A stretch of 64,000 nt of DNA, taken from assembly GCA_037137775.1 (NCBI GenBank), contig JBAXJQ010000002.1, positions 25,095 through 89,094 on the forward strand. Direction: 5' to 3'. This document shows, in pieces, positions 1-64,000 of this stretch. The DNA comes from Candidatus Falkowbacteria bacterium (lineage in GTDB: Bacteria > Patescibacteriota > Patescibacteriia > Patescibacteriales > GWE2-39-37). Both the position numbers and the translations under genes were made by a program. Numbering within the stretch: the stretch's first letter is position 1; each line of letters begins with the position of its first letter. The notes beneath the pieces were generated by a model. That model ran no database searches and was not told the DNA's origin. It was given only the letters and a program-made list of their open reading frames with translations.

Positions 1-1
1 G

Positions 2-274
2 GATGCGGATGATACCTTTGCGGGTGAAATTGATGTGGTTGACGAGTCGCCACTGGCGTTAACCGAGATTATGAAACGTGAAGAGCAAGAGGATATAGCT
101 GCGCTTATATCCACGTTAGCGCCAGATGAGCGGATGTTATTAAATCTGTATTATTATCAAGGGTTAAATTTACGGGAAATTGCGGAATTAAGCCAAAGCT
201 CAGTTGATACAATCAAAAGTCGACATCGGCGTGTTTTGCAAAAATTAAGAAAATTAATTGATAAAATTGAGTAA
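2..274 (+). CDS. RNA polymerase sigma factor, sigma-70/ECF family (C-terminal part only; gene starts upstream of the window)
   Basis: The frame is open from the window edge. Region-4 HTH signature LNLYYYQGLNLREIAELSQSSVDTIKSRHRRVLQKLRKLI. Confidence 0.8.
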   Translation, partial: DADDTFAGEIDVVDESPLALTEIMKREEQEDIAALISTLAPDERMLLNLYYYQGLNLREIAELSQSSVDTIKSRHRRVLQKLRKLIDKIE

Positions 275-320
275 TTTTTAAATTTGCACCCAAACCTAGT
301 ACTAATCCGTATATACTAAT

Positions 321-749
321 ATGAAATCAGACAACCTCCAAAATATAGATAAGGTCACGGCTGAATATTATCAGCGTATTTCTATTTCAAATCGTGCCGA
401 AGCGATAACTAAACGGGTGATTAATCGTATATATCGTCGGCAAATTAATTGGTTGCGACTTAAGATTAGCGGTACGATTTTTGCCATCTCGTTCTGTGTC
501 TGGGGTGGCATTTCGGCTGGCACGATGGCGTGGCAAGCATTCCAGCAGTCAGAAATAGCCACTATCTCATCGCTCTTGTTTACAGATTTTAACTCTGTTA
601 TGGCTAATGGGCTAGACTACGTTTGGCTCTATTTAGAGTCTTTACCTGCGTTGGAGATATTGTATGTATTAACAGCGCTATTTGTTTTGTTGTCGTTAGT
701 TAAGTTGCTTGGTTTTGAATTAAAGCAAAAACAACGTTTAATGTACTAA
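321..749 (+). CDS. membrane protein directly downstream of the sigma factor; possible anti-sigma factor
   Basis: Short gap after the sigma gene. Soluble N-terminus followed by hydrophobic segments (ISGTIFAISFCVWGGISAGTMAW; LEILYVLTALFVLLSLVKLL). The function is inferred from position only. Confidence 0.4.
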   Translation: MKSDNLQNIDKVTAEYYQRISISNRAEAITKRVINRIYRRQINWLRLKISGTIFAISFCVWGGISAGTMAWQAFQQSEIATISSLLFTDFNSVMANGLDYVWLYLESLPALEILYVLTALFVLLSLVKLLGFELKQKQRLMY

Positions 750-759
750 TTATATATTT

Positions 760-1290
760 ATGAATTTTACTGACATCACTAAGTCAAAATATTTTACCCG
801 AGGCTTGATTGTCCTGGGTGGTTTGATTGTATTAGCCCTTACCTTTAACCTGGGAGTTTTTGTTGGTTACAGTAAGGCCAATTTTTCGCAGCGCTGGGGC
901 GATAACTATCGTCGTAATTTTGGCGGGCCAACTGATGGGTTTGGTTTAAATAGTAGAATGATGTCTGGCAGACGATTTGATCGGCGGCCGGGTATGATGC
1001 CATTGCCAGCTGGACCGGATTTTGTGAATGCGCATGGCACTACCGGAGTGGTGGTGCAAGTTAGTCCTGTGGCGACCGGAACACCACTAACCACCTCAAC
1101 AATTATTATTAAAGGTAATGACGGGGTGGAAAAAACAGTGGTAATGAATGCAAAAACTACTATTTTAAAAGACCGGCAGAACGTGCCAGTGAACAATGTT
1201 GCAGTTGATGATATGGTAGTAGTTATTGGCCAGCCAAATAATATTGGCCAGATTGAAGCTAAACTTATTCGTATTTTTAGCAAACAATAA
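760..1290 (+). CDS. N-terminally membrane-anchored protein with C-terminal beta-rich domain (paralog of 5258..5749)
   Basis: TM segment LIVLGGLIVLALTFNLGVFVG. The C-terminal pattern GVVVQV...IIIKGNDG...TTILKD...VDDMVVVIGQPNNIGQIEAKLIRI resembles GEVLKK...VTVKLPDGG...TAILKT...IGENVSINGNPNTDGSVTAQTISI in the other gene. Confidence 0.55.
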   Translation: MNFTDITKSKYFTRGLIVLGGLIVLALTFNLGVFVGYSKANFSQRWGDNYRRNFGGPTDGFGLNSRMMSGRRFDRRPGMMPLPAGPDFVNAHGTTGVVVQVSPVATGTPLTTSTIIIKGNDGVEKTVVMNAKTTILKDRQNVPVNNVAVDDMVVVIGQPNNIGQIEAKLIRIFSKQ

Positions 1291-1291
1291 T

Positions 1292-3319
1292 ATGTGGCAA
1301 AAAATTGTAACCTACGTTAAAACTAATAAAAAGAAAATTATTTTCGGTCTGATTATTTTGGTAATCGCAGGCTGGTATTTTTATCAAAAAAGCCAAGCCG
1401 GCACCGTCACCCCCAGCTATGTTATGGGTACGGTTGCTAAGGGGGGTATAATTGTTTCAGTAAGCGGTACCGGACAGGTGTCTGCTTCAAATCAAGTGGA
1501 AGTGAAACCAAAAGTGACAGCCAACATCATTGCGGTTAAAGTCAAAGAACAGGCCAAAGTTAAAGCAGGGCAGATTATTGCCGAGCTAGATAATAAGGAT
1601 TTGAAAAGTCAGGCTGAACAGGCCAGAAACAGTTTAGCTTCGGCGAGAGCAAATTTAAGTTTGAAGTTAGTCGGGCCAACGAAAGAGGACATTGCGTTAA
1701 GCAAGAAGTCGATCGAGTCAGCTCGGCTTGCCTATGAGGCTGCGCAACGGTCACTCGGTACGACGGAAGCAACACTCGCACAAAATTTAAAAAAAGCTCA
1801 GCAACAATTGGCCAATGCCCAGATTCAGTTTGCTAATGATCAGTCCACGCAAGGTATTGATACAACCAGTGCTGATCAGTCTTTGGCCAACACCTACGAA
1901 TCCGCAAAAAATACGGTAAATTCTGCGGTGTTAAGTATGCGCACGGCTGTGCAATCGGCAGATAGTATTCTTGGTATTGACCGTCCCTCGGTAGTAGTTA
2001 ACAAGACCACCTTCGGTGCCCTAAACTCACAAAGTTTAAGTGATGCGCAAAGTGCCTACCAAGTTGCCAAGGTGGCACTTGCGCAAGCTGAGCAACAGTA
2101 TAATTCGGTTTCAGTTAACTGGGATAGAACCCAAGAAGAGTCGTTGGTTAAAAATTTAATTGATTACATTCAGAAAATAAAAGCGTTGAATCATGCGACG
2201 TATCTTATGTTAATTAATACGATATCATCGTCTGAATTAACCTTAACCGTCTTGGATGGTTACCGTCAGCAAATGTCTACTCAGGAAAACACCATGTTAA
2301 CGACGTTATCTAATTTGCAAAGCGCTAGTCAATCGATTGCCAATGCTAAATTAAATAATGCTACCTCCGGTGTTTCGCTGAGTAATAATGCGGTAAGCGC
2401 TAATACAGCCCTGGAGAATGCTAAAACTAATTTAGATCAGGTTGTATTAGATAATAAAAAGTCACTTGATCAAGCCCAGCTCGATATTGCCAATAAAAAA
2501 ATCTCTTACGATAATGCAAAATTAAATTATGATATCAAAGTGGCTAAACCACGACCAGAAGATGTTGCCTCGCTTCAGGCTTCTGTTGCCCAAGCTGCAA
2601 ATGCCTATCAAAACGCGTTAGATAATCTAGCCGAAGCAACCATTAAGTCTCCGATTGATGGCGTAGTTGCTATTCTCTCTGCCAAAGTCGGTGATCAAGC
2701 CGCGCCAGGCACAGCTATTGCGACAGTTATTACAACTGATCAAGTGGCTGATATTTCGTTAAACGAAGTTGACGCAGCAAAAATTAAAAACGGCCAAAAG
2801 GCAAACTTAACGTTTAGTGCTATTGATACGTTAGAAATTTCCGGTTCAGTGGTATCGATTGATACGATTGGTACGGTTACTCAGAATGTGGTTAACTACA
2901 CGGCCAAGATCGCTCTAGACACAGGTGATGAGCGCATTAAACCAGGCATGAGCGTTAGCGCCTCAATTGTGACGGACAAAAAATTTGATGTAATAACCAT
3001 TCCTGTAGCGGCAGTTAAAACACAAAATAATTCAAGCTACGTTGAAACCTTACCGGCTGATGTTTTAGCTGCTGCCAGTTCAACCAGTGGTGCCATATCA
3101 ACACAAATTTCACCAATTAAAAAAACCATTCAAACCGGATTGGCTAACGATACTGATATTGAAGTTACTCAAGGCTTGAATGTGGGTGATGTCATTATAA
3201 CCAAGACCATAGCGGCCGGTACGCAAACCACTGCGGCAAGTAGTCAGAATGCCTTGCGGATGCTTGGTGGTGGTGGTAATACCCAACGGGCGGCTGGTGG
3301 TGCTGCGAGAGGGTTTTAA
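1292..3319 (+). CDS. efflux-pump membrane-fusion/adaptor protein (HlyD/MacA family) with an unusually long coiled-coil
   Basis: I place the start at MWQKIV (ATG 1292) because the longer ORF overlaps the upstream gene. N-terminal TM, about 350 residues of Q/A/L/N-rich heptad-like sequence, then the beta-barrel motif IKSPIDGVVAILSAKVGDQAAPG. Sits directly upstream of the ABC ATPase and permease. Confidence 0.8.
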   Translation: MWQKIVTYVKTNKKKIIFGLIILVIAGWYFYQKSQAGTVTPSYVMGTVAKGGIIVSVSGTGQVSASNQVEVKPKVTANIIAVKVKEQAKVKAGQIIAELDNKDLKSQAEQARNSLASARANLSLKLVGPTKEDIALSKKSIESARLAYEAAQRSLGTTEATLAQNLKKAQQQLANAQIQFANDQSTQGIDTTSADQSLANTYESAKNTVNSAVLSMRTAVQSADSILGIDRPSVVVNKTTFGALNSQSLSDAQSAYQVAKVALAQAEQQYNSVSVNWDRTQEESLVKNLIDYIQKIKALNHATYLMLINTISSSELTLTVLDGYRQQMSTQENTMLTTLSNLQSASQSIANAKLNNATSGVSLSNNAVSANTALENAKTNLDQVVLDNKKSLDQAQLDIANKKISYDNAKLNYDIKVAKPRPEDVASLQASVAQAANAYQNALDNLAEATIKSPIDGVVAILSAKVGDQAAPGTAIATVITTDQVADISLNEVDAAKIKNGQKANLTFSAIDTLEISGSVVSIDTIGTVTQNVVNYTAKIALDTGDERIKPGMSVSASIVTDKKFDVITIPVAAVKTQNNSSYVETLPADVLAAASSTSGAISTQISPIKKTIQTGLANDTDIEVTQGLNVGDVIITKTIAAGTQTTAASSQNALRMLGGGGNTQRAAGGAARGF

Positions 3320-3327
3320 TTTTATAT

Positions 3328-4014
3328 ATGATTGAATGCAAGGCAATAAATAAGATTTATAAAAGTACAGCCGGAGAGGCGCATGTCTTGAAGGATGTTA
3401 GCTTTACCATTAATAAAGGCGAGTTTGTGGCTATCACTGGGCCGTCTGGTTCTGGCAAATCAACTTTAATGCATATTATTGGGGCGCTAGATACACCCAC
3501 TAGTGGACAGTATATTCTTGATGATGCTGACGTTTCCAAGTTGACCGACGATCAGTTGGCCGATATTCGTCGGCACAAAATTGGCTTTGTGTTTCAGTCA
3601 TTTAATTTGTTGTCTCGAGCCACGGTTTTACGCAATGTTATGCTACCCTTGGTTTATGCGGAAATAGCTTTACCGGAGCGGGAGGCGATGGCGAAAAAAG
3701 CTTTAGCAGCAGCCGGTCTTAATGAGGATCGCTGGCTTCATCTCTCTAATCAGTTATCCGGTGGTCAGATGCAACGCGTGGCTATTGCCCGGGCGTTGGT
3801 TAATAATCCGGCCATTATTTTAGCCGATGAACCAACCGGCAACCTAGACAGTAAGACTGGCCAGATTGTTTTAGATACGTTTGAAAAGTTAAACCGTGAA
3901 GAAGGGCACACGATTATATTAATTACGCATGAAGCGGAGGTGGCGAATCATGCCGACCGGGTGATATATATTCGTGATGGTGAAATTGTTGAGGATAAAA
4001 AAACCAAACATTAA
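3328..4014 (+). CDS. ABC transporter ATP-binding protein (MacB/LolD-type)
   Basis: Walker A GPSGSGKST, signature LSGGQMQRVAIARAL, Walker B ILADEPTGNLD. Confidence 0.92.
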   Translation: MIECKAINKIYKSTAGEAHVLKDVSFTINKGEFVAITGPSGSGKSTLMHIIGALDTPTSGQYILDDADVSKLTDDQLADIRRHKIGFVFQSFNLLSRATVLRNVMLPLVYAEIALPEREAMAKKALAAAGLNEDRWLHLSNQLSGGQMQRVAIARALVNNPAIILADEPTGNLDSKTGQIVLDTFEKLNREEGHTIILITHEAEVANHADRVIYIRDGEIVEDKKTKH

Positions 4015-4016
4015 TT

Positions 4017-5240
4017 ATGTTATTTGCTGACTTATTTCAAGAAACGTATTCCGCCATTACAGCTAACAAAGCTCGGTCTGGTTTAACCATGCTTGGTATT
4101 GTTATCGGTATCGGTTCGGTAATCGCCATGGTTTCGATTGGACAAGGTGCCCAGAGCACGATCCAGACTAGTATTCAATCGATTGGTTCTAATTTGATTA
4201 TGGTAACACCGGGGTTTCAGCGCAGTGCAATGGGGGGTGCCAGTGCCGGACGAGGTAGTGCACAAACCTTAACTTTGGCTGATGCCAATGCGATTGCCAC
4301 CGAGGTAACCGGTGTTGGGGCTGTGGCGCCAGATGTTTCTCGTCGGTATCAAATAACAGCTCGTGGGCTTAATACTAATACACAGGTAATTGGTACAACA
4401 GCCGCCTATCCCACTGTTCGTAATGTCGAAGTGAGCGACGGCTCGTTTATTACCGACCAACATGATAAATCGTTATCCAAAGTGGCTGTGCTTGGGCCAA
4501 CTACTCGAGACGATTTATTTGGTATCGATGTTAATCCGATTGGACAATCGATTCGCATAAACAAAGTTGATTTTAAAGTGATTGGGGTAACCAAGAGCAA
4601 GGGTGGTACTGGCTTTGGCAACCAAGATGACATGATCTATGTGCCGATATCAACTGCCCAGAGTTATCTCTCGGGTGATGCTTATGTTTCTACGATTAGC
4701 GTTCAGGCGCAGACCCAGGCCACATTATCCGAAGTACAAAGCCAAATAAATGAGCTGCTCTTAACCCGACATAAAATTAGCAATCCGACCTTGGCCGATT
4801 TTCAGATTTTAAATCAAGCCGATATTGTGGCCACTGCCTCGTCCGTAACTAACACCTTTACTATTTTATTAGCTGCTATCGCTAGTATTTCGTTAATCGT
4901 TGGTGGTATCGGCATTATGAATATGATGTTAACCACCGTCACCGAACGCACCAAGGAAATAGGTTTGCGCAAGGCGATTGGCGCCAAGCGAGCTGATATC
5001 AGCTTGCAATTTTTAACCGAGGCAGTGATGTTAACATTTATTGGCGGTGGTATCGGTATTTTGGTTGGCTGGCTAGTGGCCTTAGGCGTGAAACAGTTTG
5101 TTGGCATTGCTACCACCGTTTCGGTTTCATCCATTGTTTTAGCGTTTAGCGTTTCGGCTGGCATCGGTATTATTTTTGGCTACTATCCTGCTCGGCGGGC
5201 AGCCAAAATGAATCCGATTGAGGCTCTACGTTACGAATAA
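4017..5240 (+). CDS. ABC transporter permease, MacB/FtsX family
   Basis: N-terminal TM, large extracytoplasmic domain, and C-terminal FtsX-type 3-TM bundle (ERTKEIGLRKAIGAKRADI...GYYPARRAAKMNPIEALRYE). Only a 2-nt gap from the ATPase gene. Confidence 0.9.
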   Translation: MLFADLFQETYSAITANKARSGLTMLGIVIGIGSVIAMVSIGQGAQSTIQTSIQSIGSNLIMVTPGFQRSAMGGASAGRGSAQTLTLADANAIATEVTGVGAVAPDVSRRYQITARGLNTNTQVIGTTAAYPTVRNVEVSDGSFITDQHDKSLSKVAVLGPTTRDDLFGIDVNPIGQSIRINKVDFKVIGVTKSKGGTGFGNQDDMIYVPISTAQSYLSGDAYVSTISVQAQTQATLSEVQSQINELLLTRHKISNPTLADFQILNQADIVATASSVTNTFTILLAAIASISLIVGGIGIMNMMLTTVTERTKEIGLRKAIGAKRADISLQFLTEAVMLTFIGGGIGILVGWLVALGVKQFVGIATTVSVSSIVLAFSVSAGIGIIFGYYPARRAAKMNPIEALRYE

Positions 5241-5257
5241 TTATTAATATTAATTTT

Positions 5258-5749
5258 ATGAAAACTCCAGTAATTATCGCAGTCGTTTGTGTTGTAGCCA
5301 TTGCTGCTTTTTTTGGTGGCATGACGTATGGCAAATCAACTGTATCAAAAGGCACACAAGTTGGTGTGCAAAATGGCCAAGCAGGTTTTGGTAGTGGTCA
5401 GGCGGGCAGGGGTGCAATGGGACAAGGCTTTCGGGGACCAAATGGACAGGGCAGGGCTAATGGTGGCTTTATCAATGGCGAGGTGTTAAAGAAGGACGCA
5501 CAAAGTGTAACCGTTAAACTACCAGACGGTGGCTCGAAAATTGCCTTCATTTCTGGTAATACGGCAATCTTAAAAACTGCTACCGGTAGTTTGACTGATG
5601 TGATAATCGGTGAAAATGTCTCAATTAATGGCAATCCTAATACTGATGGCAGTGTGACGGCTCAAACTATCTCCATACGTCCGCCACGACCAAGCAATGG
5701 TATGGCTAGTGGTACACCAATTAACAATGACGCACTCCCAATTAAATAA
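5258..5749 (+). CDS. N-terminally membrane-anchored Gly-rich protein with C-terminal beta-rich domain (paralog of 760..1290)
   Basis: TM segment VIIAVVCVVAIAAFFGG, a G/Q-rich linker, and a C-terminal domain similar to that of 760..1290. Confidence 0.55.
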   Translation: MKTPVIIAVVCVVAIAAFFGGMTYGKSTVSKGTQVGVQNGQAGFGSGQAGRGAMGQGFRGPNGQGRANGGFINGEVLKKDAQSVTVKLPDGGSKIAFISGNTAILKTATGSLTDVIIGENVSINGNPNTDGSVTAQTISIRPPRPSNGMASGTPINNDALPIK

Positions 5750-5767
5750 TTAGGTTTTGAGGTTGAT

Positions 5768-5802
5768 AAAAATGTGCTATTATATTAAATAGCACATTTT
5801 TT
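5768..5802 (+). terminator. rho-independent terminator
   Basis: AAAAATGTGCTAT / ATAGCACATTTTTT inverted repeat followed by a T-run. Confidence 0.7.
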
Positions 5803-5825
5803 GTGCCTAATTTTAATTTACTCGT

Positions 5826-7523
5826 ATGTCAAAGGAACAATTTATTAGTAAGCCTGAGTTAAACCCAGTAGAAGTAGACTCTGGTAAAACTGGCGGAGTT
5901 ATGAAGTTTTTTGATTCAGCCGCGGCCAAGTTTGCTCTTTACGGCAGTTTGATGATGGCGGGCGTGGGAGCGCCAAAGGCAGCAAACGTGGAAGCACAAA
6001 CTAGAGCAGGGGAAGTATACCAGCCAGGAATTGAGGCGGCCACTAGTGAAAACGTCTCCAGTCACGTGGAAGATGTAAACATGCCAGATGTACATTGGAC
6101 ATTTTTTAAAACAAATGAAAACGGTGAAACCACCTTTAATCCCTGGTCTTTAATTGCCCCTGCGCAATTAGAAATTCCTTGGACAACACATGAAACTAAG
6201 GTGGCTCAAGTGGCCTTGCCCTATGATCTTTCCCGTCAATTTGATTCGGCAAAAGCGTTAGATCCAGCCGCTAAAGATAAAGTAGCAAATTATATTGCTT
6301 CACAACTCAGGCAACAACTCGGTGAGCGATTGCATTTATTAGGCGAGGATATTCATCGGCTTAAGCATGGTCCAGAAACGGATGCGGAAAATATGAAAGT
6401 GACACAGATTAAATATCTTGGCACTGCTTCACCAGAAGGCCCACAAAGTAAAGGCCCAGAATCTATTATCCCGGGCAATATTGATCCGGAAAATTTGAAA
6501 TTAGCCGGTATTCGCCTGCGCGAGGCTGATCAATCATTAATGCAGGCGTTAGAAAAAGTTGGGGCAAGCCCTGAAACACTAGCGCAAATAAGAAAAGAAT
6601 TTAAAGTTGAGGAATTACAATTAGTTGGTCAGGACTCTCCTGCCTTATTAGAGTTGGCCAAAGACGAGGCAGGTCTTGATGGAGTGGAGAAAATTTTTAA
6701 TTTGGTTATTAAATATAATGAGGCGACTCATAACCCCGCCTATTATGAGTCCCTAACCAAGGGGATGAGTGAAGTGGAAAAAGATGCTTTACATAAAAAA
6801 TTTGATGGCGTGGCAGAAATATTAAGCACTAAGCGCAGTGTTCGAGCAGAGGTTACTTTCGAGGGCAACCGCAAGCATACCTTAATGATTCCACTGCCGC
6901 TAACGCCATTTTTGTTTATTCCTTTCAGGCGAGGCCCAGAATTAGGTGGTCGACGCCAAGACGAACGTCCTAATGGCCCTGGAAATGAACCAAATGGACG
7001 ACCAGGAGAGAGACCAGTTGATGAACCAGTGGGTCGCGGACCAATTTTTAGACCAGAAGAAATTCCACCGATTGTTGGGGCTACACAATTACCAGAACCG
7101 GGTACGCCACAATATGAACGAGTTAGTCGTCAAACGTTGTATGATGATTTGTATCTTCATTTTGACGATAAGGAAACAATTGCTCGAGGCATTGATTATC
7201 GAGCTTTAGCGGACTTGGTGGTTGAAAGTACAAACCAACATAAGTCTGCCGAACATCTAGAAAACGCCTTAACGTTAAAAATTCTGCAAGCTTGGCGCGC
7301 AGCAGATTTGCAAGCTCGTAAAGAGGCCGGTGTGGAGGATGTTACTGGTCTGGATTATGAAAAAGATATTCGACAAATTCAGTATGCCAGAATGCACGCC
7401 AAGGCAATTATCGATTTGGCACAAAAAAAGCAAGCCGATCCCGCCTCTGATTACAATGAAATTATTGCAAAAGATCCGAAATTTCGTGAAGCTTTAATGC
7501 AAAAAACTTTTGATACATTGTAA
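5826..7523 (+). CDS. hypothetical secreted/membrane-anchored protein with an internal P/G/R/E-rich low-complexity linker
   Basis: 565-codon ORF. Hydrophobic segment FALYGSLMMAGVGAP near the N-terminus. Low-complexity stretch RRQDERPNGPGNEPNGRPGERPVDEPVGRGP. No family recognised. Confidence 0.55.
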   Translation: MSKEQFISKPELNPVEVDSGKTGGVMKFFDSAAAKFALYGSLMMAGVGAPKAANVEAQTRAGEVYQPGIEAATSENVSSHVEDVNMPDVHWTFFKTNENGETTFNPWSLIAPAQLEIPWTTHETKVAQVALPYDLSRQFDSAKALDPAAKDKVANYIASQLRQQLGERLHLLGEDIHRLKHGPETDAENMKVTQIKYLGTASPEGPQSKGPESIIPGNIDPENLKLAGIRLREADQSLMQALEKVGASPETLAQIRKEFKVEELQLVGQDSPALLELAKDEAGLDGVEKIFNLVIKYNEATHNPAYYESLTKGMSEVEKDALHKKFDGVAEILSTKRSVRAEVTFEGNRKHTLMIPLPLTPFLFIPFRRGPELGGRRQDERPNGPGNEPNGRPGERPVDEPVGRGPIFRPEEIPPIVGATQLPEPGTPQYERVSRQTLYDDLYLHFDDKETIARGIDYRALADLVVESTNQHKSAEHLENALTLKILQAWRAADLQARKEAGVEDVTGLDYEKDIRQIQYARMHAKAIIDLAQKKQADPASDYNEIIAKDPKFREALMQKTFDTL

Positions 7524-7565
7524 AAAAATGTTGGGGTAAAACCTTGAAAAATTAGCGTAAATATG

Positions 7566-7601
7566 GTACGGTTAGGATGTTAAGTCTTAACCGTACTTTT
7601 A
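7566..7601 (+). terminator. rho-independent terminator
   Basis: GTACGGTTA...TAACCGTAC stem followed by TTTTATT. Confidence 0.65.
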
Positions 7602-7605
7602 TTAT

Positions 7606-7980
7606 ATGACTCTACGTACCTATCTTATAACCATGTTTTTGGCCACAATAATTTGTTGGGCCGGCTGGGGTTATGTCGTTGTGGCAATTGACCCAATTCA
7701 AAGTGGGTTATATGGCCTTGGATTATTTTATTTAGCCTTATTTTTAGCCGTGAGTGGCACGGGCGCTATTTTTGGTTTTTTCGTTCGCTTTATCGCCTTG
7801 AAGCAGGCCCTGGTATTTCACTCGGTGAGTGATGCCTTTCGTCAATCTTTTTTCTTTGGTTTTTTGGTGGTTGCAGTATTGTTTTTATTATCCAGGCAAT
7901 TATTTAGCTGGATAAATATCGCCTTTTTAGTAGTAGGCTTGTCCTTGTTAGAATATTTTTTGGTAAGTTATCGCAAATAA
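7606..7980 (+). CDS. small polytopic membrane protein, unknown function
   Basis: 124 codons with about 4 hydrophobic helices. Confidence 0.55.
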   Translation: MTLRTYLITMFLATIICWAGWGYVVVAIDPIQSGLYGLGLFYLALFLAVSGTGAIFGFFVRFIALKQALVFHSVSDAFRQSFFFGFLVVAVLFLLSRQLFSWINIAFLVVGLSLLEYFLVSYRK

Positions 7981-7984
7981 GTAT

Positions 7985-9013
7985 ATGATTCAAAAACAAC
8001 TTGATAGTATTAAAGCAGAGGTTTTGGGCAAGCTTAACAAGCTGGCAGATTTGCCAGCGGTAAAAGAGCTTCAAACTACGTATCTCGGACGTAAGGGTAA
8101 GCTGACTGAATTATTACGGCAATTGCCGCAATTATCGGTTGAGGATCGCAAGGCAATTGGTCAGGTAGCTAACCGCATTAAACAAGAAGTCGATAGTGCC
8201 TTTGATAAGGCGATCGAAAAATTAGAGGGCGGGGCAAACTTGGCCACTGCCGATGTCAGTTTGCCCGGGATAGTAAAGCCGCAAGGGCATATTCATCCGT
8301 TATCACAAGTACAGCGCGATTTAGAAGAGTTATTTATTTCTATGGGTTTTATGGTTTTGGATGGCCCAGAGCTAGAATCTGATTTTTATAATTTTGAGGC
8401 GCTGAATATTCCGCCACATCATCCGGCGCGAGATATGCAGGACACGTTTTATATTGATAAAAAAAATAAGCAGGGTGAATACGATTTAATCATGCGCACC
8501 CAGACCTCGCCCGTGCAAATTCGGGCCATGCAAAAATATGGTGCGCCGCTGCGCTGTGTTATCCCTGGCCGGGTTTTTCGTTCCGAGGCAACGGACGTAC
8601 GTCATGAACATACCTTTTATCAAATGGAAGGCTTGATGATTGATCGGCACATTACGTTTGCCAACATGAAAGGAGTATTAGAGGCAGTGGCACAACGGTT
8701 GTATGGCCCGGAAACCAAAATGCGTATGCGGCCGAAATTTTATCCTTTTGTGGAGCCAGGAGCGAATGGCGAAATCACTTGTTTTTTATGCAAAGGTGCT
8801 GGTTGCCGTGTTTGCAAAAATACCGGTTGGTTAGAAGTTTTTGGCTCTGGCATGGTTCACCCCAATGTACTGAGGGCTGGCGGAGTGGATCCGGCAAAAT
8901 ATCAGGGCTTTGCCTTTGGCTTTGGTTTGACCCGCTTGGTAATGCTTAAATATAACATTACTGATGTCCGTTTGATGCAGAGTGATGATCTGCGCTTTTT
9001 AGAACAGTTTTAA
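7985..9013 (+). CDS. pheS: phenylalanine--tRNA ligase alpha subunit
   Basis: Class II motifs FRSEATDVRHEHTFYQMEGL and GFAFGFGLTRLVM. Confidence 0.95.
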   Translation: MIQKQLDSIKAEVLGKLNKLADLPAVKELQTTYLGRKGKLTELLRQLPQLSVEDRKAIGQVANRIKQEVDSAFDKAIEKLEGGANLATADVSLPGIVKPQGHIHPLSQVQRDLEELFISMGFMVLDGPELESDFYNFEALNIPPHHPARDMQDTFYIDKKNKQGEYDLIMRTQTSPVQIRAMQKYGAPLRCVIPGRVFRSEATDVRHEHTFYQMEGLMIDRHITFANMKGVLEAVAQRLYGPETKMRMRPKFYPFVEPGANGEITCFLCKGAGCRVCKNTGWLEVFGSGMVHPNVLRAGGVDPAKYQGFAFGFGLTRLVMLKYNITDVRLMQSDDLRFLEQF

Positions 9014-9023
9014 TCTTAGCTAT

Positions 9024-11444
9024 ATGTATTTATCACGTAATTGGTTAGAAGAGTATGTAAAAATTCCCAAGACGATCAGCTCGGAAGAGCTGGCTACTCG
9101 GTTAAGCATGCACACAGTTGAAGTGGAAAAGGTTGAGGATCAGGCGAAAAAATTTGATAATGTGGTAGTGGGTAAGATTTTAACGGTATCACCGCATCCG
9201 AATTCTGATCGCCTGCAGCTAGCCGAAGTTGAGGTTGGCACCAAAAAGCCGCTGCATATCGTTTGTGGCGCACCTAACATTGCCTCAGGCCAGTTTGTGC
9301 CTGTGGCCTTGATTGGTGCTGCCTTGCCTAACGGCATGGTCATAATTGAACGAGAGGTGCGCGGTGAGGTGTCGCAAGGCATGCTCTGTGCCCCGGATGA
9401 GCTTGGCTTGGGTGATGATCATAACGGCATCTTGCTTTTAGAAAACCGTGCCAAGATCGGCCAGTCGTTTGCCAAATATTTAGGCCTTTCCGACGTGGTT
9501 TTAGAAGTTGATAATAAATCGTTATCCAATCGGCCGGATTTGTGGAGCCACCAAGGTATGGCTAGAGAAATTGCCACGTTTTTACGCGTTAAATTTAGTG
9601 GTTATACTGCTAATAAAAAAGTAGTAAACAAACCAACTAAATCGTTTGCTATTTCAGTCAAAAATGAAGCACCAGAGTTGTGCCGTCGCTATATGGCGGT
9701 CGGAATTGAAAATATTGTAATTGCCCCTTCGCCCCAATGGTTACAGCAACGGCTTATCGCTGTTGGTTCACGGCCGATTAATAATGTCGTAGATATCACC
9801 AACTACGTAATGTTCGAGTTGGGTCAGCCATTACATTCGTTTGACCAACGCAAGACTAATGAAATAGTGGTGCGACGAGCCAGGGCTAGTGAGACGCTTG
9901 AAACCCTAGATGGACAACAGCGAGCTTTAACAATCGAGATGCTAGTGATTGCCGATGCAAACAAGCCGGTTGCCGTTGCTGGAGTGATGGGCGGGGCTAA
10001 TACGGAGATCGCAGACGATACCACCGCTATTGTGTTTGAATCAGCTAATTTTGATTATGTATCGGTACGCAAGACCTCAACCGCCCTTGGTTTGCGCACG
10101 GAATCATCTATGCGCTTTGAAAAAGGACTAGACCCGCTTTTGGCGGAAACGGCCTTACTTCGCGCGGTAGAGTTGATTTTGCAACTTTGCCCAAAGGCAA
10201 AAGTAGTAACCGAGGTAATTGATTTACATGATGCGAATATTAATGAACACAAGCACGTTCACTTTACGCTCGCTTGGCTTAATCAATTTTTGGGTGCCGA
10301 TATTAAAGCCAGTCGAATCTTAGAAATACTCGATTCGCTTGGTTTTGAGGTAAAACAAAAAGGCGAGGATTTGAATGTGCAGATTCCAAGCTGGCGCGCA
10401 GTTCGTGATGTTTCAATTAAAGAAGATATTGCTGAAGAAATTGCACGTATTCATGGTTACAATGCCATTCAAGCAGCCTTACCCGAAGTGGCCATGGTGC
10501 CGGCGGAGGTGTTACCTGAACGTCAACTAGAATGGCAGCTAAAAGAATGGTTGGCCTACGGCTCGGCCTTGACCGAGGTCTATAATTATTCCTTTGTAGG
10601 TGAAGAACAATTAAAAAAATTATTTCTAGATACCAGTAGTTGTTTGCGCTTGGTTAATCCGATTGCTTCCCATCAATCATTATTACGACAAAGCTTAGCA
10701 CCTGGCTTGATTGAGGCGGTAAAAAATAATCAGCCACGATATAAAGAATTTGGGTTATTTGAAATCGGTAGTATTTATCTAGATTTACCAAGTGTCTTGC
10801 CTAAAGATAAAGAACCGGGCAATACTTTGCCATATCAGGAAAAGCGTTTGGGCATTGTACTTGCCAGCGATAATCCGGCTGATTTGTTGCGCCAAGCTAA
10901 GGGTGAAATCGAGTCGGTGTTACGACGGTTAGGTTTGTCGGCTGAATGGCGTCCGAGCGAGTTGGCAGTAAATTGGTCGGAGCCACAACTATCCGCCGAA
11001 TTAATCGTGGGCGGTAAGGCAATCGGTACCGTGGCACAGGTTAGTGCTAAGGTGGCAAAATCATACGGCTTAAAAAAATCAGCTGCTATTGTAGAATTAA
11101 GTTTGCAACAGCTTTTAGCCATTGCCCAGAAGCAGGGCAGCCTGGCGTATCAACCATTTGATCGCTTTCCACCATTGGTACGTGACTTAGCCTTTGTAGT
11201 GAACGATGCGATTTTATACGCCGATATTGTTAAAGAAATAAAGAATTATAACCAGTTAATCAAAGCAGTTGATTTGTTTGATGTCTTTAGTGGCGGTAAG
11301 TTAGGTGAAGGTAAAAAAAGCTTAGCCTTTCATGTGGTCTATCAAGCCGAACGAACACTAACGAGCGAGGAAGTAGACAAGGTGCAGGCTGGATTACTTG
11401 AGCGACTCAAAGAACGCTTCGACGCACAAATACGAGATTTTTAG
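9024..11444 (+). CDS. pheT: phenylalanine--tRNA ligase beta subunit
   Basis: N-terminal tRNA-binding OB domain (VVVGKILTVSPHPNSDRLQLAEVEVG). The B3/4, B5 and C-terminal FDX-ACB-like regions are present, and the gene follows pheS. Confidence 0.95.
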   Translation: MYLSRNWLEEYVKIPKTISSEELATRLSMHTVEVEKVEDQAKKFDNVVVGKILTVSPHPNSDRLQLAEVEVGTKKPLHIVCGAPNIASGQFVPVALIGAALPNGMVIIEREVRGEVSQGMLCAPDELGLGDDHNGILLLENRAKIGQSFAKYLGLSDVVLEVDNKSLSNRPDLWSHQGMAREIATFLRVKFSGYTANKKVVNKPTKSFAISVKNEAPELCRRYMAVGIENIVIAPSPQWLQQRLIAVGSRPINNVVDITNYVMFELGQPLHSFDQRKTNEIVVRRARASETLETLDGQQRALTIEMLVIADANKPVAVAGVMGGANTEIADDTTAIVFESANFDYVSVRKTSTALGLRTESSMRFEKGLDPLLAETALLRAVELILQLCPKAKVVTEVIDLHDANINEHKHVHFTLAWLNQFLGADIKASRILEILDSLGFEVKQKGEDLNVQIPSWRAVRDVSIKEDIAEEIARIHGYNAIQAALPEVAMVPAEVLPERQLEWQLKEWLAYGSALTEVYNYSFVGEEQLKKLFLDTSSCLRLVNPIASHQSLLRQSLAPGLIEAVKNNQPRYKEFGLFEIGSIYLDLPSVLPKDKEPGNTLPYQEKRLGIVLASDNPADLLRQAKGEIESVLRRLGLSAEWRPSELAVNWSEPQLSAELIVGGKAIGTVAQVSAKVAKSYGLKKSAAIVELSLQQLLAIAQKQGSLAYQPFDRFPPLVRDLAFVVNDAILYADIVKEIKNYNQLIKAVDLFDVFSGGKLGEGKKSLAFHVVYQAERTLTSEEVDKVQAGLLERLKERFDAQIRDF

Positions 11445-11463
11445 CCCCTTTACGCTTGCAATT

Positions 11464-12924
11464 ATGAAACAATTTTATGCTGATAAAAATTTGAACGAGG
11501 TTGCTAATGAGGTGATTAAATACATGCCCTCATTAGAGGCTTTTTATCAAAGCAAAGAAACTCTTTCCGAATATTCGAAAAGAGTTAATTTGTATAAGCC
11601 TAATAAAATACATCTAGAGCGACAATCAAGATTTAAGCAAAAGCTTAATGAAAAGATTGGACGACTGTTTACTAAACAGGAGTTATCTGACATGAAATTA
11701 AATATTAATAATGAGTGGGGAGTAATTGGTGGCATAGTCGATCATCACGGCATTTTGGATCATCCTTGGCTTTTGGCCGTCCATCTGGTTTCAAATTTTT
11801 ACAAGCTGCTTCATCGAGACACTGAGGGTGATATTTTAACTTTTGCCACCGGTAATGTGCCACTTAACGAACCTTTCCGTCGTCGAGGATTTTTGCTAAA
11901 CGGTAAAAAAATTAACCTTTTTCCTAGAAACGATAAAGACAAGGTTGTATTTGGTTTGCCTAAATATGAGTTTGATTTTGTTAACAGATTAAAAACTGAA
12001 AGTCATCAATGGCATACCTTTACCCCAAAAGAACAAGAGGTGCTAGAAAAAATTCAATCGGTAATAAAAAATATTGATTTTTCTACCTGTCAATATTTAG
12101 GCGATCAGTTAACTAAAATAAATTATTATATTTGGCCTTACCTTTTTGAAGAAAAACTACGTGGTAATGTTGCTAGGTTTGTGTCGATTGAATACGATGA
12201 TCTTGTAATAGATTATTTAGTTTATGTATTAAAGAATGAGCCAAATAGTTTTATTTTTAAAATGCTGTTTAATGATCTGTTTAGAGAAAAGGTTTTGCAG
12301 AAATTTGAAGGCGCCGTAGGTGCTTGGAATGAAGACGGAGGATCGGGTACGCATTTCTTTTGGGGTCTTGACGAAAAAAATGAACACGTTCGACTAGAAT
12401 TGCACAATAACTTTTTGGTTAGCAATGAAGATGATTTTAAGATTGAGTTATCACCTGAAGTTATTTGTGAAAAATTATTGGAAAAAAAGTTATTACCCTG
12501 CATGTTGCTTAAGTTTTCTTTAATAATTTTTTACATGGGCATGAAACCATTAGCAGGATATTCACTTGAATATTTAACTAGAATGAAACAAAAAATCGTC
12601 GAAGTTCTAAAAGAGGATTTTCCAATTGATGCAAAATTGGCAAGCTTGGTTCCATTAGACAACATGAATCTAGCTTCAATTTGCCAAGGCAGAAATGAGC
12701 ATGGAGATTTAAAAGAATTGCACGCCTTCGACATTTTTTATCGGAACGGTTTTAACGAAGAATATTTTAAAAAGCTTGATTCGCACCCATTTAATGAATT
12801 TATGGTGCCACCTCTGCTTTTTGCTTATAACTATGGGCGTAATAAATATGGCAATCAAGATAAAAAGAAAGAATTTATTATTACAGAGGCTGATTTACAA
12901 AAAAATATTGAAAAATTATTTTAG
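11464..12924 (+). CDS. hypothetical protein (487 aa), no family recognised
   Basis: Long ORF in the AT-rich island. I use the MKQFYADKN start (ATG 11464) because the longer ORF overlaps the pheT 3' end. Confidence 0.55.
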   Translation: MKQFYADKNLNEVANEVIKYMPSLEAFYQSKETLSEYSKRVNLYKPNKIHLERQSRFKQKLNEKIGRLFTKQELSDMKLNINNEWGVIGGIVDHHGILDHPWLLAVHLVSNFYKLLHRDTEGDILTFATGNVPLNEPFRRRGFLLNGKKINLFPRNDKDKVVFGLPKYEFDFVNRLKTESHQWHTFTPKEQEVLEKIQSVIKNIDFSTCQYLGDQLTKINYYIWPYLFEEKLRGNVARFVSIEYDDLVIDYLVYVLKNEPNSFIFKMLFNDLFREKVLQKFEGAVGAWNEDGGSGTHFFWGLDEKNEHVRLELHNNFLVSNEDDFKIELSPEVICEKLLEKKLLPCMLLKFSLIIFYMGMKPLAGYSLEYLTRMKQKIVEVLKEDFPIDAKLASLVPLDNMNLASICQGRNEHGDLKELHAFDIFYRNGFNEEYFKKLDSHPFNEFMVPPLLFAYNYGRNKYGNQDKKKEFIITEADLQKNIEKLF

Positions 12925-12947
12925 AATAATAATATTTAATTATACTT

Positions 12948-14018
12948 ATGGAAAAAATTTCATCACTTCACGATGATGTGTATGTGCCAAAGGCAACAGG
13001 ACATCTCGGAGAATATAAAAATTATCCTGACCGGTTTGATCCCTCAGAAAAATCTGTTATAACTCGATTGCAACAATTTGGAATTAACCCGACAGAAGTC
13101 GAAAAGGTATTTGGTAAAAATATCGCTGATTTAACTAGTGAAGAATACAATGCAGTTATGGCAGAGGTAATTAGAGGTCAATACGACGTCATAGTAGCCT
13201 CGGTTTTTGATCAATACATGTTTCCATCTCCTGAGTCACCGGATGACAACATCCGACTAAAAAAAATGTTGCAACTAATTAATCAGTTCGGTGATATGGA
13301 GGCGAGGTGCGGTGTTAATTTAGTTAAAAGCAGTAATGATTTTAAAGATAATGGTAATTTGGTTTTAAGTTTGGAAGCGGGAGCGCATCTTATTAAGTCA
13401 GTATCGGATTCAAGAAAATTAGCCGACCAGGGAATAAAAATTTTTGGCTTGCAATATGGCAAAGACAATACGTTGGTGGAGTCGGACGGTTTAACCAAGC
13501 TTGGAAATGAGGTAGTGCAAGATTTGCTGGAAAATGATTTAATTATTGATTTAGCACACACTGGATTCAAAACCAGACAAGCCGTGATGGTACTGGCTCA
13601 AGAAAAAATGAAGGGTCATTTGATTTCATATACGCACGGCAGTTCGATTGATGATTTAATTGAAAGTTGGAAGGGCAAGGTGGGTGAGAATAGATTATTA
13701 ACTCAAACGGAAATTAAAGATATTGTAAAAATGGGCGGCATGATTGGTCTTGGTGTGAGTAAGCCCTTTTTTGACAGCACCAGAAAAGTAGCTGAAAGAA
13801 TAGACAGCATCGCCCAGCTTGATAAAGGGATAGATAGTATTGCTATTGGTACTGATTTTGGCGGTGTAGCACCAGAATGGTTAAACGAAATTAAAAAACC
13901 GGAAGATTTTTATATTCTCGGGGATATTTTGTCCCGTGATTTTGGGATGAGCGATGAAGAAATTAATAAAATTGTTAGAAAAAATGCTAAAGATTGGATT
14001 AAGCGTGCAATAAAATAA
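12948..14018 (+). CDS. divergent membrane-dipeptidase-like (peptidase M19 family) metallohydrolase
   Basis: The order of motifs matches M19: LHDD (HxD), LSLEAGAH (E), IIDLAHTG (H), ISYTHGSS (H), IAIGTDFGG (D). Confidence 0.65.
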   Translation: MEKISSLHDDVYVPKATGHLGEYKNYPDRFDPSEKSVITRLQQFGINPTEVEKVFGKNIADLTSEEYNAVMAEVIRGQYDVIVASVFDQYMFPSPESPDDNIRLKKMLQLINQFGDMEARCGVNLVKSSNDFKDNGNLVLSLEAGAHLIKSVSDSRKLADQGIKIFGLQYGKDNTLVESDGLTKLGNEVVQDLLENDLIIDLAHTGFKTRQAVMVLAQEKMKGHLISYTHGSSIDDLIESWKGKVGENRLLTQTEIKDIVKMGGMIGLGVSKPFFDSTRKVAERIDSIAQLDKGIDSIAIGTDFGGVAPEWLNEIKKPEDFYILGDILSRDFGMSDEEINKIVRKNAKDWIKRAIK

Positions 14019-14036
14019 TTAATAATAAAAGGAGGT

Positions 14037-14324
14037 ATGTTTTTACTACAAAATAGCCACGATTTATTAAATCTGGCACTTACGCTGGCAGTTTTGGTTC
14101 TAGCCAGTCTTTTGGCTTGGCTCTTGGTGTATTTTATTTTGACCGCCAAAGAATTGTATCATGCTACCAAAGAGGCTCATGAAGGCGTAAAAAGCATGGG
14201 AGAGGTTATTGGCGCTTTTAGGGAAAAAATGGAGCACGGTTTTTTACTCATTACCCTTGCCACACAAGCGTTGAAGAAGGTGGTTGGAATTGTGCGGGAG
14301 AAGAAAGAAAAAAATTCAAAATAA
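14037..14324 (+). CDS. small single-pass membrane protein
   Basis: Strong SD AAGGAGG just upstream. TM segment LALTLAVLVLASLLAWLLVYFIL followed by a charged helical tail. Confidence 0.55.
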   Translation: MFLLQNSHDLLNLALTLAVLVLASLLAWLLVYFILTAKELYHATKEAHEGVKSMGEVIGAFREKMEHGFLLITLATQALKKVVGIVREKKEKNSK

Positions 14325-14336
14325 TTATTACGTTTT

Positions 14337-15659
14337 ATGAAAAAAGAATTTATAGTTATATTATTTTTTTTGTTAATTTCTCCAGTGATGACTAGAGCGG
14401 CTGTCAAAGAGTACGGTCCGTATAACGCTTGTAAAGAGCCGATAGCAGTTAAAAATGATTGGTATGCGATTTGCTATGATGATACTTCAACGTTTATTTT
14501 GAAGAATGGAGAAAAAATCGTCTCATACGATGATATAGCAAAATTATCCGTCAGCAACTCTGGACTAAAGTATATGTATCGAAAAGATTACAGAACATAT
14601 GTAAAAATTGGTACACAAGAATTTGGTCCATTTCAAGATGATCAGTATGTCCGATTAAAAACGAGCGGTGACAACTGGGCAATTGTGTATCAATCGCCCG
14701 ACAAATTAACCACTGAAGATGAAGAATTATTACGTTACTATAATATTTTTGATGCTTTTGACGCATCTCAACTATGGGAGTTAAAAGCGTTGCTAAATAC
14801 ACCAACAGATTCCGGCCTCGGTCTCGGCACATATGTTCCTATGAGTCAAAATACTAAAAAATATTTTGTTCAAACTAAAACTGGATTGTTTGGACCATTT
14901 GACTCATTTGGACCATACGGCACATTTTCTAATACTGATACCCTAGCTTCTGATGCCTATAGTAACGTAATAGTAAAAGATCAATTCGTTGGGTTTGGGT
15001 ATTTAAATAATGATCAGGGTTTTATAAACATAAACGGTAAAGATTTCAGTGGCGTGTCTTATGATAGTCTTGTTACTAATGAATCAAGTTACGCCTTTAA
15101 GCAAGCGGATAGCTTAATCTTTAACGGAAAATCATTCGGGCCATATACATTTGATAAAATTTACTTTGACGACAATGGTTTGTTTATTGTGACTGAAGGT
15201 AGTAAGGGTCAGGTCGTTGTTAAGATTGCTGATTTGAAGGCGGGTGTTGCTAATGTTAAAAGTAGTGGAACAGACAAGTCCATAACTATAATTGATAAAG
15301 GCCGAAAGCAGTATGTTAGGATTGACATGATTGAAGTTAAAAGAATGTCCGAACAGCAAGTAATCATAATAAGTGGAAAAAAACTAGGTGAATTATTAAA
15401 ATTAAATAATACAGTTAAAAATGTTGCTGCTCAAAAATCAACAATGACTAAATACACAGAACCGCTTGTTAAGGGGCAGAAAATTACCACTGAGCAAAAA
15501 TATGCCATTAATAATTTTATTGTCTATGGCACGAATTCGACTAAGAAATTAACCCAAGTCAAGCGGTATGAGGCGGTGAAGAAATTTAAGACGAAAAATA
15601 AGCGCCTCCCAACTTCGGAAAAGGATTGGAAGGCCGTGTTAGCAGCAGTTGTAAAATAG
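14337..15659 (+). CDS. secreted protein, unknown function, with a C-terminal module shared with the next gene
   Basis: Signal peptide FIVILFFLLISPVMTRA. The C-terminal ~90 aa are homologous to the N-terminal part of 15697..16620. Confidence 0.6.
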   Translation: MKKEFIVILFFLLISPVMTRAAVKEYGPYNACKEPIAVKNDWYAICYDDTSTFILKNGEKIVSYDDIAKLSVSNSGLKYMYRKDYRTYVKIGTQEFGPFQDDQYVRLKTSGDNWAIVYQSPDKLTTEDEELLRYYNIFDAFDASQLWELKALLNTPTDSGLGLGTYVPMSQNTKKYFVQTKTGLFGPFDSFGPYGTFSNTDTLASDAYSNVIVKDQFVGFGYLNNDQGFININGKDFSGVSYDSLVTNESSYAFKQADSLIFNGKSFGPYTFDKIYFDDNGLFIVTEGSKGQVVVKIADLKAGVANVKSSGTDKSITIIDKGRKQYVRIDMIEVKRMSEQQVIIISGKKLGELLKLNNTVKNVAAQKSTMTKYTEPLVKGQKITTEQKYAINNFIVYGTNSTKKLTQVKRYEAVKKFKTKNKRLPTSEKDWKAVLAAVVK

Positions 15660-15696
15660 ATGTATAAATAAATTAAATAATTATATTTTATAATTT

Positions 15697-16620
15697 ATGA
15701 AAAAAATATTAGCACTCGTTTTAATTTGTATAATTTTTCCTTTTCAAGTCTTTGGTGCGAATAATCCAAATGAAACAAAATTAATTATTGCCAGTGGCAA
15801 GGATTTATCTGGATTGTTGAATAGTATTAAAGTTAAAAGAAATGAAAAGTTACAGAAAGAAATCATGAATAAATATACTCAAGTGCTTATTGGAAAGAAA
15901 AAAATTACTCAAGAGCAAAAATATACCATAAATAATTTTATTACTTATGGTACCGGTAGTACCAAAAAATTAACAACTTTACAGCGTTCAGAAATGGTAA
16001 AAAAGTTTACTTTAAAAAATAATCGATTGCCAATATCTGAAAATGATTGGACAATAATAATAGATACAAAAGCAAGCTCTAATAAAACAGGTGCAATTAG
16101 CTCAACAGTGTATTTTAACGCTGAATACAAAATTCAATTTACTCATCCGGAAAAATGGAATGTGCTTGACCATAAACCAGGCTTGGGGAGTATTATTATA
16201 ACCCCGATAAGTTATAATGACAGAATTAGCAGTGATAAATTTAACCCTCTAGGTGTTGAAATAATTCAATTTGGAAATAATTATAAAGCGGGTGATGCGA
16301 TTAAATCTCTAGCATTAAAATACCCTAAATATATAGAAAGATTTAAAAAGGACTATACTGCTAGTGGCGCAAAATTTATTGAATCAAGGGAAGTAATTGA
16401 TGGCGTAAAAATGAATAAAATATCTGTTACAGATGGTAGTATTAAATACTATTCAACTTTAGATAGTCCACCGATATATCAAGCTGTGGGTGATGTGGAA
16501 CAATATGATTTTGTTTATAATGAAAAATTATATCGGATTTTGTTAATTTGTCCCTCTGCAAATAATGACCAAAAAGTAGTGTTAAATAAAATAATTAATA
16601 GTATAAAATTTATAAAATAG
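15697..16620 (+). CDS. secreted protein, unknown function, with an N-terminal module shared with the previous gene
   Basis: Signal peptide ILALVLICIIFPFQVFG. The module KITQEQKYTINNFITYGTGSTKKLT...NNRLPISENDW is also present in the previous gene. Confidence 0.6.
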   Translation: MKKILALVLICIIFPFQVFGANNPNETKLIIASGKDLSGLLNSIKVKRNEKLQKEIMNKYTQVLIGKKKITQEQKYTINNFITYGTGSTKKLTTLQRSEMVKKFTLKNNRLPISENDWTIIIDTKASSNKTGAISSTVYFNAEYKIQFTHPEKWNVLDHKPGLGSIIITPISYNDRISSDKFNPLGVEIIQFGNNYKAGDAIKSLALKYPKYIERFKKDYTASGAKFIESREVIDGVKMNKISVTDGSIKYYSTLDSPPIYQAVGDVEQYDFVYNEKLYRILLICPSANNDQKVVLNKIINSIKFIK

Positions 16621-16621
16621 T

Positions 16622-16665
16622 CATAAATAAAACGAGTCTCATTTACGAGCCTCGTTTTATTTATG
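16622..16665. terminator. bidirectional terminator between convergent genes
   Basis: 15-bp inverted repeat CATAAATAAAACGAG / CTCGTTTTATTTATG. Confidence 0.7.
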
Positions 16666-16673
16666 TGCGAAAT

Positions 16674-18944
16674 TTATTTTTTATACTCACAGCCCTTGGC
16701 GCTGCATTTGATGGTTTCGTTTTTATCTTCGACTAGTAAACTATCGCACTCGGGGCATTTTTCGCCAGTTGGTTTAGCGGAGAACGAGGTTTTGCAATCG
16801 GGGTACTGGTTACAGGCGTAGAAGACGCCTCGGCGACTACGTTTGGCCACGATTTCACCTTTGCCGCAGGCCGGGCAGGTAACTCCGGTATTCGAACTCT
16901 TGTCGCCAGTATCGATATTTTTTATGTTTTTACATTTGGGGTAGCCGGTGCATGCCAAGAATGGGCCGAAGCGTCCGGTTTTAATAGCCATGGGTTGGCC
17001 GCATTTCTCGCAGACCCGGTCTTTGTACTGCTCTTCAAGCGCTTTCATCTTCTCACTTTTCTCTTTATCAGCTTCTGGTTTGCCATCGGCGCTGAGTGAT
17101 TTGATGTTGCGGCACTCGGGAAAGTTGGAACAGGCTAAGAATTTGCCAAAACGGCCTGTTTTGACAATCATAGGAGAGTTGCACTTGTCGCAAATCTCCT
17201 CGGTTTTTTCTTCTGGCATAATATCCTCCTTATTAATTTCAGTATATTTAGTTTGCAAATTGGCCTCAAACGGTTCGTAGAATTCACGGATGGTTGGTTG
17301 CCACTCGCGCTCGCCCCTCGCAATCTCGTCAAAGTTTTCTTCCATCTTGGCGGTAAACTCAAAGTCCACAATTTCTGGGAAGTGGGCAACTAATAAATCA
17401 TTCACCGTAAAGGCGATGTCGGTTGGCATTAACCGCTTGCCCTCGTCGCGGGTAACGTAGTTGCGGGCTTCAATCGTAGCAATAGTAGGGGCATAGGTAG
17501 ATGGTCGGCCGATGCCGTAACGCTCAAGCACCTTTACCAAGCCAGCATCGGAATAGCGGGCGGGTGGTTTAGTAAAATGTTGCTCTGGTTTAAGCTCAAT
17601 TAAATCAAGGGTATCTTTGTCGTTTACCACTGGTAAAATAGTGTCGTTACTTTTTTCCGGATAGATTTTTAAATAGCCATCGAAGATCAAGACCTGACCA
17701 GTGGCCTTGAAAAAATGATCACCAGCTGATTTAGTTTTGGCTTCAATCTCGATTTCCGTGGCATTCACCAAAGCATCTGGCATCTGGCTGGCCAGAGAAC
17801 GTTGCCAGATGAGCTGATATAACCGGAATTGATTTTTATTCAAAGAAAGTTCGATACTTTCCGGAGTGCGCATAGCTTCGGTTGGGCGGATGGCTTCGTG
17901 CGCTTCTTGAGCCCCCTTGCTTTTGGTCTTAACTTGGCGCGGTTTTGCAAGCGCATATTTTTCGCCTAGCGTGTCGGTTAAGAATTGTTTTGACTCGCCT
18001 AAAAACTTTTCGGATAGATTAAACGAGTCGGTACGCATGTAGGTAATCAAACCAACTTGGCCTTCGCCGGTCAATTCCACACCTTCATAAAGTTGTTGTG
18101 CCAACATCATGGTTTGCTTGGCACTGAAACCGAGCCAGCGATTGGCGGTTTGTTGTAGGGACGAGGTAGTAAATGGTTTTGGTGCATTGCGTTTGGCTTG
18201 ACGTTGTTTGATATTAGCAACCTGGTAATCAGCATTTTCTAAATCAGCCACTACGGTCTTGGCGGCTTCGTCGTTTTTAAAGGCAAATTTGTCTAAGGTT
18301 TTATCGCCAATTTTATACAGTTGCGCTGGGAGAATTTCTTTTTTAGGGGTGGCGAGATTAGCGCCTATAGTCCAATATTCTTCGGTATTAAATTTTTGGA
18401 TCTCACGTTCGCGCTCCACCACCAGGCGGACGGCTACGCTTTGGACGCGACCCGCGGATAAACCTTTGACTACTTTTTTCCAGAGAAAAGGGGAGAGTTT
18501 GTAGCCAACCAAACGATCAAGTACGCGGCGGGCTTGTTGGGCATCAACCAATTGTAAATCAATTTGGCGTGGATGTTCCATCGCCTCTTTGATGGCTTTT
18601 TCTGTGATTTCATGAAAGACAATGCGCTCAACTTTTTCTGGTGTTTTTTCCAAACCTAAAGCCTGCGCCAAGTGCCAAGCAATTGCCTCTCCTTCACGGT
18701 CTTCGTCCGAAGCCAGAATGATTTTTTTAGCTTTTTCCGCAGCCTTTTTTAAACCGGTAACGGTTTTTTTGGCTTTGGTAGGAATAACGTATTTTGGTTC
18801 GAAGTTTTTTTCCAAGTCCACGCCCAAAGTGCTTTTGGGCAGATCACGAATGTGGCCAAAAGAAGAGGTAACGTTGTAGCCTTTGCCTAAAAATTTAGCA
18901 ATGGTTTTGGCTTTGGTTGGAGATTCGACGATGATTAAGTTCAT
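16674..18944 (-). CDS. topA: DNA topoisomerase I with four C-terminal zinc-ribbon repeats
   Basis: Toprim start MNLIIVESPTKAKTI, active-site motif ITYMRTDS, and four CxxC...CxxC repeats at the C-terminus. Confidence 0.95.
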   Translation of the reverse strand: MNLIIVESPTKAKTIAKFLGKGYNVTSSFGHIRDLPKSTLGVDLEKNFEPKYVIPTKAKKTVTGLKKAAEKAKKIILASDEDREGEAIAWHLAQALGLEKTPEKVERIVFHEITEKAIKEAMEHPRQIDLQLVDAQQARRVLDRLVGYKLSPFLWKKVVKGLSAGRVQSVAVRLVVEREREIQKFNTEEYWTIGANLATPKKEILPAQLYKIGDKTLDKFAFKNDEAAKTVVADLENADYQVANIKQRQAKRNAPKPFTTSSLQQTANRWLGFSAKQTMMLAQQLYEGVELTGEGQVGLITYMRTDSFNLSEKFLGESKQFLTDTLGEKYALAKPRQVKTKSKGAQEAHEAIRPTEAMRTPESIELSLNKNQFRLYQLIWQRSLASQMPDALVNATEIEIEAKTKSAGDHFFKATGQVLIFDGYLKIYPEKSNDTILPVVNDKDTLDLIELKPEQHFTKPPARYSDAGLVKVLERYGIGRPSTYAPTIATIEARNYVTRDEGKRLMPTDIAFTVNDLLVAHFPEIVDFEFTAKMEENFDEIARGEREWQPTIREFYEPFEANLQTKYTEINKEDIMPEEKTEEICDKCNSPMIVKTGRFGKFLACSNFPECRNIKSLSADGKPEADKEKSEKMKALEEQYKDRVCEKCGQPMAIKTGRFGPFLACTGYPKCKNIKNIDTGDKSSNTGVTCPACGKGEIVAKRSRRGVFYACNQYPDCKTSFSAKPTGEKCPECDSLLVEDKNETIKCSAKGCEYKK

Positions 18945-18976
18945 AATGATAGGGAAAAATTTTTCAAAAGAATAAT

Positions 18977-19285
18977 TTATTGATTTTGGAATAAAAAATT
19001 AGAACTGAGGGGAGGATTGGGCGCCTCCCACAGCGGGAAACTGTGATCAAGTATTTTCTCGTACGAGCTTGTCGACATGCATCGAAAGCGTTCGATTACT
19101 TCTCCAGAGATGATATCCCTGATTCGTAAAAGTGGCCCGATACTAAGATCGAAACGGGACATGCCGATTACTTTGCCAATGAACTGCTGATTGCCGGGGT
19201 ATTTTCGGACTACTAAATTGAATAATTTAACAGGCATGTTATCCTCCAGAAATTTGAATTGGGCCAATTCTAATTTTTTATTCAT
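18977..19285 (-). CDS. hypothetical small protein
   Basis: 102-codon ORF filling the gap between dprA and topA. No motif recognised. Confidence 0.4.
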   Translation of the reverse strand: MNKKLELAQFKFLEDNMPVKLFNLVVRKYPGNQQFIGKVIGMSRFDLSIGPLLRIRDIISGEVIERFRCMSTSSYEKILDHSFPLWEAPNPPLSSNFLFQNQ

Positions 19286-19301
19286 TTTTTAAGGTATTTT
19301 G

Positions 19302-20402
19302 TTAAATTCGAATAAATTGCATTCCGCCGATATTACGTACCAGACTCTTAATTTCTAAAAGTGTTAAAGCACTGCCAACCTGTCCGGTAGGCAGTGAAAC
19401 TTGGGTGGAAATTAGGTCAATATGGAGCGGTTCTTGGCTTAGGATAGTTAAAATTGTTTGCTCTTCCTCGCTAAGGTCTTCCGGCATGGTTAACGCAATA
19501 TGAGAATCACTATACTGATTCATGGGCGAAAGGTCAAGGGCAGCTAAAATATCCTCACTAGAAGTGACTGGCGTGGCTCCTTGTTTGATAAGCATATTGG
19601 TGCCGCTTGATTGGTCGGTAAAGATACTACCCGGTACGGCTAAAACCTCTCGACCTTGTTCTAGGGCGAGGTTAGCAGTAATCAAAGAGCCTGATTTTCT
19701 GGAAGCTTCTATTATTATCGTAGCAATTGAGAGGCCGGAGATGATGCGATTGCGCAAGGGGAAGTGGTGGCGCAAGGGTGCAGTGAAGGGTGGAAATTCG
19801 GAAATAACCATGCCGCCATGTTCAACAATAGATTTGGCTAAATGACGATTGGTTGCTGGATAAATAGTTGTTTGGTTAATGCCACAGCCCAGAACGGCAA
19901 TGGTTTTGCCCTTATTTTGGAGTGTGGTTTGATGAGCCAAGGTGTCGATGCCGTAGGCCAAGCCACTCACAATAACTGCACCAGCCTGGGCGGTTTCGCC
20001 AATCAGACGTTCGACGGCCAATTGGCCATAATGACTATATTTGCGGGCACCGACCACGGCCAAACACACCTCTTGCCAGCAGGGTGTGCCTTGATAAAAG
20101 AGTAAAAAAGGCGGTTGACTGATAGTTTTAAGCAGCGTTGGGTATTCGGCTTGGTTTTTTGTAATTAATTGAATATTTTCTGTAGCAATGGTTTTTTCTA
20201 GGCGGGTTAAATTAATGGTTGCGCGGAAGGCAATAAACTCACTCGCTTTGGCTTCATCTATGCCGGCCAAGATTAAAGCTGATTTATTGGCCTTGAATAT
20301 TTTTTCTGGGTCGAACAAAGAATTTGCTAATTTTTCGAGGCTGACACTGCCAAATTTGGGAAAACTGGCCACGGCGGACCAAAAGAGCGTTGACAAATCC
20401 AT
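19302..20402 (-). CDS. dprA: DNA processing protein DprA/Smf
   Basis: Rossmann-like core VVGARKYSHYG...IVSGLAYGIDTLAHQTTL...AVLGCGI...FPLRNRIISGL. Confidence 0.9.
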   Translation of the reverse strand: MDLSTLFWSAVASFPKFGSVSLEKLANSLFDPEKIFKANKSALILAGIDEAKASEFIAFRATINLTRLEKTIATENIQLITKNQAEYPTLLKTISQPPFLLFYQGTPCWQEVCLAVVGARKYSHYGQLAVERLIGETAQAGAVIVSGLAYGIDTLAHQTTLQNKGKTIAVLGCGINQTTIYPATNRHLAKSIVEHGGMVISEFPPFTAPLRHHFPLRNRIISGLSIATIIIEASRKSGSLITANLALEQGREVLAVPGSIFTDQSSGTNMLIKQGATPVTSSEDILAALDLSPMNQYSDSHIALTMPEDLSEEEQTILTILSQEPLHIDLISTQVSLPTGQVGSALTLLEIKSLVRNIGGMQFIRI

Positions 20403-20484
20403 TTATTTACTTAATATTAGCTATAATGTAATTATTTTGGCCAAGATCATTGACATTTGTTTGATTTCGTGATACCATAGAGTA

Positions 20485-20695
20485 TCACTAGTGGCTGAAT
20501 TACTACTTGTTATTGGGTGAGAAACTTAAGTACCTTTCCTCCTTGAGTATTTATTTTTCATAGCCCTTAAACAAGTAGTAACTTGTCCATTAGTTCTGAC
20601 ACCACTTTTATAGTTGAACCGGTCAGATAGCGCAATATCCAATATTCAAGCGCAACAAGATAATGAAAAGAAGGCCACGTGCCTTCTTTTGTGTT
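20485..20695 (+). ncRNA. candidate small RNA (identity unknown), antisense to the orientation of both flanking genes
   Basis: TTGACA (20450-20455), a 17-nt spacer, then TGaTACCAT (20470-20478) upstream. A 12-bp long-range stem pairs 20500-20511 with 20570-20581, with further hairpins. Terminator hairpin plus T-run at 20666-20695. Confidence 0.25.
20666..20695. terminator. hairpin terminator (usable on either strand)
   Basis: AAGAAGGC-CACGT-GCCTTCTT flanked by an A-run and a T-run. It lies 10 nt beyond the pth stop. Confidence 0.7.
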
Positions 20696-20703
20696 GTTTA
20701 AAA

Positions 20704-21237
20704 TTATTCGGTTAACTCTTTTACGGTGGTGCTGATAACTTCGGCCACAATCTTTAATTCGGCCTGGGTAAATTTCTGTAATACAAACTGTTCGACTGAA
20801 CCAAGGGCTGGTGGTGTTTGTCGGATGCCGAGACGGTAGCGAGTAAAATTGTTCGTCCCAATTTGGTCGATTATCGATTGTACACCGTTGTGACCGGCAG
20901 CTCTTGAGCCAAAAGCAATTTTATTTTTGCCCATATCTACATCCAGGTCATCATGTAGAATGATTAGTTGGCAACTCTCGGCAGTGTCTTTTGGATTCAG
21001 TGTGAAGTTGTAAAATTTAAGTAAGGCGGCAACGGCGTGGCCAGAGAGATTCATAAAAGTTTGTGGCTTGGCCAAAACAAAATCGTTGGTCTTGGCAATT
21101 AATGCCTGACCGCGTTTGTTGGTGCGCCATTCGGCACCGAGTTTGATAGCCAAAGCATCCACGGCCATGAAGCCGTAGTTGTGGCGGGTTTGTTCGTATT
21201 GTTTACCTGGATTACCCAAGCCGACGACGAGTTTCAT
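20704..21237 (-). CDS. pth: peptidyl-tRNA hydrolase
   Basis: VGLGNPGKQYEQTRHNYGF and the HNG motif (AAGHNGVQS). Confidence 0.92.
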   Translation of the reverse strand: MKLVVGLGNPGKQYEQTRHNYGFMAVDALAIKLGAEWRTNKRGQALIAKTNDFVLAKPQTFMNLSGHAVAALLKFYNFTLNPKDTAESCQLIILHDDLDVDMGKNKIAFGSRAAGHNGVQSIIDQIGTNNFTRYRLGIRQTPPALGSVEQFVLQKFTQAELKIVAEVISTTVKELTE

Positions 21238-21857
21238 TATAGTTTTGGTTCTGTGGGCTTATTATCAGTGGGTGGTGTTGGTGTCGGTTGTTCAGTTGGT
21301 GGTGTCTTGGTTGTTGGTAATTTAACAATTATCAATCCCACCGCACCAACTAAAATTAAAGTGGCCAGGGCGATGATTGTGCCAATCGATGCGTCGCTTG
21401 TTGGATCGGCTTGAATTTTCTTAACGAGAGGCTCTTGTTCTCCAAGAGGTTCAACCCAGCCTGAAACAGTAGGTGGTGATGGTGGTATAGCTGGTTTCTG
21501 AATTTGCTTTACACCATTTGGGTCGGCCACTGGTTCTTGTAGAAGAATATTTTGTGGAAGTTCGTTAGTGGTGGTGTTAAAGTTGGGATAACCTGGGGGT
21601 GGCAACGGAGAGGGTTCAGGGGCAATTATTGAGTTTGGTTTGTGAATAGGTGATGGTGCTGGTTCATACCTATCCTCACTTACTGCCGAGGTAGGTTCTA
21701 CAATGACCGGTGAGCTGGTTGTTGCATCTGTTGGGTTTGGTAGTCTCTTTAACTTAGTTGGTGAGATGGGTATAAGGTCTGCTAAGGCAATGCTCGTAAA
21801 AATTAAAAATAAGGCGGGCGTTAAAAATAAGGCGAAGGCAAATTTTTGTTTTGTCAT
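21237..21857 (-). CDS. proline-rich bitopic surface protein
   Basis: Signal/TM segment FALFLTPALFLIFTSIALA, a P/T/E-rich body, and a C-terminal TM (IIALATLILVGAVGLIIV) with a PT-rich tail. TAATG overlap with the pth start. Confidence 0.5.
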   Translation of the reverse strand: MTKQKFAFALFLTPALFLIFTSIALADLIPISPTKLKRLPNPTDATTSSPVIVEPTSAVSEDRYEPAPSPIHKPNSIIAPEPSPLPPPGYPNFNTTTNELPQNILLQEPVADPNGVKQIQKPAIPPSPPTVSGWVEPLGEQEPLVKKIQADPTSDASIGTIIALATLILVGAVGLIIVKLPTTKTPPTEQPTPTPPTDNKPTEPKL

Positions 21858-21880
21858 AGTATAAAATTAATATGCTTATA

Positions 21881-22243
21881 TTATAGCATAAGAACCCCGT
21901 AAAGTAGCAAGCCAAAAAGGTATGAGGCAGAATTAAGGCACAGGGAGAGCCAGAAGGCAAAGGCCTTTTTTAGCTTAAGCCAACGAACGAATAGCCATGT
22001 TTCAGACAAAACCACAATTAATTCGAGTAAATTATAAGTAGTGTAACTGTTTGGTAGCCAGTAATAGTTTAGGTTAAGCGTGACAAAAATATTTAAAATC
22101 GGGTTGGTGATGATATTAACCAGCGCTAGACGAATAAAAACATCTTTGGTGCGTGGTAAGAAAAGCCAAGCAATACCGCCTTCGATACCGATGGTAAGGC
22201 CTAGTGGGACAAGAAATTGTTGAAAGAGAAACGTTGTTAGCAT
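21881..22243 (-). CDS. small polytopic membrane protein
   Basis: 120 codons with 3-4 hydrophobic helices. It abuts the upstream gene with no gap. Confidence 0.5.
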   Translation of the reverse strand: MLTTFLFQQFLVPLGLTIGIEGGIAWLFLPRTKDVFIRLALVNIITNPILNIFVTLNLNYYWLPNSYTTYNLLELIVVLSETWLFVRWLKLKKAFAFWLSLCLNSASYLFGLLLYGVLML

Positions 22244-22585
22244 TTATTTTTTTGGCGGTTGGTTGATTGACCCTTGATTTTTCGGAAGTTTATTTCTTTT
22301 TTTAATGTAAAAAAACACTAATAGAGTAATAATTATAAAATCTACAAGTATTATTATATTCTTAATTGTTATTAGTTCTATATAAAATGGCTTTGAATAA
22401 AATGGATCTGGCTCCGCAACCATCCCATCAGTTAAAAGACCACTCTTTTTTGCTTTTTCTTCTGATATTCCCACTCCTGACATCCTTGACCTAGGATCGT
22501 GTGATGGCTCTACGGCCAGAGTAATATGTGGTAAAAAAAATGTTAAGCAAAAAATAAAGCCAATAATTAATGATTTTGTTTTCAT
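22244..22585 (-). CDS. small bitopic secreted protein (signal peptide plus C-terminal TM and basic tail ending PPKK)
   Basis: SLIIGFIFCLTFFLPHITLA signal; C-terminal IIILVDFIIITLLVFFYIKKRNKLPKN...PPKK. Confidence 0.5.
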   Translation of the reverse strand: MKTKSLIIGFIFCLTFFLPHITLAVEPSHDPRSRMSGVGISEEKAKKSGLLTDGMVAEPDPFYSKPFYIELITIKNIIILVDFIIITLLVFFYIKKRNKLPKNQGSINQPPKK

Positions 22586-22623
22586 ATAGATTGTTTGAAA
22601 TAATTAGATTTCAAGTCATGCAT

Positions 22624-22884
22624 TTATTTTTTTGGTGTTTGAATTTGGCTTTTTTGAACATTAGATTTGATTTTTTTAACCACAGCATTAATTCCTAAAT
22701 ATATTAAATAAATGATACCTAAAAAAATGAACAAAAAAATTAAGCCAGACGCTAGATAGATAATCGAAGGGGGAATGTGTAATGCAAAGGCCACTCTTTC
22801 TTGGGGTGTAAAAATAACGTCTGCATGTGAATGAAAGAGCGGGAAGAATAAAGCGAGTAACAAGACCATGATTAATTGTTTCAT
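22624..22884 (-). CDS. small bitopic secreted protein (signal peptide plus C-terminal TM and basic tail ending TPKK)
   Basis: LLLALFFPLFHSHADV signal; C-terminal TM and the KKIKSNVQKSQIQTPKK tail. Confidence 0.5.
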   Translation of the reverse strand: MKQLIMVLLLALFFPLFHSHADVIFTPQERVAFALHIPPSIIYLASGLIFLFIFLGIIYLIYLGINAVVKKIKSNVQKSQIQTPKK

Positions 22885-22888
22885 AGAT

Positions 22889-23962
22889 TTATTTATTTTG
22901 AATAATAAAAAATTTAGGTTTTAAGGCAAGGTAGGCAGCTATTACTGAAATGCTGATGAGTGAAATAATGGAGGTGTGGTTGGTAAAAAATCCGTTGTAT
23001 GGCGTAAAGGCGAGCAGGGAGCCGAGAAGGAGGGCGAGGCAGGTGAGGCCGAAGGCAAAGGCTTCGTGGCCAGGCAATATCTTGGCTAAGCCGGCGAGAG
23101 TGATGGGCATGGTGAATTGGAAAAAGAAGACGCCGATTAGTGCTAGAACGGGCAGGGCGGCACCAAAGGTTAATAGTGGCAAGGCGATGAGTAGTGAAAC
23201 AACCGCAGTTTTCATCCAACCGAAGCGATCGGCCACTGCGCCGCCAAAAGCCTTGCCCAAAACTGTGGTGACGACAAGTGTAATGCCAAGAATTAACTGG
23301 GTTTTCCAGGGAAAGACTAATGCTATGCCAACAAGTGAACGCACGCCGACAATTATTAACAATAACAATATAATGAGTGCAAAATAATTAGTTGGTGGTT
23401 GCGTTTTTGGTTTGTAGGTGAGTTTTGGCGGTTCGAGTTGCCAAATGCCAATGGCCACAATCAAGGCAACCAACCCAGCTGGCCAGGCGATAAGCGTGCC
23501 GGCTTTGCCCACAAAGGTGCCTAGAAATAAGCCAAAGGCGCCAGGAGCTACGAAGATGCCTGGGGCCATAGCAGTACCGGGTTTGATGAGTAGGCTGATT
23601 TGCCCGCCACAGAGATGAAACAAAGCGTTGCCAATGCCGAGACTTAAAGCGATTACAATTAAATTTGCATGCGGATAAAAAAATACGGGCCAAATAGTTA
23701 AGAGTAGTCCTATTAAAGCAATGAACTGTGGCATCTTGAGTTTGTCGACAATTAAACCTAAGGGCGCCTGCAAGCCGAAAGCGAGAATATTGTACCAGAT
23801 AATCAGATTAAACGCAGTGGTGGTATCTAGTTTTTTTAAGGCGATTAGGCTAAAGATGGTGGCCGCACAACAAAAATCTATCAAGGCATGGCTGAGACCA
23901 TAAACTGTGAGCAGGGCGGCCGGGCTAGGTAATTTATTTGTTTGTGCGTTTGTTAATATCAT
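22889..23962 (-). CDS. polytopic membrane transporter-like protein (MFS-like)
   Basis: About 10-12 hydrophobic helices. Loop motif LGKAFGGAVADRFGW resembles the MFS GxxxDRxG motif. Confidence 0.55.
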   Translation of the reverse strand: MILTNAQTNKLPSPAALLTVYGLSHALIDFCCAATIFSLIALKKLDTTTAFNLIIWYNILAFGLQAPLGLIVDKLKMPQFIALIGLLLTIWPVFFYPHANLIVIALSLGIGNALFHLCGGQISLLIKPGTAMAPGIFVAPGAFGLFLGTFVGKAGTLIAWPAGLVALIVAIGIWQLEPPKLTYKPKTQPPTNYFALIILLLLIIVGVRSLVGIALVFPWKTQLILGITLVVTTVLGKAFGGAVADRFGWMKTAVVSLLIALPLLTFGAALPVLALIGVFFFQFTMPITLAGLAKILPGHEAFAFGLTCLALLLGSLLAFTPYNGFFTNHTSIISLISISVIAAYLALKPKFFIIQNK

Positions 23963-24485
23963 TTTGCGTTTTTCTTTTAGCTTTAATTTTGCGGTAAATA
24001 ATTATTGAAGAAATAATAATTATTAATAAAAATAAAATTTGGAAAATTATTTTTCCAAACATAACGCCACCTTGCCAGTCGATATAATTTTCAATAATTT
24101 TAGTTCTAATGGTTGTGACAATAGATTCTTTTTGACAAAAGGTGATTGCCGATTTGTAATAATTTCCCACCCCTTCAACACCTCCATCCCAATCCCAAGG
24201 GCATAAATGATCTTTTGTTTGAATGCAATTAGTATCACTGTTTTTTGAATTTTCTAGTTTGTAGCTAGAACTTAAATCTTTGTGTTCAATTATTCTGTAA
24301 TTGTCATTATTTTCAAGATCGCTGGGGCATAAATTACCTTTTGCACTTTCATCTGGCACACAAACTTGAGAAGATTCAAAAAAAGAACAGTTAGGTGATT
24401 CAGGAAGGTTAGAAGGAATCATAACATCTGCATGACTAAACAAGGGAAAAAATATTGCTGCGAGTAAAAAAAAGAATTTTTTCAT
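23934..24485 (-). CDS. secreted Cys-containing bitopic protein
   Basis: Signal LLAAIFFPLFSHADV (the same motif as in 22624..22884). Ectodomain with about 8 Cys, then a C-terminal TM plus a basic tail. Confidence 0.5.
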   Translation of the reverse strand: MKKFFFLLAAIFFPLFSHADVMIPSNLPESPNCSFFESSQVCVPDESAKGNLCPSDLENNDNYRIIEHKDLSSSYKLENSKNSDTNCIQTKDHLCPWDWDGGVEGVGNYYKSAITFCQKESIVTTIRTKIIENYIDWQGGVMFGKIIFQILFLLIIIISSIIIYRKIKAKRKTQNDINKRTNK

Positions 24486-24600
24486 ATTATATTTTGGCTT
24501 AGTTAATGTTTTAATTTTAGCATTTTAATTAAAAAATATCACTATTTATGATTTGCCTTCGGCGAGTCCTGCCCGGCATAGTAAAACAACATTAAAATCA

Positions 24601-24631
24601 AAAAACCTTACAAAGATGTAAGGTTTTTTTT
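24601..24631. terminator. bidirectional terminator downstream of der
   Basis: AAAAACCTTAC-AAAGAT-GTAAGGTTTTT plus a T-run. Confidence 0.75.
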
Positions 24632-24649
24632 GTATTGTTATGTTTGAAT

Positions 24650-26107
24650 TTATTTATCATCTAAAATCTCTGGGCGGCCGTGGTCTTGGCGGCCGTGCAC
24701 TTTGCGGCCTTTGTTGATCCAGACGAAAATAGGTGTGCCAGTGAAACCGAACTTTTCGCGTAGGCGGTTGGAGATAAAATGGATATAGGAGTCGTGTAAA
24801 CTTTCTTTGTTACCAATGCGCAATTCAAACAATGGTGGATTGGTGGCCTTTTGTTCAAACTTGCGGATGCGAGGGAATATAGTGCCTTTGTCGCGGGTTG
24901 GTTTATGCATCTTGACCAGCTTCATCATAAAGGTATTCAAAATTGATTCGCCAATTTCTTTTTTACGTTCTTCCGCCACCTTAATAATTAAGTCGTATAT
25001 TTGTGTCACCTTACTACCGGTTTTCGCGGACATAAACAAAATTGGCGCCCATTGGATAAATGGTAAACGGCGGTGAACATTTAAGGTATATTTTTTGCGG
25101 TCTTTGGTTTCAACCAAATCCCATTTATTACCAATAATAATCAAGCTTTTTTTGCGGTCGATAATTTCTTCTACAATCTTGGCTTCTTGCATGGTTAGCT
25201 CCTTGCTGATATCGACCATAAGTATGGCGATGTCGGCCTCTTCGATACTGCCGATGGTTTTGACAATGCCTTGTTTCTCTAGAGTGATTTTGTGTTTATA
25301 ATCTTTGCGTACTTGTTGCCCTTTGCGGCTGATACCAGCTGTATCAATAAATCGAAAAAGTGTACCGTTATAGGTAATGAAGGTGTCTTGTGGTTCGCGG
25401 GTGGTGTGTGGAATATCACTGACAATAGCGCGCTCTTCACCGAGAAGTTTGTTGAATAATGTCGATTTGCCCACATTCGGTTGGCCGAGAATAATAATGT
25501 TAATTGCCTCGACATCGGATACGGGTTTTAATTTTGTTTTGATTTTGGATAACTTGTCGACGATAACATCAAGTAAATCGCCGGTACCCGTGCCAGTGAC
25601 AGCGGAGATAGCCTGAGGCTCGCCGAAGTTGATTTGATAATAATTAGCAATCTCATCACGCTGGCGTTTAAAGCTGTCGATTTTGTTCACCACCAGAATA
25701 ACTTTTTTTTGTTGCTCACCTAATTGTTTTTTGATGAGGTTGCCCAAGAGGCGGTCGTCACCAGTTAAACCGGAAAGACCGTCCACGACAAATAGAACCA
25801 CGTCGGCGTCTTCAAGCCACTGTTTGGCCTGGACTTCGATTTTTTGCTGGATTGGATCTGGCGTATCTTTGCGGAATTTTTTTTCTAAAAAACGATCGAG
25901 ATCGATAATGCCACCCGTATCGATTAGTTCGAACGAGGTATTGCGCCAGTCGATTTGGCCACGATTAGTATCACGTGTGGTGCCAGCCAACGGTGAAACC
26001 ATGGCCTGGCGTTTTTCGCGCAAACAGTTGAAGAGTGATGATTTGCCGACATTGGTGCGACCGAAGATAACAACTTGGGGTAGGGCGGCGGATAATTTGG
26101 CAGACAT
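24650..26107 (-). CDS. der: ribosome-associated GTPase Der/EngA
   Basis: Two G-domains (GRTNVGKSSLFN; GQPNVGKSTLFN) and a C-terminal KH-like domain. I place the start at MSAKLS (26107), 1 nt after the upstream stop. Confidence 0.9.
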   Translation of the reverse strand: MSAKLSAALPQVVIFGRTNVGKSSLFNCLREKRQAMVSPLAGTTRDTNRGQIDWRNTSFELIDTGGIIDLDRFLEKKFRKDTPDPIQQKIEVQAKQWLEDADVVLFVVDGLSGLTGDDRLLGNLIKKQLGEQQKKVILVVNKIDSFKRQRDEIANYYQINFGEPQAISAVTGTGTGDLLDVIVDKLSKIKTKLKPVSDVEAINIIILGQPNVGKSTLFNKLLGEERAIVSDIPHTTREPQDTFITYNGTLFRFIDTAGISRKGQQVRKDYKHKITLEKQGIVKTIGSIEEADIAILMVDISKELTMQEAKIVEEIIDRKKSLIIIGNKWDLVETKDRKKYTLNVHRRLPFIQWAPILFMSAKTGSKVTQIYDLIIKVAEERKKEIGESILNTFMMKLVKMHKPTRDKGTIFPRIRKFEQKATNPPLFELRIGNKESLHDSYIHFISNRLREKFGFTGTPIFVWINKGRKVHGRQDHGRPEILDDK

Positions 26108-26108
26108 A

Positions 26109-27671
26109 TTAGTTAGGGTTAGTTGGGGCGACTTGATTAGCAGAGGCGGATTCACCCAAGATTAAAATGAAATCTGGTTGGACTTTGACCGTGCCGGAAG
26201 CACCTTGTTTATTTAGTTCGGCCGTTAGCCAGTTTGGTAACTCTAAACCGATATTTGCGTTGGTTTTTTCTTTAAGTAGTGCCAGCGATTCGATCTTGGC
26301 TTGGTTGGTTAAATCGTAGATGACCGAGGTTTGGTAGTTACGTTGCGCAGCATTTTTTATATTTATCACATCAAAACCATACTGTTCGATATCGGTTGAC
26401 ACTTTACTAGCCAAACCATTCACCCAGGTGCCATTACGCACCTCGACCGTGGCTTGGTCTTTAATAACCATGGCTTTGGTTTCGGCGGGTGCATTGGCAA
26501 AAATATTTTCAATCATGTATTGAATCTGGCTGAAGTCGCCACTGCGAGGCACGAGGAGATAGGCGCCATCCTCGCCAGTCTTATCCATCAAAAGGCCGTC
26601 GGCACTGTTATCTAGCACTTTATTGACGATTTGACCGCGGGGAACTTCTTTGAAAAGTGTCCAAAATTTTATTACCTCCCAAGCTTCGAAGTTGGTGGAA
26701 ACGTGCTCTTGATAGGTGTTAAATAATCGACCAATTAAAGCTGGGTTTAAAAAAGTGGAGGCGGAGAATAATTTATCTTTAACTGCTTCGATGATTTTTT
26801 GCTGGCGTTTGGCGCGGGCAAAATCAGAACCTTCTTTGCCAACACCATGACGTGAGCGAGCGAACTTAAGTGCGAGCGAGCCGTCCATGTGTTGCAAGCC
26901 TGGATCAAAATGCAGATGTTCGTAGCGGGAGTAATAATTTTTGGCATCTTCCATGCCGAGTACTGGATAACTGTAATCGTCTAATGTATTATCAACAGTA
27001 ACGTCTACACCTCCAAGTTCATCAATGACTTTGGCAAAGCCTTCAAAATCGACACGGGCGTAATAATCAATCGGCACTTTAAACAATTCGCCAATCGCCT
27101 GACTAGCGGCTTGGGCACCGGAACCAGGGTTTTCTTTTTCTGCCAAAGCGCCGATAGCATTGATTTTGCGCCAGCCATTGTCTTCTATTGGCACGTACAA
27201 ATCGCGCGGTATAGAAATCATGGAAACTTGCTTCGTGGATGGCTTGAGGCTGATTAACATTATCGTATCAGTCAGGTAACCGCCATCATGCCCTTTACCA
27301 CCTACACCCAATAGCAAAACGTTGATTCGGTCACGATTCTCACCCTTGATTGGTCGGTCTGAACTGATAGCTAATTTAGCTAATTGACCGACCGCACCGA
27401 GGTTGTTAAGCCAGCTAAAAACACCACCGGATTGGTCTGAAGTCTTTAACGCACCTTGGCTGGCAAAAAACCACAAGGCAACACCACAAAAGACAATCAA
27501 AAATAATAAAGTTTTGGCTAGTCGTTTTGGCCAACGGCGGGGCTTTTTTTCCTTTTTTTTACTTGGCTCGACTGGATGCTCTACTTGATGGTGTATTTGA
27601 TGTTTTCCCTCAACTACAATAACATCCTGTTTTTGGGATTCAAGAGCTTCTTTTTCTATGGGTAAAGGCAT
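26109..27671 (-). CDS. LytR-CpsA-Psr (LCP) family cell-envelope phosphotransferase
   Basis: N-terminal TM, INVLLLGVGGKGHDGGYLTDTIMLISL...ISIPRDLYV, and a C-terminal LytR_C-like domain (VEVRNGTWVNGLASKV). Confidence 0.85.
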   Translation of the reverse strand: MPLPIEKEALESQKQDVIVVEGKHQIHHQVEHPVEPSKKKEKKPRRWPKRLAKTLLFLIVFCGVALWFFASQGALKTSDQSGGVFSWLNNLGAVGQLAKLAISSDRPIKGENRDRINVLLLGVGGKGHDGGYLTDTIMLISLKPSTKQVSMISIPRDLYVPIEDNGWRKINAIGALAEKENPGSGAQAASQAIGELFKVPIDYYARVDFEGFAKVIDELGGVDVTVDNTLDDYSYPVLGMEDAKNYYSRYEHLHFDPGLQHMDGSLALKFARSRHGVGKEGSDFARAKRQQKIIEAVKDKLFSASTFLNPALIGRLFNTYQEHVSTNFEAWEVIKFWTLFKEVPRGQIVNKVLDNSADGLLMDKTGEDGAYLLVPRSGDFSQIQYMIENIFANAPAETKAMVIKDQATVEVRNGTWVNGLASKVSTDIEQYGFDVINIKNAAQRNYQTSVIYDLTNQAKIESLALLKEKTNANIGLELPNWLTAELNKQGASGTVKVQPDFILILGESASANQVAPTNPN

Positions 27672-27781
27672 AAATATAGGAGAATATTAAAAAATAAGGC
27701 AAAAACTAGCGGCGCTTTAGCCGGCCTTATAACCTTCATTATAATAATAAGAACGGTTTTTGGCAAGGGCTAACTAGGGGG

Positions 27782-27810
27782 TTGCATCAAAGGCTTCTTA
27801 GTGGTATAAT
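27782..27810 (+). promoter_or_regulatory. sigma-70-type promoter for lepB
   Basis: TTGCAT, a 17-nt spacer, then TATAAT with an extended -10 (TGGTATAAT at 27802-27810). Confidence 0.55.
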
Positions 27811-27866
27811 TCTTTCGAGCCATTTGATAAATCGGCTTATAATTTATTTAATATATATACTCGTGT

Positions 27867-28433
27867 ATGGTAAAAAACTTTTTTGCCAATGTTCTTGAAT
27901 TAGTAAAGATTATTATTATTGCCGCTTTAATTATATTCCCGATTCGCTGGCTGGTCATCCAGCCATTTTATGTTAAAGGTGCCTCCATGGAGCCGAATTT
28001 TTATGACAAAGAGTATTTGATTATTGACGAGATCAGTTATCGTTTTAATCAACCACAACGAGGCGATATTGTGGTATTCCGTTACCCCAAGGATCCGCAA
28101 GAGTATTTTATTAAGCGCGTTATCGGACTACCGGGAGAAAAAGTACAGTTAAAGAATGGCGATATTTATATTACTGCCAAGGGAAAAACCGAAGAGGTGA
28201 AATTGGACGAACCGTATTTGCCGGTTGATCTAAAAACATATAGCCTAAATGAAGAGCCAGTTGAACTTGGCCCTAGTCAGTATTTTTTCCTGGGCGACAA
28301 TCGTAACGCCTCTAAAGATTCCCGTTACTTCGGTCCGGTAGATAAGAGTTTTGTTATCGGTAAGGTTTGGCTGCGGGGTTGGCCCTTTGATCGTGCCAAA
28401 GTCTTTCACATGCAACAATATAACTTTCAATAA
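27867..28433 (+). CDS. lepB: signal peptidase I
   Basis: GASMEPN (Ser box), KRVIGLPGE (Lys box), GDNRNASKDSRYFG. Confidence 0.92.
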   Translation: MVKNFFANVLELVKIIIIAALIIFPIRWLVIQPFYVKGASMEPNFYDKEYLIIDEISYRFNQPQRGDIVVFRYPKDPQEYFIKRVIGLPGEKVQLKNGDIYITAKGKTEEVKLDEPYLPVDLKTYSLNEEPVELGPSQYFFLGDNRNASKDSRYFGPVDKSFVIGKVWLRGWPFDRAKVFHMQQYNFQ

Positions 28434-28445
28434 CGAATAGTGCTT

Positions 28446-29801
28446 ATGATGAAGAAAAATCCAGCCAAAAAAGCCTTAACCGAAAAAGAGGAATCAGCTG
28501 CCAGGGCTAGGCGAGGCAACAAGAGTTTTTCCCGTTTACGCGGTATGCGTGATGTTTTGTTTGAGGAAAGCAAATACTGGGAGGCGGTTGGCAAAAAGGC
28601 CAGTGAACTCGCGCGAACCTATGGGTTTAAGCGAATTGAGACACCAATTTTGGAAAAATTGGAGCTGTATGAACGATCGACCGGTAAGACCAGTGATATT
28701 GTAACCAAGGAGATGTATTCGTTTGTCGATAAGAGCGGTGAAAAGGTGGCGATGCGGCCAGAGGCAACCGCCGGTCTGGTGCGTGCTTTTGTTGAACACG
28801 GCATGTTTAATTTGCCCCAGCCAGTCAAGATGTTTTGGTTCGGTCCCGCCTTCCGTCACGATCGTCCTCAAGCTGGCCGGTATCGACAATTCACCCAGTT
28901 TAATTTAGAAATGTTTGGTGAGGCTGGTCCAGTGGCCGATGCGCAGTTGATTTTAGTGGCCTATAATTTTTTTAAAGAATTACAGGTCGGAGTACAGATG
29001 CATGTCAACAGCATTGGTTGTAAAGATTGTCGTAAGGGTTATTTAGAAAAATTAACTAAATATTACAAAGAGAAGGGGCGACGGAGCAAGATTTGTAATG
29101 ATTGTAAAAAACGGTTAGTTAAAAATCCGTTGCGTTTGCTTGATTGCAAGGAAACAGCGTGTGTAGAAATCCGTAAGGATGCACCACAAATTGTGGACTC
29201 TCTGTGCGATTCATGTCGCGATCATTTTGTTCGCGTTTTGGAATATCTTGATGACCTAGGTATTAATTACAGTTTGCAGCCATTTTTAGTGCGTGGCTTG
29301 GATTACTATAATCGCACTGTGTTTGAAATCGTGCCAGAGGATGAGGGCGAAGATGGTCGTCAAAATTCACTCGGTGGTGGCGGTCGCTATGATGAATTAG
29401 TAGAATTTTTGGGTGGTCGACCAACACCAGCCTGTGGCTTTGGCGTTGGCGTGGAGCGGACCATTTTAAAGATTAAGGAGCAGAATATTGTTGTAAAATC
29501 AGATGAGCAGGCCGATGTCTTCATTGCCCAATTGGGTGAGCAGTCACGACGGCGTGCCATGGTATTGTTTGAGGAGTTACGTCGCGCTGGCTATCGGGTG
29601 GCCCAACAATTTAGCAAAGACAGCTTGAAGGCCCAACTTGAGGAGGCAAATCGCTTGGGTGTTAAGTTTAGTTTGATTTTAGGTCAAAAAGAGCTTTCCG
29701 ATGGTACTATTTTGGTACGCGATATGGAATCAGGCGTGCAAGAGGTCGTAGATTTGAATAAGGTACGAGCAGACATTGGTAAACGCTTACAAGTGATTTA
29801 G
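28446..29801 (+). CDS. hisS: histidine--tRNA ligase
   Basis: RGMRD, MRPEATAG, FRHDRPQAGRYRQFTQ, GGGRYD, GFGVGVERT. Alternative starts are GTG 28440 and ATG 28449. Confidence 0.95.
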   Translation: MMKKNPAKKALTEKEESAARARRGNKSFSRLRGMRDVLFEESKYWEAVGKKASELARTYGFKRIETPILEKLELYERSTGKTSDIVTKEMYSFVDKSGEKVAMRPEATAGLVRAFVEHGMFNLPQPVKMFWFGPAFRHDRPQAGRYRQFTQFNLEMFGEAGPVADAQLILVAYNFFKELQVGVQMHVNSIGCKDCRKGYLEKLTKYYKEKGRRSKICNDCKKRLVKNPLRLLDCKETACVEIRKDAPQIVDSLCDSCRDHFVRVLEYLDDLGINYSLQPFLVRGLDYYNRTVFEIVPEDEGEDGRQNSLGGGGRYDELVEFLGGRPTPACGFGVGVERTILKIKEQNIVVKSDEQADVFIAQLGEQSRRRAMVLFEELRRAGYRVAQQFSKDSLKAQLEEANRLGVKFSLILGQKELSDGTILVRDMESGVQEVVDLNKVRADIGKRLQVI

Positions 29802-29878
29802 TCTTGACTTAGATCAGTTATTATAGTAGTTTTAGCAAATTGATTATTTATTAAAAATATCTAGAAAAGAGGTGCAGT

Positions 29879-30118
29879 GTGGTAGTAATCACTAAACGTA
29901 AAAAAGAAGAAAGCTTTGAAAGTTTTTTACGACGCTTTAACAAGCGTATGCAACAGAGCGGTAACTTGCTCCGTGTCCGTAAAAAACAATATTTCGCTGA
30001 AGCGAAAAGCCGCAATCTCCGTCGCCGGAGCGCGTTGGTTTCTTTAGAGTACAAAGATAAAAATGAATACTTGCGCAAAGTCGGTAAGCTCAAAGAAGAG
30101 CCAAGACGTCGCTGGTAA
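29879..30118 (+). CDS. rpsU: 30S ribosomal protein S21
   Basis: ESFESFLRRFNKRMQQSGNLLRVRKKQYFEKP-like sequence. GTG start with the SD GAGGTG 5 nt upstream. Confidence 0.85.
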   Translation: MVVITKRKKEESFESFLRRFNKRMQQSGNLLRVRKKQYFAEAKSRNLRRRSALVSLEYKDKNEYLRKVGKLKEEPRRRW

Positions 30119-30126
30119 AAAATAAC

Positions 30127-30579
30127 ATGAGTCAATTAGAAGCAAAAATTAAAGTCGCTATTGTGGTGGCCCAAAAAGCACGTGACGAACAGACCTTGTC
30201 CGTTCTGCGTATGCTGATAAGTGCCATACGCAACCAAGCGATTAGCTTGCGCCAAGGCGATGCCGTTTTGTTGTCTGATGAACAAGTGGAGCAGGTGATC
30301 CGTAGCGAAGTTAAGCGACGCCTAGATTCTGTTTCAGCTTTTACCCAGGGCCATCGTCCCGAGTTGGCGGCCAAAGAACAAACTGAAGCCAATATGTTGG
30401 CAGCGTATTTGCCTGTTGGTATGAGCGAGGCTGAGGTTGAAGCCTTGGTGCGTCGAGTACATACCAGCAAGCCAGAAGCCGCGTTTGGTCAAGTGATGGG
30501 TGCAGTGATGGCCGAGGCGAAGGGCAGGGCGGACGGCAATCTGGTTGGTCGCTTAGTGAAGCAGATTATGGCAGAATAA
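30127..30579 (+). CDS. GatB/YqeY domain-containing protein
   Basis: KARDEQTLSVLRMLISAIRN...EIEVL-type repeat organisation. The rpsU-yqeY neighbourhood is typical. Confidence 0.8.
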   Translation: MSQLEAKIKVAIVVAQKARDEQTLSVLRMLISAIRNQAISLRQGDAVLLSDEQVEQVIRSEVKRRLDSVSAFTQGHRPELAAKEQTEANMLAAYLPVGMSEAEVEALVRRVHTSKPEAAFGQVMGAVMAEAKGRADGNLVGRLVKQIMAE

Positions 30580-30584
30580 AAAAA

Positions 30585-30648
30585 GTTTTGAATAAATAAA
30601 AAAGCCGTGGCGCATTTACGCGCCACGGCTTTTTTATTTATTCAAAAC
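30585..30648. terminator. 29-bp perfect inverted repeat; bidirectional terminator
   Basis: GTTTTGAATAAATAAAAAAGCCGTGGCGC - ATTTAC - GCGCCACGGCTTTTTTATTTATTCAAAAC between convergent genes. Confidence 0.85.
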
Positions 30649-30652
30649 TATG

Positions 30653-30919
30653 TCATTTTTTTGTGTCCGTTCGCTCGATTACGTTTCGACCGACAAGATG
30701 CAAGATTATTCCAATGGGTAATGCCCATGGTACGCTGACATATAAGTTATGAATGAAAAATAGTACAATAAACCTTGAGTTATTAGAGCAGTTATACGCA
30801 TTAAAAAAATCAGGATAACAGGGGGTTGAGTAGCTGTCAAAGATTGACTTTATAAGCATTATGCTGAAATAAGCCAGGAAATAAATTACTGTCAGCTTGG
30901 TTAGTTGTCTTTTAGTCAT
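30653..30919 (-). CDS. small membrane protein, unknown function
   Basis: 88-codon AT-rich ORF with hydrophobic helices. Confidence 0.4.
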   Translation of the reverse strand: MTKRQLTKLTVIYFLAYFSIMLIKSIFDSYSTPCYPDFFNAYNCSNNSRFIVLFFIHNLYVSVPWALPIGIILHLVGRNVIERTDTKK

Positions 30920-30937
30920 AAGTATCGTGTTTATTTT

Positions 30938-32407
30938 TTAACCTCTAATACCAGGAATGAATCGTTTAATCTGTTCGAAGCGTGATTCTTTGGTAAATTG
31001 TTTTATTTTATATTTGGCGCGGTGGGTTTTGACAAATTTAAGCCAATCACGGCTTGGTCCTTTACGGTGTTTGTCAGTGACAATTTCTACCAGATCGCCG
31101 CTTTTTAGTTCCGCATCAAGTGGGGCGATACGGTCATTGACCATGGCGCTGGTGCAGTGGTGGCCGATATCGGTGTGAACTGCGTAGGCAAAGTCAACTG
31201 GAGTGCTGCCCACTGGCAAGTCATAGACATCGCCTTTAGGGGTAAAGATAAAAATACGATTACGAAACACTTCAAATTTTACCTGTTTAACAAAGTCGTG
31301 GGTATCTTGAAAGGTTTTTTGCAGCTCTAAAATTTCTTGGGCCCATTTAGGTTGATAATCGCCCTCACCGCCTTTGCCCTGCATTTTATAAAATAAATGG
31401 GCGGGTACGCCGTAGTGGGCCTCCTCATCCATTTGTTTGGTACGGATTTGAAATTCAGTCGCCTTGCCATCAATACCAAAAACAGTGGTGTGCAAGCTAC
31501 GATAGCCATTGGGTTTCGGCACAGCAATGTAATCTTTAAAGCGACTGATTTTAGGGCGCCAGCTAGAGTGAATAATACCTAACGTCTTATAACAATCAGC
31601 GACATTATCCACTACCACGCGAAGCGCAAACACGTCTTGAATTTCATCGAAACGACGGTCTTTGCGTTGCATTTTTAACCAGATGCTATAAAGATGCTTG
31701 AAACGACCAGTAATTTCGTGTTTAACGCCGGCCTCAACCAGCTTTTTTTCGATGATGTTTTTGGTTTTTTGAATAAATTGGTTACGTTCAGCTTTTTGTT
31801 CGACCTCATATTTATATTGCAATTGATGAAAATCTTCCGGATGGAGATATTTAAAGCAGATATCTTCCATTTGCCACTTAAGCCGCCAAACGCCAAGCAA
31901 ACCGGCAATCGGGGCGTAAATTTCCATGGTTTCCTGGGCAATTCGTTTTTGTTTTTCCGGCGGGACATGTTCGAGAGTGCGTAAGTTATGTAAACGGTCA
32001 GCGAACTTGATCAAGATAACTCGTAAATCGTTGGCCATGAAAACAAACATCTTGCGCAAGCTTTCGGCATACCGTTCAATACCACGATATTTAATTTTGC
32101 TTAATTTAGTGATGCCTTCTACTAGGCGGGCAATTTCTTCGCCAAAGTTATGTTCTACGTCTTCAAGGGTGCACTCCGTATCTTCGGGTACGTCGTGAAG
32201 TAGGCCAGCTGCGATCGTGGGGATGTCGGCCTTGATTTCAGCTAAGGTGAAGGCGGTGTGCAGACTATGCTGGATATACTCTTCGCCACTTCGGCGTAAT
32301 TGTCCTTGGTGTGCCTTGAGTGCATAGTCATAGGCCAACTCAACAATGCCAACATCCGCCTTGGGCTGGGTATCATGTATTCGATTAATTACTTCTTGTA
32401 TCGTCAT
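30938..32407 (-). CDS. rel: bifunctional (p)ppGpp synthetase/hydrolase, short Rel/SpoT homolog (HD + synthetase + TGS; no ACT region)
   Basis: HD motif LLHDVPEDT, synthetase motif FKDYIAVPKPNGYRSLHTTV, TGS segment IFIFTPKGDVYDLPVGSTPVDFAY. Confidence 0.9.
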   Translation of the reverse strand: MTIQEVINRIHDTQPKADVGIVELAYDYALKAHQGQLRRSGEEYIQHSLHTAFTLAEIKADIPTIAAGLLHDVPEDTECTLEDVEHNFGEEIARLVEGITKLSKIKYRGIERYAESLRKMFVFMANDLRVILIKFADRLHNLRTLEHVPPEKQKRIAQETMEIYAPIAGLLGVWRLKWQMEDICFKYLHPEDFHQLQYKYEVEQKAERNQFIQKTKNIIEKKLVEAGVKHEITGRFKHLYSIWLKMQRKDRRFDEIQDVFALRVVVDNVADCYKTLGIIHSSWRPKISRFKDYIAVPKPNGYRSLHTTVFGIDGKATEFQIRTKQMDEEAHYGVPAHLFYKMQGKGGEGDYQPKWAQEILELQKTFQDTHDFVKQVKFEVFRNRIFIFTPKGDVYDLPVGSTPVDFAYAVHTDIGHHCTSAMVNDRIAPLDAELKSGDLVEIVTDKHRKGPSRDWLKFVKTHRAKYKIKQFTKESRFEQIKRFIPGIRG

Positions 32408-32427
32408 TTTTTTAATTGATTACTTTA

Positions 32428-32446
32428 TGGTATAATTATTATACCA
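32428..32446. promoter_or_regulatory. back-to-back extended -10 elements (TGGTATAAT on both strands)
   Basis: TGGTATAAT at 32428-32436 on + and its exact reverse complement at 32438-46 (i.e. on -). The minus copy sits about 30 nt upstream of the rel ATG. Confidence 0.5.
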
Positions 32447-32484
32447 ATACCTAAATAAGTCAAAGTTAATCGAATAAAATATAT

Positions 32485-32513
32485 TTGTTGTTTTTAAAGT
32501 TTATTGGTATAAT
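32485..32513 (+). promoter_or_regulatory. promoter for the pilin-fusion operon
   Basis: TTGTTG, a 17-nt spacer, then TATAAT with an extended -10 (TGGTATAAT at 32505-32513), 27 nt before ATG 32540. Confidence 0.5.
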
Positions 32514-32539
32514 AAATTAAACTTATTTTTCTTTTTTCC

Positions 32540-35299
32540 ATGCTGAAAAGAAAATCATTTTCTGTGTTATCAAAGGCGCTGTTTTTAGTCGCTGCTTTTT
32601 TTGTATTAGCAGTGATTTTTCAATGGCAGGCCAATACAGTATTAGCCGTGGTTGATCCTTTTGGCGGTCAATATAATAATGTAAATGCGGAAATCGGCCT
32701 GTCGGCAACCAACCCAACAATTTTAGCAGCTAAAATTATTAATTGGTTTTTAGGCTTTTTAGGTATTATCGCTGTCGGGCTTATTTTATATGCCGGTTTT
32801 TTATGGATGACCTCTGGTGGCGAGGTGCAGAAAATCGAAACTGCCAAAAAGATATTAAAAAATGCCGTTATTGGTTTGATTATTATATTGGCATCCTGGG
32901 GCATCGCCTTGTATATCTTAAATTTTTTAACGAATAAGACGGGTGGTCAAAACGCTGGCGGCGGCGGTGGTGGTGGCGGTGGCTTAAGTGCTTTTGGTAA
33001 TGGTATTATTGAATATGTTTATCCGGTGCCAAATCAAATGGATGTAGCCAGAAACACTGCCATTATTGTTAAATTTAGAGAAGATGTTAAGCCAGATACG
33101 ATTTGTAATGAATTAGATGCTAATGGACTTTGTAGTGATTCAAGTTTGAATTTTAAAAATGTGAGAATTTTTACCTCAGCCGCTGGCGATACTTGCGATA
33201 GCGCCACAAGCCCAAGCACTTCTTCTTGTAAGATTTCAAATATTTGGGATGTTAAAGTTAACTCAATTGATAAGCAAACGTTTGTCTTTAAGTCGACTGT
33301 TTATCTTGGTTCGCCATCTGAACGAATATGGCACACGGTCTATTTAACCAAGGACATTAAAAAGGCAGACGGCTCCAAGGCCTTTAGTGATTTAGCAACT
33401 AAAAGTGATACCAGTTGGTCCTTTGAAGTTAGTACTCGGTTGGATTTTGAACCGCCACAGGTAGAGCAAGGTGGTATTTTCCCTTTCCCAGATGCTGCAC
33501 GGGATATGTCAAATATATCTGTACCAGCTACTCAGGCAACAGGTTCAATTAGGGTTTTGAATGAGCCAAAAAAAGCAAAAAATTCTTATGCAGACAATTT
33601 TCAATCAGTGGCTTCACCAGGCATTTCAACTGTTTCTTTAGATAAATCATGTTTAGCGAATGGCCCGGCAGTAGTGGTGATGTATGAATATCCTTTAAAT
33701 TCAGGCAAGCTTGCACCAAATTTACAAATTAACGAGTCCTCGATTGGCAATGGCACAATTGACGTTAATAAAAACATAATCACGTTTCCGTACTGCAATA
33801 TTCGATTAATATTAGATAGCCCAGTTATCACTGGTAATAGCTGGAATTTTGATTTACACCCAAATATTATTGCGGATTACGTATCCATTGCCGGTGAAAA
33901 ATATATTGCCAGCACTACCTACAATGAGGCTGCAAATACTTTTGCCGCGTCAGCAAATTCAACAAATACCGCTGCCTCCCTTACAAATTTGATTAATGCA
34001 AATAATCCATTAGTGGATGCTACTAGTGCTGGCGATAAAATTACAGTAAATGCTAAAATCGCCAACGGTAGTGGTAATCAGATTAAGATTACGACTAACG
34101 GTACTAGTTTTTCCGTTAGTGGCTTGGCTGGTGGCAAGGATAGGCAAGAAAGCATTGAACCGAGAAACTCACCAGACCAACCTCGTAATTCGGTTATTCG
34201 GGTTGATTTTAACGAGGCCATAAATCCATTGTATATTTCTGGGCCAAGTACTCAGGTTTATAACTATATTCGGGTAGTAAATAATTCTACCACCGCAACT
34301 TCTTCTGGTAATAGTTGTCACTCAAATAACGAATGTCTGTCATATGAATGTGTTGGAGGATCTTGTGTTGGTGATTATTTGGCTGGAAAGTTTAAAGTAT
34401 CGAACATCTTTCGAACAGTTGAGTTTTTAAGCAATGTAGAGTGTGGCGTTAACGCTTGTGGTGAAACAATGTATTGCTTGCCAGAAAATAGCAATCTTCG
34501 TGTTGAGCTAGTTGCTGCCACCTTAGCCCCCTGTGCTAGTAATGCTATTTGTGTTGATAAGGCGCCTTATCAATATTGTAAAAATTCGATTTGTAATAAT
34601 TCATCCACTCCAGCTATTAATTTTCCGGGAGCAAAAAAACCAGTTAATGGTATTGTAGATACTGCCGATAATTCTCTTGATGGTAATAGGGATAAAAATG
34701 CCATTGGTTCAACCTCTGATTGGTATATTGAACGTCGACCAACCCCGCCATTATACCCTGATAATAGTAGCGGTTCAGGTGATAATTACCGCTGGTCGTT
34801 TATGATTGATAATCGGATTTTAATTGAAGAGCCTAAAATAACAAACACCACCCCCGTACATCGCGGAACGGTTCTATTAATGTCGAAAAATGTTGAATTT
34901 GATTTTAATCGACTGATGATGTCACAAAGTTTGACCAGTGGTGGGATAAGCATTGGCAGTGAAGCAAGTTCAACTCGGCATCGATTGGTGAATTTAATGT
35001 CTTATGGTAACCCAATTGGATATTGGATTGCTAATAAAGGTTTTGATGACGAACCGAAAGATGGTTTTTTTGACACAACTCAGGGCTTTATTGAACATGC
35101 TGATTTTGCGGCCTCCTCCACCTATCGAGGTCAGGTTGGGTCTGGAGTAAAAGATATTTATCAGAATTGTTTTAAGCCAAGTGGGACGACAATTGGCTGG
35201 TCAGGGTCTTGCGCGGCTGTCTCACCCAATTCATCTTGTTGTGGATCCTCAACTTCAGCTAGCGTAATAGCCGCAACTAGTTGTGCTGCCATCAAATAA
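32540..35299 (+). CDS. large surface protein: N-terminal TrbC/VirB2-like (T4SS pilin-type) membrane domain, poly-Gly linker, ectodomain with SbsA/BIg-like modules
   Basis: Signal peptide, then DPFGG...NPTILAAKIINWFLGFLGIIAVGLILYAGFLWMTSGG...AKKILKNAVIGLIIILASWGIALYILNFL, then GGGGGGGGG. Ig-like signatures NSVIRVDFNEAINP and NTAIIVKFREDVKP. Cys-rich C-terminus. Confidence 0.75.
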   Translation: MLKRKSFSVLSKALFLVAAFFVLAVIFQWQANTVLAVVDPFGGQYNNVNAEIGLSATNPTILAAKIINWFLGFLGIIAVGLILYAGFLWMTSGGEVQKIETAKKILKNAVIGLIIILASWGIALYILNFLTNKTGGQNAGGGGGGGGGLSAFGNGIIEYVYPVPNQMDVARNTAIIVKFREDVKPDTICNELDANGLCSDSSLNFKNVRIFTSAAGDTCDSATSPSTSSCKISNIWDVKVNSIDKQTFVFKSTVYLGSPSERIWHTVYLTKDIKKADGSKAFSDLATKSDTSWSFEVSTRLDFEPPQVEQGGIFPFPDAARDMSNISVPATQATGSIRVLNEPKKAKNSYADNFQSVASPGISTVSLDKSCLANGPAVVVMYEYPLNSGKLAPNLQINESSIGNGTIDVNKNIITFPYCNIRLILDSPVITGNSWNFDLHPNIIADYVSIAGEKYIASTTYNEAANTFAASANSTNTAASLTNLINANNPLVDATSAGDKITVNAKIANGSGNQIKITTNGTSFSVSGLAGGKDRQESIEPRNSPDQPRNSVIRVDFNEAINPLYISGPSTQVYNYIRVVNNSTTATSSGNSCHSNNECLSYECVGGSCVGDYLAGKFKVSNIFRTVEFLSNVECGVNACGETMYCLPENSNLRVELVAATLAPCASNAICVDKAPYQYCKNSICNNSSTPAINFPGAKKPVNGIVDTADNSLDGNRDKNAIGSTSDWYIERRPTPPLYPDNSSGSGDNYRWSFMIDNRILIEEPKITNTTPVHRGTVLLMSKNVEFDFNRLMMSQSLTSGGISIGSEASSTRHRLVNLMSYGNPIGYWIANKGFDDEPKDGFFDTTQGFIEHADFAASSTYRGQVGSGVKDIYQNCFKPSGTTIGWSGSCAAVSPNSSCCGSSTSASVIAATSCAAIK

Positions 35300-35301
35300 T
35301 T

Positions 35302-38300
35302 ATGACCAACCAAAAACAAAAATTCAAAGTCATCCTTTTTAGCCTAATCTTGATTTTTGGGGCTATGTTCAGCTTGGTTGCCGTGCGAGCCGAGGTTGAT
35401 CCGTTTGGTGGTCAGCAAGAAGCCGTCGGTAATGCCATTGGTCTAGGTAATAGCAACCCCCAAATAATGGCTGCGAAGGTTATTAACTGGGGGTTGGGTT
35501 TTTTAGGGATTATAGCGGTTGGTATAATTTTATACGCTGGGTTTTTGTGGATGACCTCGAATGGCAATGCGGATCAGGTTGACCGGGCTAAAAAAATCTT
35601 GATTGGCGGCTTGATTGGGTTAATCATAATTTTAGCCAGTTGGGGTATTGCCACCTGGTTGGTTAATTCTTTGGTTGATGTGACTGGCGGTGGAGGTGAT
35701 GGCGATAGAGGCAATATTCCACCGGGCGGTGTTGTGACTTTTGGTGTAACCAGTGTTAACCCACCAGGTCTCGAAAGTGCGCCGTTGAACGCCAAGGGCC
35801 TGGCTTTGTATAACATGACCTTACTTCCGGGAAGTGGTACATTAACTGTTACCACTAATCCAGCAGTAAGCTATGCCATAAATTCTAGCACTGACAATAA
35901 TTTGGTGGTTTTTCAATCGAGCAGCACCTGTGAAGAGATAAACATTGCTTATAAATTAAAATTAGTAATTCCAGAAGAACACAAAAACGACCTTTGCTTT
36001 GCACCATCATCAACTACGATTTATAAAGCTACGGTTAGTGGATATAAAAATTTAGGAGGAGTTACGCAAGATCCAACAGATAAGACCTGGGATTTCTCTT
36101 TAATTCCGGTACTTGATTTTAACCCACCCGATATTCTTATTGACCGCACGAATCAATGTATCGCCGCTGGTGGCTACCCGCTTAAGGCGCATATCATTGA
36201 CGATTTGTCAGCAGTTATGAAAGCGAAATTCGAAGTGTATGATCCGACAAATTTTCTGGTATTTCAAGCAACCGTTACGCCACCTGTTTTAGGTAAAAAC
36301 GTGTGGGTAACTACCAGCACTTCGGCAATGACACCACCCACTAGATATAAAGTTGTGGTTTTTGCCTACGACGCAGCGGGAAATAGCACGAGCACGTTTG
36401 ATTATATAATTCCTTGGCCAGCTCATTGTTGTAATAATCAGCCAGATCCCGGTACGGAAACTGGTACTGATTGCGGCGGTGAGTGCCCAGCTTGTGACGG
36501 AGCCGCTTGCGCTATTGACATGAATATACCGGCTGGCATTGCTCCAAATTGGTGTACGGATGGAAATACTTTATGTGCTAGTAGTTTTTGTAAAACAACC
36601 AGCAGCACCTCTACTTGTGAAAATGCTGGCTATGCCGCTGGTACAGCATCATGTTGTACCTGTCAATCCAGGCCAATGATTACGGGCATTTCACCGGTAG
36701 GCGGGTTTTGTAAAGCTAATACCACTAAGCCCTGCAATAAAAATGCAGACTGTGGCGGGGCTGACACCTGTAATATTGATGCACCAAATGGTGCAACTAA
36801 TAATTTTATTACTATTTTTGGTAATAATTTTGGCACCATTGCTGGCAATGTGTACTTTGAGGGCAATGCCACGGGCACCCTACCGAGTGTATTAAATTCA
36901 AACTGTACCAGCACCTGGAAGGATAATCAAATTATCATAGCTGTGCCAAGCGATGCGGCCTCTGGCACAATTATTGTTAAAACGGCGGTTGGCCTAACTG
37001 ATACCTCGAGTTCAAGTGATTCTTATGGGCCAGTGATTAAAGACTTTGTTAAAGTCGGCTTTGATCGGCCTGGTATTTGTAAATTAACTCCGGATTCAGG
37101 TAAATTAAACGCAACTTCAACCTATTATGGCATAAATTTTACCAACAATAACGATATTGCATTTGGTAGCGCAGTCACCTCGACTTCTTTTTTGAAGGCA
37201 CTAGGCCGCAACATTATAAATACTACCACTGCTACTGCCACGGTGCCAAATTTAACCCTTGGCAAGACGTCTTCCTTTGTTTTAAAAAATGTCGGGTCAG
37301 TAATAGTAAATAGTAATTATGTTGATTTTACCAAATTATTAGATCCGTATGCTGGGCCAGTTATCTCTGATTTTAATCCTAAAGATGGTGGGCCTGGCCA
37401 GTATGTAACGATTTGGGGCAGGGGGTTTGGGGCAAGACAAGGCACAAGCAGTGTCCGCTTTGCCAGTACCTCGCAAGCTGACACCTGGACGGCAGACTAT
37501 AATTTTCCACCAATTTGTCAGGACAAGACCTGGTCGGATAAACAAATCATCATTAAGGTACCATCCGGAACCGTAAGTTCTACGCTCTACACCCTGGAGG
37601 TTGAGGTGGGTCCACATACCGCCACTGCTGATTTTAAACAATTTTTACGCAATAAAAATGTACGCCCTGGTATTTGTCTTATTAACCCAAGTTTAACCCA
37701 AATTGGTGTGCCGGTTGAGTTTTCGGGTGATAATTTTAAGAAGCCAATAAGTCCCAATGCTACTTTTAGTGAAAATAAGGTTAAGTCTATTGATGATATC
37801 GATTGGACATACGACAAATCTCCAAATCGAACTGAGGCACCAGTAGTTGCAGACTCAATTACTGGTCCAGTGGTTTTAGTTAACAACTCTGCAATCAGTA
37901 ATCCGCTTAACCTCACTGTTGGTACGTGTAAAACTGATGCCGAATGCTCAGGCACAGGAGTAATCTGCTGTCCAGGAGGCTCCACCTTTGCTGGGTCGTG
38001 TGCCACACTGTCGAAGTGTTTTGAGGGTCCAAAAACCAGTGCATATGAATGGGATTTTACCACTAATCCAAACGGTAATTGCCAAATAGGTACGACCATG
38101 TGTGGCACCGAGGCATGTTGTGTAACGGGCACAGAGAGTTGTAATGCATTAGCCAATGGCAATAAAGGGTTATGTTCGCCGATTCCACAAACGTGCTCTG
38201 GCATGGCACAAAATATGTGTACTTCCCAACCTCAATGTCCTAGCTCACCTGGGGTGTGTCAAACCGTAACTAGCACTGCTTCTGTTGGTAAATGCGGGGA

Positions 38301-41300
38301 TAATGTTGCCTGTAAGAGCTTATTTGGGGGATTATATAATTACACATTTACAGCTAATACATGTGAAATTACAACTACGACTGCAAGTGGAGCTAATGTT
38401 GCTTGCAGTCCTACCGCACCTCATGCTTCCTCAACCTGTAATTTGGTAAATTCGATATATGTCTGGCAAATGCCAGCTCAAACATCATGCCCGCCCAGCT
38501 CGCCTGTCACATTTAAAGATATAAATGGTAAATGTACGATTGGTACGCTTGGTAGTCCAAGTGTGTGCTTAGGTTGTCCGGGTGATTTTTCATGTAATTT
38601 GGCTGGTAAATGTGTTTCTGCTCCAGTTTGTGCCGCTAGTTCAACTTGTAATACTACATCAAATACGTGTATACCCAATAAACCAACGGGCACTTGTGAA
38701 TGTTGCTGTCGAACTGCGCCAATGTATGCAGCTCAAGACTGTTGTCTTGGCCTGCAATGCACCCCTGGGCTTTGCGGTACGGGTAATGTTAACTATGGCC
38801 AGTGTACTGGTTGTCGCGTTGAGATTGATAATATTGGCGCTACTTACACCTCTGGGGAAAAGAATTTAAGTGATTCGGCCTGCAATTGTAAAGGTAAACA
38901 GGCAATGCACTGTGAAGTAAAAATAATTAGTGATGATGTTTTTGGAAATATCGTTTATGACGGTTCAGATTCCGGTACCTGCAAGGAAGGTGCCCCCGAT
39001 GTTTCCATGTTTTGCGATGATAGTACTCCAACGCAATGTACGACCGGTGGTAGTGATTGTGTTGATCCAGATAAAGTGTGTAGCACTAAAACCGGTTGCG
39101 CTTGCGAGGTTATCCCTTGTTCAAAAGATACTACCCAATGCACCCCAGATGATTCAGTTTGTACAGATATTGGCCCTGATTTAGAATGCGATCCGGTTTC
39201 ATGTAACTGCACCAGTGAACCATCTGTGCCACCGGGCGAACAATGTATATTGCCAATAAATCCAACTTGTACGGACGGGGTGGCCAGTTGTGGACCGCCA
39301 CAAGATAAGCTTTCTTGTATTACTAGTAGTGGTGATTGTCGTTGTTGTTGCACGCCAGGGGACACCAAGCCTGTGCCTGGAACCAACCGTCAATTAGTTT
39401 GTATTCAAAACCAAGGGGATTGTACTGGTGCTGTTCGCGGTTTATTCTGTGGATGTCAGGCCAATACGGATTGTGGCAATAACACCTTCCTTGCTGCCTG
39501 TGGTCAAGACACTTGTTGTTATCCACGGCCAATAGTAGTCAGCACGGTGCCAATGAATAATGCTAAAGATATTTGTCTTAATCCGTTGATTAGTGTTACT
39601 TTTGACCGGCCTATGAACCCAACCAGTTTTAATGGTAATGTTATTTTGGCGCTCGATAATGGCTTAAGTGTTTGCCCTAAAGGATTGCCATATGTAGCTA
39701 CAAGTGATAATTCAATGGGTACTTTGGCGCGCTGGTGGACAGGGGTTAAACAATTTTTTGGCTTTAGTGCCACTGCTGCCAGCAATAATTTCTGTGCCAT
39801 TCCTGGTATAGTGAATAATTATGTTAAGCAGAAGGGTCTCGGCACAACCACGATTCTGACTTTTTCCCCTTCAATTTTACTAGATAAATATAAAACCTAT
39901 CGAGTAATCGTTAAAGGTGATGCCAGCTCCTCCGATTCTGTTAATGAAGGCGTTCTAAGTGCGAATGGGGTTTCCATGGCCACCACTAGTGTGGCCACTA
40001 CTAGTGTTGAGTTTATTAATGGCGTAAGATTTACCGGCACAATTTGGCAATTTACCACCGGTGATCGAGTTTGTACTTTAGATAAAGTAGTTATGGATCC
40101 AGCTGCTTATACTTTTTTCCGTGGTAGTGACAGCCCTAATTCATCTTCTACACCAAATCAAATAACCATGATTGCCATTCCTGAGTCAGCTAATGGTCAA
40201 CAGATTGTAGCTGTGCCGACGATATATGATTGGTCTTGGGCCTGGTCTTCAAATGATACCACCGTGGTGACCGTTTCTGGGGCCACAACCAGTATGGAAA
40301 CACTTAAAGCTCAAACAAAAAAAGATGGCACCACCAAGGTTAACGCTAAGGCAAAAATAACTGTTGACACATTAAATAATCCCACAACCGCCAATATTAA
40401 AACAGTAACCGGTAGTGCTAATATTAGATTGTTTATTTGTTCAAACCCTTGGCCACCGTATAGTGATCCAACAACCTGGCCCTGGCAAGATAATGCTGCA
40501 AATTGTTCCATAAATGCTGCACAGTGTAGTAATTATAATTTTGAGCTCTATTATTGTCGTGATGGCGCAGCCGCGGGCAACACCTATTTGCCTTCAATTA
40601 TGAACACCGGCACAGTCATTCGCGGAGCTACTACTACACCGACTGTTAATGATATGCTTAAGGAATATTATTTCTTGCGCGCGCCATTGCCAGCAGAAAC
40701 CCAAGGTTTTATTGGTTATCCGATGGCAACTGGTAGTGCAGTAAAGTTGGATTGGACAGCATCAGCTGTACCGGGTTTGAGCTATAAAGTATATTACGGC
40801 AAAGCAACTGGTAATTACACAAACTATGTAGCGGTTACAACGAATAGTACAATCATTTCTAAATTAACCAATGGTCAAAAATATTATTTTGTGGTTAAGG
40901 CTGCTTCATCAACGACTGGTGCGGAAAGTGTAATATCTAAGGAAATCAGTGTTACACCAAAAGATGTTTTAGCACCACCAACGGTTGTTTTTACCATTAT
41001 TCCAGGTGATAAAAAGGCTAATTTAACATGGACAAGGGTGGCTGATGCAGTCAGCTATAAAGTGTATTATGGTAACAATCCCGCTCCATATTTTGGGGCC
41101 AGTAAGGTTGTCGGTGATGTTAATTCGGCTGCATTTAGTGGCCTAAACAACGGTACGGTGTATTATTTTTCAGTTGTTGCGCTTGATAGTGCTGGCAATG
41201 AAAGCAATAAAGTGGTAAATCAAAGAGTGATTATGCCAGACGCGGTTGCACCACTTTCCTTTAATAATGTGTTAAAATCGGTCGATTTTGAAACAGACGT

Positions 41301-42264
41301 TTTTGCGTCAGCTGATTGGGAAAGAAGCTTGCCAACGAGCTATAAGCACGCCAAAGTTGAGCTATCCAAAGCCGAGCATGTTTCTGGGGGTCAAAGTGTG
41401 TTGTTTCACAAGGATGCAAATATTGAATTCCCAGGCAAGTGCAGTCAAGCGTTATGTAATGATATGATAAATCCAAAATGTACTTGGGGTGCTCCAGTGG
41501 CTAACGCCTGTAATTTTAAAAATAGAGACGAAAACGAAAAATTATTTGTGCTTGATACACAATCCTTGGTTTATCAAAATCAAAATTTTTCAAACTACAA
41601 CCAATTAAAATATAACATAAAAAACTTAGCACTTGTGCCTGGAAAAAAATATGTTATTTCATTCTATTATAAGGGTAAAAATATAATTCCTGTAGTGCCC
41701 TCGATAACTGGCTTTCCAGGCTGGAGCACACAGTGTACGCCAAAATCTGCGCTTTATGTTCTTACTGATGTTAGTTCTGCTGCAGTTTGTGCTCTTTATG
41801 GTCCAACAAAGGCGACGTGGAATGTGGCAAGTAGTTCTTGTGATTTTTTTACTAATGAAAATGGTGGCACCACTAGCCCATCTTCTTACCCAGCAGGCAC
41901 TACCTTTACCCGCTGTCGACCGGATCTTTGGACTGCTGCTTTTGACACTTGCGTAGATCAACCAACTCATTGTTGCCGACAAACACCGGCGCAGAAAAAG
42001 TGTTTTAGTACAGTTAATGTATATGCCATTGGTGATCCAGCTAAAAAGGCAATAAATATTCCAGCAGGCAACTATGTGTCGGGTGGTTATAATGGCTGGT
42101 ATTTGTTTCAAGGTTTGTTTGATTATTCTGCAATTATGGATGATTGGAAATTATCTAATGGTACATTAAGTCGCTATTTTAATATTGATGAGTGGTATGT
42201 AGATACAAATTCAAGTGGTTCTGATTTTTATATTGATGACTTAGTTTTTGCCGAAAGTAATTAA
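35302..42264 (+). CDS. giant (2320 aa) surface protein: TrbC/VirB2-like membrane domain + IPT/TIG-like repeats + very Cys-rich region + BIg-like + two FN3 + C-terminal lectin/CBM-like domain
   Basis: ATG 35302 lies 2 nt after the upstream stop. The N-domain is about two-thirds identical to that of 32540..35299. IPT-like segments are ITGISPVGG...ITIFGNNFG and ISDFNPKDGGPGQYVTIWGRGFG. FN3-like segments are LDWTASAVPGLSYKVYYG...YYFVVKA and LTWTRVADAVSYKVYYG...YYFSVVALDSAGNES. Confidence 0.8.
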   Translation: MTNQKQKFKVILFSLILIFGAMFSLVAVRAEVDPFGGQQEAVGNAIGLGNSNPQIMAAKVINWGLGFLGIIAVGIILYAGFLWMTSNGNADQVDRAKKILIGGLIGLIIILASWGIATWLVNSLVDVTGGGGDGDRGNIPPGGVVTFGVTSVNPPGLESAPLNAKGLALYNMTLLPGSGTLTVTTNPAVSYAINSSTDNNLVVFQSSSTCEEINIAYKLKLVIPEEHKNDLCFAPSSTTIYKATVSGYKNLGGVTQDPTDKTWDFSLIPVLDFNPPDILIDRTNQCIAAGGYPLKAHIIDDLSAVMKAKFEVYDPTNFLVFQATVTPPVLGKNVWVTTSTSAMTPPTRYKVVVFAYDAAGNSTSTFDYIIPWPAHCCNNQPDPGTETGTDCGGECPACDGAACAIDMNIPAGIAPNWCTDGNTLCASSFCKTTSSTSTCENAGYAAGTASCCTCQSRPMITGISPVGGFCKANTTKPCNKNADCGGADTCNIDAPNGATNNFITIFGNNFGTIAGNVYFEGNATGTLPSVLNSNCTSTWKDNQIIIAVPSDAASGTIIVKTAVGLTDTSSSSDSYGPVIKDFVKVGFDRPGICKLTPDSGKLNATSTYYGINFTNNNDIAFGSAVTSTSFLKALGRNIINTTTATATVPNLTLGKTSSFVLKNVGSVIVNSNYVDFTKLLDPYAGPVISDFNPKDGGPGQYVTIWGRGFGARQGTSSVRFASTSQADTWTADYNFPPICQDKTWSDKQIIIKVPSGTVSSTLYTLEVEVGPHTATADFKQFLRNKNVRPGICLINPSLTQIGVPVEFSGDNFKKPISPNATFSENKVKSIDDIDWTYDKSPNRTEAPVVADSITGPVVLVNNSAISNPLNLTVGTCKTDAECSGTGVICCPGGSTFAGSCATLSKCFEGPKTSAYEWDFTTNPNGNCQIGTTMCGTEACCVTGTESCNALANGNKGLCSPIPQTCSGMAQNMCTSQPQCPSSPGVCQTVTSTASVGKCGDNVACKSLFGGLYNYTFTANTCEITTTTASGANVACSPTAPHASSTCNLVNSIYVWQMPAQTSCPPSSPVTFKDINGKCTIGTLGSPSVCLGCPGDFSCNLAGKCVSAPVCAASSTCNTTSNTCIPNKPTGTCECCCRTAPMYAAQDCCLGLQCTPGLCGTGNVNYGQCTGCRVEIDNIGATYTSGEKNLSDSACNCKGKQAMHCEVKIISDDVFGNIVYDGSDSGTCKEGAPDVSMFCDDSTPTQCTTGGSDCVDPDKVCSTKTGCACEVIPCSKDTTQCTPDDSVCTDIGPDLECDPVSCNCTSEPSVPPGEQCILPINPTCTDGVASCGPPQDKLSCITSSGDCRCCCTPGDTKPVPGTNRQLVCIQNQGDCTGAVRGLFCGCQANTDCGNNTFLAACGQDTCCYPRPIVVSTVPMNNAKDICLNPLISVTFDRPMNPTSFNGNVILALDNGLSVCPKGLPYVATSDNSMGTLARWWTGVKQFFGFSATAASNNFCAIPGIVNNYVKQKGLGTTTILTFSPSILLDKYKTYRVIVKGDASSSDSVNEGVLSANGVSMATTSVATTSVEFINGVRFTGTIWQFTTGDRVCTLDKVVMDPAAYTFFRGSDSPNSSSTPNQITMIAIPESANGQQIVAVPTIYDWSWAWSSNDTTVVTVSGATTSMETLKAQTKKDGTTKVNAKAKITVDTLNNPTTANIKTVTGSANIRLFICSNPWPPYSDPTTWPWQDNAANCSINAAQCSNYNFELYYCRDGAAAGNTYLPSIMNTGTVIRGATTTPTVNDMLKEYYFLRAPLPAETQGFIGYPMATGSAVKLDWTASAVPGLSYKVYYGKATGNYTNYVAVTTNSTIISKLTNGQKYYFVVKAASSTTGAESVISKEISVTPKDVLAPPTVVFTIIPGDKKANLTWTRVADAVSYKVYYGNNPAPYFGASKVVGDVNSAAFSGLNNGTVYYFSVVALDSAGNESNKVVNQRVIMPDAVAPLSFNNVLKSVDFETDVFASADWERSLPTSYKHAKVELSKAEHVSGGQSVLFHKDANIEFPGKCSQALCNDMINPKCTWGAPVANACNFKNRDENEKLFVLDTQSLVYQNQNFSNYNQLKYNIKNLALVPGKKYVISFYYKGKNIIPVVPSITGFPGWSTQCTPKSALYVLTDVSSAAVCALYGPTKATWNVASSSCDFFTNENGGTTSPSSYPAGTTFTRCRPDLWTAAFDTCVDQPTHCCRQTPAQKKCFSTVNVYAIGDPAKKAINIPAGNYVSGGYNGWYLFQGLFDYSAIMDDWKLSNGTLSRYFNIDEWYVDTNSSGSDFYIDDLVFAESN

Positions 42265-42282
42265 TTATTATAACAATATTTT

Positions 42283-42960
42283 ATGTTTGAAAACACACCC
42301 TCCTCGCCAACCGGTCCAGTTATCCCACCAGTGGTGCCATCAGTCACTCCGGTGCAATCGCCAACCCAGCCTCAACCAGGCTCACCCCCAGTGGATATCT
42401 ACGCCGGTCTAGATACTGGCAAGCCAGCCCAACCAGCAATGCCTACACAGCCAGCCCAACCCGTGATTCCGCCGGTTGGCCACTCGAATCGCCTCTATTT
42501 TATTATTGGCTTGTCCGTTTTAGTTTTAGCCCTACTTGCCCTAGGTGGTTGGTATGGCTATAAATACTATACCAGTTTAAGTGCCCCTGCAGAGGTAGCT
42601 GTGGTTACGCCTCCTGTAGAAGTGGTTGTGCCGGTCGTACCACCCGTTGTTCCAGAGCAACCAGTAGTAATTCCAACCCCAGAAGTAATTCCGCCAGTTG
42701 AAGTTGCCACTACAGCTCCAACTTCAACTCTGCCAGTTGTCACTACCACTGAAAATATTGTCACTACCACCGCTCCTATTGTACCAATCACTCCACCAAG
42801 CATGGTTGATAGCGATAATGATGGCTTAACTGACACCGAAGAGGCAAAGTATGGCACTAATCCTTTGTTAGCTGATACTGACAGCGATGGCTATAGCGAT
42901 GGTTCAGAAGTAAATAATGGGTTTAATCCTTTGGGTACTGGCAAGCTGCTGGTAAAATAA
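42283..42960 (+). CDS. proline-rich bitopic protein with C-terminal thrombospondin-type-3-like Ca-binding repeats
   Basis: TM segment YFIIGLSVLVLALLALGGWYGY, a PV-rich spacer, then DSDNDGLTDTEEAKYGTNPLLADTDSDGYSDGSEVNNGFNPLG. Confidence 0.65.
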   Translation: MFENTPSSPTGPVIPPVVPSVTPVQSPTQPQPGSPPVDIYAGLDTGKPAQPAMPTQPAQPVIPPVGHSNRLYFIIGLSVLVLALLALGGWYGYKYYTSLSAPAEVAVVTPPVEVVVPVVPPVVPEQPVVIPTPEVIPPVEVATTAPTSTLPVVTTTENIVTTTAPIVPITPPSMVDSDNDGLTDTEEAKYGTNPLLADTDSDGYSDGSEVNNGFNPLGTGKLLVK

Positions 42961-42969
42961 AATACCTTT

Positions 42970-43962
42970 ATGTTTAACATCGACAAATCCAAGGAAGAGG
43001 TGGCAGCAGTGTTGCGCGACTCAACTGGGCAAAACAAACAACAAGATGCGATTGATAATATTGGTATTCATGTGATGCCGGCACAATTCAGAGGTAAAAA
43101 TGCTGGTGCTCAGGCACAGACAACTGGGGCAATCATCTTGGTTGTTGGGTTTGTGCTGATTGTTGGACTTGCCGGTGGTGCGTATTATTATTTTATGATT
43201 AAAAAGGGGAATTTATTTATCGATGCTGGTCGTTCGCCTGAAATAGCTACTACAACTGCCACCTCAACCAATTCAGTCACCGAACCAACTAGTCCGACTG
43301 AGCCAATACCAGATGTGCCGATTTCAGAGCCCACCCCATCAACAACTCCTGAGACTGTTGTATCCACTACACCTACTACTACGCCAATAATTGTGCCAAC
43401 TGCCTCGCCAGTAACCGATAGTGATAATGATGGCTTGAATGATGAGGAAGAGGTTTTGATCGGTACGGATAAAAACAATCCCGATACTGATGCAGATGGC
43501 TTTCAGGACGGTGCGGAGCTAGCTGTTGGCTATAATCCAGCCGGCCCAGGTAAAATTATTAGTAACGTCAAAATAAAAATGGCAGATGAAAGCAGTTTTA
43601 CTATACTGTATCCTGCTGATTGGTCAAAAAAAATTCAAACTGGAGTTGAGGGGGTTATGTTTCAATCGCCGGATAATCAATTTTTTCAGGTAAGCTGGCA
43701 GACGCTTGATGCCGGACAGAATTTAACGAGTTGGTATAAAGCCACTTTTAATCAAGTTGAACCATCTCTCCAACAATTAATTGACATAAAGGATGACACG
43801 GGAAAAATAGCTTGGCCTGGTGTTAAAAGTCCGGATAACAAAGCGGTATATATTGCAAACGGTGGTAAGTTGTATACTATTGCGTATAACACAGGCGTAG
43901 ATGGTCGTTTGCTCTATGAACATTTGTTTAGCATGGCGTATAATAGTTTCAGGCTCAAATAA
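42970..43962 (+). CDS. bitopic protein with thrombospondin-type-3-like Ca-binding repeats and an extra C-terminal domain (paralog of the previous gene)
   Basis: TM segment AIILVVGFVLIVGLAGGAYYYF, a PT-rich spacer, then DSDNDGLNDEEEVLIGTDKNNPDTDADGFQDGAELAVGYNPAG. Confidence 0.65.
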   Translation: MFNIDKSKEEVAAVLRDSTGQNKQQDAIDNIGIHVMPAQFRGKNAGAQAQTTGAIILVVGFVLIVGLAGGAYYYFMIKKGNLFIDAGRSPEIATTTATSTNSVTEPTSPTEPIPDVPISEPTPSTTPETVVSTTPTTTPIIVPTASPVTDSDNDGLNDEEEVLIGTDKNNPDTDADGFQDGAELAVGYNPAGPGKIISNVKIKMADESSFTILYPADWSKKIQTGVEGVMFQSPDNQFFQVSWQTLDAGQNLTSWYKATFNQVEPSLQQLIDIKDDTGKIAWPGVKSPDNKAVYIANGGKLYTIAYNTGVDGRLLYEHLFSMAYNSFRLK

Positions 43963-43968
43963 AACAAA

Positions 43969-44376
43969 ATGGTCGAAATTGTCAACGCCACCAGAACTAA
44001 ACTGCAGTTAAAATCGCTTGAACATATTGCTGAATTTGTGTTAGCTCGGTTTAAAGCCTCGGCTAAAGAAGTGTCAATCGCCATAATTGGGGATATTAAA
44101 ATGCGTCGTCATAATGCCGATTATCGTGGCAAGGACCGACCAACTGATGTATTAAGTTTTACCGGAGAGGGGCAGTGGTTGGGTGAGATTTTACTTGATT
44201 ATCAACAAATTAAGCGTCAAGCAAAACGGTTAGGCCATACAGCCAAATTCGAGCTCGAATTTATTACGATTCATGGCCTTTTGCATTTGTTTGGCTATAA
44301 TGATGAGACCGAGGTTGATCGACTGAAAATGATTGCTTTGGGCGATAATATATTAAAAGAATATTATAAAAAATGA
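43969..44376 (+). CDS. ybeY: rRNA maturation endoribonuclease YbeY
   Basis: Metal-binding motif HGLLHLFGYNDE. Confidence 0.9.
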   Translation: MVEIVNATRTKLQLKSLEHIAEFVLARFKASAKEVSIAIIGDIKMRRHNADYRGKDRPTDVLSFTGEGQWLGEILLDYQQIKRQAKRLGHTAKFELEFITIHGLLHLFGYNDETEVDRLKMIALGDNILKEYYKK

Positions 44377-44771
44377 TAAAAATCACCAGACTGTTTAAAA
44401 GCTTTATTTACGCCTTTAGAGGTTTGGTTAAGGTAGTAAGAGAAGAGCAAAATTTTCAAATTCAACTAACCGCTGCCATTCTGGTTTTTATTGCCGCCGT
44501 TTGGTTGAAAATTTCCACAACCGAGTGGTTGGTGTTGATGGGCATAATTCTTTTGGTCTTACTCATGGAGTTGGTTAATAGTGCGGTTGAACGAGTAACC
44601 GACTTATTTAAGCCCAGAATTAGCACTTATGTTAAAGAAATTAAGGATATTATGGCCGCGGCCGTATTGTTAGCCTCGTTGGGAGCGATTGTGGTTGGGG
44701 TGATAATCTTTGGCCCCCATGTTTGGTCTTTAATTAGTCGTAATTGGCTTGCGGCAAGTTGTCTTTTTTAG
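44373..44771 (+). CDS. dgkA: diacylglycerol/undecaprenol kinase family protein
   Basis: 3-TM protein with ELVNSAVERVTD. ATGA overlap with ybeY. Confidence 0.8.
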   Translation: MIKITRLFKSFIYAFRGLVKVVREEQNFQIQLTAAILVFIAAVWLKISTTEWLVLMGIILLVLLMELVNSAVERVTDLFKPRISTYVKEIKDIMAAAVLLASLGAIVVGVIIFGPHVWSLISRNWLAASCLF

Positions 44772-44870
44772 TATAATACATAAAAGAATAATACGACGAT
44801 AATTTTATATTTTTAATCAGGCCTGAACTGAATATATTGGGTTATATTTAGGCCATTTCATACGTTTTAC

Positions 44871-46136
44871 ATGAGTATAAAAGATTCTATCATTGCCGGC
44901 TTAGATATTGGTTCAACCACTATCCGCATGGTTGTCGGTCAAAAAATCGCCCAAGAAAAGGGCGAACAGTTACAAATTATTGGCGCCGTAAGCGTGCCAG
45001 CTGAAGGTATTAGCAAAGGTGTGGTTAATAGTATAGAAAATGCCACCTCCTCAATTACCGCGTGTTTAGAAAAAGCTGAGCGTTTGGTTGGTGTACCGAT
45101 TGAGCGAGTTTGGGTTAGTTTAAATATCCCACATTTGCGTTGTGAAAAAAGCAAAGGCGTGGTGGCCATTAGCAAGAGTGATGGTGAAATTACTGATGTA
45201 GACAAAGATCGGGCTATCGACGCTGCTAGTGCGTTATCTGTGCCGCCAAATTACGAAGTTCTTCACGTTACGCCAATTCGTTATACTGTGGATAACCAGA
45301 CCGATGTCAAAGACCCAATCGGCATGACTGGCGTCCGTCTGGAGGTTGAGGTGCTAATCATTCAGGCGCTCAGTGCTCAGTTAAACAACCTCAGTAAGGC
45401 CATCCATCGTACTGGCGTCGAAATTGAAAAATTTGTGCTTGCGCCAATGGCCGCTGCCGAGGCAGTATTATCCAGTAAACAAAAGGATTTGGGGGCGGTA
45501 GTAATCAATCTTGGGGCTAGTACAACCAGTTTAGTGGTCTATGAAGAGGGTGAGCTGCTTCATACCGCTGTTTTACCTATCGGATCCGAACATATTACTG
45601 GCGACATTGCTATCGGTTTACGTTGCCCGGTTGATTTGGCGGAACGCATTAAAATTGAATTTGGCAGCGCCGATCCAGCCGACTTTGGTAAGCGTGACGA
45701 GGTAGATATCAGCGATTTAGCCCACGAAGAAGGGGTGATGGAAGAAGTTGGCCGTACCGTGTCACGTGGCTTTGTGGCGGAAATTATTGAAGCCCGGGTT
45801 GAGGAGATATTTGAAAAAGTAGATGATGAATTGAAAAAGATTGAACGCTCTGGCATGTTGCCTGCCGGCGCCTATTTAGTTGGCGGTGGGGCCAAATTGA
45901 CTGATTTAGTTGAGGTGGCTAAAAAAAGATTACGCTTGCCTGCTTCGGTTGCTAGTAACAAAACCGGTTTTGCTGCTATTGATAAAGTAAATGACCCAGC
46001 GTATATCACCGCCCTTGGATTAGTTATCTGGGGAGATCGCAACCTGAGCATGAGTTCTAGTCGTCCGTCATTTGGTAACGTAGGCAGCATATTTAAAAAA
46101 ATTAAATCGGGTTTTGACCGATTTGTCCCTAAATAA
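44871..46136 (+). CDS. ftsA: cell division protein FtsA
   Basis: Actin-fold motifs GLDIGSTTIRMVVG, VINLGASTTSLVVY and LVGGGAKL. Sits upstream of ftsZ. Confidence 0.92.
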   Translation: MSIKDSIIAGLDIGSTTIRMVVGQKIAQEKGEQLQIIGAVSVPAEGISKGVVNSIENATSSITACLEKAERLVGVPIERVWVSLNIPHLRCEKSKGVVAISKSDGEITDVDKDRAIDAASALSVPPNYEVLHVTPIRYTVDNQTDVKDPIGMTGVRLEVEVLIIQALSAQLNNLSKAIHRTGVEIEKFVLAPMAAAEAVLSSKQKDLGAVVINLGASTTSLVVYEEGELLHTAVLPIGSEHITGDIAIGLRCPVDLAERIKIEFGSADPADFGKRDEVDISDLAHEEGVMEEVGRTVSRGFVAEIIEARVEEIFEKVDDELKKIERSGMLPAGAYLVGGGAKLTDLVEVAKKRLRLPASVASNKTGFAAIDKVNDPAYITALGLVIWGDRNLSMSSSRPSFGNVGSIFKKIKSGFDRFVPK

Positions 46137-46222
46137 ATTTGTTTGCCTATTTATTCGGGATACGCTAAGATATGCCTAACATTTTAGGGTAGGGAGGCCC
46201 GTTTTATTCTTTAGACTTTTTT

Positions 46223-47419
46223 ATGGCTGAAATCAAACCAGATATCCAAACAATCGCTAAGATAAAAGTGATTGGTGTTGGTGGAGGAGGGGGTAGCGCC
46301 ATTAATCGCATGGTGGAAAAAGGCATTAAGGGTGTTGAATTTATTGCGGTTAATACCGATATTCAGGCGCTCCATTGCAACAAAGCGAGTAAAAAAATCC
46401 ATATTGGTAAGGCCGTTACCCAAGGTTTAGGTGCGGGTATGAACCCAGAATTAGGCCGTCAGGCCGCCGAAGAGTCACAGAATGAAATTAGGGAAGCCTT
46501 GAAGGATGCCCACATGATTTTTGTAACCTGCGGTATGGGCGGCGGCACGGGCACTGGCGCTTCGCCTGTCGTGGCTGAAATCGCTCGTGATCTTGGTGCG
46601 TTAACCGTTGCTGTGGTTACTAAGCCATTTGCTTTTGAGGGTGCCCTACGGCGCAATTTGGCTGATCGTGGCTTGGTAGAATTAACTGATCGGGTAGATA
46701 CCATTATTACTATTCCCAATGATCGTATTTTTCAAGTGATTGATAAAAAAACCACCATCTTAGACGCTTTTATGGTGGCAGACGATGTTTTGTGTCAAGG
46801 TGTCCAAGGCATAGCAGAGTTAATTACTATTCCTGGTGAAATTAATGTCGACTTTGCCGATGTAAAAGCAGTAATGCAGAATGCCGGCTCCGCTTTGATG
46901 GGTATTGGTACCGCTTCGGGTGAGAATAAAGCAATTGAGGCGGCCAAAACCGCGATTAATTCACCCTTACTCGAAACCTCGATTGACGGCGCCCGTGGTA
47001 TTTTGTTTACCATTATGGGTGGTGCCAACTTAAGTATGATGGAGGTAAATGAAGCGGCTAAGATTATTACGGCCTCGGCTGACGAAGACGCCAAGATTAT
47101 TTTTGGTACGATTATTAATGAAAAAATGAAGGACGAGATTAAAATAACGGTTGTGGCAACTGGTTTTGATCGCAAGCATGCTCCAGTGCGAGCACCTGAA
47201 ACTGAGCGGTATGTTCCAAGTGCTTTTGTGACCGAACGCAATAATCAACCCGAGGAAACTGCGACCACTCCTGCTGATAATTTTTTTACTTCCAAGAAAC
47301 CTCGCGACACCGCCTTAAAAGTTGCCCAACGTGAGCCTGCTAAAAAAGTGCAGATTACCACCGAGCCTGATGATGACGAGATGGGTATTCCTGCCTTTTT
47401 GCGGAAAAAAATGATGTAA
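46223..47419 (+). CDS. ftsZ: cell division protein FtsZ
   Basis: Tubulin signature GMGGGTGTGASPVVA. C-terminal peptide DDEMGIPAFLRKK. Confidence 0.97.
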   Translation: MAEIKPDIQTIAKIKVIGVGGGGGSAINRMVEKGIKGVEFIAVNTDIQALHCNKASKKIHIGKAVTQGLGAGMNPELGRQAAEESQNEIREALKDAHMIFVTCGMGGGTGTGASPVVAEIARDLGALTVAVVTKPFAFEGALRRNLADRGLVELTDRVDTIITIPNDRIFQVIDKKTTILDAFMVADDVLCQGVQGIAELITIPGEINVDFADVKAVMQNAGSALMGIGTASGENKAIEAAKTAINSPLLETSIDGARGILFTIMGGANLSMMEVNEAAKIITASADEDAKIIFGTIINEKMKDEIKITVVATGFDRKHAPVRAPETERYVPSAFVTERNNQPEETATTPADNFFTSKKPRDTALKVAQREPAKKVQITTEPDDDEMGIPAFLRKKMM

Positions 47420-47442
47420 TTTTATCAATTTTTTAAAAATTA

Positions 47443-48159
47443 ATGCAAAACAACATGCAGAAAAAAACTCTTATTTTTTCGCTGTCCGTATTGTCACTTT
47501 TGGTGGCAGGGTCAGTGTTGGCTACTGTGACTGTACCATTTCTTACAAAGCAGCAGGCGTATAATAAAATGCGCCAGGTATTAGGTACTAGCGCATCTCA
47601 ATTAGATGCTAATCGTAAAACTGGCTCTTCTGGTTTGTATGGTTTGCTCGATGATGGTTATATTAGCACCACCACCGTAGCAGAGTCGGATGTTGTTTCT
47701 ACCACTGCCTCGGGCTTAGTCAAGATTACTGCGCTAAAAACAATACTTAAAAATACAGGACTTGCTGTTCCTGCTACAGTAAGTCAGAGAGAAAAAGATG
47801 GTATAGTCCAAGCCTTTAATAATTGGTATCAAACTTATTGTGAAGCGGTTGGCAAAACTGAATATACTAAAAGTGGTGGTGCCAGGGCTCTGTATAAAGC
47901 TCAAGCATCGACTACTGAAAGAACAAACAAAACCAAATTGGCAAATTGTGTAACTCAAAAAAATAATTGCACTAAGTCAACTGGTTTTACTGGGGAATTA
48001 TATGCAACTTTTTGCAGAATGAATTATGATAACTGTGTAGAAGAGGCAAAGCAAGCGAGAACATCTGGCTTAAGAGATAATTATAGAGATCTTGTAATTA
48101 CTCCTGTAGTTACGAATAAAATTGGCTCTTGCACTTCAAGTCCAGAAACAAAGTGGTAA
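47443..48159 (+). CDS. secreted hypothetical protein
   Basis: Signal peptide LIFSLSVLSLLVAGSVLA. Several Cys in the C-terminal half. No family recognised. Confidence 0.5.
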   Translation: MQNNMQKKTLIFSLSVLSLLVAGSVLATVTVPFLTKQQAYNKMRQVLGTSASQLDANRKTGSSGLYGLLDDGYISTTTVAESDVVSTTASGLVKITALKTILKNTGLAVPATVSQREKDGIVQAFNNWYQTYCEAVGKTEYTKSGGARALYKAQASTTERTNKTKLANCVTQKNNCTKSTGFTGELYATFCRMNYDNCVEEAKQARTSGLRDNYRDLVITPVVTNKIGSCTSSPETKW

Positions 48160-48180
48160 AAACATTTTAGTTTACAAAAT

Positions 48181-48212
48181 AAATCAGAGCCGATAATCGG
48201 CTCTGATTTTTT
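48181..48212 (+). terminator. rho-independent terminator
   Basis: AAATCAGAGCCGA / TCGGCTCTGATTT stem followed by a T-run. Confidence 0.8.
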
Positions 48213-48302
48213 ATCCACAGCTAATCATCCAAATTAACCCTTTTTTTGGATTTAAGTCAGCTACCTCGGTCTTTGTTCTAATTTTAGATAAAGTTAGAAT
48301 GC

Positions 48303-48330
48303 TTGACTTCGCTACATGTAGTGGTATAAT
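48303..48330 (+). promoter_or_regulatory. promoter of the nrdR-nrdD-nrdG operon
   Basis: TTGACT, a 16-nt spacer, then TATAAT with an extended -10 (TGGTATAAT at 48322-48330). Confidence 0.65.
48309..48324. promoter_or_regulatory. NrdR box 1 (overlaps the promoter spacer)
   Basis: tcgCTAcATgTAGtgg compared with the published NrdR-box palindrome acaCwAtATaTwGtgt (recalled from memory). The core CTACATGTAG is a perfect palindrome. Confidence 0.65.
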
Positions 48331-48341
48331 GAAATTACAGA

Positions 48342-48357
48342 ATACAAGATATAGTTT
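48342..48357. promoter_or_regulatory. NrdR box 2
   Basis: ataCaAgATaTaGttt. Its centre is about 33 bp from box 1, roughly three helical turns, as is typical of tandem NrdR boxes. Confidence 0.55.
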
Positions 48358-48522
48358 TATCGGGGAGGACCGCTTGAAACACCCAAATCAACCGCTTTTG
48401 AAGAGATTCAAAAAGTAATTTTATTTTGTGGTGTTTTTTTGTTGCCAAAAAACGATTATCGCTTCGCGGATCGGCCTAGTCAGCCATCTTGAGGCAATCA
48501 GGCAACCCTCAATTTTCAACTT

Positions 48523-48987
48523 ATGAAATGTCCTGTCTGCTACAATCCCGATACCAAGGTCATTGATTCCAGAGTGGCGAGTGATGGCTTCTCCATCCGC
48601 CGCCGCCGCGAATGCCTTAAATGCGGTTTCCGTTTTTCAACCTATGAAGAGCTGGAAATATTGGAATTGATCGTGGTTAAACGAGATGGCCGACGTGAGG
48701 CCTACAGCCGGGAAAAGATGGTGCGTGGTCTTAAGCGGGCCCTAGAAAAACGACCCATCACCGATGAAAACTTTAAAAAACTAGTCCACCTGATTGAACG
48801 AGATTTGCAGATACTGAAAAAAGATGAAGTAACGAGTGACCAGGTTGGTGTGGCGGTTATGAAGCAATTGAAGAAAATCGACAAAATCGCCTACATCCGG
48901 TTCGCTAGCGTCTATCAATCCTTCCGTGACTTAGCGGAATTCAAACGAGAATTAAACAAGCTCACTGCCGGCAAAGATAAACCCTAG
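48523..48987 (+). CDS. nrdR: transcriptional repressor NrdR
   Basis: Zn ribbon MKCPVCYNPDTKVIDSR...CLKCGFRFSTYE plus an ATP-cone. Confidence 0.95.
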   Translation: MKCPVCYNPDTKVIDSRVASDGFSIRRRRECLKCGFRFSTYEELEILELIVVKRDGRREAYSREKMVRGLKRALEKRPITDENFKKLVHLIERDLQILKKDEVTSDQVGVAVMKQLKKIDKIAYIRFASVYQSFRDLAEFKRELNKLTAGKDKP

Positions 48988-49025
48988 GCAGCAAACATTA
49001 AACAAACAGGTAATTTTGGAACCCC

Positions 49026-51089
49026 ATGCCAAACCAAGAATCAATTCAGCAACTCCGAAAGCGCTCTGGCGATATTGTGGAGTTTGATCAGAAAAAGATA
49101 GCCATCGCCATTCTCAAGGCCATGTCGGCTGTAGATGAGGCTGATGAGGCCAAAGCAGAAAAATTGTCCGAAGAAGTGGTTAAGGTGTTAAATAAAAACC
49201 ATCACCATCGTTCTATTCCAGCCGTCGAGGAACTTCAAGATATTGTCGAGGAGGTGTTAATTTCCAACCGGTTAATCAAGACCGCCAAGGCGTATATTAT
49301 TTATCGCGATCAGCATCGTCAATTACGCGAACTGAATGCCCGTATCGACGAGGAAAAATTGATGCAGGATTATCTCGGCCAAGCTGATTGGCGGCTTAAG
49401 GAAAACTCGAATATGAGTTTCTCCGTCCAAGGCCTTAATAACTACATTGCTTCTTCTGTTTCCGCCCGCTACTGGTTGAACAAGCTGTATCCCGATGAAA
49501 TTCGCAATGCTCATGTCAACGCTGATTTTCACATTCATGACCTTGGCATGCTTGCTCCGTATTGTTGCGGTTGGGATTTGAAAGACGTACTCCTAAAAGG
49601 CTTTGCCGGTGTAAGTGAAAAAGTACAAAGCAAACCACCGAAGCATTTCCGCAGTACTCTTGGTCAGATTGTGAACTTTTTGTACACCATGCAGGGTGAG
49701 GCGGCTGGGGCTCAGGCCTTTGCCAGCTTTGACACCTATCTCGCCCCCTTTATCCGCTACGATGGCCTTAACTACAGGGAGGTCAAGCAGTGCATGCAGG
49801 AGTTCATGTTTAACGTTAATGTGCCAACTCGGGTCGGTTTCCAAACCCCATTTATCAATGTGACGCTTGATGTCGTGCCTTCACCGAAAATGGGCGAGGA
49901 ATATGCAATTATCGGTGGTGAATACAAGCCAGAACAACTTAAGGATTTTCAGTTGGAAATGGACATGTTCAACCGCGCCTTTGCCGAGGTGATGATTGAG
50001 GGTGATGCCACGGGTCGTGTCTTTGCCTTCCCAATCCCAACCTATAATGTGGATAAGAATTTTAACTGGGAGAGTGAAGTGTTAAAACCAGTCTGGGAAA
50101 TGACCGCCAAGTATGGCATCCCTTATTTTTCCAACTTCATCAATTCTGACATGGATCGCGATGACGCCCGCAGTATGTGCTGTCGCTTACGCCTTGATAA
50201 TCGAGAATTACGGAAACGTGGTGGCGGGCTATTTGGCGCCAATCCATTAACGGGCAGTTTGGGTGTGGTGACCATCAACTTAGCTCGCATTGGCTATCTT
50301 GCCAAAGACAAAGAAGATTTTAAAGCGAGAATTTTACATTTAATGGATTTGGCCAAGGAAAGTTTGGAAATAAAGCGTAAAGTTGTCGAGCGGTTTTCCG
50401 AAGATGGCTTATATCCCTATTCCCGTTTCTATCTCCATGATATTTACCAACGGTTTGGTAACTACTGGCAGAATCATTTCAGCACTATCGGTATTAATGG
50501 TATGAACGAGGCTTTGCTCAACCTGACTGGCGATAACATGGCCACCGAAGCCGGACGCACTTTTGCGGTTGAGATATTAGACCTGATGCGCAACCGGTTA
50601 ATGGACTATCAGAACGAAACCAATAATTTATACAATCTCGAGGCCTCTCCGGCCGAAGGTGCTGGGTACCGCTTTGCCAAGAAAGATAAAGAGCTTTACC
50701 CAGAGATTATTGTAGCTAACGAGCAGGCAGTTAAGGAAAAGGGTGCAGATCCCTATTACACCAACTCGACGCATTTACCCGTTGGCTTTACCGATGATAT
50801 TTTTACCGCCTTGGATTTACAGGATGAACTGCAAACCAAATATACTGGCGGCACGGTACTTCACGGCTTTCTAGGTGAACGGATTAACGATGCTGAGGCA
50901 GCTAAAAAATTAGTCAGAAAGATTGCGGAAACCTACAAATTGCCATATTACACCATCACCCCGACATTCAGCATCTGTCCAACCCATGGCTATTTGACCG
51001 GCGAACACAAATTTTGTCCGAAATGCGATGAAGAAATCGGGTATGTGGAAACAGTCCGTTCCAATACCGGTAATAGCTTCGATGCTTAG
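49026..51089 (+). CDS. nrdD: anaerobic (class III) ribonucleoside-triphosphate reductase, main ORF; it ends before the glycyl-radical motif
   Basis: N-terminal ATP-cone, active-site CCRLRLD, and C-terminal Zn site CPTHGYLTGEHKFCPKC. There is no RVxGY motif before TAG 51087. Confidence 0.9.
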   Translation: MPNQESIQQLRKRSGDIVEFDQKKIAIAILKAMSAVDEADEAKAEKLSEEVVKVLNKNHHHRSIPAVEELQDIVEEVLISNRLIKTAKAYIIYRDQHRQLRELNARIDEEKLMQDYLGQADWRLKENSNMSFSVQGLNNYIASSVSARYWLNKLYPDEIRNAHVNADFHIHDLGMLAPYCCGWDLKDVLLKGFAGVSEKVQSKPPKHFRSTLGQIVNFLYTMQGEAAGAQAFASFDTYLAPFIRYDGLNYREVKQCMQEFMFNVNVPTRVGFQTPFINVTLDVVPSPKMGEEYAIIGGEYKPEQLKDFQLEMDMFNRAFAEVMIEGDATGRVFAFPIPTYNVDKNFNWESEVLKPVWEMTAKYGIPYFSNFINSDMDRDDARSMCCRLRLDNRELRKRGGGLFGANPLTGSLGVVTINLARIGYLAKDKEDFKARILHLMDLAKESLEIKRKVVERFSEDGLYPYSRFYLHDIYQRFGNYWQNHFSTIGINGMNEALLNLTGDNMATEAGRTFAVEILDLMRNRLMDYQNETNNLYNLEASPAEGAGYRFAKKDKELYPEIIVANEQAVKEKGADPYYTNSTHLPVGFTDDIFTALDLQDELQTKYTGGTVLHGFLGERINDAEAAKKLVRKIAETYKLPYYTITPTFSICPTHGYLTGEHKFCPKCDEEIGYVETVRSNTGNSFDA

Positions 51090-51173
51090 GATGTGCTATA
51101 CTATAAATAACTACTAATTATTCCTGTCCGGCCTAACCCCATGCAAACGGTGGGCAGATAGGATACAAACAAT

Positions 51174-51320
51174 ATGACCCCGATCCAACGAGAACGACAA
51201 GAATGCACTGTGTACAGCCGCGTAGTTGGCTGGATTACCCCAGTCCGCAATTGGAACAAAGGTAAGCAGAGCGAGTTCACCGACCGTAAGACCTACGATC
51301 AACAGTTGTGCAATAAATAA
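51174..51320 (+). CDS. 48-codon ORF encoding the NrdD glycyl-radical C-terminus (detached exon or separate subunit)
   Basis: MTPIQRERQECTVYSRVVGWITPVRNWNKGKQSEFTDRKTYDQQLCNK. It is in the same frame as nrdD. AGGA lies 10 nt upstream of the ATG. The ORF is below the 60-aa cut-off of the supplied track. Confidence 0.65.
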   Translation: MTPIQRERQECTVYSRVVGWITPVRNWNKGKQSEFTDRKTYDQQLCNK

Positions 51321-51366
51321 TTAGGGAGCAGGCGCTAGGCAGGGCGCACAAAATTTGCGTAAAGAA

Positions 51367-52098
51367 ATGGCTATGGAAATTGGTGGTTTAGAAAAATTGA
51401 CTTTAATAGATTATCCAGGAGAAATCGCCGCCATTATCTTTACCCAAGGTTGTAATTTTCGCTGCCACTTTTGCTATAACCCCATGCTTGTTTGGCCTAA
51501 GGAGGTCGGCGAGTTGATATATCATCGAGATCATTCCGCAATCATAGAGAATGATCTCTTTGATTTTTTGCGGGAACGGCGCAATCGTTTAGACGGCGTG
51601 GTGGTTACCGGTGGTGAGCCCACTCTTCATCCTGATTTGCCCGAATTCCTGCAAAAAATCAAGGACATTGGGTATAAAATTAAGCTGGACACCAACGGCA
51701 CTAATCCGGACATGTTAGTTAAGGTGCTGGAGGCTAAATTGGTGGACTATCTGGCCATGGATATTAAGGCGCCTCTCGATAAATATGCCAAAGTGGTTGG
51801 CGTACCGGTGAATTTGGCAGACATTCAAAAAAGCATTACAATAATAAAAGAGGGTGGCTTGCCGTATGAATTTCGAACTACCATTGTACCTGGCTGGCAT
51901 GAACCGTCGGATATTATTGGCATGGGTGAGATGATAACCGGGGCTGAAAAATGGTATTTGCAGTTTTTTAAAAGTGATACTGATTTAGTGGATCAGGAGT
52001 TGAAGCAAAAGCCGGCTTTTACTCACAAAGAAATGGAAGCAATGGCCGAGCAGGGCAAGCAATATGCTATAATTTGTCAAATAAGAGGTAATCAATAA
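51367..52098 (+). CDS. nrdG: anaerobic RNR activating enzyme (radical SAM)
   Basis: Cluster motif CNFRCHFCYN and GVVVTGGEPTL. Confidence 0.9.
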   Translation: MAMEIGGLEKLTLIDYPGEIAAIIFTQGCNFRCHFCYNPMLVWPKEVGELIYHRDHSAIIENDLFDFLRERRNRLDGVVVTGGEPTLHPDLPEFLQKIKDIGYKIKLDTNGTNPDMLVKVLEAKLVDYLAMDIKAPLDKYAKVVGVPVNLADIQKSITIIKEGGLPYEFRTTIVPGWHEPSDIIGMGEMITGAEKWYLQFFKSDTDLVDQELKQKPAFTHKEMEAMAEQGKQYAIICQIRGNQ

Positions 52099-52100
52099 AT

Positions 52101-52481
52101 ATGATCGAAGAATCAAACGTTCCCTTAAACATTCAAAAACCAGGTGAGCCCGCAGTTTTACCAGGGGACATTGTTCAAACCCCAGAACGAGTTCAGGCAC
52201 AAATTAAGGTTTTATTGGAACAAAATTTAGAGTTGACCAAAGAGATTCACGAGATGACCCATAAGATTAAGCGGTACATCACTTTTCAAAAAGTGCTTAG
52301 TTTTATCTATTTATTATTAATATTTGTGCCTTTAATTGTCGGCGCGATTTATTTACCACCGTTATTGCAAGGCATTTTAGGCCAATATAGCCAGTTAATG
52401 GGTGGGACGGGGAGCTCGGCTACTGATTTGACTGGAATATTAGAACAATTAAAGCAGGGCGGGACAGTTGTGCCAAAATAA
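52101..52481 (+). CDS. hypothetical single-pass membrane protein
   Basis: 126 codons. TM segment VLSFIYLLLIFVPLIVGAIYLPPLL. Confidence 0.5.
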   Translation: MIEESNVPLNIQKPGEPAVLPGDIVQTPERVQAQIKVLLEQNLELTKEIHEMTHKIKRYITFQKVLSFIYLLLIFVPLIVGAIYLPPLLQGILGQYSQLMGGTGSSATDLTGILEQLKQGGTVVPK

Positions 52482-52489
52482 AGATATCA

Positions 52490-52518
52490 AAGACAGCTTA
52501 AATGGCTGTCTTTTTTTA
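52490..52518 (+). terminator. rho-independent terminator
   Basis: AGACAGC...GCTGTCT stem followed by T7. It lies inside the N-terminal extension of ORF 52502, which argues for the later start of ogt. Confidence 0.75.
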
Positions 52519-52564
52519 TTGCCAAATTTTTAGTGAAGGGGGTATAATAAAATTTCAGAAAATT

Positions 52565-52927
52565 ATGTCAATATTTATCCGGCAAGTTTTATCTAAAATA
52601 AAAGAAATACCTAGAGGTAGAGTAACCACTTACGCTTTGTTGGCGCAGGCCTTGGGCCGGCCTGGTGCGGCCAGGGCAGTGGGCAACGCCTTAAATAAAA
52701 ATAGTGAAATTCCGCATATCCCGTGCCATCGGGTGGTCAAAAGTGATGGTAGTTTGGGTGGCTATGCTTTAGGCATTAATCAAAAGGTAAAATATTTGGC
52801 CAGCGAGGGTGTAAAAGTTGAAAATGGCAAAATCAAGGATTTTGCAAATAAGTTATTTCATTTTAAAGAAAAAGAGCACAATCAAGCTGGAGAAAATGGC
52901 ATAAAAACAAGTCAAAAAATTCACTGA
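52565..52927 (+). CDS. ogt: methylated-DNA--protein-cysteine methyltransferase (DNA-binding/active-site domain only)
   Basis: Active site IPCHRVV. I place the start at MSIFIRQ. Confidence 0.8.
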   Translation: MSIFIRQVLSKIKEIPRGRVTTYALLAQALGRPGAARAVGNALNKNSEIPHIPCHRVVKSDGSLGGYALGINQKVKYLASEGVKVENGKIKDFANKLFHFKEKEHNQAGENGIKTSQKIH

Positions 52928-52939
52928 TATGTGGATTTT

Positions 52940-54754
52940 TTAATTGGTGATATTTATCGGTTTGGTAGTTTGGGTTACGGCAGTTAGGCCAGTAGTTAAA
53001 TCACGGAGCTCTAATTCGAGTTGGTATTTTTTGTAGGGTTCAAAAAAACCGGTTTTTTTATCAAAAGAAATTTGTGTATTGTTAAGGCTTCCAGAAACTA
53101 AACCAAGAATAATGCTTTGTTTTTGAGCCGCTTCAGGCGATTTTATTAGTCTGATGGTTACCGTAGAACTGGCAGAAGTATTGGCAGTTTGCCAGCTGAT
53201 AGTAAATGGCGTATTTAATGAAACCTTTGTATTTTGCCAGTTGGATAATGTAATAGATGGTTTAACAAAAGGTGTACAAACGCCATATCCCTGTCCGCCT
53301 GTGTCGCATCCGGGATAGGTATTGTAGGTTTTAGAATCATAGTCTTTACCCCGGGTTTCTGTTTGCTTGACGCATTGATAATTGTTGCCAAAGGTTTTAG
53401 CGCAGTCAATTAAATTAGGGCTAATTTTTTGAGCAAGCACCTGATCCCAAATAACCATGGCTGGTCGATTGTTTTTTGGCGATTCCATCGGTTCGGTGTC
53501 ATCGGACAGGAGGCCAGTATCTTTCCAGGTTTTACCGATTGCAGGGAAGTTTTGCTTGCGTAATTTTTCCCAGGTTCGATCATAATCGCGAATGGTGTAC
53601 CAGGTAATAAATTTGGCGTTGAGTTTGTTGGCCTCGGTGAGGACAAATTTTAAATATGCAGCCTGGCTTGCTGGCTGACCAGTAAAGTTAACCACAAAGC
53701 CAAGCTTTTCGTCGTTAATATTAACATTTTCGGCAGGGTAAGCAGTCTCGGCAATGGCAAAAGGCTTGGCTGGGTCAAACGCTATCATTTTACTGAGCCA
53801 ATTAGTTGGGATGCTTTCAAAACTAGGTAGAAAAGTAAACGGGTAGGTGCTAACGGCCATGTAGTCAGAATACGGCATGAGTGAAGTAATACCTGCTGTT
53901 TGACGTCTGAACACTTCTGTATTTTTTTCATTTTCATTCGGAATGACGAACGTCAAGAATATGGGCAGATTAGGGTATTCTCGTTTTAAAACAGTATATA
54001 CTGATTGACAAAATGACTCGTAAGCAATAAATTCCTCAGGATTTGAAACGGAAAATAAATTTACCTCAACGCCATAGGCTAAATAATCAGGATGAAAGCG
54101 GCTAATCATATAACGAGCATAATTCAAATAGGCCGCCTTGACGGTTGGATCGGCAAAGGATTTGTTTTGCCAAAGTGTGCAGCGTTCACTTTCTTCATTC
54201 CAGCAACCAGCTAAATGGTTTCTAGTAAAACTAAGTGGAGTTAACTCGAGAAACACTTTTTGGTTTGGCCGTAATTGGCTAACTCTAAAATTTATATCGT
54301 TTAGTATCTCTTTGTCATATGGTATATTGTCTGAGGCTTCAGACCAGGGGATACCTTCTTCAAAATGCATGGTGATTAGGTCGGCGTGCTGGGCGATGGT
54401 TTCGTAGGTATCTAAAATCCCATCAGTAGTTAAATCGTAGGGCATGGGTTGAAATCCCATATAAAACGATCGACTAGACAAGAGAGGTGACTCGGTTGAT
54501 TTTAAACTTAACCTTTGTTCGGTTATGGCATTTACTTTGTTATAATACGCCGTTTCTTTGGCAAGTGAAAAAATAATAAGTAGTGAGCCAAGACCGACTA
54601 AAAAAATTGAGAGTGTAGCCACCCAGATTGGAATTTTTTTAGTGCGAACGTAATGAAAACAGCGCCATTGCCAAAAACGATTTTTTGATTTTTGTGATAT
54701 CATTGCTTTGTTAGAAATTTTAGTTAGTGATTTTATGTTTGACCTATTACACAA
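52940..54754 (-). CDS. membrane-anchored extracytoplasmic protein, possibly a TIM-barrel glycoside-hydrolase-like enzyme with a C-terminal Ig-like domain
   Basis: N-terminal TM IWVATLSIFLVGLGSLLIIF. Candidate catalytic Glu contexts are YGVEVNLF and FAIAETAYP. The family assignment is weak. An alternative start is Met at 54703. Confidence 0.4.
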   Translation of the reverse strand: MCNRSNIKSLTKISNKAMISQKSKNRFWQWRCFHYVRTKKIPIWVATLSIFLVGLGSLLIIFSLAKETAYYNKVNAITEQRLSLKSTESPLLSSRSFYMGFQPMPYDLTTDGILDTYETIAQHADLITMHFEEGIPWSEASDNIPYDKEILNDINFRVSQLRPNQKVFLELTPLSFTRNHLAGCWNEESERCTLWQNKSFADPTVKAAYLNYARYMISRFHPDYLAYGVEVNLFSVSNPEEFIAYESFCQSVYTVLKREYPNLPIFLTFVIPNENEKNTEVFRRQTAGITSLMPYSDYMAVSTYPFTFLPSFESIPTNWLSKMIAFDPAKPFAIAETAYPAENVNINDEKLGFVVNFTGQPASQAAYLKFVLTEANKLNAKFITWYTIRDYDRTWEKLRKQNFPAIGKTWKDTGLLSDDTEPMESPKNNRPAMVIWDQVLAQKISPNLIDCAKTFGNNYQCVKQTETRGKDYDSKTYNTYPGCDTGGQGYGVCTPFVKPSITLSNWQNTKVSLNTPFTISWQTANTSASSTVTIRLIKSPEAAQKQSIILGLVSGSLNNTQISFDKKTGFFEPYKKYQLELELRDLTTGLTAVTQTTKPINITN

Positions 54755-54824
54755 TAGTATACCATTTTTTGCTTGTTATTTACCAATCTTTTCGATATAG
54801 TATAGACATAAACAGAATTATTGT

Positions 54825-55922
54825 ATGGAAAATTTATTAAAACAATTAGAGATATTGCGTGAGCGACTTTTGGAGTTATGGCGGCTTTTAGATATTGACC
54901 GTCAAATAACTCGGGCAGTTGAATTGCGTCATCAACTGGCAGAGCCCGATGTTTGGCAAGATCGTGATAAAGCAGTACGACTTGGCCAGGAAGCAGACGG
55001 TCTTGAACGGGAAACCACCAAGTGGGTTGACTTAAAACAGCGTATTACAGATCTAGAAGCGTTGGTGGCGGTGGCTGAGCGGGAAGATGACCATAGCATG
55101 GACGAGGAAAATGAAGCTCAGTTTCAGGGATTAAAAACGGAATTGGCAGCGTTTGAGTTTTTAGTCTTATTTAGCGGACCATACGATCGCAATAATGTTA
55201 TTATCTCGGTGCATGCCGGAACTGGCGGGGTTGATGCTCAGGATTGGGCCGAGATGCTTGAACGGATGTATTTGCGTTTTGCTGAAAAAATGGGCTGGCA
55301 GGCAGAGATTGTTGATTTTTCTCCAGGCAATGAGGCAGGCATTAAGAGCGTGACGATAAACCTAACTGGCGCCTGGGCGTATGGCTATTTGCGAGGCGAC
55401 TCGGGGGTGCATCGTTTGGTGCGCATCTCGCCTTTTGATTCCGAGGGATTGCGTCACACCTCTTTTGCCTTGGTTGAGGTGTTGCCGGAAATTGCTTTAG
55501 ATGAAGTGGTTGATATTAAAGACGAAGACTTAGAAGTTGATACCTATCGTGCCTCTGGCCCGGGTGGCCAGAATGTGAACAAGACTGAGAGCGCTATTCG
55601 CATTAAACACAAACCAAGTGGGATTGTAGTTACGTGTCAGACTCAGCGGTCACAGCACCAAAATCGCGAAACGGCCATGAAAATTTTAGCTGCCAAGTTG
55701 CTTGCCTTAAAATTAGAAGCGCAAGAAAAAGAACAGACTAAGTTGAAGGGCGAAACCCAGAAGGCGGAATGGGGCAAGCAGATTCGTTCCTATGTTTTAC
55801 AACCGTATCAGATGGTTAAGGATCATCGGACTGGGCATCAAGTTACCGATATTCGGGCCGTGCTAGATGGTGGCATATCCGGTTTTGCCGAAGCGTATTT
55901 ACGCGCCAATCGACCGAGCTAA
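54825..55922 (+). CDS. prfB: peptide chain release factor 2 (single uninterrupted ORF)
   Basis: SPF tripeptide (RISPFDS) and the GGQ motif (SGPGGQNVNKTES). Confidence 0.92.
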   Translation: MENLLKQLEILRERLLELWRLLDIDRQITRAVELRHQLAEPDVWQDRDKAVRLGQEADGLERETTKWVDLKQRITDLEALVAVAEREDDHSMDEENEAQFQGLKTELAAFEFLVLFSGPYDRNNVIISVHAGTGGVDAQDWAEMLERMYLRFAEKMGWQAEIVDFSPGNEAGIKSVTINLTGAWAYGYLRGDSGVHRLVRISPFDSEGLRHTSFALVEVLPEIALDEVVDIKDEDLEVDTYRASGPGGQNVNKTESAIRIKHKPSGIVVTCQTQRSQHQNRETAMKILAAKLLALKLEAQEKEQTKLKGETQKAEWGKQIRSYVLQPYQMVKDHRTGHQVTDIRAVLDGGISGFAEAYLRANRPS

Positions 55923-55923
55923 T

Positions 55924-57450
55924 ATGTTGTTGCGACGACCACGGGTACCAAGTCAATGGGTGCGCTGGTTTTGTGTGATATGGATTGGTGCGCTGGCGTT
56001 TTTAAATTGGGTGCCATTGTATTCAAGTAAACCAGTGCGATATTGGTTTATGATTGCTCTCCTACTGGTTGTCGTCGCTGTAGTGTTGGATTGGTTTAAA
56101 ATGGAATTTATGATAATTGCGGTGCTGATGACAGCAGCGCTTTTTTGTTTGGCTGCCTGGCGGCTAGACTTAACCCAGCAGAATAATCAGTGGTGGCAAA
56201 AACTAGATGGTAAAAAAATAACCTTCGAGGGCCAAATTGCAAGCGAGCCAATGATTAACATTAATGATCAGCGAATAATTATTGCGCCACAAAAAATTAT
56301 ATCCCCAGAAAATATTACTATTGGAAGCGAAAAAATATTAGTGGTTGCGCCATTAGAGCCTCGATATTTTACCGGCGAATTAATCAAAATGTTTTGTGCC
56401 TTACGTTTACCAGCAAAAGTAGTAAACAAAAACTATGCACGGTATTTAGCCAAAGACGAAATTTATGCGATCTGTTATCAACCGACCATTAATCGATTAT
56501 CCTTTAAACAGGATACCGTTGAATGGCTAACGGTTTTAAAGCAAAAAGGTCGGCAAGCGATTGTGCGTAGTCTGCCAGAACCACAAGCTGGTTTGTTGTT
56601 GGGCATCACGTTGGGCGATCAAAAAGCATTAACACCTGAGTTAAAAACAGCGTTAAGCAGGGCCGGGTTAACCCATATCGTGGCAATTTCCGGTATGAAT
56701 TTTACTTTACTAGCAGCGGCAGTATTGTGGGCATTGCTTGGTTTAGGATTGTGGCGACGACAAACTTACCTCATAACCATAGCACTGTTATGGCTGTATC
56801 TCGTCTTTATTGGTTGGCCAGCTTCAGCGTGGCGAGCAGCCGTGATGAGCAGTCTGGTGTTGATTGGGTTGTGGTTTGGCCGTCCAGCGCGCATTAGTCA
56901 AGCGATTATTATTGCAGCCGCCATTATGCTTGCCTGTAATCCGAAGTTAATTCGTGCTGACATGGGTTTTGTTTTGTCGTTTTTAGCACTCATAAGTATT
57001 ATTGTAATTTACCCTAGAATTAAACCGTGGTTTACCTGGTCACGGGTACGTTGGCTGGGTGAAGGTGTGGCCGTTACTCTGGCCGCACAAGTCTTAACTT
57101 GGCCCGTGATGGCTTTGGCTTTTGGCCAGATTTCCGTGGTAGCGCCATTAGCCAATGCGATGGTGTTGTGGGCGGTGCCAGCGATTACGATTGGTGGCTT
57201 GATTGGTGTGGTATTAGGTTGGTTTTGGTTGCCGCTTGCTCAACTGGTATTTTTGCCAGTCGGTTGGCTATCACAATATTTAATTACTGTGGGTTTGTGG
57301 TTTGGTCGGCAACCATGGTCAGCCGTTGATTCGAGTAATTGGTCGATAGTTATATACGGCGTATACTATATTGGAATAGCATCTTGGGTGTGGCAGAGTA
57401 AAACAGATAATATATTAAGGATATTTGATGATGAAGTGGAAAAAATATGA
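55924..57450 (+). CDS. comEC: DNA internalisation competence protein ComEC/Rec2 (N-terminal and channel domains)
   Basis: GLTHIVAISGMNFTLL motif and a polytopic membrane core. I place the start at MLLRRP (55924), just after the prfB stop. Confidence 0.8.
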   Translation: MLLRRPRVPSQWVRWFCVIWIGALAFLNWVPLYSSKPVRYWFMIALLLVVVAVVLDWFKMEFMIIAVLMTAALFCLAAWRLDLTQQNNQWWQKLDGKKITFEGQIASEPMININDQRIIIAPQKIISPENITIGSEKILVVAPLEPRYFTGELIKMFCALRLPAKVVNKNYARYLAKDEIYAICYQPTINRLSFKQDTVEWLTVLKQKGRQAIVRSLPEPQAGLLLGITLGDQKALTPELKTALSRAGLTHIVAISGMNFTLLAAAVLWALLGLGLWRRQTYLITIALLWLYLVFIGWPASAWRAAVMSSLVLIGLWFGRPARISQAIIIAAAIMLACNPKLIRADMGFVLSFLALISIIVIYPRIKPWFTWSRVRWLGEGVAVTLAAQVLTWPVMALAFGQISVVAPLANAMVLWAVPAITIGGLIGVVLGWFWLPLAQLVFLPVGWLSQYLITVGLWFGRQPWSAVDSSNWSIVIYGVYYIGIASWVWQSKTDNILRIFDDEVEKI

Positions 57451-58367
57451 AAAATATTTTTAGCAGTTTTAACCTTATAGCATGGCGGGCAAGTGTTATT
57501 ACCCTCTGGCAGGCTAAGCGGTGGCGCTTTGGGTTTTTTGGCTTTATTTTTACATTGGTATTATTTTGCGTTAGTGTTTTTACGTTTTGTTTACGTGTTG
57601 CACCAATTGCAAAATTGGAAATTGATTTTTTATCGGTCGGACAGGGTGATGGCACCGTGATTAAAACAGTAAACCATCAAGTGATTTTAATCGATGGCGG
57701 GCCAAATGGTTCAGTGATCGAGCAGTTGAACCAGGTTTTACCCTATGGCCGCCGCCGCTTGGATTTAGTGGTGCTCACCCACCCACATGCGGATCATCTA
57801 TTCGGTTTAGTTGAAGTGGCTCGACGGTATCAAATCGAGCGGGTAATTTATAGTGGATTGCTTGATGCCGATGGCGTAACCAAGAGCTGGCTCGAGTCAA
57901 TTAAATCGAGTGGCGGGGAAGTGCGGCGCGTGGATAAAAAAATTGCCATTAATTTGGGTCAAGATACGGTGTTAGATGTTTATAATCCGTTGGCGTATGC
58001 GTCTTCGACTAAAGACTTAAATGACAAGTCGCTCGTATCTGTTTTACGCTTCAAGCATGCTCAAGCGATCTTGTGGGGTGATGCTGGCAGTGGGGTAGAG
58101 CAGGCAATTTTGCCTTATATAAATTTAGATGAATCAATTATCATTAAAGTGAGTCATCATGGCTCGGAAAGTGGTACTAATCTCTCGGTTTTACAAAAAA
58201 TTAAACCAGTTTTTGCGGTAATTGAAGTTGGTGTTAAAAACCGATATGGCCACCCCAGTTTGCGCACTATAAAAAAACTTGAGCGGGTTAGCTCAACTGT
58301 TTTACGTACTGATCTGCTTGGTAGCATTACATTAATAAGTGACGGTAATATATGGCAAAAAGAATAA
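57447..58367 (+). CDS. metallo-beta-lactamase-fold protein corresponding to the ComEC C-terminal nuclease domain, encoded separately
   Basis: Own N-terminal TM, then FLSVGQGDG, VLTHPHADHLFG and VSHHGS. ATGA overlap with comEC. Confidence 0.8.
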   Translation: MKNIFSSFNLIAWRASVITLWQAKRWRFGFFGFIFTLVLFCVSVFTFCLRVAPIAKLEIDFLSVGQGDGTVIKTVNHQVILIDGGPNGSVIEQLNQVLPYGRRRLDLVVLTHPHADHLFGLVEVARRYQIERVIYSGLLDADGVTKSWLESIKSSGGEVRRVDKKIAINLGQDTVLDVYNPLAYASSTKDLNDKSLVSVLRFKHAQAILWGDAGSGVEQAILPYINLDESIIIKVSHHGSESGTNLSVLQKIKPVFAVIEVGVKNRYGHPSLRTIKKLERVSSTVLRTDLLGSITLISDGNIWQKE

Positions 58368-58427
58368 AAATTATTTTAACATAACCATAACTTATGTTAT
58401 AATTACTTTGTGTTTTTAAAAATTTGT

Positions 58428-60191
58428 ATGAAAATTGATTTAAGCCAACATTGCAAAATTTCATTGTTTAGTACATTTTTTGTTTTTGTTTTTCTACTCC
58501 TCGCTCACCGCGGCGAAGCCGCGGTGTTCTCCCATAACCTCAGTCAAGGCAGTCGTGACACCGAGGTTAAAGCCCTACAACAGTATTTAAATACCCATGG
58601 CTATCCGGTAGCACGTACTGGTGCTGGCTCTCAGGGCAAGGAAACCATGGTATTCGGTCCGGCCACCAAACAAGCCCTCATTCATTTTCAGAAGGATAAT
58701 CACATTACCCCAGCCAATGGCTATTTTGGCCCTGCTACCCGCAAGGTTATGGCTACGGTGCGGAGTGCCGCAGGCACTACGCCAATCCCCAAGACTCCCC
58801 CAGCTACTCCATTATCTACACCCAAACCAGCAAACCCCCCAGTCATTCCAGAAGCACCTCTCCCCAGTACACCAGAGATCACCCTGGCAACCTACACCAT
58901 CGGGGGTACCATCATGGGGCTCACTGGTCAGGTAACGCTCACAAACAATGCCACTGACCAACTCAGCCTCACCCCTGCTAGCGCCAGTCTGTTTACCTTT
59001 CCCACCGCACTGCCTACCGGGGCACGCTATAATGTGACCGCTACCCCCAGGGGTATTAACGAGCATTGTTTTCTCATTAATAACTCCGGCATGGTAGCGA
59101 GTACCAACATCACCACCATTCAGATTGCCTGTGGTACCACACTCACCGACACTACTCCAGCCAATCCCTTTACCAATCCCATCATCCCCAGTAGTGCTCC
59201 CACTACCCATGAGCTCAGCTACACGACGGATGGTCATGGTACGATCACTGGCTCCTCTACGCAGAGTATTACCTTCTCTGCGAACGGAACTGAGATAACC
59301 GCTACCCCAAATACCGGCTATCACTTTACCACCTGGAATGATGGGCTCACCAACCCCAGGAGAACCGATACTAATATCAGGAGTGCCCAGACTTATACGG
59401 CTAACTTTGCTATCAATATCTACACCTTAACCTACACGGCCGGTGCGAACGGCACCCTCAGTGGTACTACCACTCAGACGGTGACGCATGGCAGTGCTGG
59501 TACCGAGGTATTAGCCATCCCAGATGCTAATTATCATTTTGTGAGTTGGAGTGATGGGGTATTAACTGCTTCCAGGACGGATAGTAGTGTTACTTCGTCG
59601 TTAGCAGTTACGGCCAGTTTTGCTGATTGTGGGGAAATAGTAACTGATGCACGAGATGGTAATACGTATCCAACCGTTAAAATTGGTAGCCAGTGCTGGA
59701 TGGCCAAAAATGCGGCCTATCTACCCAGTGTAGTACCTGCTGCTACCGGTGGTGCCTCACCGTACTATTATGTTTATGGCTATCAGGGTTCTAGTACGGT
59801 TGTGGCTAAAGCTCAAGTCAACTATACAAAATACGGTGTGCATTATAATTATCCAGCTGCACTTACCGCCTGTCCTGCTGGTTGGCACCTGGCTACTGAT
59901 GCTGAATATACGGTTCTTACCACCTATTTAGATCCTTCGGTGGCTGGCACTAAAGTTAAATCCACCTCTACTTGGGTAGGTGGCACTAATACTTCTGGTT
60001 TTTCTGGTGAACCTGCTGGCTCTCGTGAACCTGCCGGCTGGTTTGGTTTTAGCGGTACAGACGGCTTTTTCTGGACGGCTACTCCAAGTGGCGGGAATGC
60101 CTGGATTCGTAATTTGTATTCAGGTTCAGATTTTTGGCGGGGTGCAGCTAATCAGTTGTACGGATTTTCTGCCCGTTGCCTTAAGGATTAA
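58428..60191 (+). CDS. secreted protein: peptidoglycan-binding domain + Listeria/Bacteroides-type (InlB B-repeat-like) repeats + Fibrobacter succinogenes major paralogous (FISUMP) C-terminal domain
   Basis: PG-binding segment VKALQQYLNTHGY...FGPATKQALIHFQ. Repeats YTLTYTAGANGTLSG...ANYHFVSWSDG. C-terminal segment DARDGNTYPTVKIGSQCWMAKN...GWHLATDAEY...GFSARCLKD. Confidence 0.7.
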   Translation: MKIDLSQHCKISLFSTFFVFVFLLLAHRGEAAVFSHNLSQGSRDTEVKALQQYLNTHGYPVARTGAGSQGKETMVFGPATKQALIHFQKDNHITPANGYFGPATRKVMATVRSAAGTTPIPKTPPATPLSTPKPANPPVIPEAPLPSTPEITLATYTIGGTIMGLTGQVTLTNNATDQLSLTPASASLFTFPTALPTGARYNVTATPRGINEHCFLINNSGMVASTNITTIQIACGTTLTDTTPANPFTNPIIPSSAPTTHELSYTTDGHGTITGSSTQSITFSANGTEITATPNTGYHFTTWNDGLTNPRRTDTNIRSAQTYTANFAINIYTLTYTAGANGTLSGTTTQTVTHGSAGTEVLAIPDANYHFVSWSDGVLTASRTDSSVTSSLAVTASFADCGEIVTDARDGNTYPTVKIGSQCWMAKNAAYLPSVVPAATGGASPYYYVYGYQGSSTVVAKAQVNYTKYGVHYNYPAALTACPAGWHLATDAEYTVLTTYLDPSVAGTKVKSTSTWVGGTNTSGFSGEPAGSREPAGWFGFSGTDGFFWTATPSGGNAWIRNLYSGSDFWRGAANQLYGFSARCLKD

Positions 60192-60259
60192 TATAATAAT
60201 AGGCCATTACTCCGAGTTAATATTAGGATTGGTCTAATTTTAAAGTGTAAAAATTAGTC

Positions 60260-60288
60260 TAGACAAAAGCCATAAAATAGCTTACAAT
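60260..60288 (+). promoter_or_regulatory. candidate promoter for the response-regulator gene
   Basis: TAGACA, a 17-nt spacer, then TACAAT. Confidence 0.4.
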
Positions 60289-60315
60289 AGCAATGAATTA
60301 TGATTAATTTTTTGT

Positions 60316-60687
60316 ATGGATAAGAAAAAAATCTTGGTAGTAGAGGATGACCCGGTTTTGGGGGTTATGTATAAAACAAAGCTAGAAGCCGAAGGGTATG
60401 AAATTGTTTTAGCAGTTAATGGTGCTGATGGCTTGACCATGGCGCAACAAAATTCATTTGATATTGTATTGCTAGACGTAATTTTGCCCCAGTTGGATGG
60501 TTTTTCGGTCTTGGCTGAATTAAAAACTAATGAGGTTACCAAAAATGTTCCAGTCATTATGTTAACCAATCTTTCAACCACCGAGGACAAGGAAAAGGGC
60601 TTGGCCATGGGTGCTGCTGATTATTTGGTCAAAGCCGAATACACGCCGGAACAGTTAAGCGAGGCGATAAATAAGTATATTAAATAA
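60316..60687 (+). CDS. stand-alone response-regulator receiver domain (CheY-like)
   Basis: VVEDD, phospho-acceptor context VLLDVILPQLDG, then MLTNLS and the conserved Lys in ADYLVKAE. Confidence 0.85.
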   Translation: MDKKKILVVEDDPVLGVMYKTKLEAEGYEIVLAVNGADGLTMAQQNSFDIVLLDVILPQLDGFSVLAELKTNEVTKNVPVIMLTNLSTTEDKEKGLAMGAADYLVKAEYTPEQLSEAINKYIK

Positions 60688-60734
60688 TTTATTAATGTAG
60701 CGGTCGAGCAATCGAGCGCTTTTATATTACCCCT

Positions 60735-61337
60735 ATGGCTATTATTAAAAAAGAACGGACGTTAATAATCCTTAAGCCGGATACCATCCAACGTTCCATG
60801 ATCGGAGAGATTATCGGCCGCATCGAACGGACTGGTTTGAAATTTACTGCTTTGAAATTTGTCGTGCCTCAGGAAGAGCAATGCTGGACCCATTATAACA
60901 AAGACGAAGCGTGGTTTAACGAAAAAGGTGCCCGTGTGATAAAAGAGCGTGAGGCCCAAGGAATGTCGGTTGATAAACCAGCCTTGGAATATGGTAAAGA
61001 TATTTTGCGAGGCAATGTTTTGTTTTTTACCTCCGGTCCTGTTTTGGTGGCTGTAGTAGAGGGCAATCAAGCAGTTGGCATTGTTAAAAAATTAGTAGGA
61101 GCTACCGAGCCATTAACATCTGACGTGGGTACTATCCGCGGTGATTTAACCATTGATTCTTATGCCTTGGCTGGTATCGATGGTCGGGCAGTACGTAATC
61201 TTATCCACTGTTCTGATAAACCAGAAGAAGCCGAGCGGGAGATTCAGATTTGGCTAAAACCAGAGGAAATAATCAACTATCGCTTGGTAGCCGAACAAAT
61301 TCTATACGATGTTAATTTAGATGGTATTTTAGAATAA
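60735..61337 (+). CDS. ndk: nucleoside diphosphate kinase (long form with an internal insertion)
   Basis: ERTLIILKPD...RGD...NLIHCSD active-site His context. Confidence 0.88.
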   Translation: MAIIKKERTLIILKPDTIQRSMIGEIIGRIERTGLKFTALKFVVPQEEQCWTHYNKDEAWFNEKGARVIKEREAQGMSVDKPALEYGKDILRGNVLFFTSGPVLVAVVEGNQAVGIVKKLVGATEPLTSDVGTIRGDLTIDSYALAGIDGRAVRNLIHCSDKPEEAEREIQIWLKPEEIINYRLVAEQILYDVNLDGILE

Positions 61338-61364
61338 AGCTAATTTTAGCTAAAATATGTAATA

Positions 61365-61393
61365 TTGACAACTCTCTGGTTGTTCGGTATATT
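61365..61393 (+). promoter_or_regulatory. candidate promoter giving a leaderless or near-leaderless transcript of the mini-ORF
   Basis: TTGACA (61365-70), a 17-nt spacer, then TATATT (61388-93). The ATG is at 61403. Confidence 0.45.
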
Positions 61394-61402
61394 ATATATA
61401 AT

Positions 61403-61480
61403 ATGAAAAAGTTTAACAGCACCATTATTACCCTCAGTGTCGTCCTCCTCTTTGGTAAGGACAACTTGGTGCTGGGTTAA
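61403..61480 (+). CDS. 25-codon mini-ORF rich in Ile/Leu/Val; candidate attenuation leader peptide
   Basis: MKKFNSTIITLSVVLLFGKDNLVLG, in which 10 of 25 residues are I, L or V. Its 3' end can pair with the 5' arm of the downstream terminator. Confidence 0.4.
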   Translation: MKKFNSTIITLSVVLLFGKDNLVLG

Positions 61481-61504
61481 ATAAATAATCACAAGATTAT
61501 ATAG

Positions 61505-61532
61505 AAAAAACCTAGCACACGCTAGGTTTTTT
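61505..61532 (+). terminator. rho-independent terminator (attenuator candidate)
   Basis: AACCTAGC-ACAC-GCTAGGTT followed by TTTT, with an A-run on the 5' side. Confidence 0.75.
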
Positions 61533-61559
61533 CATTAGCAGTTCATTCGACAAAAATTA

Positions 61560-62345
61560 TTGGTTATTTTGACCTTTGCATAAAAAGTGCAGGCGAACAA
61601 CGCCACTTGGTCTAGCACAAACCCACCGGTTAGTGCGACAATTTAAGAACTTTTTATGCAAAGGTCGCCCATCGAGGCCTTGCCTCACTACCAGATATGG
61701 AGGATTTACCCATGAGCAATATCGCAGGCGAAAGCGACGTCAGTTGCAAAGGTCCACATCGTTGTGCAAGGAAGTGTCAAAATCTGGCAAAATGTGAATG
61801 TTTGAGACGACCTGGCTCGTCTCATCGGCAATCAGGAAATCCTGGTTTACGAACAAGGAGACAAAATCCCCGTTTAGGGGAGCAGTCAATCATGGGTGCT
61901 TACGACTTATAACCAATAATGAACATCAGTAAAATGAGTGGGGCATTACTTCCCCATGAAGCCTTACTGTCCCTCCGTCGAGACTAAGTCTCTGAATGAT
62001 AAAAGCACTCAACAGGGCCTTAACTGTTGAATAAGTTGTTCGCTTTTATCAAAGGACGCCTGTAAATGGGACAGACTGTCTTAAGCCTATGTCGACTTAA
62101 CACGGTGCAGGTGAAAAAAACTCAAAGGCAATGCTGATGATCATATCGGGGGAGGGGAATAAGCTTCGGCTTAAACTCCTCCCCCACCTAGAATATTCTA
62201 AAACGATTCACATATGTCTGCTGTTTTATATCAACTAAACCCACTCTCGCTCGAGCTTTTGTCTCGAGCTGGCTTTGTGTTATGCCCTTGATTTTTGATT
62301 AAATCGATGGTAAAACAGAAAGCCACCAATTTGGTGATTTTTTTG
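61560..62345 (+). ncRNA. candidate large structured RNA or unannotated element (identity unknown)
   Basis: About 0.8 kb with only short Arg/Cys-rich ORFs. Many hairpins with GAAA (61728-35) and UUCG (62148-62185) capped stems, and an 8-bp long-range pairing of 61708-15 with 61890-97. It ends at a weak hairpin plus T7 (62322-62344). Confidence 0.3.
61571..61666. repeat. 18-bp perfect inverted repeat separated by 60 nt
   Basis: GACCTTTGCATAAAAAGT (61571-88) and ACTTTTTATGCAAAGGTC (61649-66). Confidence 0.9.
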
Positions 62346-62500
62346 TATAAAAATGCTCTTTACATTATAAACATTGTTTGTAAAAAACAAACAAAGAAAG
62401 GAAAAAAAATGATTATTTTGGGTTTATCACCCAATCGTTCGGGGCGAAGTTGACGTTTACGGCTAAGGCCACAACATGCGCATACGCGCAGGAGGTTCAC

Positions 62501-64000
62501 ATGAGCGCATCACAGTTAATCAGGATTTTTGACACCACCCTTCGGGACGGCGAGCAATCTCCAGGCAACAGCATGAACATCGAGGAGAAACTGCGGATTG
62601 CCAAACAACTCCAGAAGTTGAACGTCGACGTAATTGAGGCCGGTTTTCCCATTGCATCCGAAGGTGATTTCGAGGCCGTCAAGCGGGTCGCTCAGACCAT
62701 CAAGGGGCCGGAGATCGCCGGACTGTGTCGCGCCAGTGACAAAGACATCGACCGGTGTTGGGAAGCGCTCGCGCCTGCCGGTGAGAAAGGCCGGATCCAC
62801 ACCTTCATCGCTACCTCGGACATCCACATGAAGTACAAGTTGCGAATGTCACCTGTTCAAGTACTCGAAGCTGCAGTTAAAGCGGTTAAGCGTGCGGCCA
62901 GCTATACTCCAAACGTAGAATTTTCCTGTGAGGATGCTGTCCGTACCAATCTGCCGTTTCTGGCCGAAGTAGTCGAGGCTGTTATTGCCGCCGGGGCTAC
63001 TACGGTCAACATTCCAGACACCGTCGGTTATACGGTGCCCAGCGAGTACGGTAATATCATGCGGTATCTTCGGGAATTCGTTTCGAATATCGACAAGGCC
63101 GTTATCTCGGTCCATTGTCATAATGATCTCGGCTTGGCTGTGGCCAATTCAATCGCTGCCATTAGCGGTGGTGCTCGACAAGTCGAATGTACCATCAATG
63201 GCATCGGAGAACGGGCCGGTAACTGCTCACTGGAAGAGTTCGTGATGATACTCAAAACCAGGAGCGACATCTTGCCATTCCGCACGAACGTAGTATCGGA
63301 ACAACTCACCCCAGCCAGTCGGCTCCTCACAACCATCACTGGCACTATGGTGCAGTCGAACAAGGCGGTGGTCGGTGCTAATGCGTTTGCCCACGAATCG
63401 GGAATCCACCAGCACGGGATGATCATGGATAACTCCACCTATGAGATAATGACTCCCGAATCAGTTGGTCTCAAGGCCAATGCGCTGGTGTTAGGAAAAC
63501 ACTCCGGTAGTCATGCTTTTAATAAGCGACTTAGGGAGATGGGGTACGACCTGAACGAAGAAGACCTCAAAAAGGCCTTTGTCAAATTCAAAGATCTGGC
63601 CGACCTCAAGAAAGAAGTCTTTGATGAGGATCTCGATGCCATCGTGGCGGAAGAGGTGATGCGGCCGGCGGAGAAGTATAAGCTGGATCACATTACCGTC
63701 ACCTGCGGTTCATTTTCTGTGGCAACTGCTACTGTGCAACTGGAAATTGACGGTGTACCGGTTCGAACGGCCGAGTTGGGAGACGGACCGGTTGATGCCA
63801 CCTTCAAGGCAATTAAAAAGTTGACCAAGAGCAAAGCCAAACTTGAACGGTACAATGTGGGAGCAATTACGGGTGGCACCGACGCTCAGGGTGAGGCTAC
63901 GGTAAAGTTGAAGTATGGTGATGTAACCGTAAATGGTCGTGGTGCTTCAACTGATATTATCGAAGCCTCGGCCAAAGCTTACGTCGACGCCCTGAATCGG
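62501..64000 (+). CDS. leuA: 2-isopropylmalate synthase (3' end beyond the window)
   Basis: My own translation gives MSASQLIRIFDTTLRDGEQSPG...HCHNDLGLAVANS...GERAGN...HESGIHQHG plus the C-terminal LeuA dimerisation/regulatory region. Strong SD GGAGG 5 nt upstream. The gene is absent from the ORF track because no stop codon falls in the window. Confidence 0.9.
   Translation, partial: MSASQLIRIFDTTLRDGEQSPGNSMNIEEKLRIAKQLQKLNVDVIEAGFPIASEGDFEAVKRVAQTIKGPEIAGLCRASDKDIDRCWEALAPAGEKGRIHTFIATSDIHMKYKLRMSPVQVLEAAVKAVKRAASYTPNVEFSCEDAVRTNLPFLAEVVEAVIAAGATTVNIPDTVGYTVPSEYGNIMRYLREFVSNIDKAVISVHCHNDLGLAVANSIAAISGGARQVECTINGIGERAGNCSLEEFVMILKTRSDILPFRTNVVSEQLTPASRLLTTITGTMVQSNKAVVGANAFAHESGIHQHGMIMDNSTYEIMTPESVGLKANALVLGKHSGSHAFNKRLREMGYDLNEEDLKKAFVKFKDLADLKKEVFDEDLDAIVAEEVMRPAEKYKLDHITVTCGSFSVATATVQLEIDGVPVRTAELGDGPVDATFKAIKKLTKSKAKLERYNVGAITGGTDAQGEATVKLKYGDVTVNGRGASTDIIEASAKAYVDALNR

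Follow-up and report, generated by a model that had tools for sequence, protein, structure and literature searches.

A probable leader-peptide attenuator on a predicted leaderless transcript, and a second probable attenuator before leuA, in a Candidatus Falkowbacteria genome

Ribosome-mediated attenuation is a textbook mechanism, known mainly from Proteobacteria and, in a leaderless form, from Actinobacteria. In the enterobacterial attenuators leuL, ilvL (of ilvGMEDA), pheL and trpL, the leader is preceded by a 5' UTR with a Shine-Dalgarno sequence. Outside that group, the following systems can be mentioned: (i) the leaderless attenuator IlvL of C. glutamicum ilvBNC, studied experimentally (PMC11857589; Morbach et al., 2000, cited there), in which transcription starts at or 1 nt from the start codon, there is no ribosome-binding site, the peptide MTIIRLVVVTARRLP contains mixed Ile, Val and Leu codons, and 70S loading requires the first bases past the AUG to be free of pairing (PMC11857589); (ii) the leaderless polycysteine short ORFs of mycobacteria (bioRxiv 10.1101/834739); (iii) the leader peptides that have been predicted in Actinobacteria before ilvB, trp and cys, many of which lack an obvious terminator (PMC1262725); and (iv) the S. 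aureus ilv-leu operon, where a Leu-rich attenuator peptide controls branched-chain genes outside Proteobacteria (PMC5794164). Full-text literature searches gave no report of ribosome-mediated attenuation in the Candidate Phyla Radiation (CPR).

The window analysed here (a stretch of 64 kb from contig JBAXJQ010000002.1 of a Candidatus Falkowbacteria bacterium) carries an element, E1 (61365-61533), which is very probably a ribosome-mediated leader-peptide transcription attenuator on a leaderless transcript. The mechanism is a known one; the lineage and the element family are new. The features of E1 and of its surroundings are the following:

61365-61393, + strand: promoter, with TTGACA at 61365-61370, a 17-nt spacer and TATATT at 61388-61393
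61403-61480, + strand: leader ORF of 25 codons without a Shine-Dalgarno sequence, encoding MKKFNSTIITLSVVLLFGKDNLVLG
61411-61424, + strand: segment 1, the 5' strand of helix P1 (predicted anti-antiterminator) in the minimum-free-energy fold
61436-61466, + strand: inner hairpin within the leader ORF, variable in sequence and number among relatives
61467-61482, + strand: segment 2, the 3' strand of P1, which contains X and pairs with segment 1 or with the terminator 5' arm
61469-61478, + strand: X, GTGCTGGGTT, within segment 2 and overlapping the stop codon (61478-61480)
61485-61500, + strand: small linker hairpin, ATAATC-ACAA-GATTAT, nested in the antiterminator and equal to P4 of the relatives
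61504-61533, + strand: terminator, segments 3 and 4, GAAAAAACCTAGC / GCTAGGTTTTTTC with loop ACAC, a perfect 13-bp stem
61712-61912, + strand: first ORF past the terminator, 66 codons, Cys/Arg-rich, with a GGAGG ribosome-binding site

A sequence-only reading of this DNA had proposed a branched-chain amino-acid attenuator here, and its description of the parts was found to be accurate. The promoter, TTGACA-N17-TATATT ending 9 nt before ATG 61403, agrees with the consensus at 11 of 12 positions and is the top promoter-like site within 60000-64000. Transcription is predicted to start at about 61400-61403, and the transcript would hence be leaderless or begin with a leader of 2-3 nt; in all copies of the element, the promoter geometry puts the start 0-3 nt 5' of the AUG. 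At E1 itself, with the ATG 9 nt past the end of the -10 box, a 2-3-nt leader is likely. The leader ORF encodes, as claimed, a peptide with 10 I/L/V residues out of 25, placed at codons 8, 9, 11, 13-16 and 22-24 (7 of the 9 codons from 8 to 16), and nowhere with four or more identical residues in a row. Taken alone, this ORF is not significant, because an open frame of its length is expected by chance in about 18% of cases and its I/L/V enrichment is marginal (p = 0.038 against the 22.6% of the window's own long ORFs). The predicted ORF derives its significance, instead, from conservation in relatives.

The terminator described earlier, a core AACCTAGC-ACAC-GCTAGGTT-TTTT, was confirmed and extends to 13 bp (61504-61516 with 61521-61533), with a stem energy of -18.7 kcal/mol; it had been missed by the automatic scan because the A6/T6 extension takes the T-run into the stem. 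The complementarity between the ORF 3' end and the terminator is likewise as reported: X, GTGCTGGGTT, pairs with AACCTAGCAC (61509-61518) over 10 bp, including one G-U, to give the antiterminator, and only 0.1% of dinucleotide shuffles contain, at any position of the ORF, an uninterrupted 10-bp complement to the terminator arm. X shares bases with the stop codon at E1, whereas its place in relatives is either 0-5 codons ahead of the stop or as much as 6 nt past it. What the sequence-only reading had missed in this antiterminator/terminator design is a third helix. The minimum-free-energy fold pairs X with the 5' portion of the ORF (P1, 61411-61424 with 61467-61482), and P1, so modelled, is the anti-antiterminator, that is, the 1:2 hairpin of classical attenuators.

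Folding had been suggested by that reading as a check. The 141-nt region folds with z = -6.3 and P1 appears in the fold; on the other side, the terminator wins at equilibrium even with the 5' part masked, the antiterminator is never obtained, and forcing it costs about 9 kcal/mol. Since the terminator wins at equilibrium, the E1 switch would have to be kinetic, as in trp; attenuation being kinetic, the masked equilibrium folding is evidence neither way.

The whole unit is conserved, and its three helices covary. Consisting of a strong promoter 6-9 nt before an ATG, an ORF of 16-34 codons without a Shine-Dalgarno sequence, P1, X, a terminator and co-oriented genes, it recurs at over 25 sites among related CPR genomes, and in 18 of 80 loci with a related ndk gene it lies directly downstream of ndk. 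These ndk-linked units have the ATG at the start site, an ORF of 25-34 codons, then the terminator and, 30-100 nt past it, a gene with a strong ribosome-binding site, with no space for a promoter in between; in several relatives, ndk's own terminator stands immediately 5' of the E1 promoter. (An apparent second small-ORF family downstream of ndk, GRFFVLLF..., was rejected as the translated ndk terminator.) Every relative has TTGACA-N16-17-TAnnnT ending 6-9 nt 5' of the ATG, all copies keep an intrinsic terminator, and more than 20 diverged copies keep an ATG-started open frame at the start site, frames 2 and 3 carrying stops. Otherwise, conservation is confined to the helix strands, and the inner hairpins differ in number and sequence.

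A further check proposed was to look for conservation and compensatory changes in relatives; the ORF is conserved and compensatory changes are present. Across 13 relatives, the antiterminator is paired in 96% of cells (2 compensatory pairs), P1 in 80% (8 pairs changed on both sides) and P4 in 77% (7 pairs changed on both sides), against 33-51% for slid controls, all counts being taken from a MAFFT alignment not fitted to structure, with the helices specified by hand. An alignment-free comparison agrees: the ORF 3' end pairs with its own terminator in a mean run of 8.4 bp and with the terminators of other copies in one of 6.0 bp, and none of 100,000 permutations was as extreme (p<1e-5). A covariance model built from the 13 relatives, with the window left out, matches the window at 61403-61531 (33.6 bits, E=0.002), as well as copies directly upstream of leuA in loci L050, L024 and L025. 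RNAalifold, applied to a raw MAFFT alignment of 18 sequences, recovered the terminator only.

At the level of individual loci, the window's E1 aligns with that of L050 (E=1e-4; 64% across 130 nt), P1 showing compensatory changes between the two, and its leader is orthologous to the L050/L140 leader MIKNYTKTCVKAIIALIIALVGKKFALGLVRLDQ. The element is absent from L164 and L166, the loci with the closest NDK; L167 and L168, among the loci fetched via protein search with NDK, carry a copy of the L007 type. In the collections searched, nothing closely related to the window's own E1 was present. Other contigs with the window's exact NDK are 100% identical and hence carry no comparative information; they rule out, in turn, a chimeric assembly at the shift in GC that precedes leuA. 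A metagenome scan with LeuA yielded mostly GC-rich loci without ndk or such leaders, the only useful one being L140, a strain of L050.

Downstream of E1, the window contains a second attenuator, E2 (62214-62344), Leu-rich and immediately 5' of leuA:

62214-62291, + strand: E2 leader ORF of 25 codons, MSAVLYQLNPLSLELLSRAGFVLCP, with 7 Leu in 5 different Leu codons
62270-62325, + strand: E2 antiterminator hairpin, in which the ORF 3' end and stop pair with the linker plus the initial bases of the terminator arm
62321-62344, + strand: E2 terminator, CCACCA-ATT-TGGTG then T7, a weak stem overlapping the antiterminator by about 3 nt
62501-64000, + strand: leuA, 2-isopropylmalate synthase (Pfam HMGL-like, HCS_D2, LeuA_dimer), cut by the window end

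The E2 leader is enriched in Leu (p=0.004) and aligns with the leuA-proximal leaders MKKAIKKNSLSLSLSLLLLRWSFVV (L050) and MKKATGKNLLSLSLSLLLLRWSFVV (L140). Its antiterminator shows a compensatory swap against L050 (UGGCUUUGUG/CAGAAAGCCA versus UGGUCUUUUG/CAAAAGACCA), its terminator is homologous to ACCACCGC-AAAA-GCGGCGGT-T7 of L050, and masked folding switches E2 between antiterminator and terminator as expected. The S. aureus ilv-leu leader is comparable to E2 in being Leu-rich, but it is not leaderless, acts together with CodY and is unrelated in sequence to the CPR elements (PMC5794164). The gene behind E2, found at full length (538 aa) in L001, is the sole recognisable biosynthetic gene downstream of E1 and starts 968 nt past the E1 terminator, in agreement with the distance of about 970 nt that the sequence-only reading had found odd. 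This gap is explained because leuA has its own proximal Leu-rich element, E2, while E1 heads the orphan-ORF unit. Between 61534 and 62500 there is no promoter-like site scoring at least 9/12, and tblastx and blastn of 61540-62500 against the L050 and L024 equivalents revealed nothing conserved, either coding or RNA, beyond E1 and E2.

The proposed mechanism would proceed as follows. RNA polymerase would start at the AUG or 2-3 nt upstream of it, and a 70S ribosome could load directly on the AUG because the first 8 nt are unpaired; the leader ORF would presumably be translated. Three helices would then compete, namely P1, the antiterminator (61469-78 with 61509-18) and the terminator (61504-16 with 61521-33), with three outcomes: (i) if no ribosome is present, P1 would form, the terminator would follow and transcription would end at about 61535; (ii) if a ribosome runs to the UAA, X would be covered and the terminator would again form, with a stop at about 61535; and (iii) if a ribosome stalls on the Ile/Leu/Val codons 8-16 (61424-61450), the P1 5' strand would be occupied or held apart, and X, free during the stall, would pair with the emerging terminator arm, allowing the polymerase to read through. 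The read-through RNA would carry the orphan 66-codon ORF and would probably run on into the Leu-specific E2 and then leuA, since there is no other good promoter in between; E1 and E2 would then act in series.

Compared with the systems described above, E1 resembles C. glutamicum IlvL in its three competing hairpins (anti-antiterminator, antiterminator and terminator), in its predicted leaderless start, in lacking a ribosome-binding site, in a short leader peptide that mixes Ile, Val and Leu codons and in the 8 nt left free after the AUG, which parallel the IlvL requirement. It differs from it in that it belongs to Patescibacteria, not Actinobacteria, without sequence or covariance-model similarity; its leader, of 25 codons, is longer; and its first cargo is an orphan ORF, not ilvB, with a second attenuator further downstream. 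With the enterobacterial attenuators it shares the 1:2 / 2:3 / 3:4 logic, a stop codon placed for the masking of segment 2 and putative regulatory codons upstream of segment 2, and the CPR family likewise has Leu-type (leuA) and Phe-type (pheA, chorismate mutase) members; unlike them, E1 has neither a 5' UTR with a Shine-Dalgarno sequence nor a long homopolymeric codon run. The mycobacterial and actinobacterial leaders are also short leaderless ORFs that open operons and sense a single amino acid through their codons; unlike many of the actinobacterial leaders, the CPR elements always have an intrinsic terminator of canonical form, together with an antiterminator that co-varies. As for catalogued RNA families, Rfam, with its models Leu_leader, Thr_leader, Phe_leader, His_leader and Trp_leader, gave no match at gathering score in the 64-kb window and nothing meaningful at a permissive E-value in 61250-62600, the best permissive matches being Thr_leader with 18.4 bits (terminator only) and Phe_leader with 19.7 bits on E2 (gathering score 55); the tRNA/tmRNA scan was also negative.

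Across the family, leader composition correlates with the downstream genes. The Leu-rich leader MKKVYVKNLLLGLLLLFTSGLVFV precedes a LeuA-family gene, and ...SLSLSLSLLLLRWSFVV and MNNFINNNLLNLSSLVIEV precede leuA; MQEMRLNNFFSFYFFS lies 5' of PDT, CM_2 and an aminotransferase, MKNTQLQNCFNFFCFSLIRRSVV lies 5' of CM_2 and PDT-ACT, and, in general, Phe/Tyr/Trp-rich leaders stand before prephenate dehydratase (pheA) and chorismate mutase. Enrichment in these sister elements is p=0.001-0.004 for Leu and p ~1e-4 for Phe/Tyr/Trp, and the repeated unit is the amino acid, not a nucleotide word, because the Leu runs use mixed Leu codons. Together with the conserved unit and the covariation, these cargo-matched leaders support the mutually exclusive antiterminator/terminator attenuation that the sequence-only reading had put forward. 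Its branched-chain specificity fared less well: a response of E1 to Ile/Leu/Val is plausible, and the statistics of its peptide alone (p = 0.038) are weak.

It is on this point that the best surviving alternative, an improbable one, applies. The same architecture might not be specific for an amino acid, but rather sense general stalling or translation capacity (e.g. antibiotics, stringent conditions or slow translation) and turn on a variable set of small proteins. Short hydrophobic leaders are typical of stall-sensing attenuators, several E1-type peptides, among them some ndk-linked orthologues of E1, are not significantly I/L/V-rich, and the first cargo genes of the ndk-adjacent E1-type leaders are unrelated orphan small ORFs, not Ile/Leu/Val genes. 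Nevertheless, the peptides of the sister elements clearly match their cargo by amino acid, Leu-type ones going with leuA and Phe/Tyr/Trp-type ones with pheA and chorismate mutase. In L024, the leuA leader begins with MNNF, an N-terminus of the E1 type, and conservation among the leader ORFs is highest at the second codon position, consistent with the keeping of NUN hydrophobic codons.

Somewhat less probable still is the view that E1 encodes, as an independent gene with its own promoter and terminator, a small hydrophobic membrane peptide and that its complementarity to the terminator is irrelevant; the peptide would be a type I toxin, the alternative mentioned in the sequence-only reading and not supported here, or another small protein. 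The E1 peptide is short and hydrophobic, like the 20-35-residue peptides of the Ibs, Fst, TisB and AapA class, with N- and C-terminal motifs conserved in close relatives, and its mRNA is rich in structure and has a helix joining its distant 5' and 3' parts, as do many type I toxin mRNAs. However, those conserved terminal motifs are the two P1 strands; the covariation between X and the terminator, and thus between the ORF 3' end and the terminator, would be needless for a plain gene; and in relatives the hydrophobic stretch is interrupted by charged residues or proline (LLDLNILL, VVKGLIL, VELIIM). Comparison of L042 with L052, moreover, shows three codon changes that are non-synonymous and two that are synonymous. 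Unlike type I toxins, E1 has no antitoxin RNA promoter (no minus-strand promoter-like site leads into 61403-61535, the sole nearby one, 61371 to 61343, facing away). Its predicted transcript lacks a 5' UTR, no ribosome-binding site is sequestered, and the co-oriented cargo genes lack promoters of their own and would depend on read-through. The least probable option of all is an RNA-only leader (a riboswitch or a protein/RNA site) in which a ligand-stabilised P1 sequesters X and the ORF is incidental: the competition among P1, antiterminator and terminator is indeed the layout of an OFF-riboswitch and the ATG has no upstream Shine-Dalgarno sequence, but neither junctions nor loops show a conserved core, no Rfam family matches, the frame is kept open with its ATG at the start site in over 20 diverged copies, and the amino-acid runs, in mixed synonymous codons, match the cargo genes.

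For leader-peptide attenuation at E1, the genes under control can be proposed from their position. The ORF at 61712-61912 is the presumed first cargo of E1 read-through; it has no Pfam match, matched only itself among 5.8 billion proteins and may not be a real gene. In the relatives, the small cargo ORFs had no family match in Pfam, PHROGs or NCBIfam. In a broader and rather doubtful reading, they would form a hypervariable cassette of tiny orphan proteins, located between ndk and a conserved membrane-protein gene, whose products could possibly be host-interaction or scavenging factors of auxotrophic episymbionts. The same reading would make the ndk-linked E1 a Patescibacteria-specific amino-acid-starvation switch with a conserved regulatory part and a swapped cargo, placed here in series with a Leu-specific attenuator so as to control a horizontally acquired, solitary leuA.

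The elements escape detection by any Rfam model, and the new covariance model can be applied to the annotation of CPR genomes. If the attenuation reading is true, minimal and mostly auxotrophic CPR bacteria would monitor the supply of charged tRNA by means of compact leaderless attenuators, belonging to a family with at least three specificities: (i) I/L/V-type; (ii) Leu-type; and (iii) aromatic-type. The partial pathways that these bacteria retain (leuA alone, ilvE, pheA with chorismate mutase) would then be regulated and, hence, functional, and attention would be drawn to orphan small proteins induced on amino-acid limitation. The leaders would thus offer a sequence-level handle on the nutrients that limit CPR cells.

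E1, the flagged element at 61365-61533, is probably a leader-peptide transcription attenuator, built from the following parts:

61365-61370 and 61388-61393, + strand: promoter, TTGACA and TATATT separated by a 17-nt spacer (11 of 12 consensus positions)
61403-61480, + strand: leader ORF encoding MKKFNSTIITLSVVLLFGKDNLVLG, in which I, L or V account for 10 of 25 residues
61411-61424 with 61467-61482, + strand: P1, a long-range helix of the minimum-free-energy fold, which binds X to the 5' part of the ORF
61469-61478, + strand: X, GTGCTGGGTT, overlapping the TAA stop and complementary to AACCTAGCAC (61509-61518)
61504-61516 with 61521-61533, + strand: intrinsic terminator, a perfect 13-bp stem (-18.7 kcal/mol) whose 5' arm includes AACCTAGCAC

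The promoter, the ORF, the complementarity between X and the terminator arm, and the terminator, all proposed in the sequence-only reading, were found in place. That reading overlooked P1 which, according to the folding model, would act as anti-antiterminator in the three-state scheme of classical attenuators. The promoter is the top promoter-like site in 60000-64000 (promoter scan), and the ATG at 61403 lies 9 nt 3' of the -10 box without a Shine-Dalgarno sequence. A 10-bp complement to the terminator arm occurs in 0.1% of shuffled E1 ORFs, and folding of the region against shuffles gave z = -6.3. The I/L/V-rich character attributed to the peptide stands as a count, but the enrichment alone is marginal (p = 0.038), and an open frame of this length has a chance of about 18%. 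The ORF is, in consequence, statistically weak on its own and needs outside, comparative support.

The gene upstream of E1 is ndk (60735-61337), encoding a 200-aa nucleoside diphosphate kinase whose relatives all belong to Patescibacteria/Candidate Phyla Radiation (CPR) genomes; NCBI assigns the identical protein to a metagenome-assembled Candidatus Falkowbacteria genome. In a comparative survey of the DNA 3' of ndk in 80 related species, 18 carried a similar small ORF 80-260 nt past ndk, with a common layout: (i) a promoter, TTGACA-N16-17-TAnnnT, whose -10 box ends 6-9 nt ahead of the ATG in all 18; (ii) a leader of 25-34 codons without a Shine-Dalgarno sequence; (iii) a short linker hairpin (P4); and (iv) an intrinsic terminator. 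The next ORF, in the same orientation and with a strong GGAGG site, follows 30-100 nt past the terminator, a space too small for a promoter of its own. In many relatives, the terminator of ndk directly precedes the E1-type promoter and, hence, the E1-type unit is an independent transcription unit, not the 3' UTR of ndk. The relatives, folded individually, have the same architecture as the window. E1 can be aligned directly to the copy in L050 and L140, two strains (64% over 130 nt, E = 1e-4); where the two differ in P1, the changes are compensatory. A covariance model built from 13 relatives, with the window left out, matches 61403-61531 (33.6 bits, E = 0.002).

The mutually exclusive antiterminator and terminator of the sequence-only reading are borne out by pairing that is conserved and co-varies in these relatives. 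In a MAFFT alignment of 13 sequences, not fitted to structure, the proportion of paired cells was 96% for the antiterminator (X with the terminator 5' arm; 2 pairs changed on both sides), 80% for P1 (8 such pairs), 77% for P4 (7) and 88% for the terminator (2), versus 33-51% in a control with partners shifted by 1-3 columns. Diverged copies retain the complementarity with wholly different sequence (GGGCGGUUU/GGACUGCCC in L045; UUUGAGUGGUUU/AGACCACUCAAAC in L025). An alignment-free test compared the ORF 3' end of each of 20 elements with its own and the others' terminator arms: the mean contiguous run was 8.4 bp with the own terminator versus 6.0 bp with those of other elements, and the observed run total was attained in none of 100,000 permutations.

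A covariance-model search and a scan for promoter, ATG, short ORF and terminator also retrieved copies that are not next to ndk:

L025, 8119: MKKVYVKNLLLGLLLLFTSGLVFV, a LeuA-family gene 50 nt on
L050, 7955: MKKAIKKNSLSLSLSLLLLRWSFVV, before leuA
L140, 3223: MKKATGKNLLSLSLSLLLLRWSFVV, before leuA
L024, 7433: MNNFINNNLLNLSSLVIEV, before leuA
L041, 7230: MQEMRLNNFFSFYFFS, before prephenate dehydratase, chorismate mutase and aminotransferase
L031, 7187: MKNTQLQNCFNFFCFSLIRRSVV, before chorismate mutase and PDT-ACT

Judged from sequence, the peptides of these copies match their cargo (in the sister leaders, Leu enrichment p = 0.001-0.004; aromatic enrichment about 1e-4). The Leu runs use mixed synonymous codons (UUA, UUG, CUG, CUU, CUC) and, hence, the repeated thing is the amino acid, not a nucleotide word. 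All copies have an open leader frame, with stops in both other frames. Codon position 2 is the most conserved across the alignment (entropy 0.73 versus 0.98 and 0.93), the pattern expected if NUN codons (Ile/Leu/Val/Phe/Met) were kept but interchangeable. Together, these features point to an ORF that would be read by ribosomes. Two other strongly aromatic leaders of the family, MQKQVQKFMYFYFWFIDTGRFVFANIG (L006, 6676-6810) and MIKTLQKTYFYFWFFFFRSRRLVFCGVLTD (L025, 10025-10171), precede tiny hydrophilic predicted ORFs, not aromatic-pathway genes. Upstream of ilvE (class IV aminotransferase) in L023, at 7630-7775, a TTTGCA-N18-TATAAT promoter is followed by a 26-bp long-range inverted repeat around approximately 75 nt; this stretch has neither leader ORF nor terminator and is a putative leader RNA of a different kind.

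On the comparative sequence evidence, it can be regarded as established that the parts exist and are conserved as a unit, that the three competing helices co-vary, and that, over the family as a whole, the composition of the leader goes with the cargo. As for the mechanism, transcription would start at approximately 61400-61403, and a 70S ribosome would initiate on the 5' AUG, aided by the unpaired first 8 nt. A ribosome stalled at codons 8-16 would occupy segment 1 (the 5' strand of P1), and X would then capture the nascent terminator arm; an unhindered ribosome at the UAA would mask X, and the terminator would form; without translation, P1 and the terminator would form. In folding, the terminator always wins at equilibrium and, in consequence, the decision of E1 must be kinetic. 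The decision of the trp attenuator is kinetic as well.

Specificity for Ile/Leu/Val is plausible and fits the E1 peptide as well as its L050 orthologue, in which these three residues replace one another; a sensor of translation stalling in general is given roughly one chance in ten. A switch made of RNA only is argued against by the mixed-codon Leu runs, the cargo-matched peptides, the open frame and the conservation of position 2. The same features speak against a conserved membrane peptide, as do charged or proline residues amid the hydrophobic stretch in several relatives, and its seemingly conserved N- and C-terminal "motifs" are just the two P1 strands.

The distance of approximately 970 nt to leuA, which had seemed odd, is real, but it is E2, a second, Leu-rich attenuator (62214-62344), and not E1, that sits directly before leuA:

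61712-61912, + strand: orphan 66-codon ORF with a GGAGG site
62214-62291, + strand: E2 leader ORF, MSAVLYQLNPLSLELLSRAGFVLCP (7 Leu, p = 0.004)
ORF 3' end with 62301-62325, + strand: E2 antiterminator, a long hairpin overlapping the E2 terminator
62321-62344, + strand: E2 terminator, short, CCACCA-ATT-TGGTG-T7
62501, + strand: start of leuA

E2 aligns with the orthologous leuA-proximal leaders of L050 and L140, and its antiterminator shows a compensatory exchange (UGGCUUUGUG/CAGAAAGCCA versus UGGUCUUUUG/CAAAAGACCA). When E2 is folded with a mask to 62262 the antiterminator stays, and with a mask through X the terminator is released; in this model its behaviour would be classical. The promoter scan gave E2 no convincing promoter of its own (no site of at least 9/12 within 61534-62500), and, over 61400-64000, E1 alone supplies a strong promoter. 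Most economically, the sequence would be read as a single transcription unit of E1 attenuator, 66-codon ORF, E2 attenuator and leuA. The 66-codon ORF has no Pfam match and no homologue but itself among 5.8 billion proteins and, hence, may not be a real gene; 61540-62210 has no conservation with L050 or L024. At 61571-61666, 38 nt past the E1 terminator and ahead of the orphan ORF, the sequence can fold into a branched structure of 96 nt, closed by a perfect 18-bp inverted repeat (GACCTTTGCATAAAAAGT / ACTTTTTATGCAAAGGTC; folding z = -5 for the surrounding 180 nt, 61536-61715), with no Rfam family match and no conservation in relatives. Directly upstream of E2, a strong hairpin (62148-62185), rich in GC and lacking a U-tract, could be a processing/stability element or an atypical terminator; an unrelated GC-rich hairpin holds the same relative position ahead of the leuA-proximal leader in L050 (7892-7915).

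In the leuA region (62501-64000; 11767-14903 in L001), leuA has a GC content of approximately 0.53 in a genome of approximately 0.40. It is solitary: leuBCD genes are absent from its surroundings, and the gene that follows, on the other strand in L001, encodes a DAO/Mqo-type oxidoreductase. Since its closest relatives (up to 83% identity) lie in contigs of GC 0.5-0.6 without ndk, leuA was probably acquired horizontally. The GC step at leuA (from approximately 0.40 to 0.53) is not an assembly chimera, because the ndk-to-leuA stretch is identical in three independent assemblies. The whole window contains no tRNA (tRNA scan), and none of the Rfam families reaches its gathering score there. Elsewhere in it, the attenuator scan picked up a promoter-like site with an ORF of 31 codons starting at 30801 (30584-30801, minus strand) and, at 30584-30649, a 66-nt perfect palindromic terminator between convergent genes; this is probably just a shared bidirectional terminator. 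The ORF list includes a 2327-codon ORF for a predicted giant protein (35281-42264).

Directly behind E1-type leaders, the cargo changes from genome to genome and consists of tiny proteins with no known-family match. In the element-less loci L019, L032 and L069, the ndk terminator leads straight to a conserved gene whose product is a membrane protein of approximately 400 aa (MKNFLKKFAVVLIELAVIAG...), and in the element-bearing loci L030, L042, L052 and L055 this gene comes after E1 and orphan ORFs. Hence, from gene order, E1 and its cargo look like an inserted cassette of variable content.

Among systems studied by experiment, the nearest is the leaderless IlvL attenuator of the Corynebacterium glutamicum ilvBNC operon, with a start 1 nt from the AUG, the peptide MTIIRLVVVTARRLP and three hairpins; that work stresses the unpaired first bases for 70S initiation (PMC11857589). 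Related to it are the leader peptides that Seliverstov et al. predicted in actinobacteria (PMC1262725) and mycobacterial leaderless polycysteine ORFs (bioRxiv 10.1101/834739). E1 would work like the classical leuL, ilvL and pheL attenuators and belongs to no Rfam leader family. Full-text literature searches yielded nothing relevant on leader peptides, attenuation or leaderless translation in Patescibacteria/CPR, and we rate E1, in a lineage where such regulation was not previously described, as representing a family of its own within a known type of regulator.

Follow-up and report, generated by a model that had tools for sequence, protein, structure and literature searches.

A composite leader with two predicted attenuators, rather than one large structured RNA, separates ndk from leuA in a Candidatus Falkowbacteria bacterium

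The window, as the whole 64,000-nt stretch of Candidatus Falkowbacteria DNA analysed here is called, contains a gap of 1,163 nt between the ndk stop (61337) and the leuA ATG (62501, not 62502). This is its longest ORF-poor stretch. The initial annotation had described 0.8 kb of it, in front of leuA (61560-62345), as poor in ORFs and dense in hairpins, and had proposed a single large structured RNA of unknown class. The poverty in ORFs is borne out, as no ORF of at least 100 aa occurs from the ndk stop to the leuA ATG. The features of the locus are as follows.

61365-61393, + strand: sigma-70-type promoter (TTGACA, 17 nt, TATATT), 11/12 consensus positions
61403-61480, + strand: leader ORF 1, MKKFNSTIITLSVVLLFGKDNLVLG, 25 codons, 10 of them I/L/V; member of a conserved leader element
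61504-61533, + strand: terminator 1, perfect 13-bp stem and U run; -21.9 kcal/mol, z -10.7
61556-61920, + strand: Domain A, with a perfect 12-bp repeat as its closing helix (61556-67 with 61909-20; pair probability 0.96), including A1 and ORF66
61570-61667, + strand: hairpin A1, 19-bp stem (61570-88 with 61649-67; p 0.97) around three small hairpins
61699-61912, + strand: SD GGAGG (61699-703) and ORF66 (ATG 61712 to TAA 61912), candidate small basic Cys-rich protein
61919-62144, + strand: Domain B, 226-nt multi-branch fold with a 12-bp closure (61919-31 with 62132-44); z -4.9, 0/100 shuffles
62148-62185, + strand: hairpin C, 10+5 bp, UUCG loop, without a U run; p 1.0
62214-62291, + strand: leader ORF 2, MSAVLYQLNPLSLELLSRAGFVLCP, 25 codons, 7 Leu (28%, versus a proteome-wide 7.7%; P = 0.002)
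62270-62325, + strand: antiterminator hairpin 2; -27.2 kcal/mol, z -5.1
62315-62344, + strand: terminator 2, core CACCA/UGGUG with A-run/U-run pairs, then U7; -9.9 kcal/mol without the antiterminator 5' arm
62409-62453, + strand: short uORF MIILGLSPNRSGRS, 3' of terminator 2 and 5' of leuA; relevance uncertain, not conserved in the related locus L050
62501-64000, + strand: leuA (2-isopropylmalate synthase), the regulated gene, continuing past the window end

The density of hairpins is indeed above chance. The segment 61540-62350 folds to -278 kcal/mol, compared with -207 ± 7.8 kcal/mol for dinucleotide shuffles (z = -9.2 on the + strand, -6.0 on the - strand). A scan of 327 sub-windows, each 200 nt long, has a background z of -0.5 ± 1.5; its two strongest outliers, at 61501 (z -9.7) and 62201 (z -6.5), both fall in the gap, which is by a wide margin the most strongly folded stretch of the window. 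The segments of the gap are individually significant, with 0/100 shuffles equally stable for each. The middle (61534-62213) reaches z -8.6 on the + strand and -5.6 on the - strand. This strand preference is modest because the helices of the MFE fold are almost all Watson-Crick, with G-U accounting for 17/256 pairs.

Several helices singled out in the initial annotation recur in the MFE fold with pair probabilities of 0.7-1.0 (62148-62185, 61803-61824, 61867-61881, 61980-61992, 62249-62269 and the hairpin with T7 at 62324-62344). A proposed long-range pairing is likewise present (61707-15 with 61890-98; 0.7-1.0), although it comprises 9 bp and not 8, whereas a GC-GAAA-GC element at 61728-35 has a stem of just 2 bp and is missing from the fold. 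The strongest elements had been overlooked, namely the 19-bp stem, the 12-bp long-range repeat and the 12-bp helix closing 61919-62144. Rfam 15 returns no match at gathering thresholds across the whole window, and at E <= 10 the region gives only sub-threshold matches driven by terminators and hairpins, in agreement with the earlier failure to assign the stretch to a known RNA family. No tRNA or tmRNA genes occur in the 64-kb window.

The 0.8-kb stretch before leuA is nonetheless composite and not a single large new RNA. A predicted Leu-rich leader-peptide attenuator takes up its 3' 130 nt, and a further attenuator lies immediately upstream of its middle. A call of a large structured RNA from hairpin density can thus mix attenuators, small-gene mRNA and spacer.

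The upstream attenuator begins with the promoter at 61365-93, which lies outside the stretch first noted and is the sole strong + strand promoter match in our search. Its position and its 9-nt distance to the ATG are kept in L050 and in the leader family. Leader ORF 1, which encodes a hydrophobic peptide, is apparently leaderless. Its final codons, GCUGGGUU (61471-78), supply an antiterminator with its 5' strand, so that the 5' arm of terminator 1, AACCUAGC (61509-16), has an alternative partner in 61471-78. At least 17 CPR loci carry one leader element downstream of ndk, and the segment 61400-61534 is among its members. The segment scores 84.8 bits against model R2 of this element, which was built in this analysis with the window segment in its training alignment, and it carries the GYYGGGU/CCCRGC switch. 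Among the 21 sequences compared, pairing reaches 99% in the terminator and 99.2% in the antiterminator, and 9 of the 21 show U-A to C-G swaps. Both structures of this first checkpoint are preserved through the same U/C-A/G-U/C three-way covariation. The element is not represented in Rfam, in which leader 1 (61389-61535) resembles Thr_leader at 18.9 bits, below the gathering threshold of 55.

The segment 62214-62344 is a leader-peptide attenuator predicted to sense leucine, and it would form the second checkpoint. A pause-type hairpin (62249-62269) spans Leu codons of leader ORF 2. The stop codon of this ORF (62289-91) lies in the 5' arm of antiterminator 2, and the 3' arm of this hairpin extends into the 5' side of terminator 2. 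Antiterminator 2 and the extended terminator 2 share 62315-25 and are mutually exclusive, a layout repeated in L050. Terminator 2 is weak (5-bp core, -9.9 kcal/mol; the L050 counterpart reaches -16.6), while its T7-GT tail is invariant in 4 sequences. Folding of 62205-62350 as a whole gives z -4.9. Leader ORF 2 is preceded by neither an SD nor a promoter match of its own in the window.

The attenuator at 62214-62344 appears to be kept in L050/L137 and L024, the only two related lineages that also have ndk next to leuA. Leader ORFs occur at the same place, MKKAIKKNSLSLSLSLLLLRWSFVV in L050/L137 and MNNFINNNLLNLSSLVIEV in L024, with Leu at 7/25 codons in L050, 8/25 in L137 and 4/19 in L024. L050 has the same antiterminator hairpin (-29.2 kcal/mol, z -4.3), with matched changes in both arms. 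This conservation rests on three lineages, too few for covariation statistics, and homology of the window leader 2 to that of L050 is indicated by a marginal nhmmer match (E = 0.4) together with the alignment. Leader 2 may have arisen by duplication of the leader element after ndk. Against model R2, the L050 leader 2, which was outside the sequences used for building, scores 35.5 bits (E = 0.0034), and the window leader 2 (62211-62346) scores 3.4 bits (E = 2), which is not significant. In Rfam, 62265-62347 resembles Phe_leader at 19.7 bits, also below the gathering threshold of 55.

The gene behind this attenuator looks to have been acquired from Geobacteraceae, with replacement of the donor T-box. 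LeuA, whose full length in L001 is 538 aa, is 86-87% identical to Geobacteraceae LeuA, and the most similar leuA genes are preceded by a T-box (RF00230; 120-133 bits in L164-L166). A T-box relic in the window was considered and rejected, as Rfam gives no match at any threshold and nhmmer shows no similarity to donor-type T-box loci.

Between the two attenuators, 61534-62213 has no homologue in about 165 related loci (nhmmer; CM of Domain B) or in phage and plasmid collections (blastn). The homology check proposed in the initial annotation turned out negative for this middle: among 80 genome and 80 metagenome ndk loci, only L050/L137 match (nhmmer and blastn), and only at the two attenuators. 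The CM of Domain B (R1) gives no match when 1.45 Mb of related loci are scanned, Smith-Waterman alignments of the window middle with those of L050 and L024 score no better than shuffles, and tblastx/tblastn with the small proteins of L050 and L024 gives no match. The three copies of the locus that were recovered show 100% identity, and they give no information on constraint. A DGR-type repeat or other copy was rejected, as the region resembles nothing else in the window, the neighbouring Fib_succ_major gene included. A frameshifted pseudogene was likewise rejected, coding periodicity being absent from all six frames. Only a core of 650 nt is left as a candidate large RNA, and the searches reveal no sign of its conservation.

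Each part of this core is folded. Domain A has z -7.1, or -4.0 without A1, and the A1 region (61568-61669), which sits in the 5' UTR of ORF66, has z -5.9. Hairpin C (62145-62188, z -5.1) ends 28 nt 5' of leader ORF 2, and at the corresponding position of L050 (about 7890-7925) a GC-rich hairpin that lacks a U run can be read from the sequence. Derivation of A1 from the 3' half of the leader element by duplication was rejected: the two share TTGCATAAAAA / TTTATGCAA, yet nhmmer gives no match.

Two + strand ORFs mentioned in the initial annotation do exist in this middle, at 61576-61797 (73 aa) and 61697-61912 (71 aa; 66 aa from ATG 61712). The latter start, ORF66, had been offered as a competing reading of the region. 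Its position and SD fit a gene, the SD being GGAGG at 61699-61703 with 8-nt spacing (GGAGGA and 7 nt in the initial annotation), but homologues and supporting coding statistics are lacking. ORF66 is the sole + strand ORF of the gap with a GGAGG-class SD, others having just AAGG. No other SD-preceded ORF occurs in 61913-62213, Domain B included. The SD/start region (61707-15) is paired with the 3' end of ORF66 (61890-98). The coding score of ORF66 is -10.6, with another frame at least as good, whereas real genes score +14.3 ± 6.3 and leuA scores +11. Protein searches returned no true homologue, the three matches being tandem-repeat proteins. A relationship with Zn-ribbon or Cys-motif proteins was rejected; alignments show motifs in common (CxxPxxC, C-terminal GAY), but BLASTP against L119_62, L168_59 and Zn-ribbon ORFs is not significant. 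The AF2 model has a mean pLDDT of 57.6, rising to about 74 across residues 11-30; for the comparison small protein P0126, AlphaFold gives an uninformative pLDDT of 47.

In relatives, the slot after the leader element contains 1-5 SD-preceded small ORFs, several of them Cys-rich, with a recurring pattern: a strong SD at 5-9 nt, ATG, 50-140 codons, and the first ORF after the leader terminator. ORF66 shows this pattern (GGAGG, 8 nt, ATG, 66 codons, 5 Cys, first ORF past the leader terminator). The small ORF of one relative differs between two species at 17 synonymous and 14 non-synonymous codons among 59, and is therefore a real gene. A profile of four such small proteins matched only 3 proteins among 5.8 billion. 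The small proteins of this slot are thus lineage-specific everywhere, a different set following the leader element in each lineage, so that an ORF66 without homologues is not unusual at this locus. On balance, we put translation of ORF66 at slightly under an even chance, and its status as a gene is doubtful.

If ORF66 were incidental, 61534-62213 could be a lineage-specific structured non-coding RNA, composed of two closed domains and a hairpin, that acts on leuA in cis or elsewhere in trans and whose synthesis is gated by the upstream attenuator. The extreme folding of the middle, with each sub-domain significant and the + strand folding better than the - strand, is in line with such an RNA, as are the nested architecture with 10-12-bp closing helices at pair probabilities above 0.9, the Arg/Cys-rich composition of ORF66 without coding signal, and the dearth of further SD-preceded ORFs in 61913-62213. 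However, nhmmer, CM, Rfam and the phage and plasmid collections yield no homologue and thus no covariation, and the syntenic slot carries protein genes in every relative. The helices, long and nearly perfect with few G-U pairs, look young rather than long-selected, and GGAGG, 8 nt, ATG and 66 open codons would arise together by chance with a probability roughly estimated at 0.01. We consider a non-coding RNA of this kind unlikely. A more specific scenario, in which an orphan structured RNA of ~650 nt replaced the small-protein genes of relatives and is made only upon read-through of the upstream attenuator, seems a touch less likely still. If true, it would represent a regulatory or dual-function RNA induced by starvation, in an organism almost devoid of biosynthesis.

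The same near-perfect helices (18/18, 12/12, 10/10) are what young repeats would show, and the middle might instead be a decaying, non-functional remnant of the small-gene array still present in relatives, its hairpins being recent inverted duplications or insertions not yet purged by selection, with only the two attenuators functional. The Zn-ribbon gene common to L050 and L024 is gone from the window together with the adjoining small genes, the middle has neither conservation nor coding signal, and the identity of the three locus copies is uninformative on constraint. Yet DNA that had been neutral since the divergence from L050 (Ndk identity 70%) should fold like shuffles, in contrast to the z of -8.6 found here. 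In the compact genomes of CPR bacteria, a regulated leader containing 650 nt of dead DNA would be unusual; the intact strong SD and the 66-codon ORF also argue against advanced decay. Such a remnant is, in our estimation, distinctly improbable.

Mobile elements could also have supplied the repeats, in that Domain A and/or A1 may be MITE/REP-like miniature inverted-repeat insertions in the leader. A perfect 12-bp terminal inverted repeat encloses 365 bp (61556-61920), a perfect 18-bp repeat encloses 96 bp, and palindromic repeat families are present in relatives, with five copies in L051 for example. Against this origin, no target-site duplication can be read from the sequence, and there is no second copy of the element within the 64-kb window, nor of A1 in the 7 kb past it in L001 (CM search). 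The repeats of relatives are AT-rich and unrelated in sequence, and phage, plasmid and viral collections give no match beyond one 18-mer of A1 in viral contigs, which is due to chance. We consider an insertion very unlikely.

Our preferred reading, to which we assign a probability of roughly 0.55, is that the stretch is the folded interior of a leuA leader transcript of about 1.1 kb that is gated twice, and not a free-standing large RNA. Transcription would start at about 61400 from the promoter at 61365-93. A ribosome reaching the stop of leader ORF 1 would cover GCUGGGUU and allow the strong terminator at 61504-33 to form, whereas a ribosome stalled earlier would leave GCUGGGUU free to pair with the terminator 5' arm, and transcription would go on. 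The middle would then be transcribed, and the read-through RNA would comprise the 19-bp 5'-UTR hairpin, the possible ORF66 gene, the 226-nt folded spacer and a stable hairpin. At the second checkpoint, stalling at the seven Leu codons of 62214-91 would preserve the antiterminator hairpin (62270-325), while fluent translation to the stop of leader ORF 2 would melt it and permit the terminator (62315-44) to form. Termination would in this way respond to amino-acid supply, and leuA would be expressed only from transcripts that pass both checkpoints. The folds of the middle may act on mRNA stability or on ORF66 translation. Several observations run against the leader reading. Old functional RNA folds do not usually have helices as long and near-perfect as these. 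In most relatives the small-ORF regions show no unusual folding (z +0.8 to -6.7, median about -1.9), so that z -8.6 is not explained by mere mRNA status. The weak terminator 2, the missing SD and promoter of leader ORF 2, its marginal homology to the L050 leader and the poor coding score of ORF66 also count against it.

These features point to a CPR bacterium in which, alongside a lone leuA of Geobacteraceae type, a tRNA-sensing T-box was probably swapped for tandem ribosome-sensing leader peptides. If confirmed, the locus would provide a clear case of translation-coupled attenuation in Patescibacteria and an entry point to the way in which these auxotrophs perceive amino-acid supply.

Compared with known large RNAs (OLE, GOLLD, ROOL, raiA, HEARO, RNase P, tmRNA, 6S and group I/II introns), the region is similar in its size of 0.65-0.8 kb and in its multi-domain predicted fold. 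It differs in having no Rfam match (E <= 10), homologues or covariation, and in its unusually long and perfect helices. Of the two leaders, 61400-61534 clearly belongs to the ndk-downstream leader element of Moran/Magasanik-type CPR bacteria, whereas leader 2 of the window has no GYYGGGU/CCCRGC switch and uses a long hairpin as antiterminator. The leader occupies the same place in front of leuA as the Geobacteraceae T-box (RF00230), but the regulator in the CPR loci is a leader peptide.

A leucine-rich attenuator peptide precedes the ilv-leu operon of Staphylococcus aureus (PMC5794164), and the actinobacterial LEU element upstream of leuA has leader ORFs with Leu codons (PMC1262725). The window resembles both in placing a Leu-rich upstream ORF before BCAA/leuA genes outside Proteobacteria, with control at the RNA level. 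The actinobacterial LEU element is described as a pseudoknot in which the Leu-codon run pairs with the leuA SD, often without a terminator (PMC1262725); the window, in contrast, has a terminator with a U7 tail and no pairing of a Leu run with the leuA SD. Leader 2 departs from classical attenuators in several ways: it has only sub-threshold Rfam similarity, no SD and a weak terminator, it stands second in tandem after another attenuator, some 700 nt downstream of the promoter, and it occurs in a CPR bacterium whose lone leuA was apparently gained by horizontal transfer. As in the enterobacterial leu/ilv/thr/phe leaders (Thr_leader RF00506, Phe_leader RF01859), however, its ORF is rich in cognate codons (7/25 Leu), a pause-type hairpin lies across the regulatory codons, and its translation would choose between an antiterminator and an intrinsic terminator before a gene of the leucine pathway.

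The best-supported reading of the region between ndk and leuA, the 2-isopropylmalate synthase gene, is a composite in which two attenuators enclose a folded stretch. A leuA leader transcript of ~1.1 kb would start from a promoter at 61365-93 and be gated first by a conserved translation-sensing attenuator (leader 1), then by a Leu-specific attenuator (leader 2). Between the two would lie a folded stretch with a possible gene for a small Cys-rich protein (ORF66) and a structured spacer. Both predicted attenuators are supported by comparative evidence, and the function of the middle (61534-62213) is one that we infer. The features concerned are as follows.

60735-61337: ndk, encoding Ndk, just upstream of the gap
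61365-61534: leader 1, comprising promoter, small ORF and terminator; the window's copy of an element found after ndk in many CPR loci
61556-61920: domain A, including the 19-bp hairpin A1 (61570-61667)
61712-61912: ORF66, 66 codons with 5 Cys; GGAGG SD, 8 nt, ATG 61712
61919-62144: domain B
62148-62185: hairpin C
62214-62344: leader 2
62214-62291: leader ORF 2, MSAVLYQLNPLSLELLSRAGFVLCP
62501-64000: leuA (also L001 11767-13383 and the Geobacteraceae-type loci L164-L166)

The contig belongs to the Patescibacteria (CPR), of Moran/Magasanik type. An identical Ndk sequence occurs on contigs of three samples, all 100% identical to the window in DNA from ndk into leuA, while the nearest other Ndk proteins, sought across 185,579 species genomes and in JGI metagenomes, share just 70-76% identity. 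The ndk-leuA gap (leuA ATG 62501) measures 1,163 nt, the longest ORF-poor stretch of the window; that the region is poor in ORFs, as the initial annotation had perceived, is confirmed. leuA follows ndk in only two further lineages, L050/L137 (LeuA 79% identical) and L024/L102 (62%). The position downstream of ndk is variable in this clade, since a 23S rRNA gene occupies it in two relatives (L082 7157-10901, where a 5S rRNA gene follows, and L099 2704-3364). Elsewhere in the window, a GC-richer stretch (58410-60191; 0.50-0.56) encodes a protein of secreted type, 593 aa long, in which PG_binding_1, Flg_new_2 and Fib_succ_major domains occur, and has no repeat in common with the region studied here.

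Leader 2 is characterized by a short ORF at the start of a three-lineage alignment. In the window, 7 of its 25 residues are Leu (P = 0.002 vs proteome); the counterparts are MKKAIKKNSLSLSLSLLLLRWSFVV in L050 and MNNFINNNLLNLSSLVIEV in L024. After the ORF comes a long hairpin (62270-62325; -27.2 kcal/mol, z -5.1; L050 counterpart, -29.2 kcal/mol), whose 5' arm includes the stop codon of the leader ORF and whose 3' arm shares bases with the 5' side of the terminator. This terminator ends in U7-GU, invariant across the aligned sequences, and its extended form arises once the hairpin 5' arm is removed (-9.9 kcal/mol; L050 -16.6), as a terminating ribosome would do. A GCUCGAG/CUCGAGC hairpin overlies the Leu codons, at the site expected of a pause hairpin. 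The predicted architecture of 62214-62344 is that of a classical leader-peptide attenuator before a leucine-pathway gene, and it accounts for the last two helices of the initial annotation and for its "weak hairpin followed by T7". Rfam returned nothing at gathering thresholds across the whole window; at E <= 10 there were only sub-threshold, terminator-driven matches, including Thr_leader at 61389-61535 and Phe_leader at 62265-62347, and by score 62214-62344 is a member of none of the Rfam leader families. Between terminator 2 and leuA (62345-62500) lie a 14-codon uORF (62409-62453, MIILGLSPNRSGRS), an A-run able to pair with the terminator U-run (62326-44 with 62403-21) and a GCGC-AUAC-GCGC hairpin adjoining the leuA SD, none of them conserved in L050.

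Leader 1 was recognised by comparing other long gaps after ndk. A covariance model (R2), built from 21 sequences and searched against 80 genome-collection loci and the window, recovers 17 of its own 21 sequences at E < 1e-6. The element is present in at least 17 CPR loci (L132 5827-6032, L042 6648-6851, L034 6649-6844 and L013 6741-6944, among others), spans ~145-200 nt and is absent from Rfam. Its sigma-70 promoter (TTGACA, 17 nt, TATAAT) is followed only 8-10 nt downstream of the -10 box by an ATG, so the transcript is probably leaderless. The ORF is hydrophobic, 19-34 codons long, and ends in the motif GYYGGGU; the terminator has the form CCCRGC-loop-GYYGGG, then a U run. Pairing reaches 99% for the terminator and 99.2% for the alternative, GYYGGG with the terminator 5' arm. 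In nine sequences one terminator base changes from A to G jointly with both of its partners. Since this three-way covariation keeps both pairings, both states of the predicted switch are selected, as is characteristic of a genuine switch.

The leader peptide looks like the membrane segment at the N terminus of a ~400-aa protein (weak DUF553 match) encoded downstream in most loci, which suggests an origin of the leader in a duplicated gene start, or else a role in monitoring membrane targeting like that of MifM and SecM. At L040 4119-5306 and L088 5173-6360 the "element" simply consists of the 5' end of the ~400-aa protein gene itself. The second attenuator may have arisen by duplication of the first and then diverged, because leader 2 of L050, outside the R2 training set, scores against R2 (E = 0.0034); that of the window does not score significantly (3.4 bits). 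A weak R2 match (24.6 bits, E = 0.27) also lies at L025 8116-8249, just upstream of an HMGL-like gene starting at 8302, which is distant from LeuA (30% identical).

leuA itself appears foreign. It stands alone, without leuBCD, has a GC content of 0.50-0.57 vs about 0.40 in the flanks, and encodes a protein sharing 86-87% identity with the LeuA of Geobacteraceae-type loci, which show a psd-pssA-leuA arrangement or sigma-54 two-component neighbours. Of the LeuA proteins of the window and L050, each is nearer to sequences from Geobacteraceae than to the other. The donor-type loci carry a T-box leader (120-133 bits), whereas the CPR loci carry leader peptides. The leaders common to the window and L050 argue for a single acquisition, followed by exchange of the T-box for leader-peptide control.

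The initial annotation had proposed the hairpin-dense stretch 61560-62345 as a candidate large structured RNA of unknown class. The folding is confirmed and the proposal is supported in part; a single RNA is not supported, as the 3' quarter is the predicted leucine attenuator and the whole is composite. For 61540-62350, folding gives z = -9.2 (+ strand) and -6.0 (- strand). When the whole 64 kb was scanned in 327 windows of 200 nt each (z averaging -0.5, sd 1.5), the two most extreme values fell here (61501, z -9.7; 62201, z -6.5), and z lies below -2.6 in nearly all windows from 61301 to 62301. Hairpin A1, the remainder of domain A, domain B, hairpin C and the 3' part (62205-62350), each taken separately, were more stable than 100 of 100 shuffles. 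The helices listed initially are present in the fold; the strongest were absent from that list, namely the 19-bp stem, a perfect 12-bp long-range repeat (61556-67/61909-20) and a 12-bp helix closing domain B. Nearly all helices are Watson-Crick (G-U pairs 17/256), and the strand preference is therefore only modest. Other strongly folded 200-nt windows on the + strand are 20401-20600 (z -5.7), 30601-30800 (-4.5) and 16601-16800 (-4.5), which lie in or adjoin intergenic gaps and fold on both strands, and 2601-2800 (-4.9), within a gene and folded on the + strand alone.

Every relative has the leader element followed by 1-5 small ORFs of 50-140 codons with a strong SD, which vary by lineage and are in several cases Cys-rich. 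Such hypervariable arrays occur at L119 5966-7030, L168 2766-3584, L110 2273-2992, L030 6880-7230, L023 6945-7517, L050 6934-7886 and L024 6724-7362; L050 and L024 have a Zn-ribbon protein in common. These families are tiny, a four-member profile matching 3 proteins among 5.8 billion. Between L119 and L168, two species, the 59 codons of a Cys-rich ORF comprise 28 identical, 17 synonymous and 14 non-synonymous, and on this ratio it is a real gene under purifying selection. These small-ORF regions mostly fold unremarkably (z +0.8 to -6.7, with z <= -4 only in L132, -6.7, and L023, -4.9), so the z of -8.6 for the middle (61534-62213) is a real peculiarity of the window's own lineage. Another strongly folded post-ndk gap (L118 5588-6412; z -7.3 and -4.3 on the + and - strands; no Rfam match) contains a ~270-nt inverted repeat (5848-6121), and its first ~190 nt are conserved in L038, L039, L009, L043 and L081.

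ORF66, proposed initially as a competing reading, is the window's only ORF of this kind. Its position, SD and length fit, with a joint chance probability roughly estimated at about 0.01; its homology and coding score do not. Word-indexed and exhaustive HMMER searches gave no homologue, three matches being tandem-repeat artefacts, and similarity to the relatives' small proteins is not significant. Native genes have a coding score of +14.3 +/- 6.3 and the foreign leuA one of +11; that of ORF66 is -10.6, no better than that of another frame. AlphaFold pLDDT averages 57.6 and reaches about 74 across the Cys-rich residues 11-30, and the SD/start (61707-15) pairs with the ORF's own 3' end (61890-98; p 0.93). 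In the other 300 nt, made up of domain B and hairpin C, no ORF is preceded by an SD.

Only the attenuator blocks match L050 by nhmmer (61361-61627 to 6643-6921, E about 3e-5; 62239-62348 to 7977-8091, marginal, E = 0.4). The middle has no homologue in the collections searched, by nhmmer, Smith-Waterman or tblastx in related loci or among phage, plasmid and viral sequences, and a covariance model of domain B found no match in 1.45 Mb of related loci. We consider it unlikely that this strongly folded stretch is an orphan structured ncRNA, and slightly less likely still that it is a decaying remnant with young palindromes. MITE-like insertions are improbable: terminal repeats are present, but there is neither a target-site duplication nor a second copy in the 64-kb window. 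Several copies of AT-rich palindromic repeats of ~110-180 nt, MITE/REP-like, occur in related CPR genomes (L051 2846-2934, 4302-4706 and 5698-5991; L128 10122-10233; L012 3005-3165; L132 5650-5790), and are unrelated in sequence to the window hairpins.

For about one sixth of the finding, the outcome is a new instance of a mechanism already known; what remains is a strongly folded orphan that is not conserved, whether RNA, small-protein mRNA or remnant. In mechanism, 62214-62344 appears to be akin to the leu, ilv and thr leaders of enterobacteria and to a Leu-rich attenuator peptide in S. aureus (PMC5794164). It differs from the actinobacterial LEU element, described as a pseudoknot in which the Leu codons pair with the leuA SD (PMC1262725).
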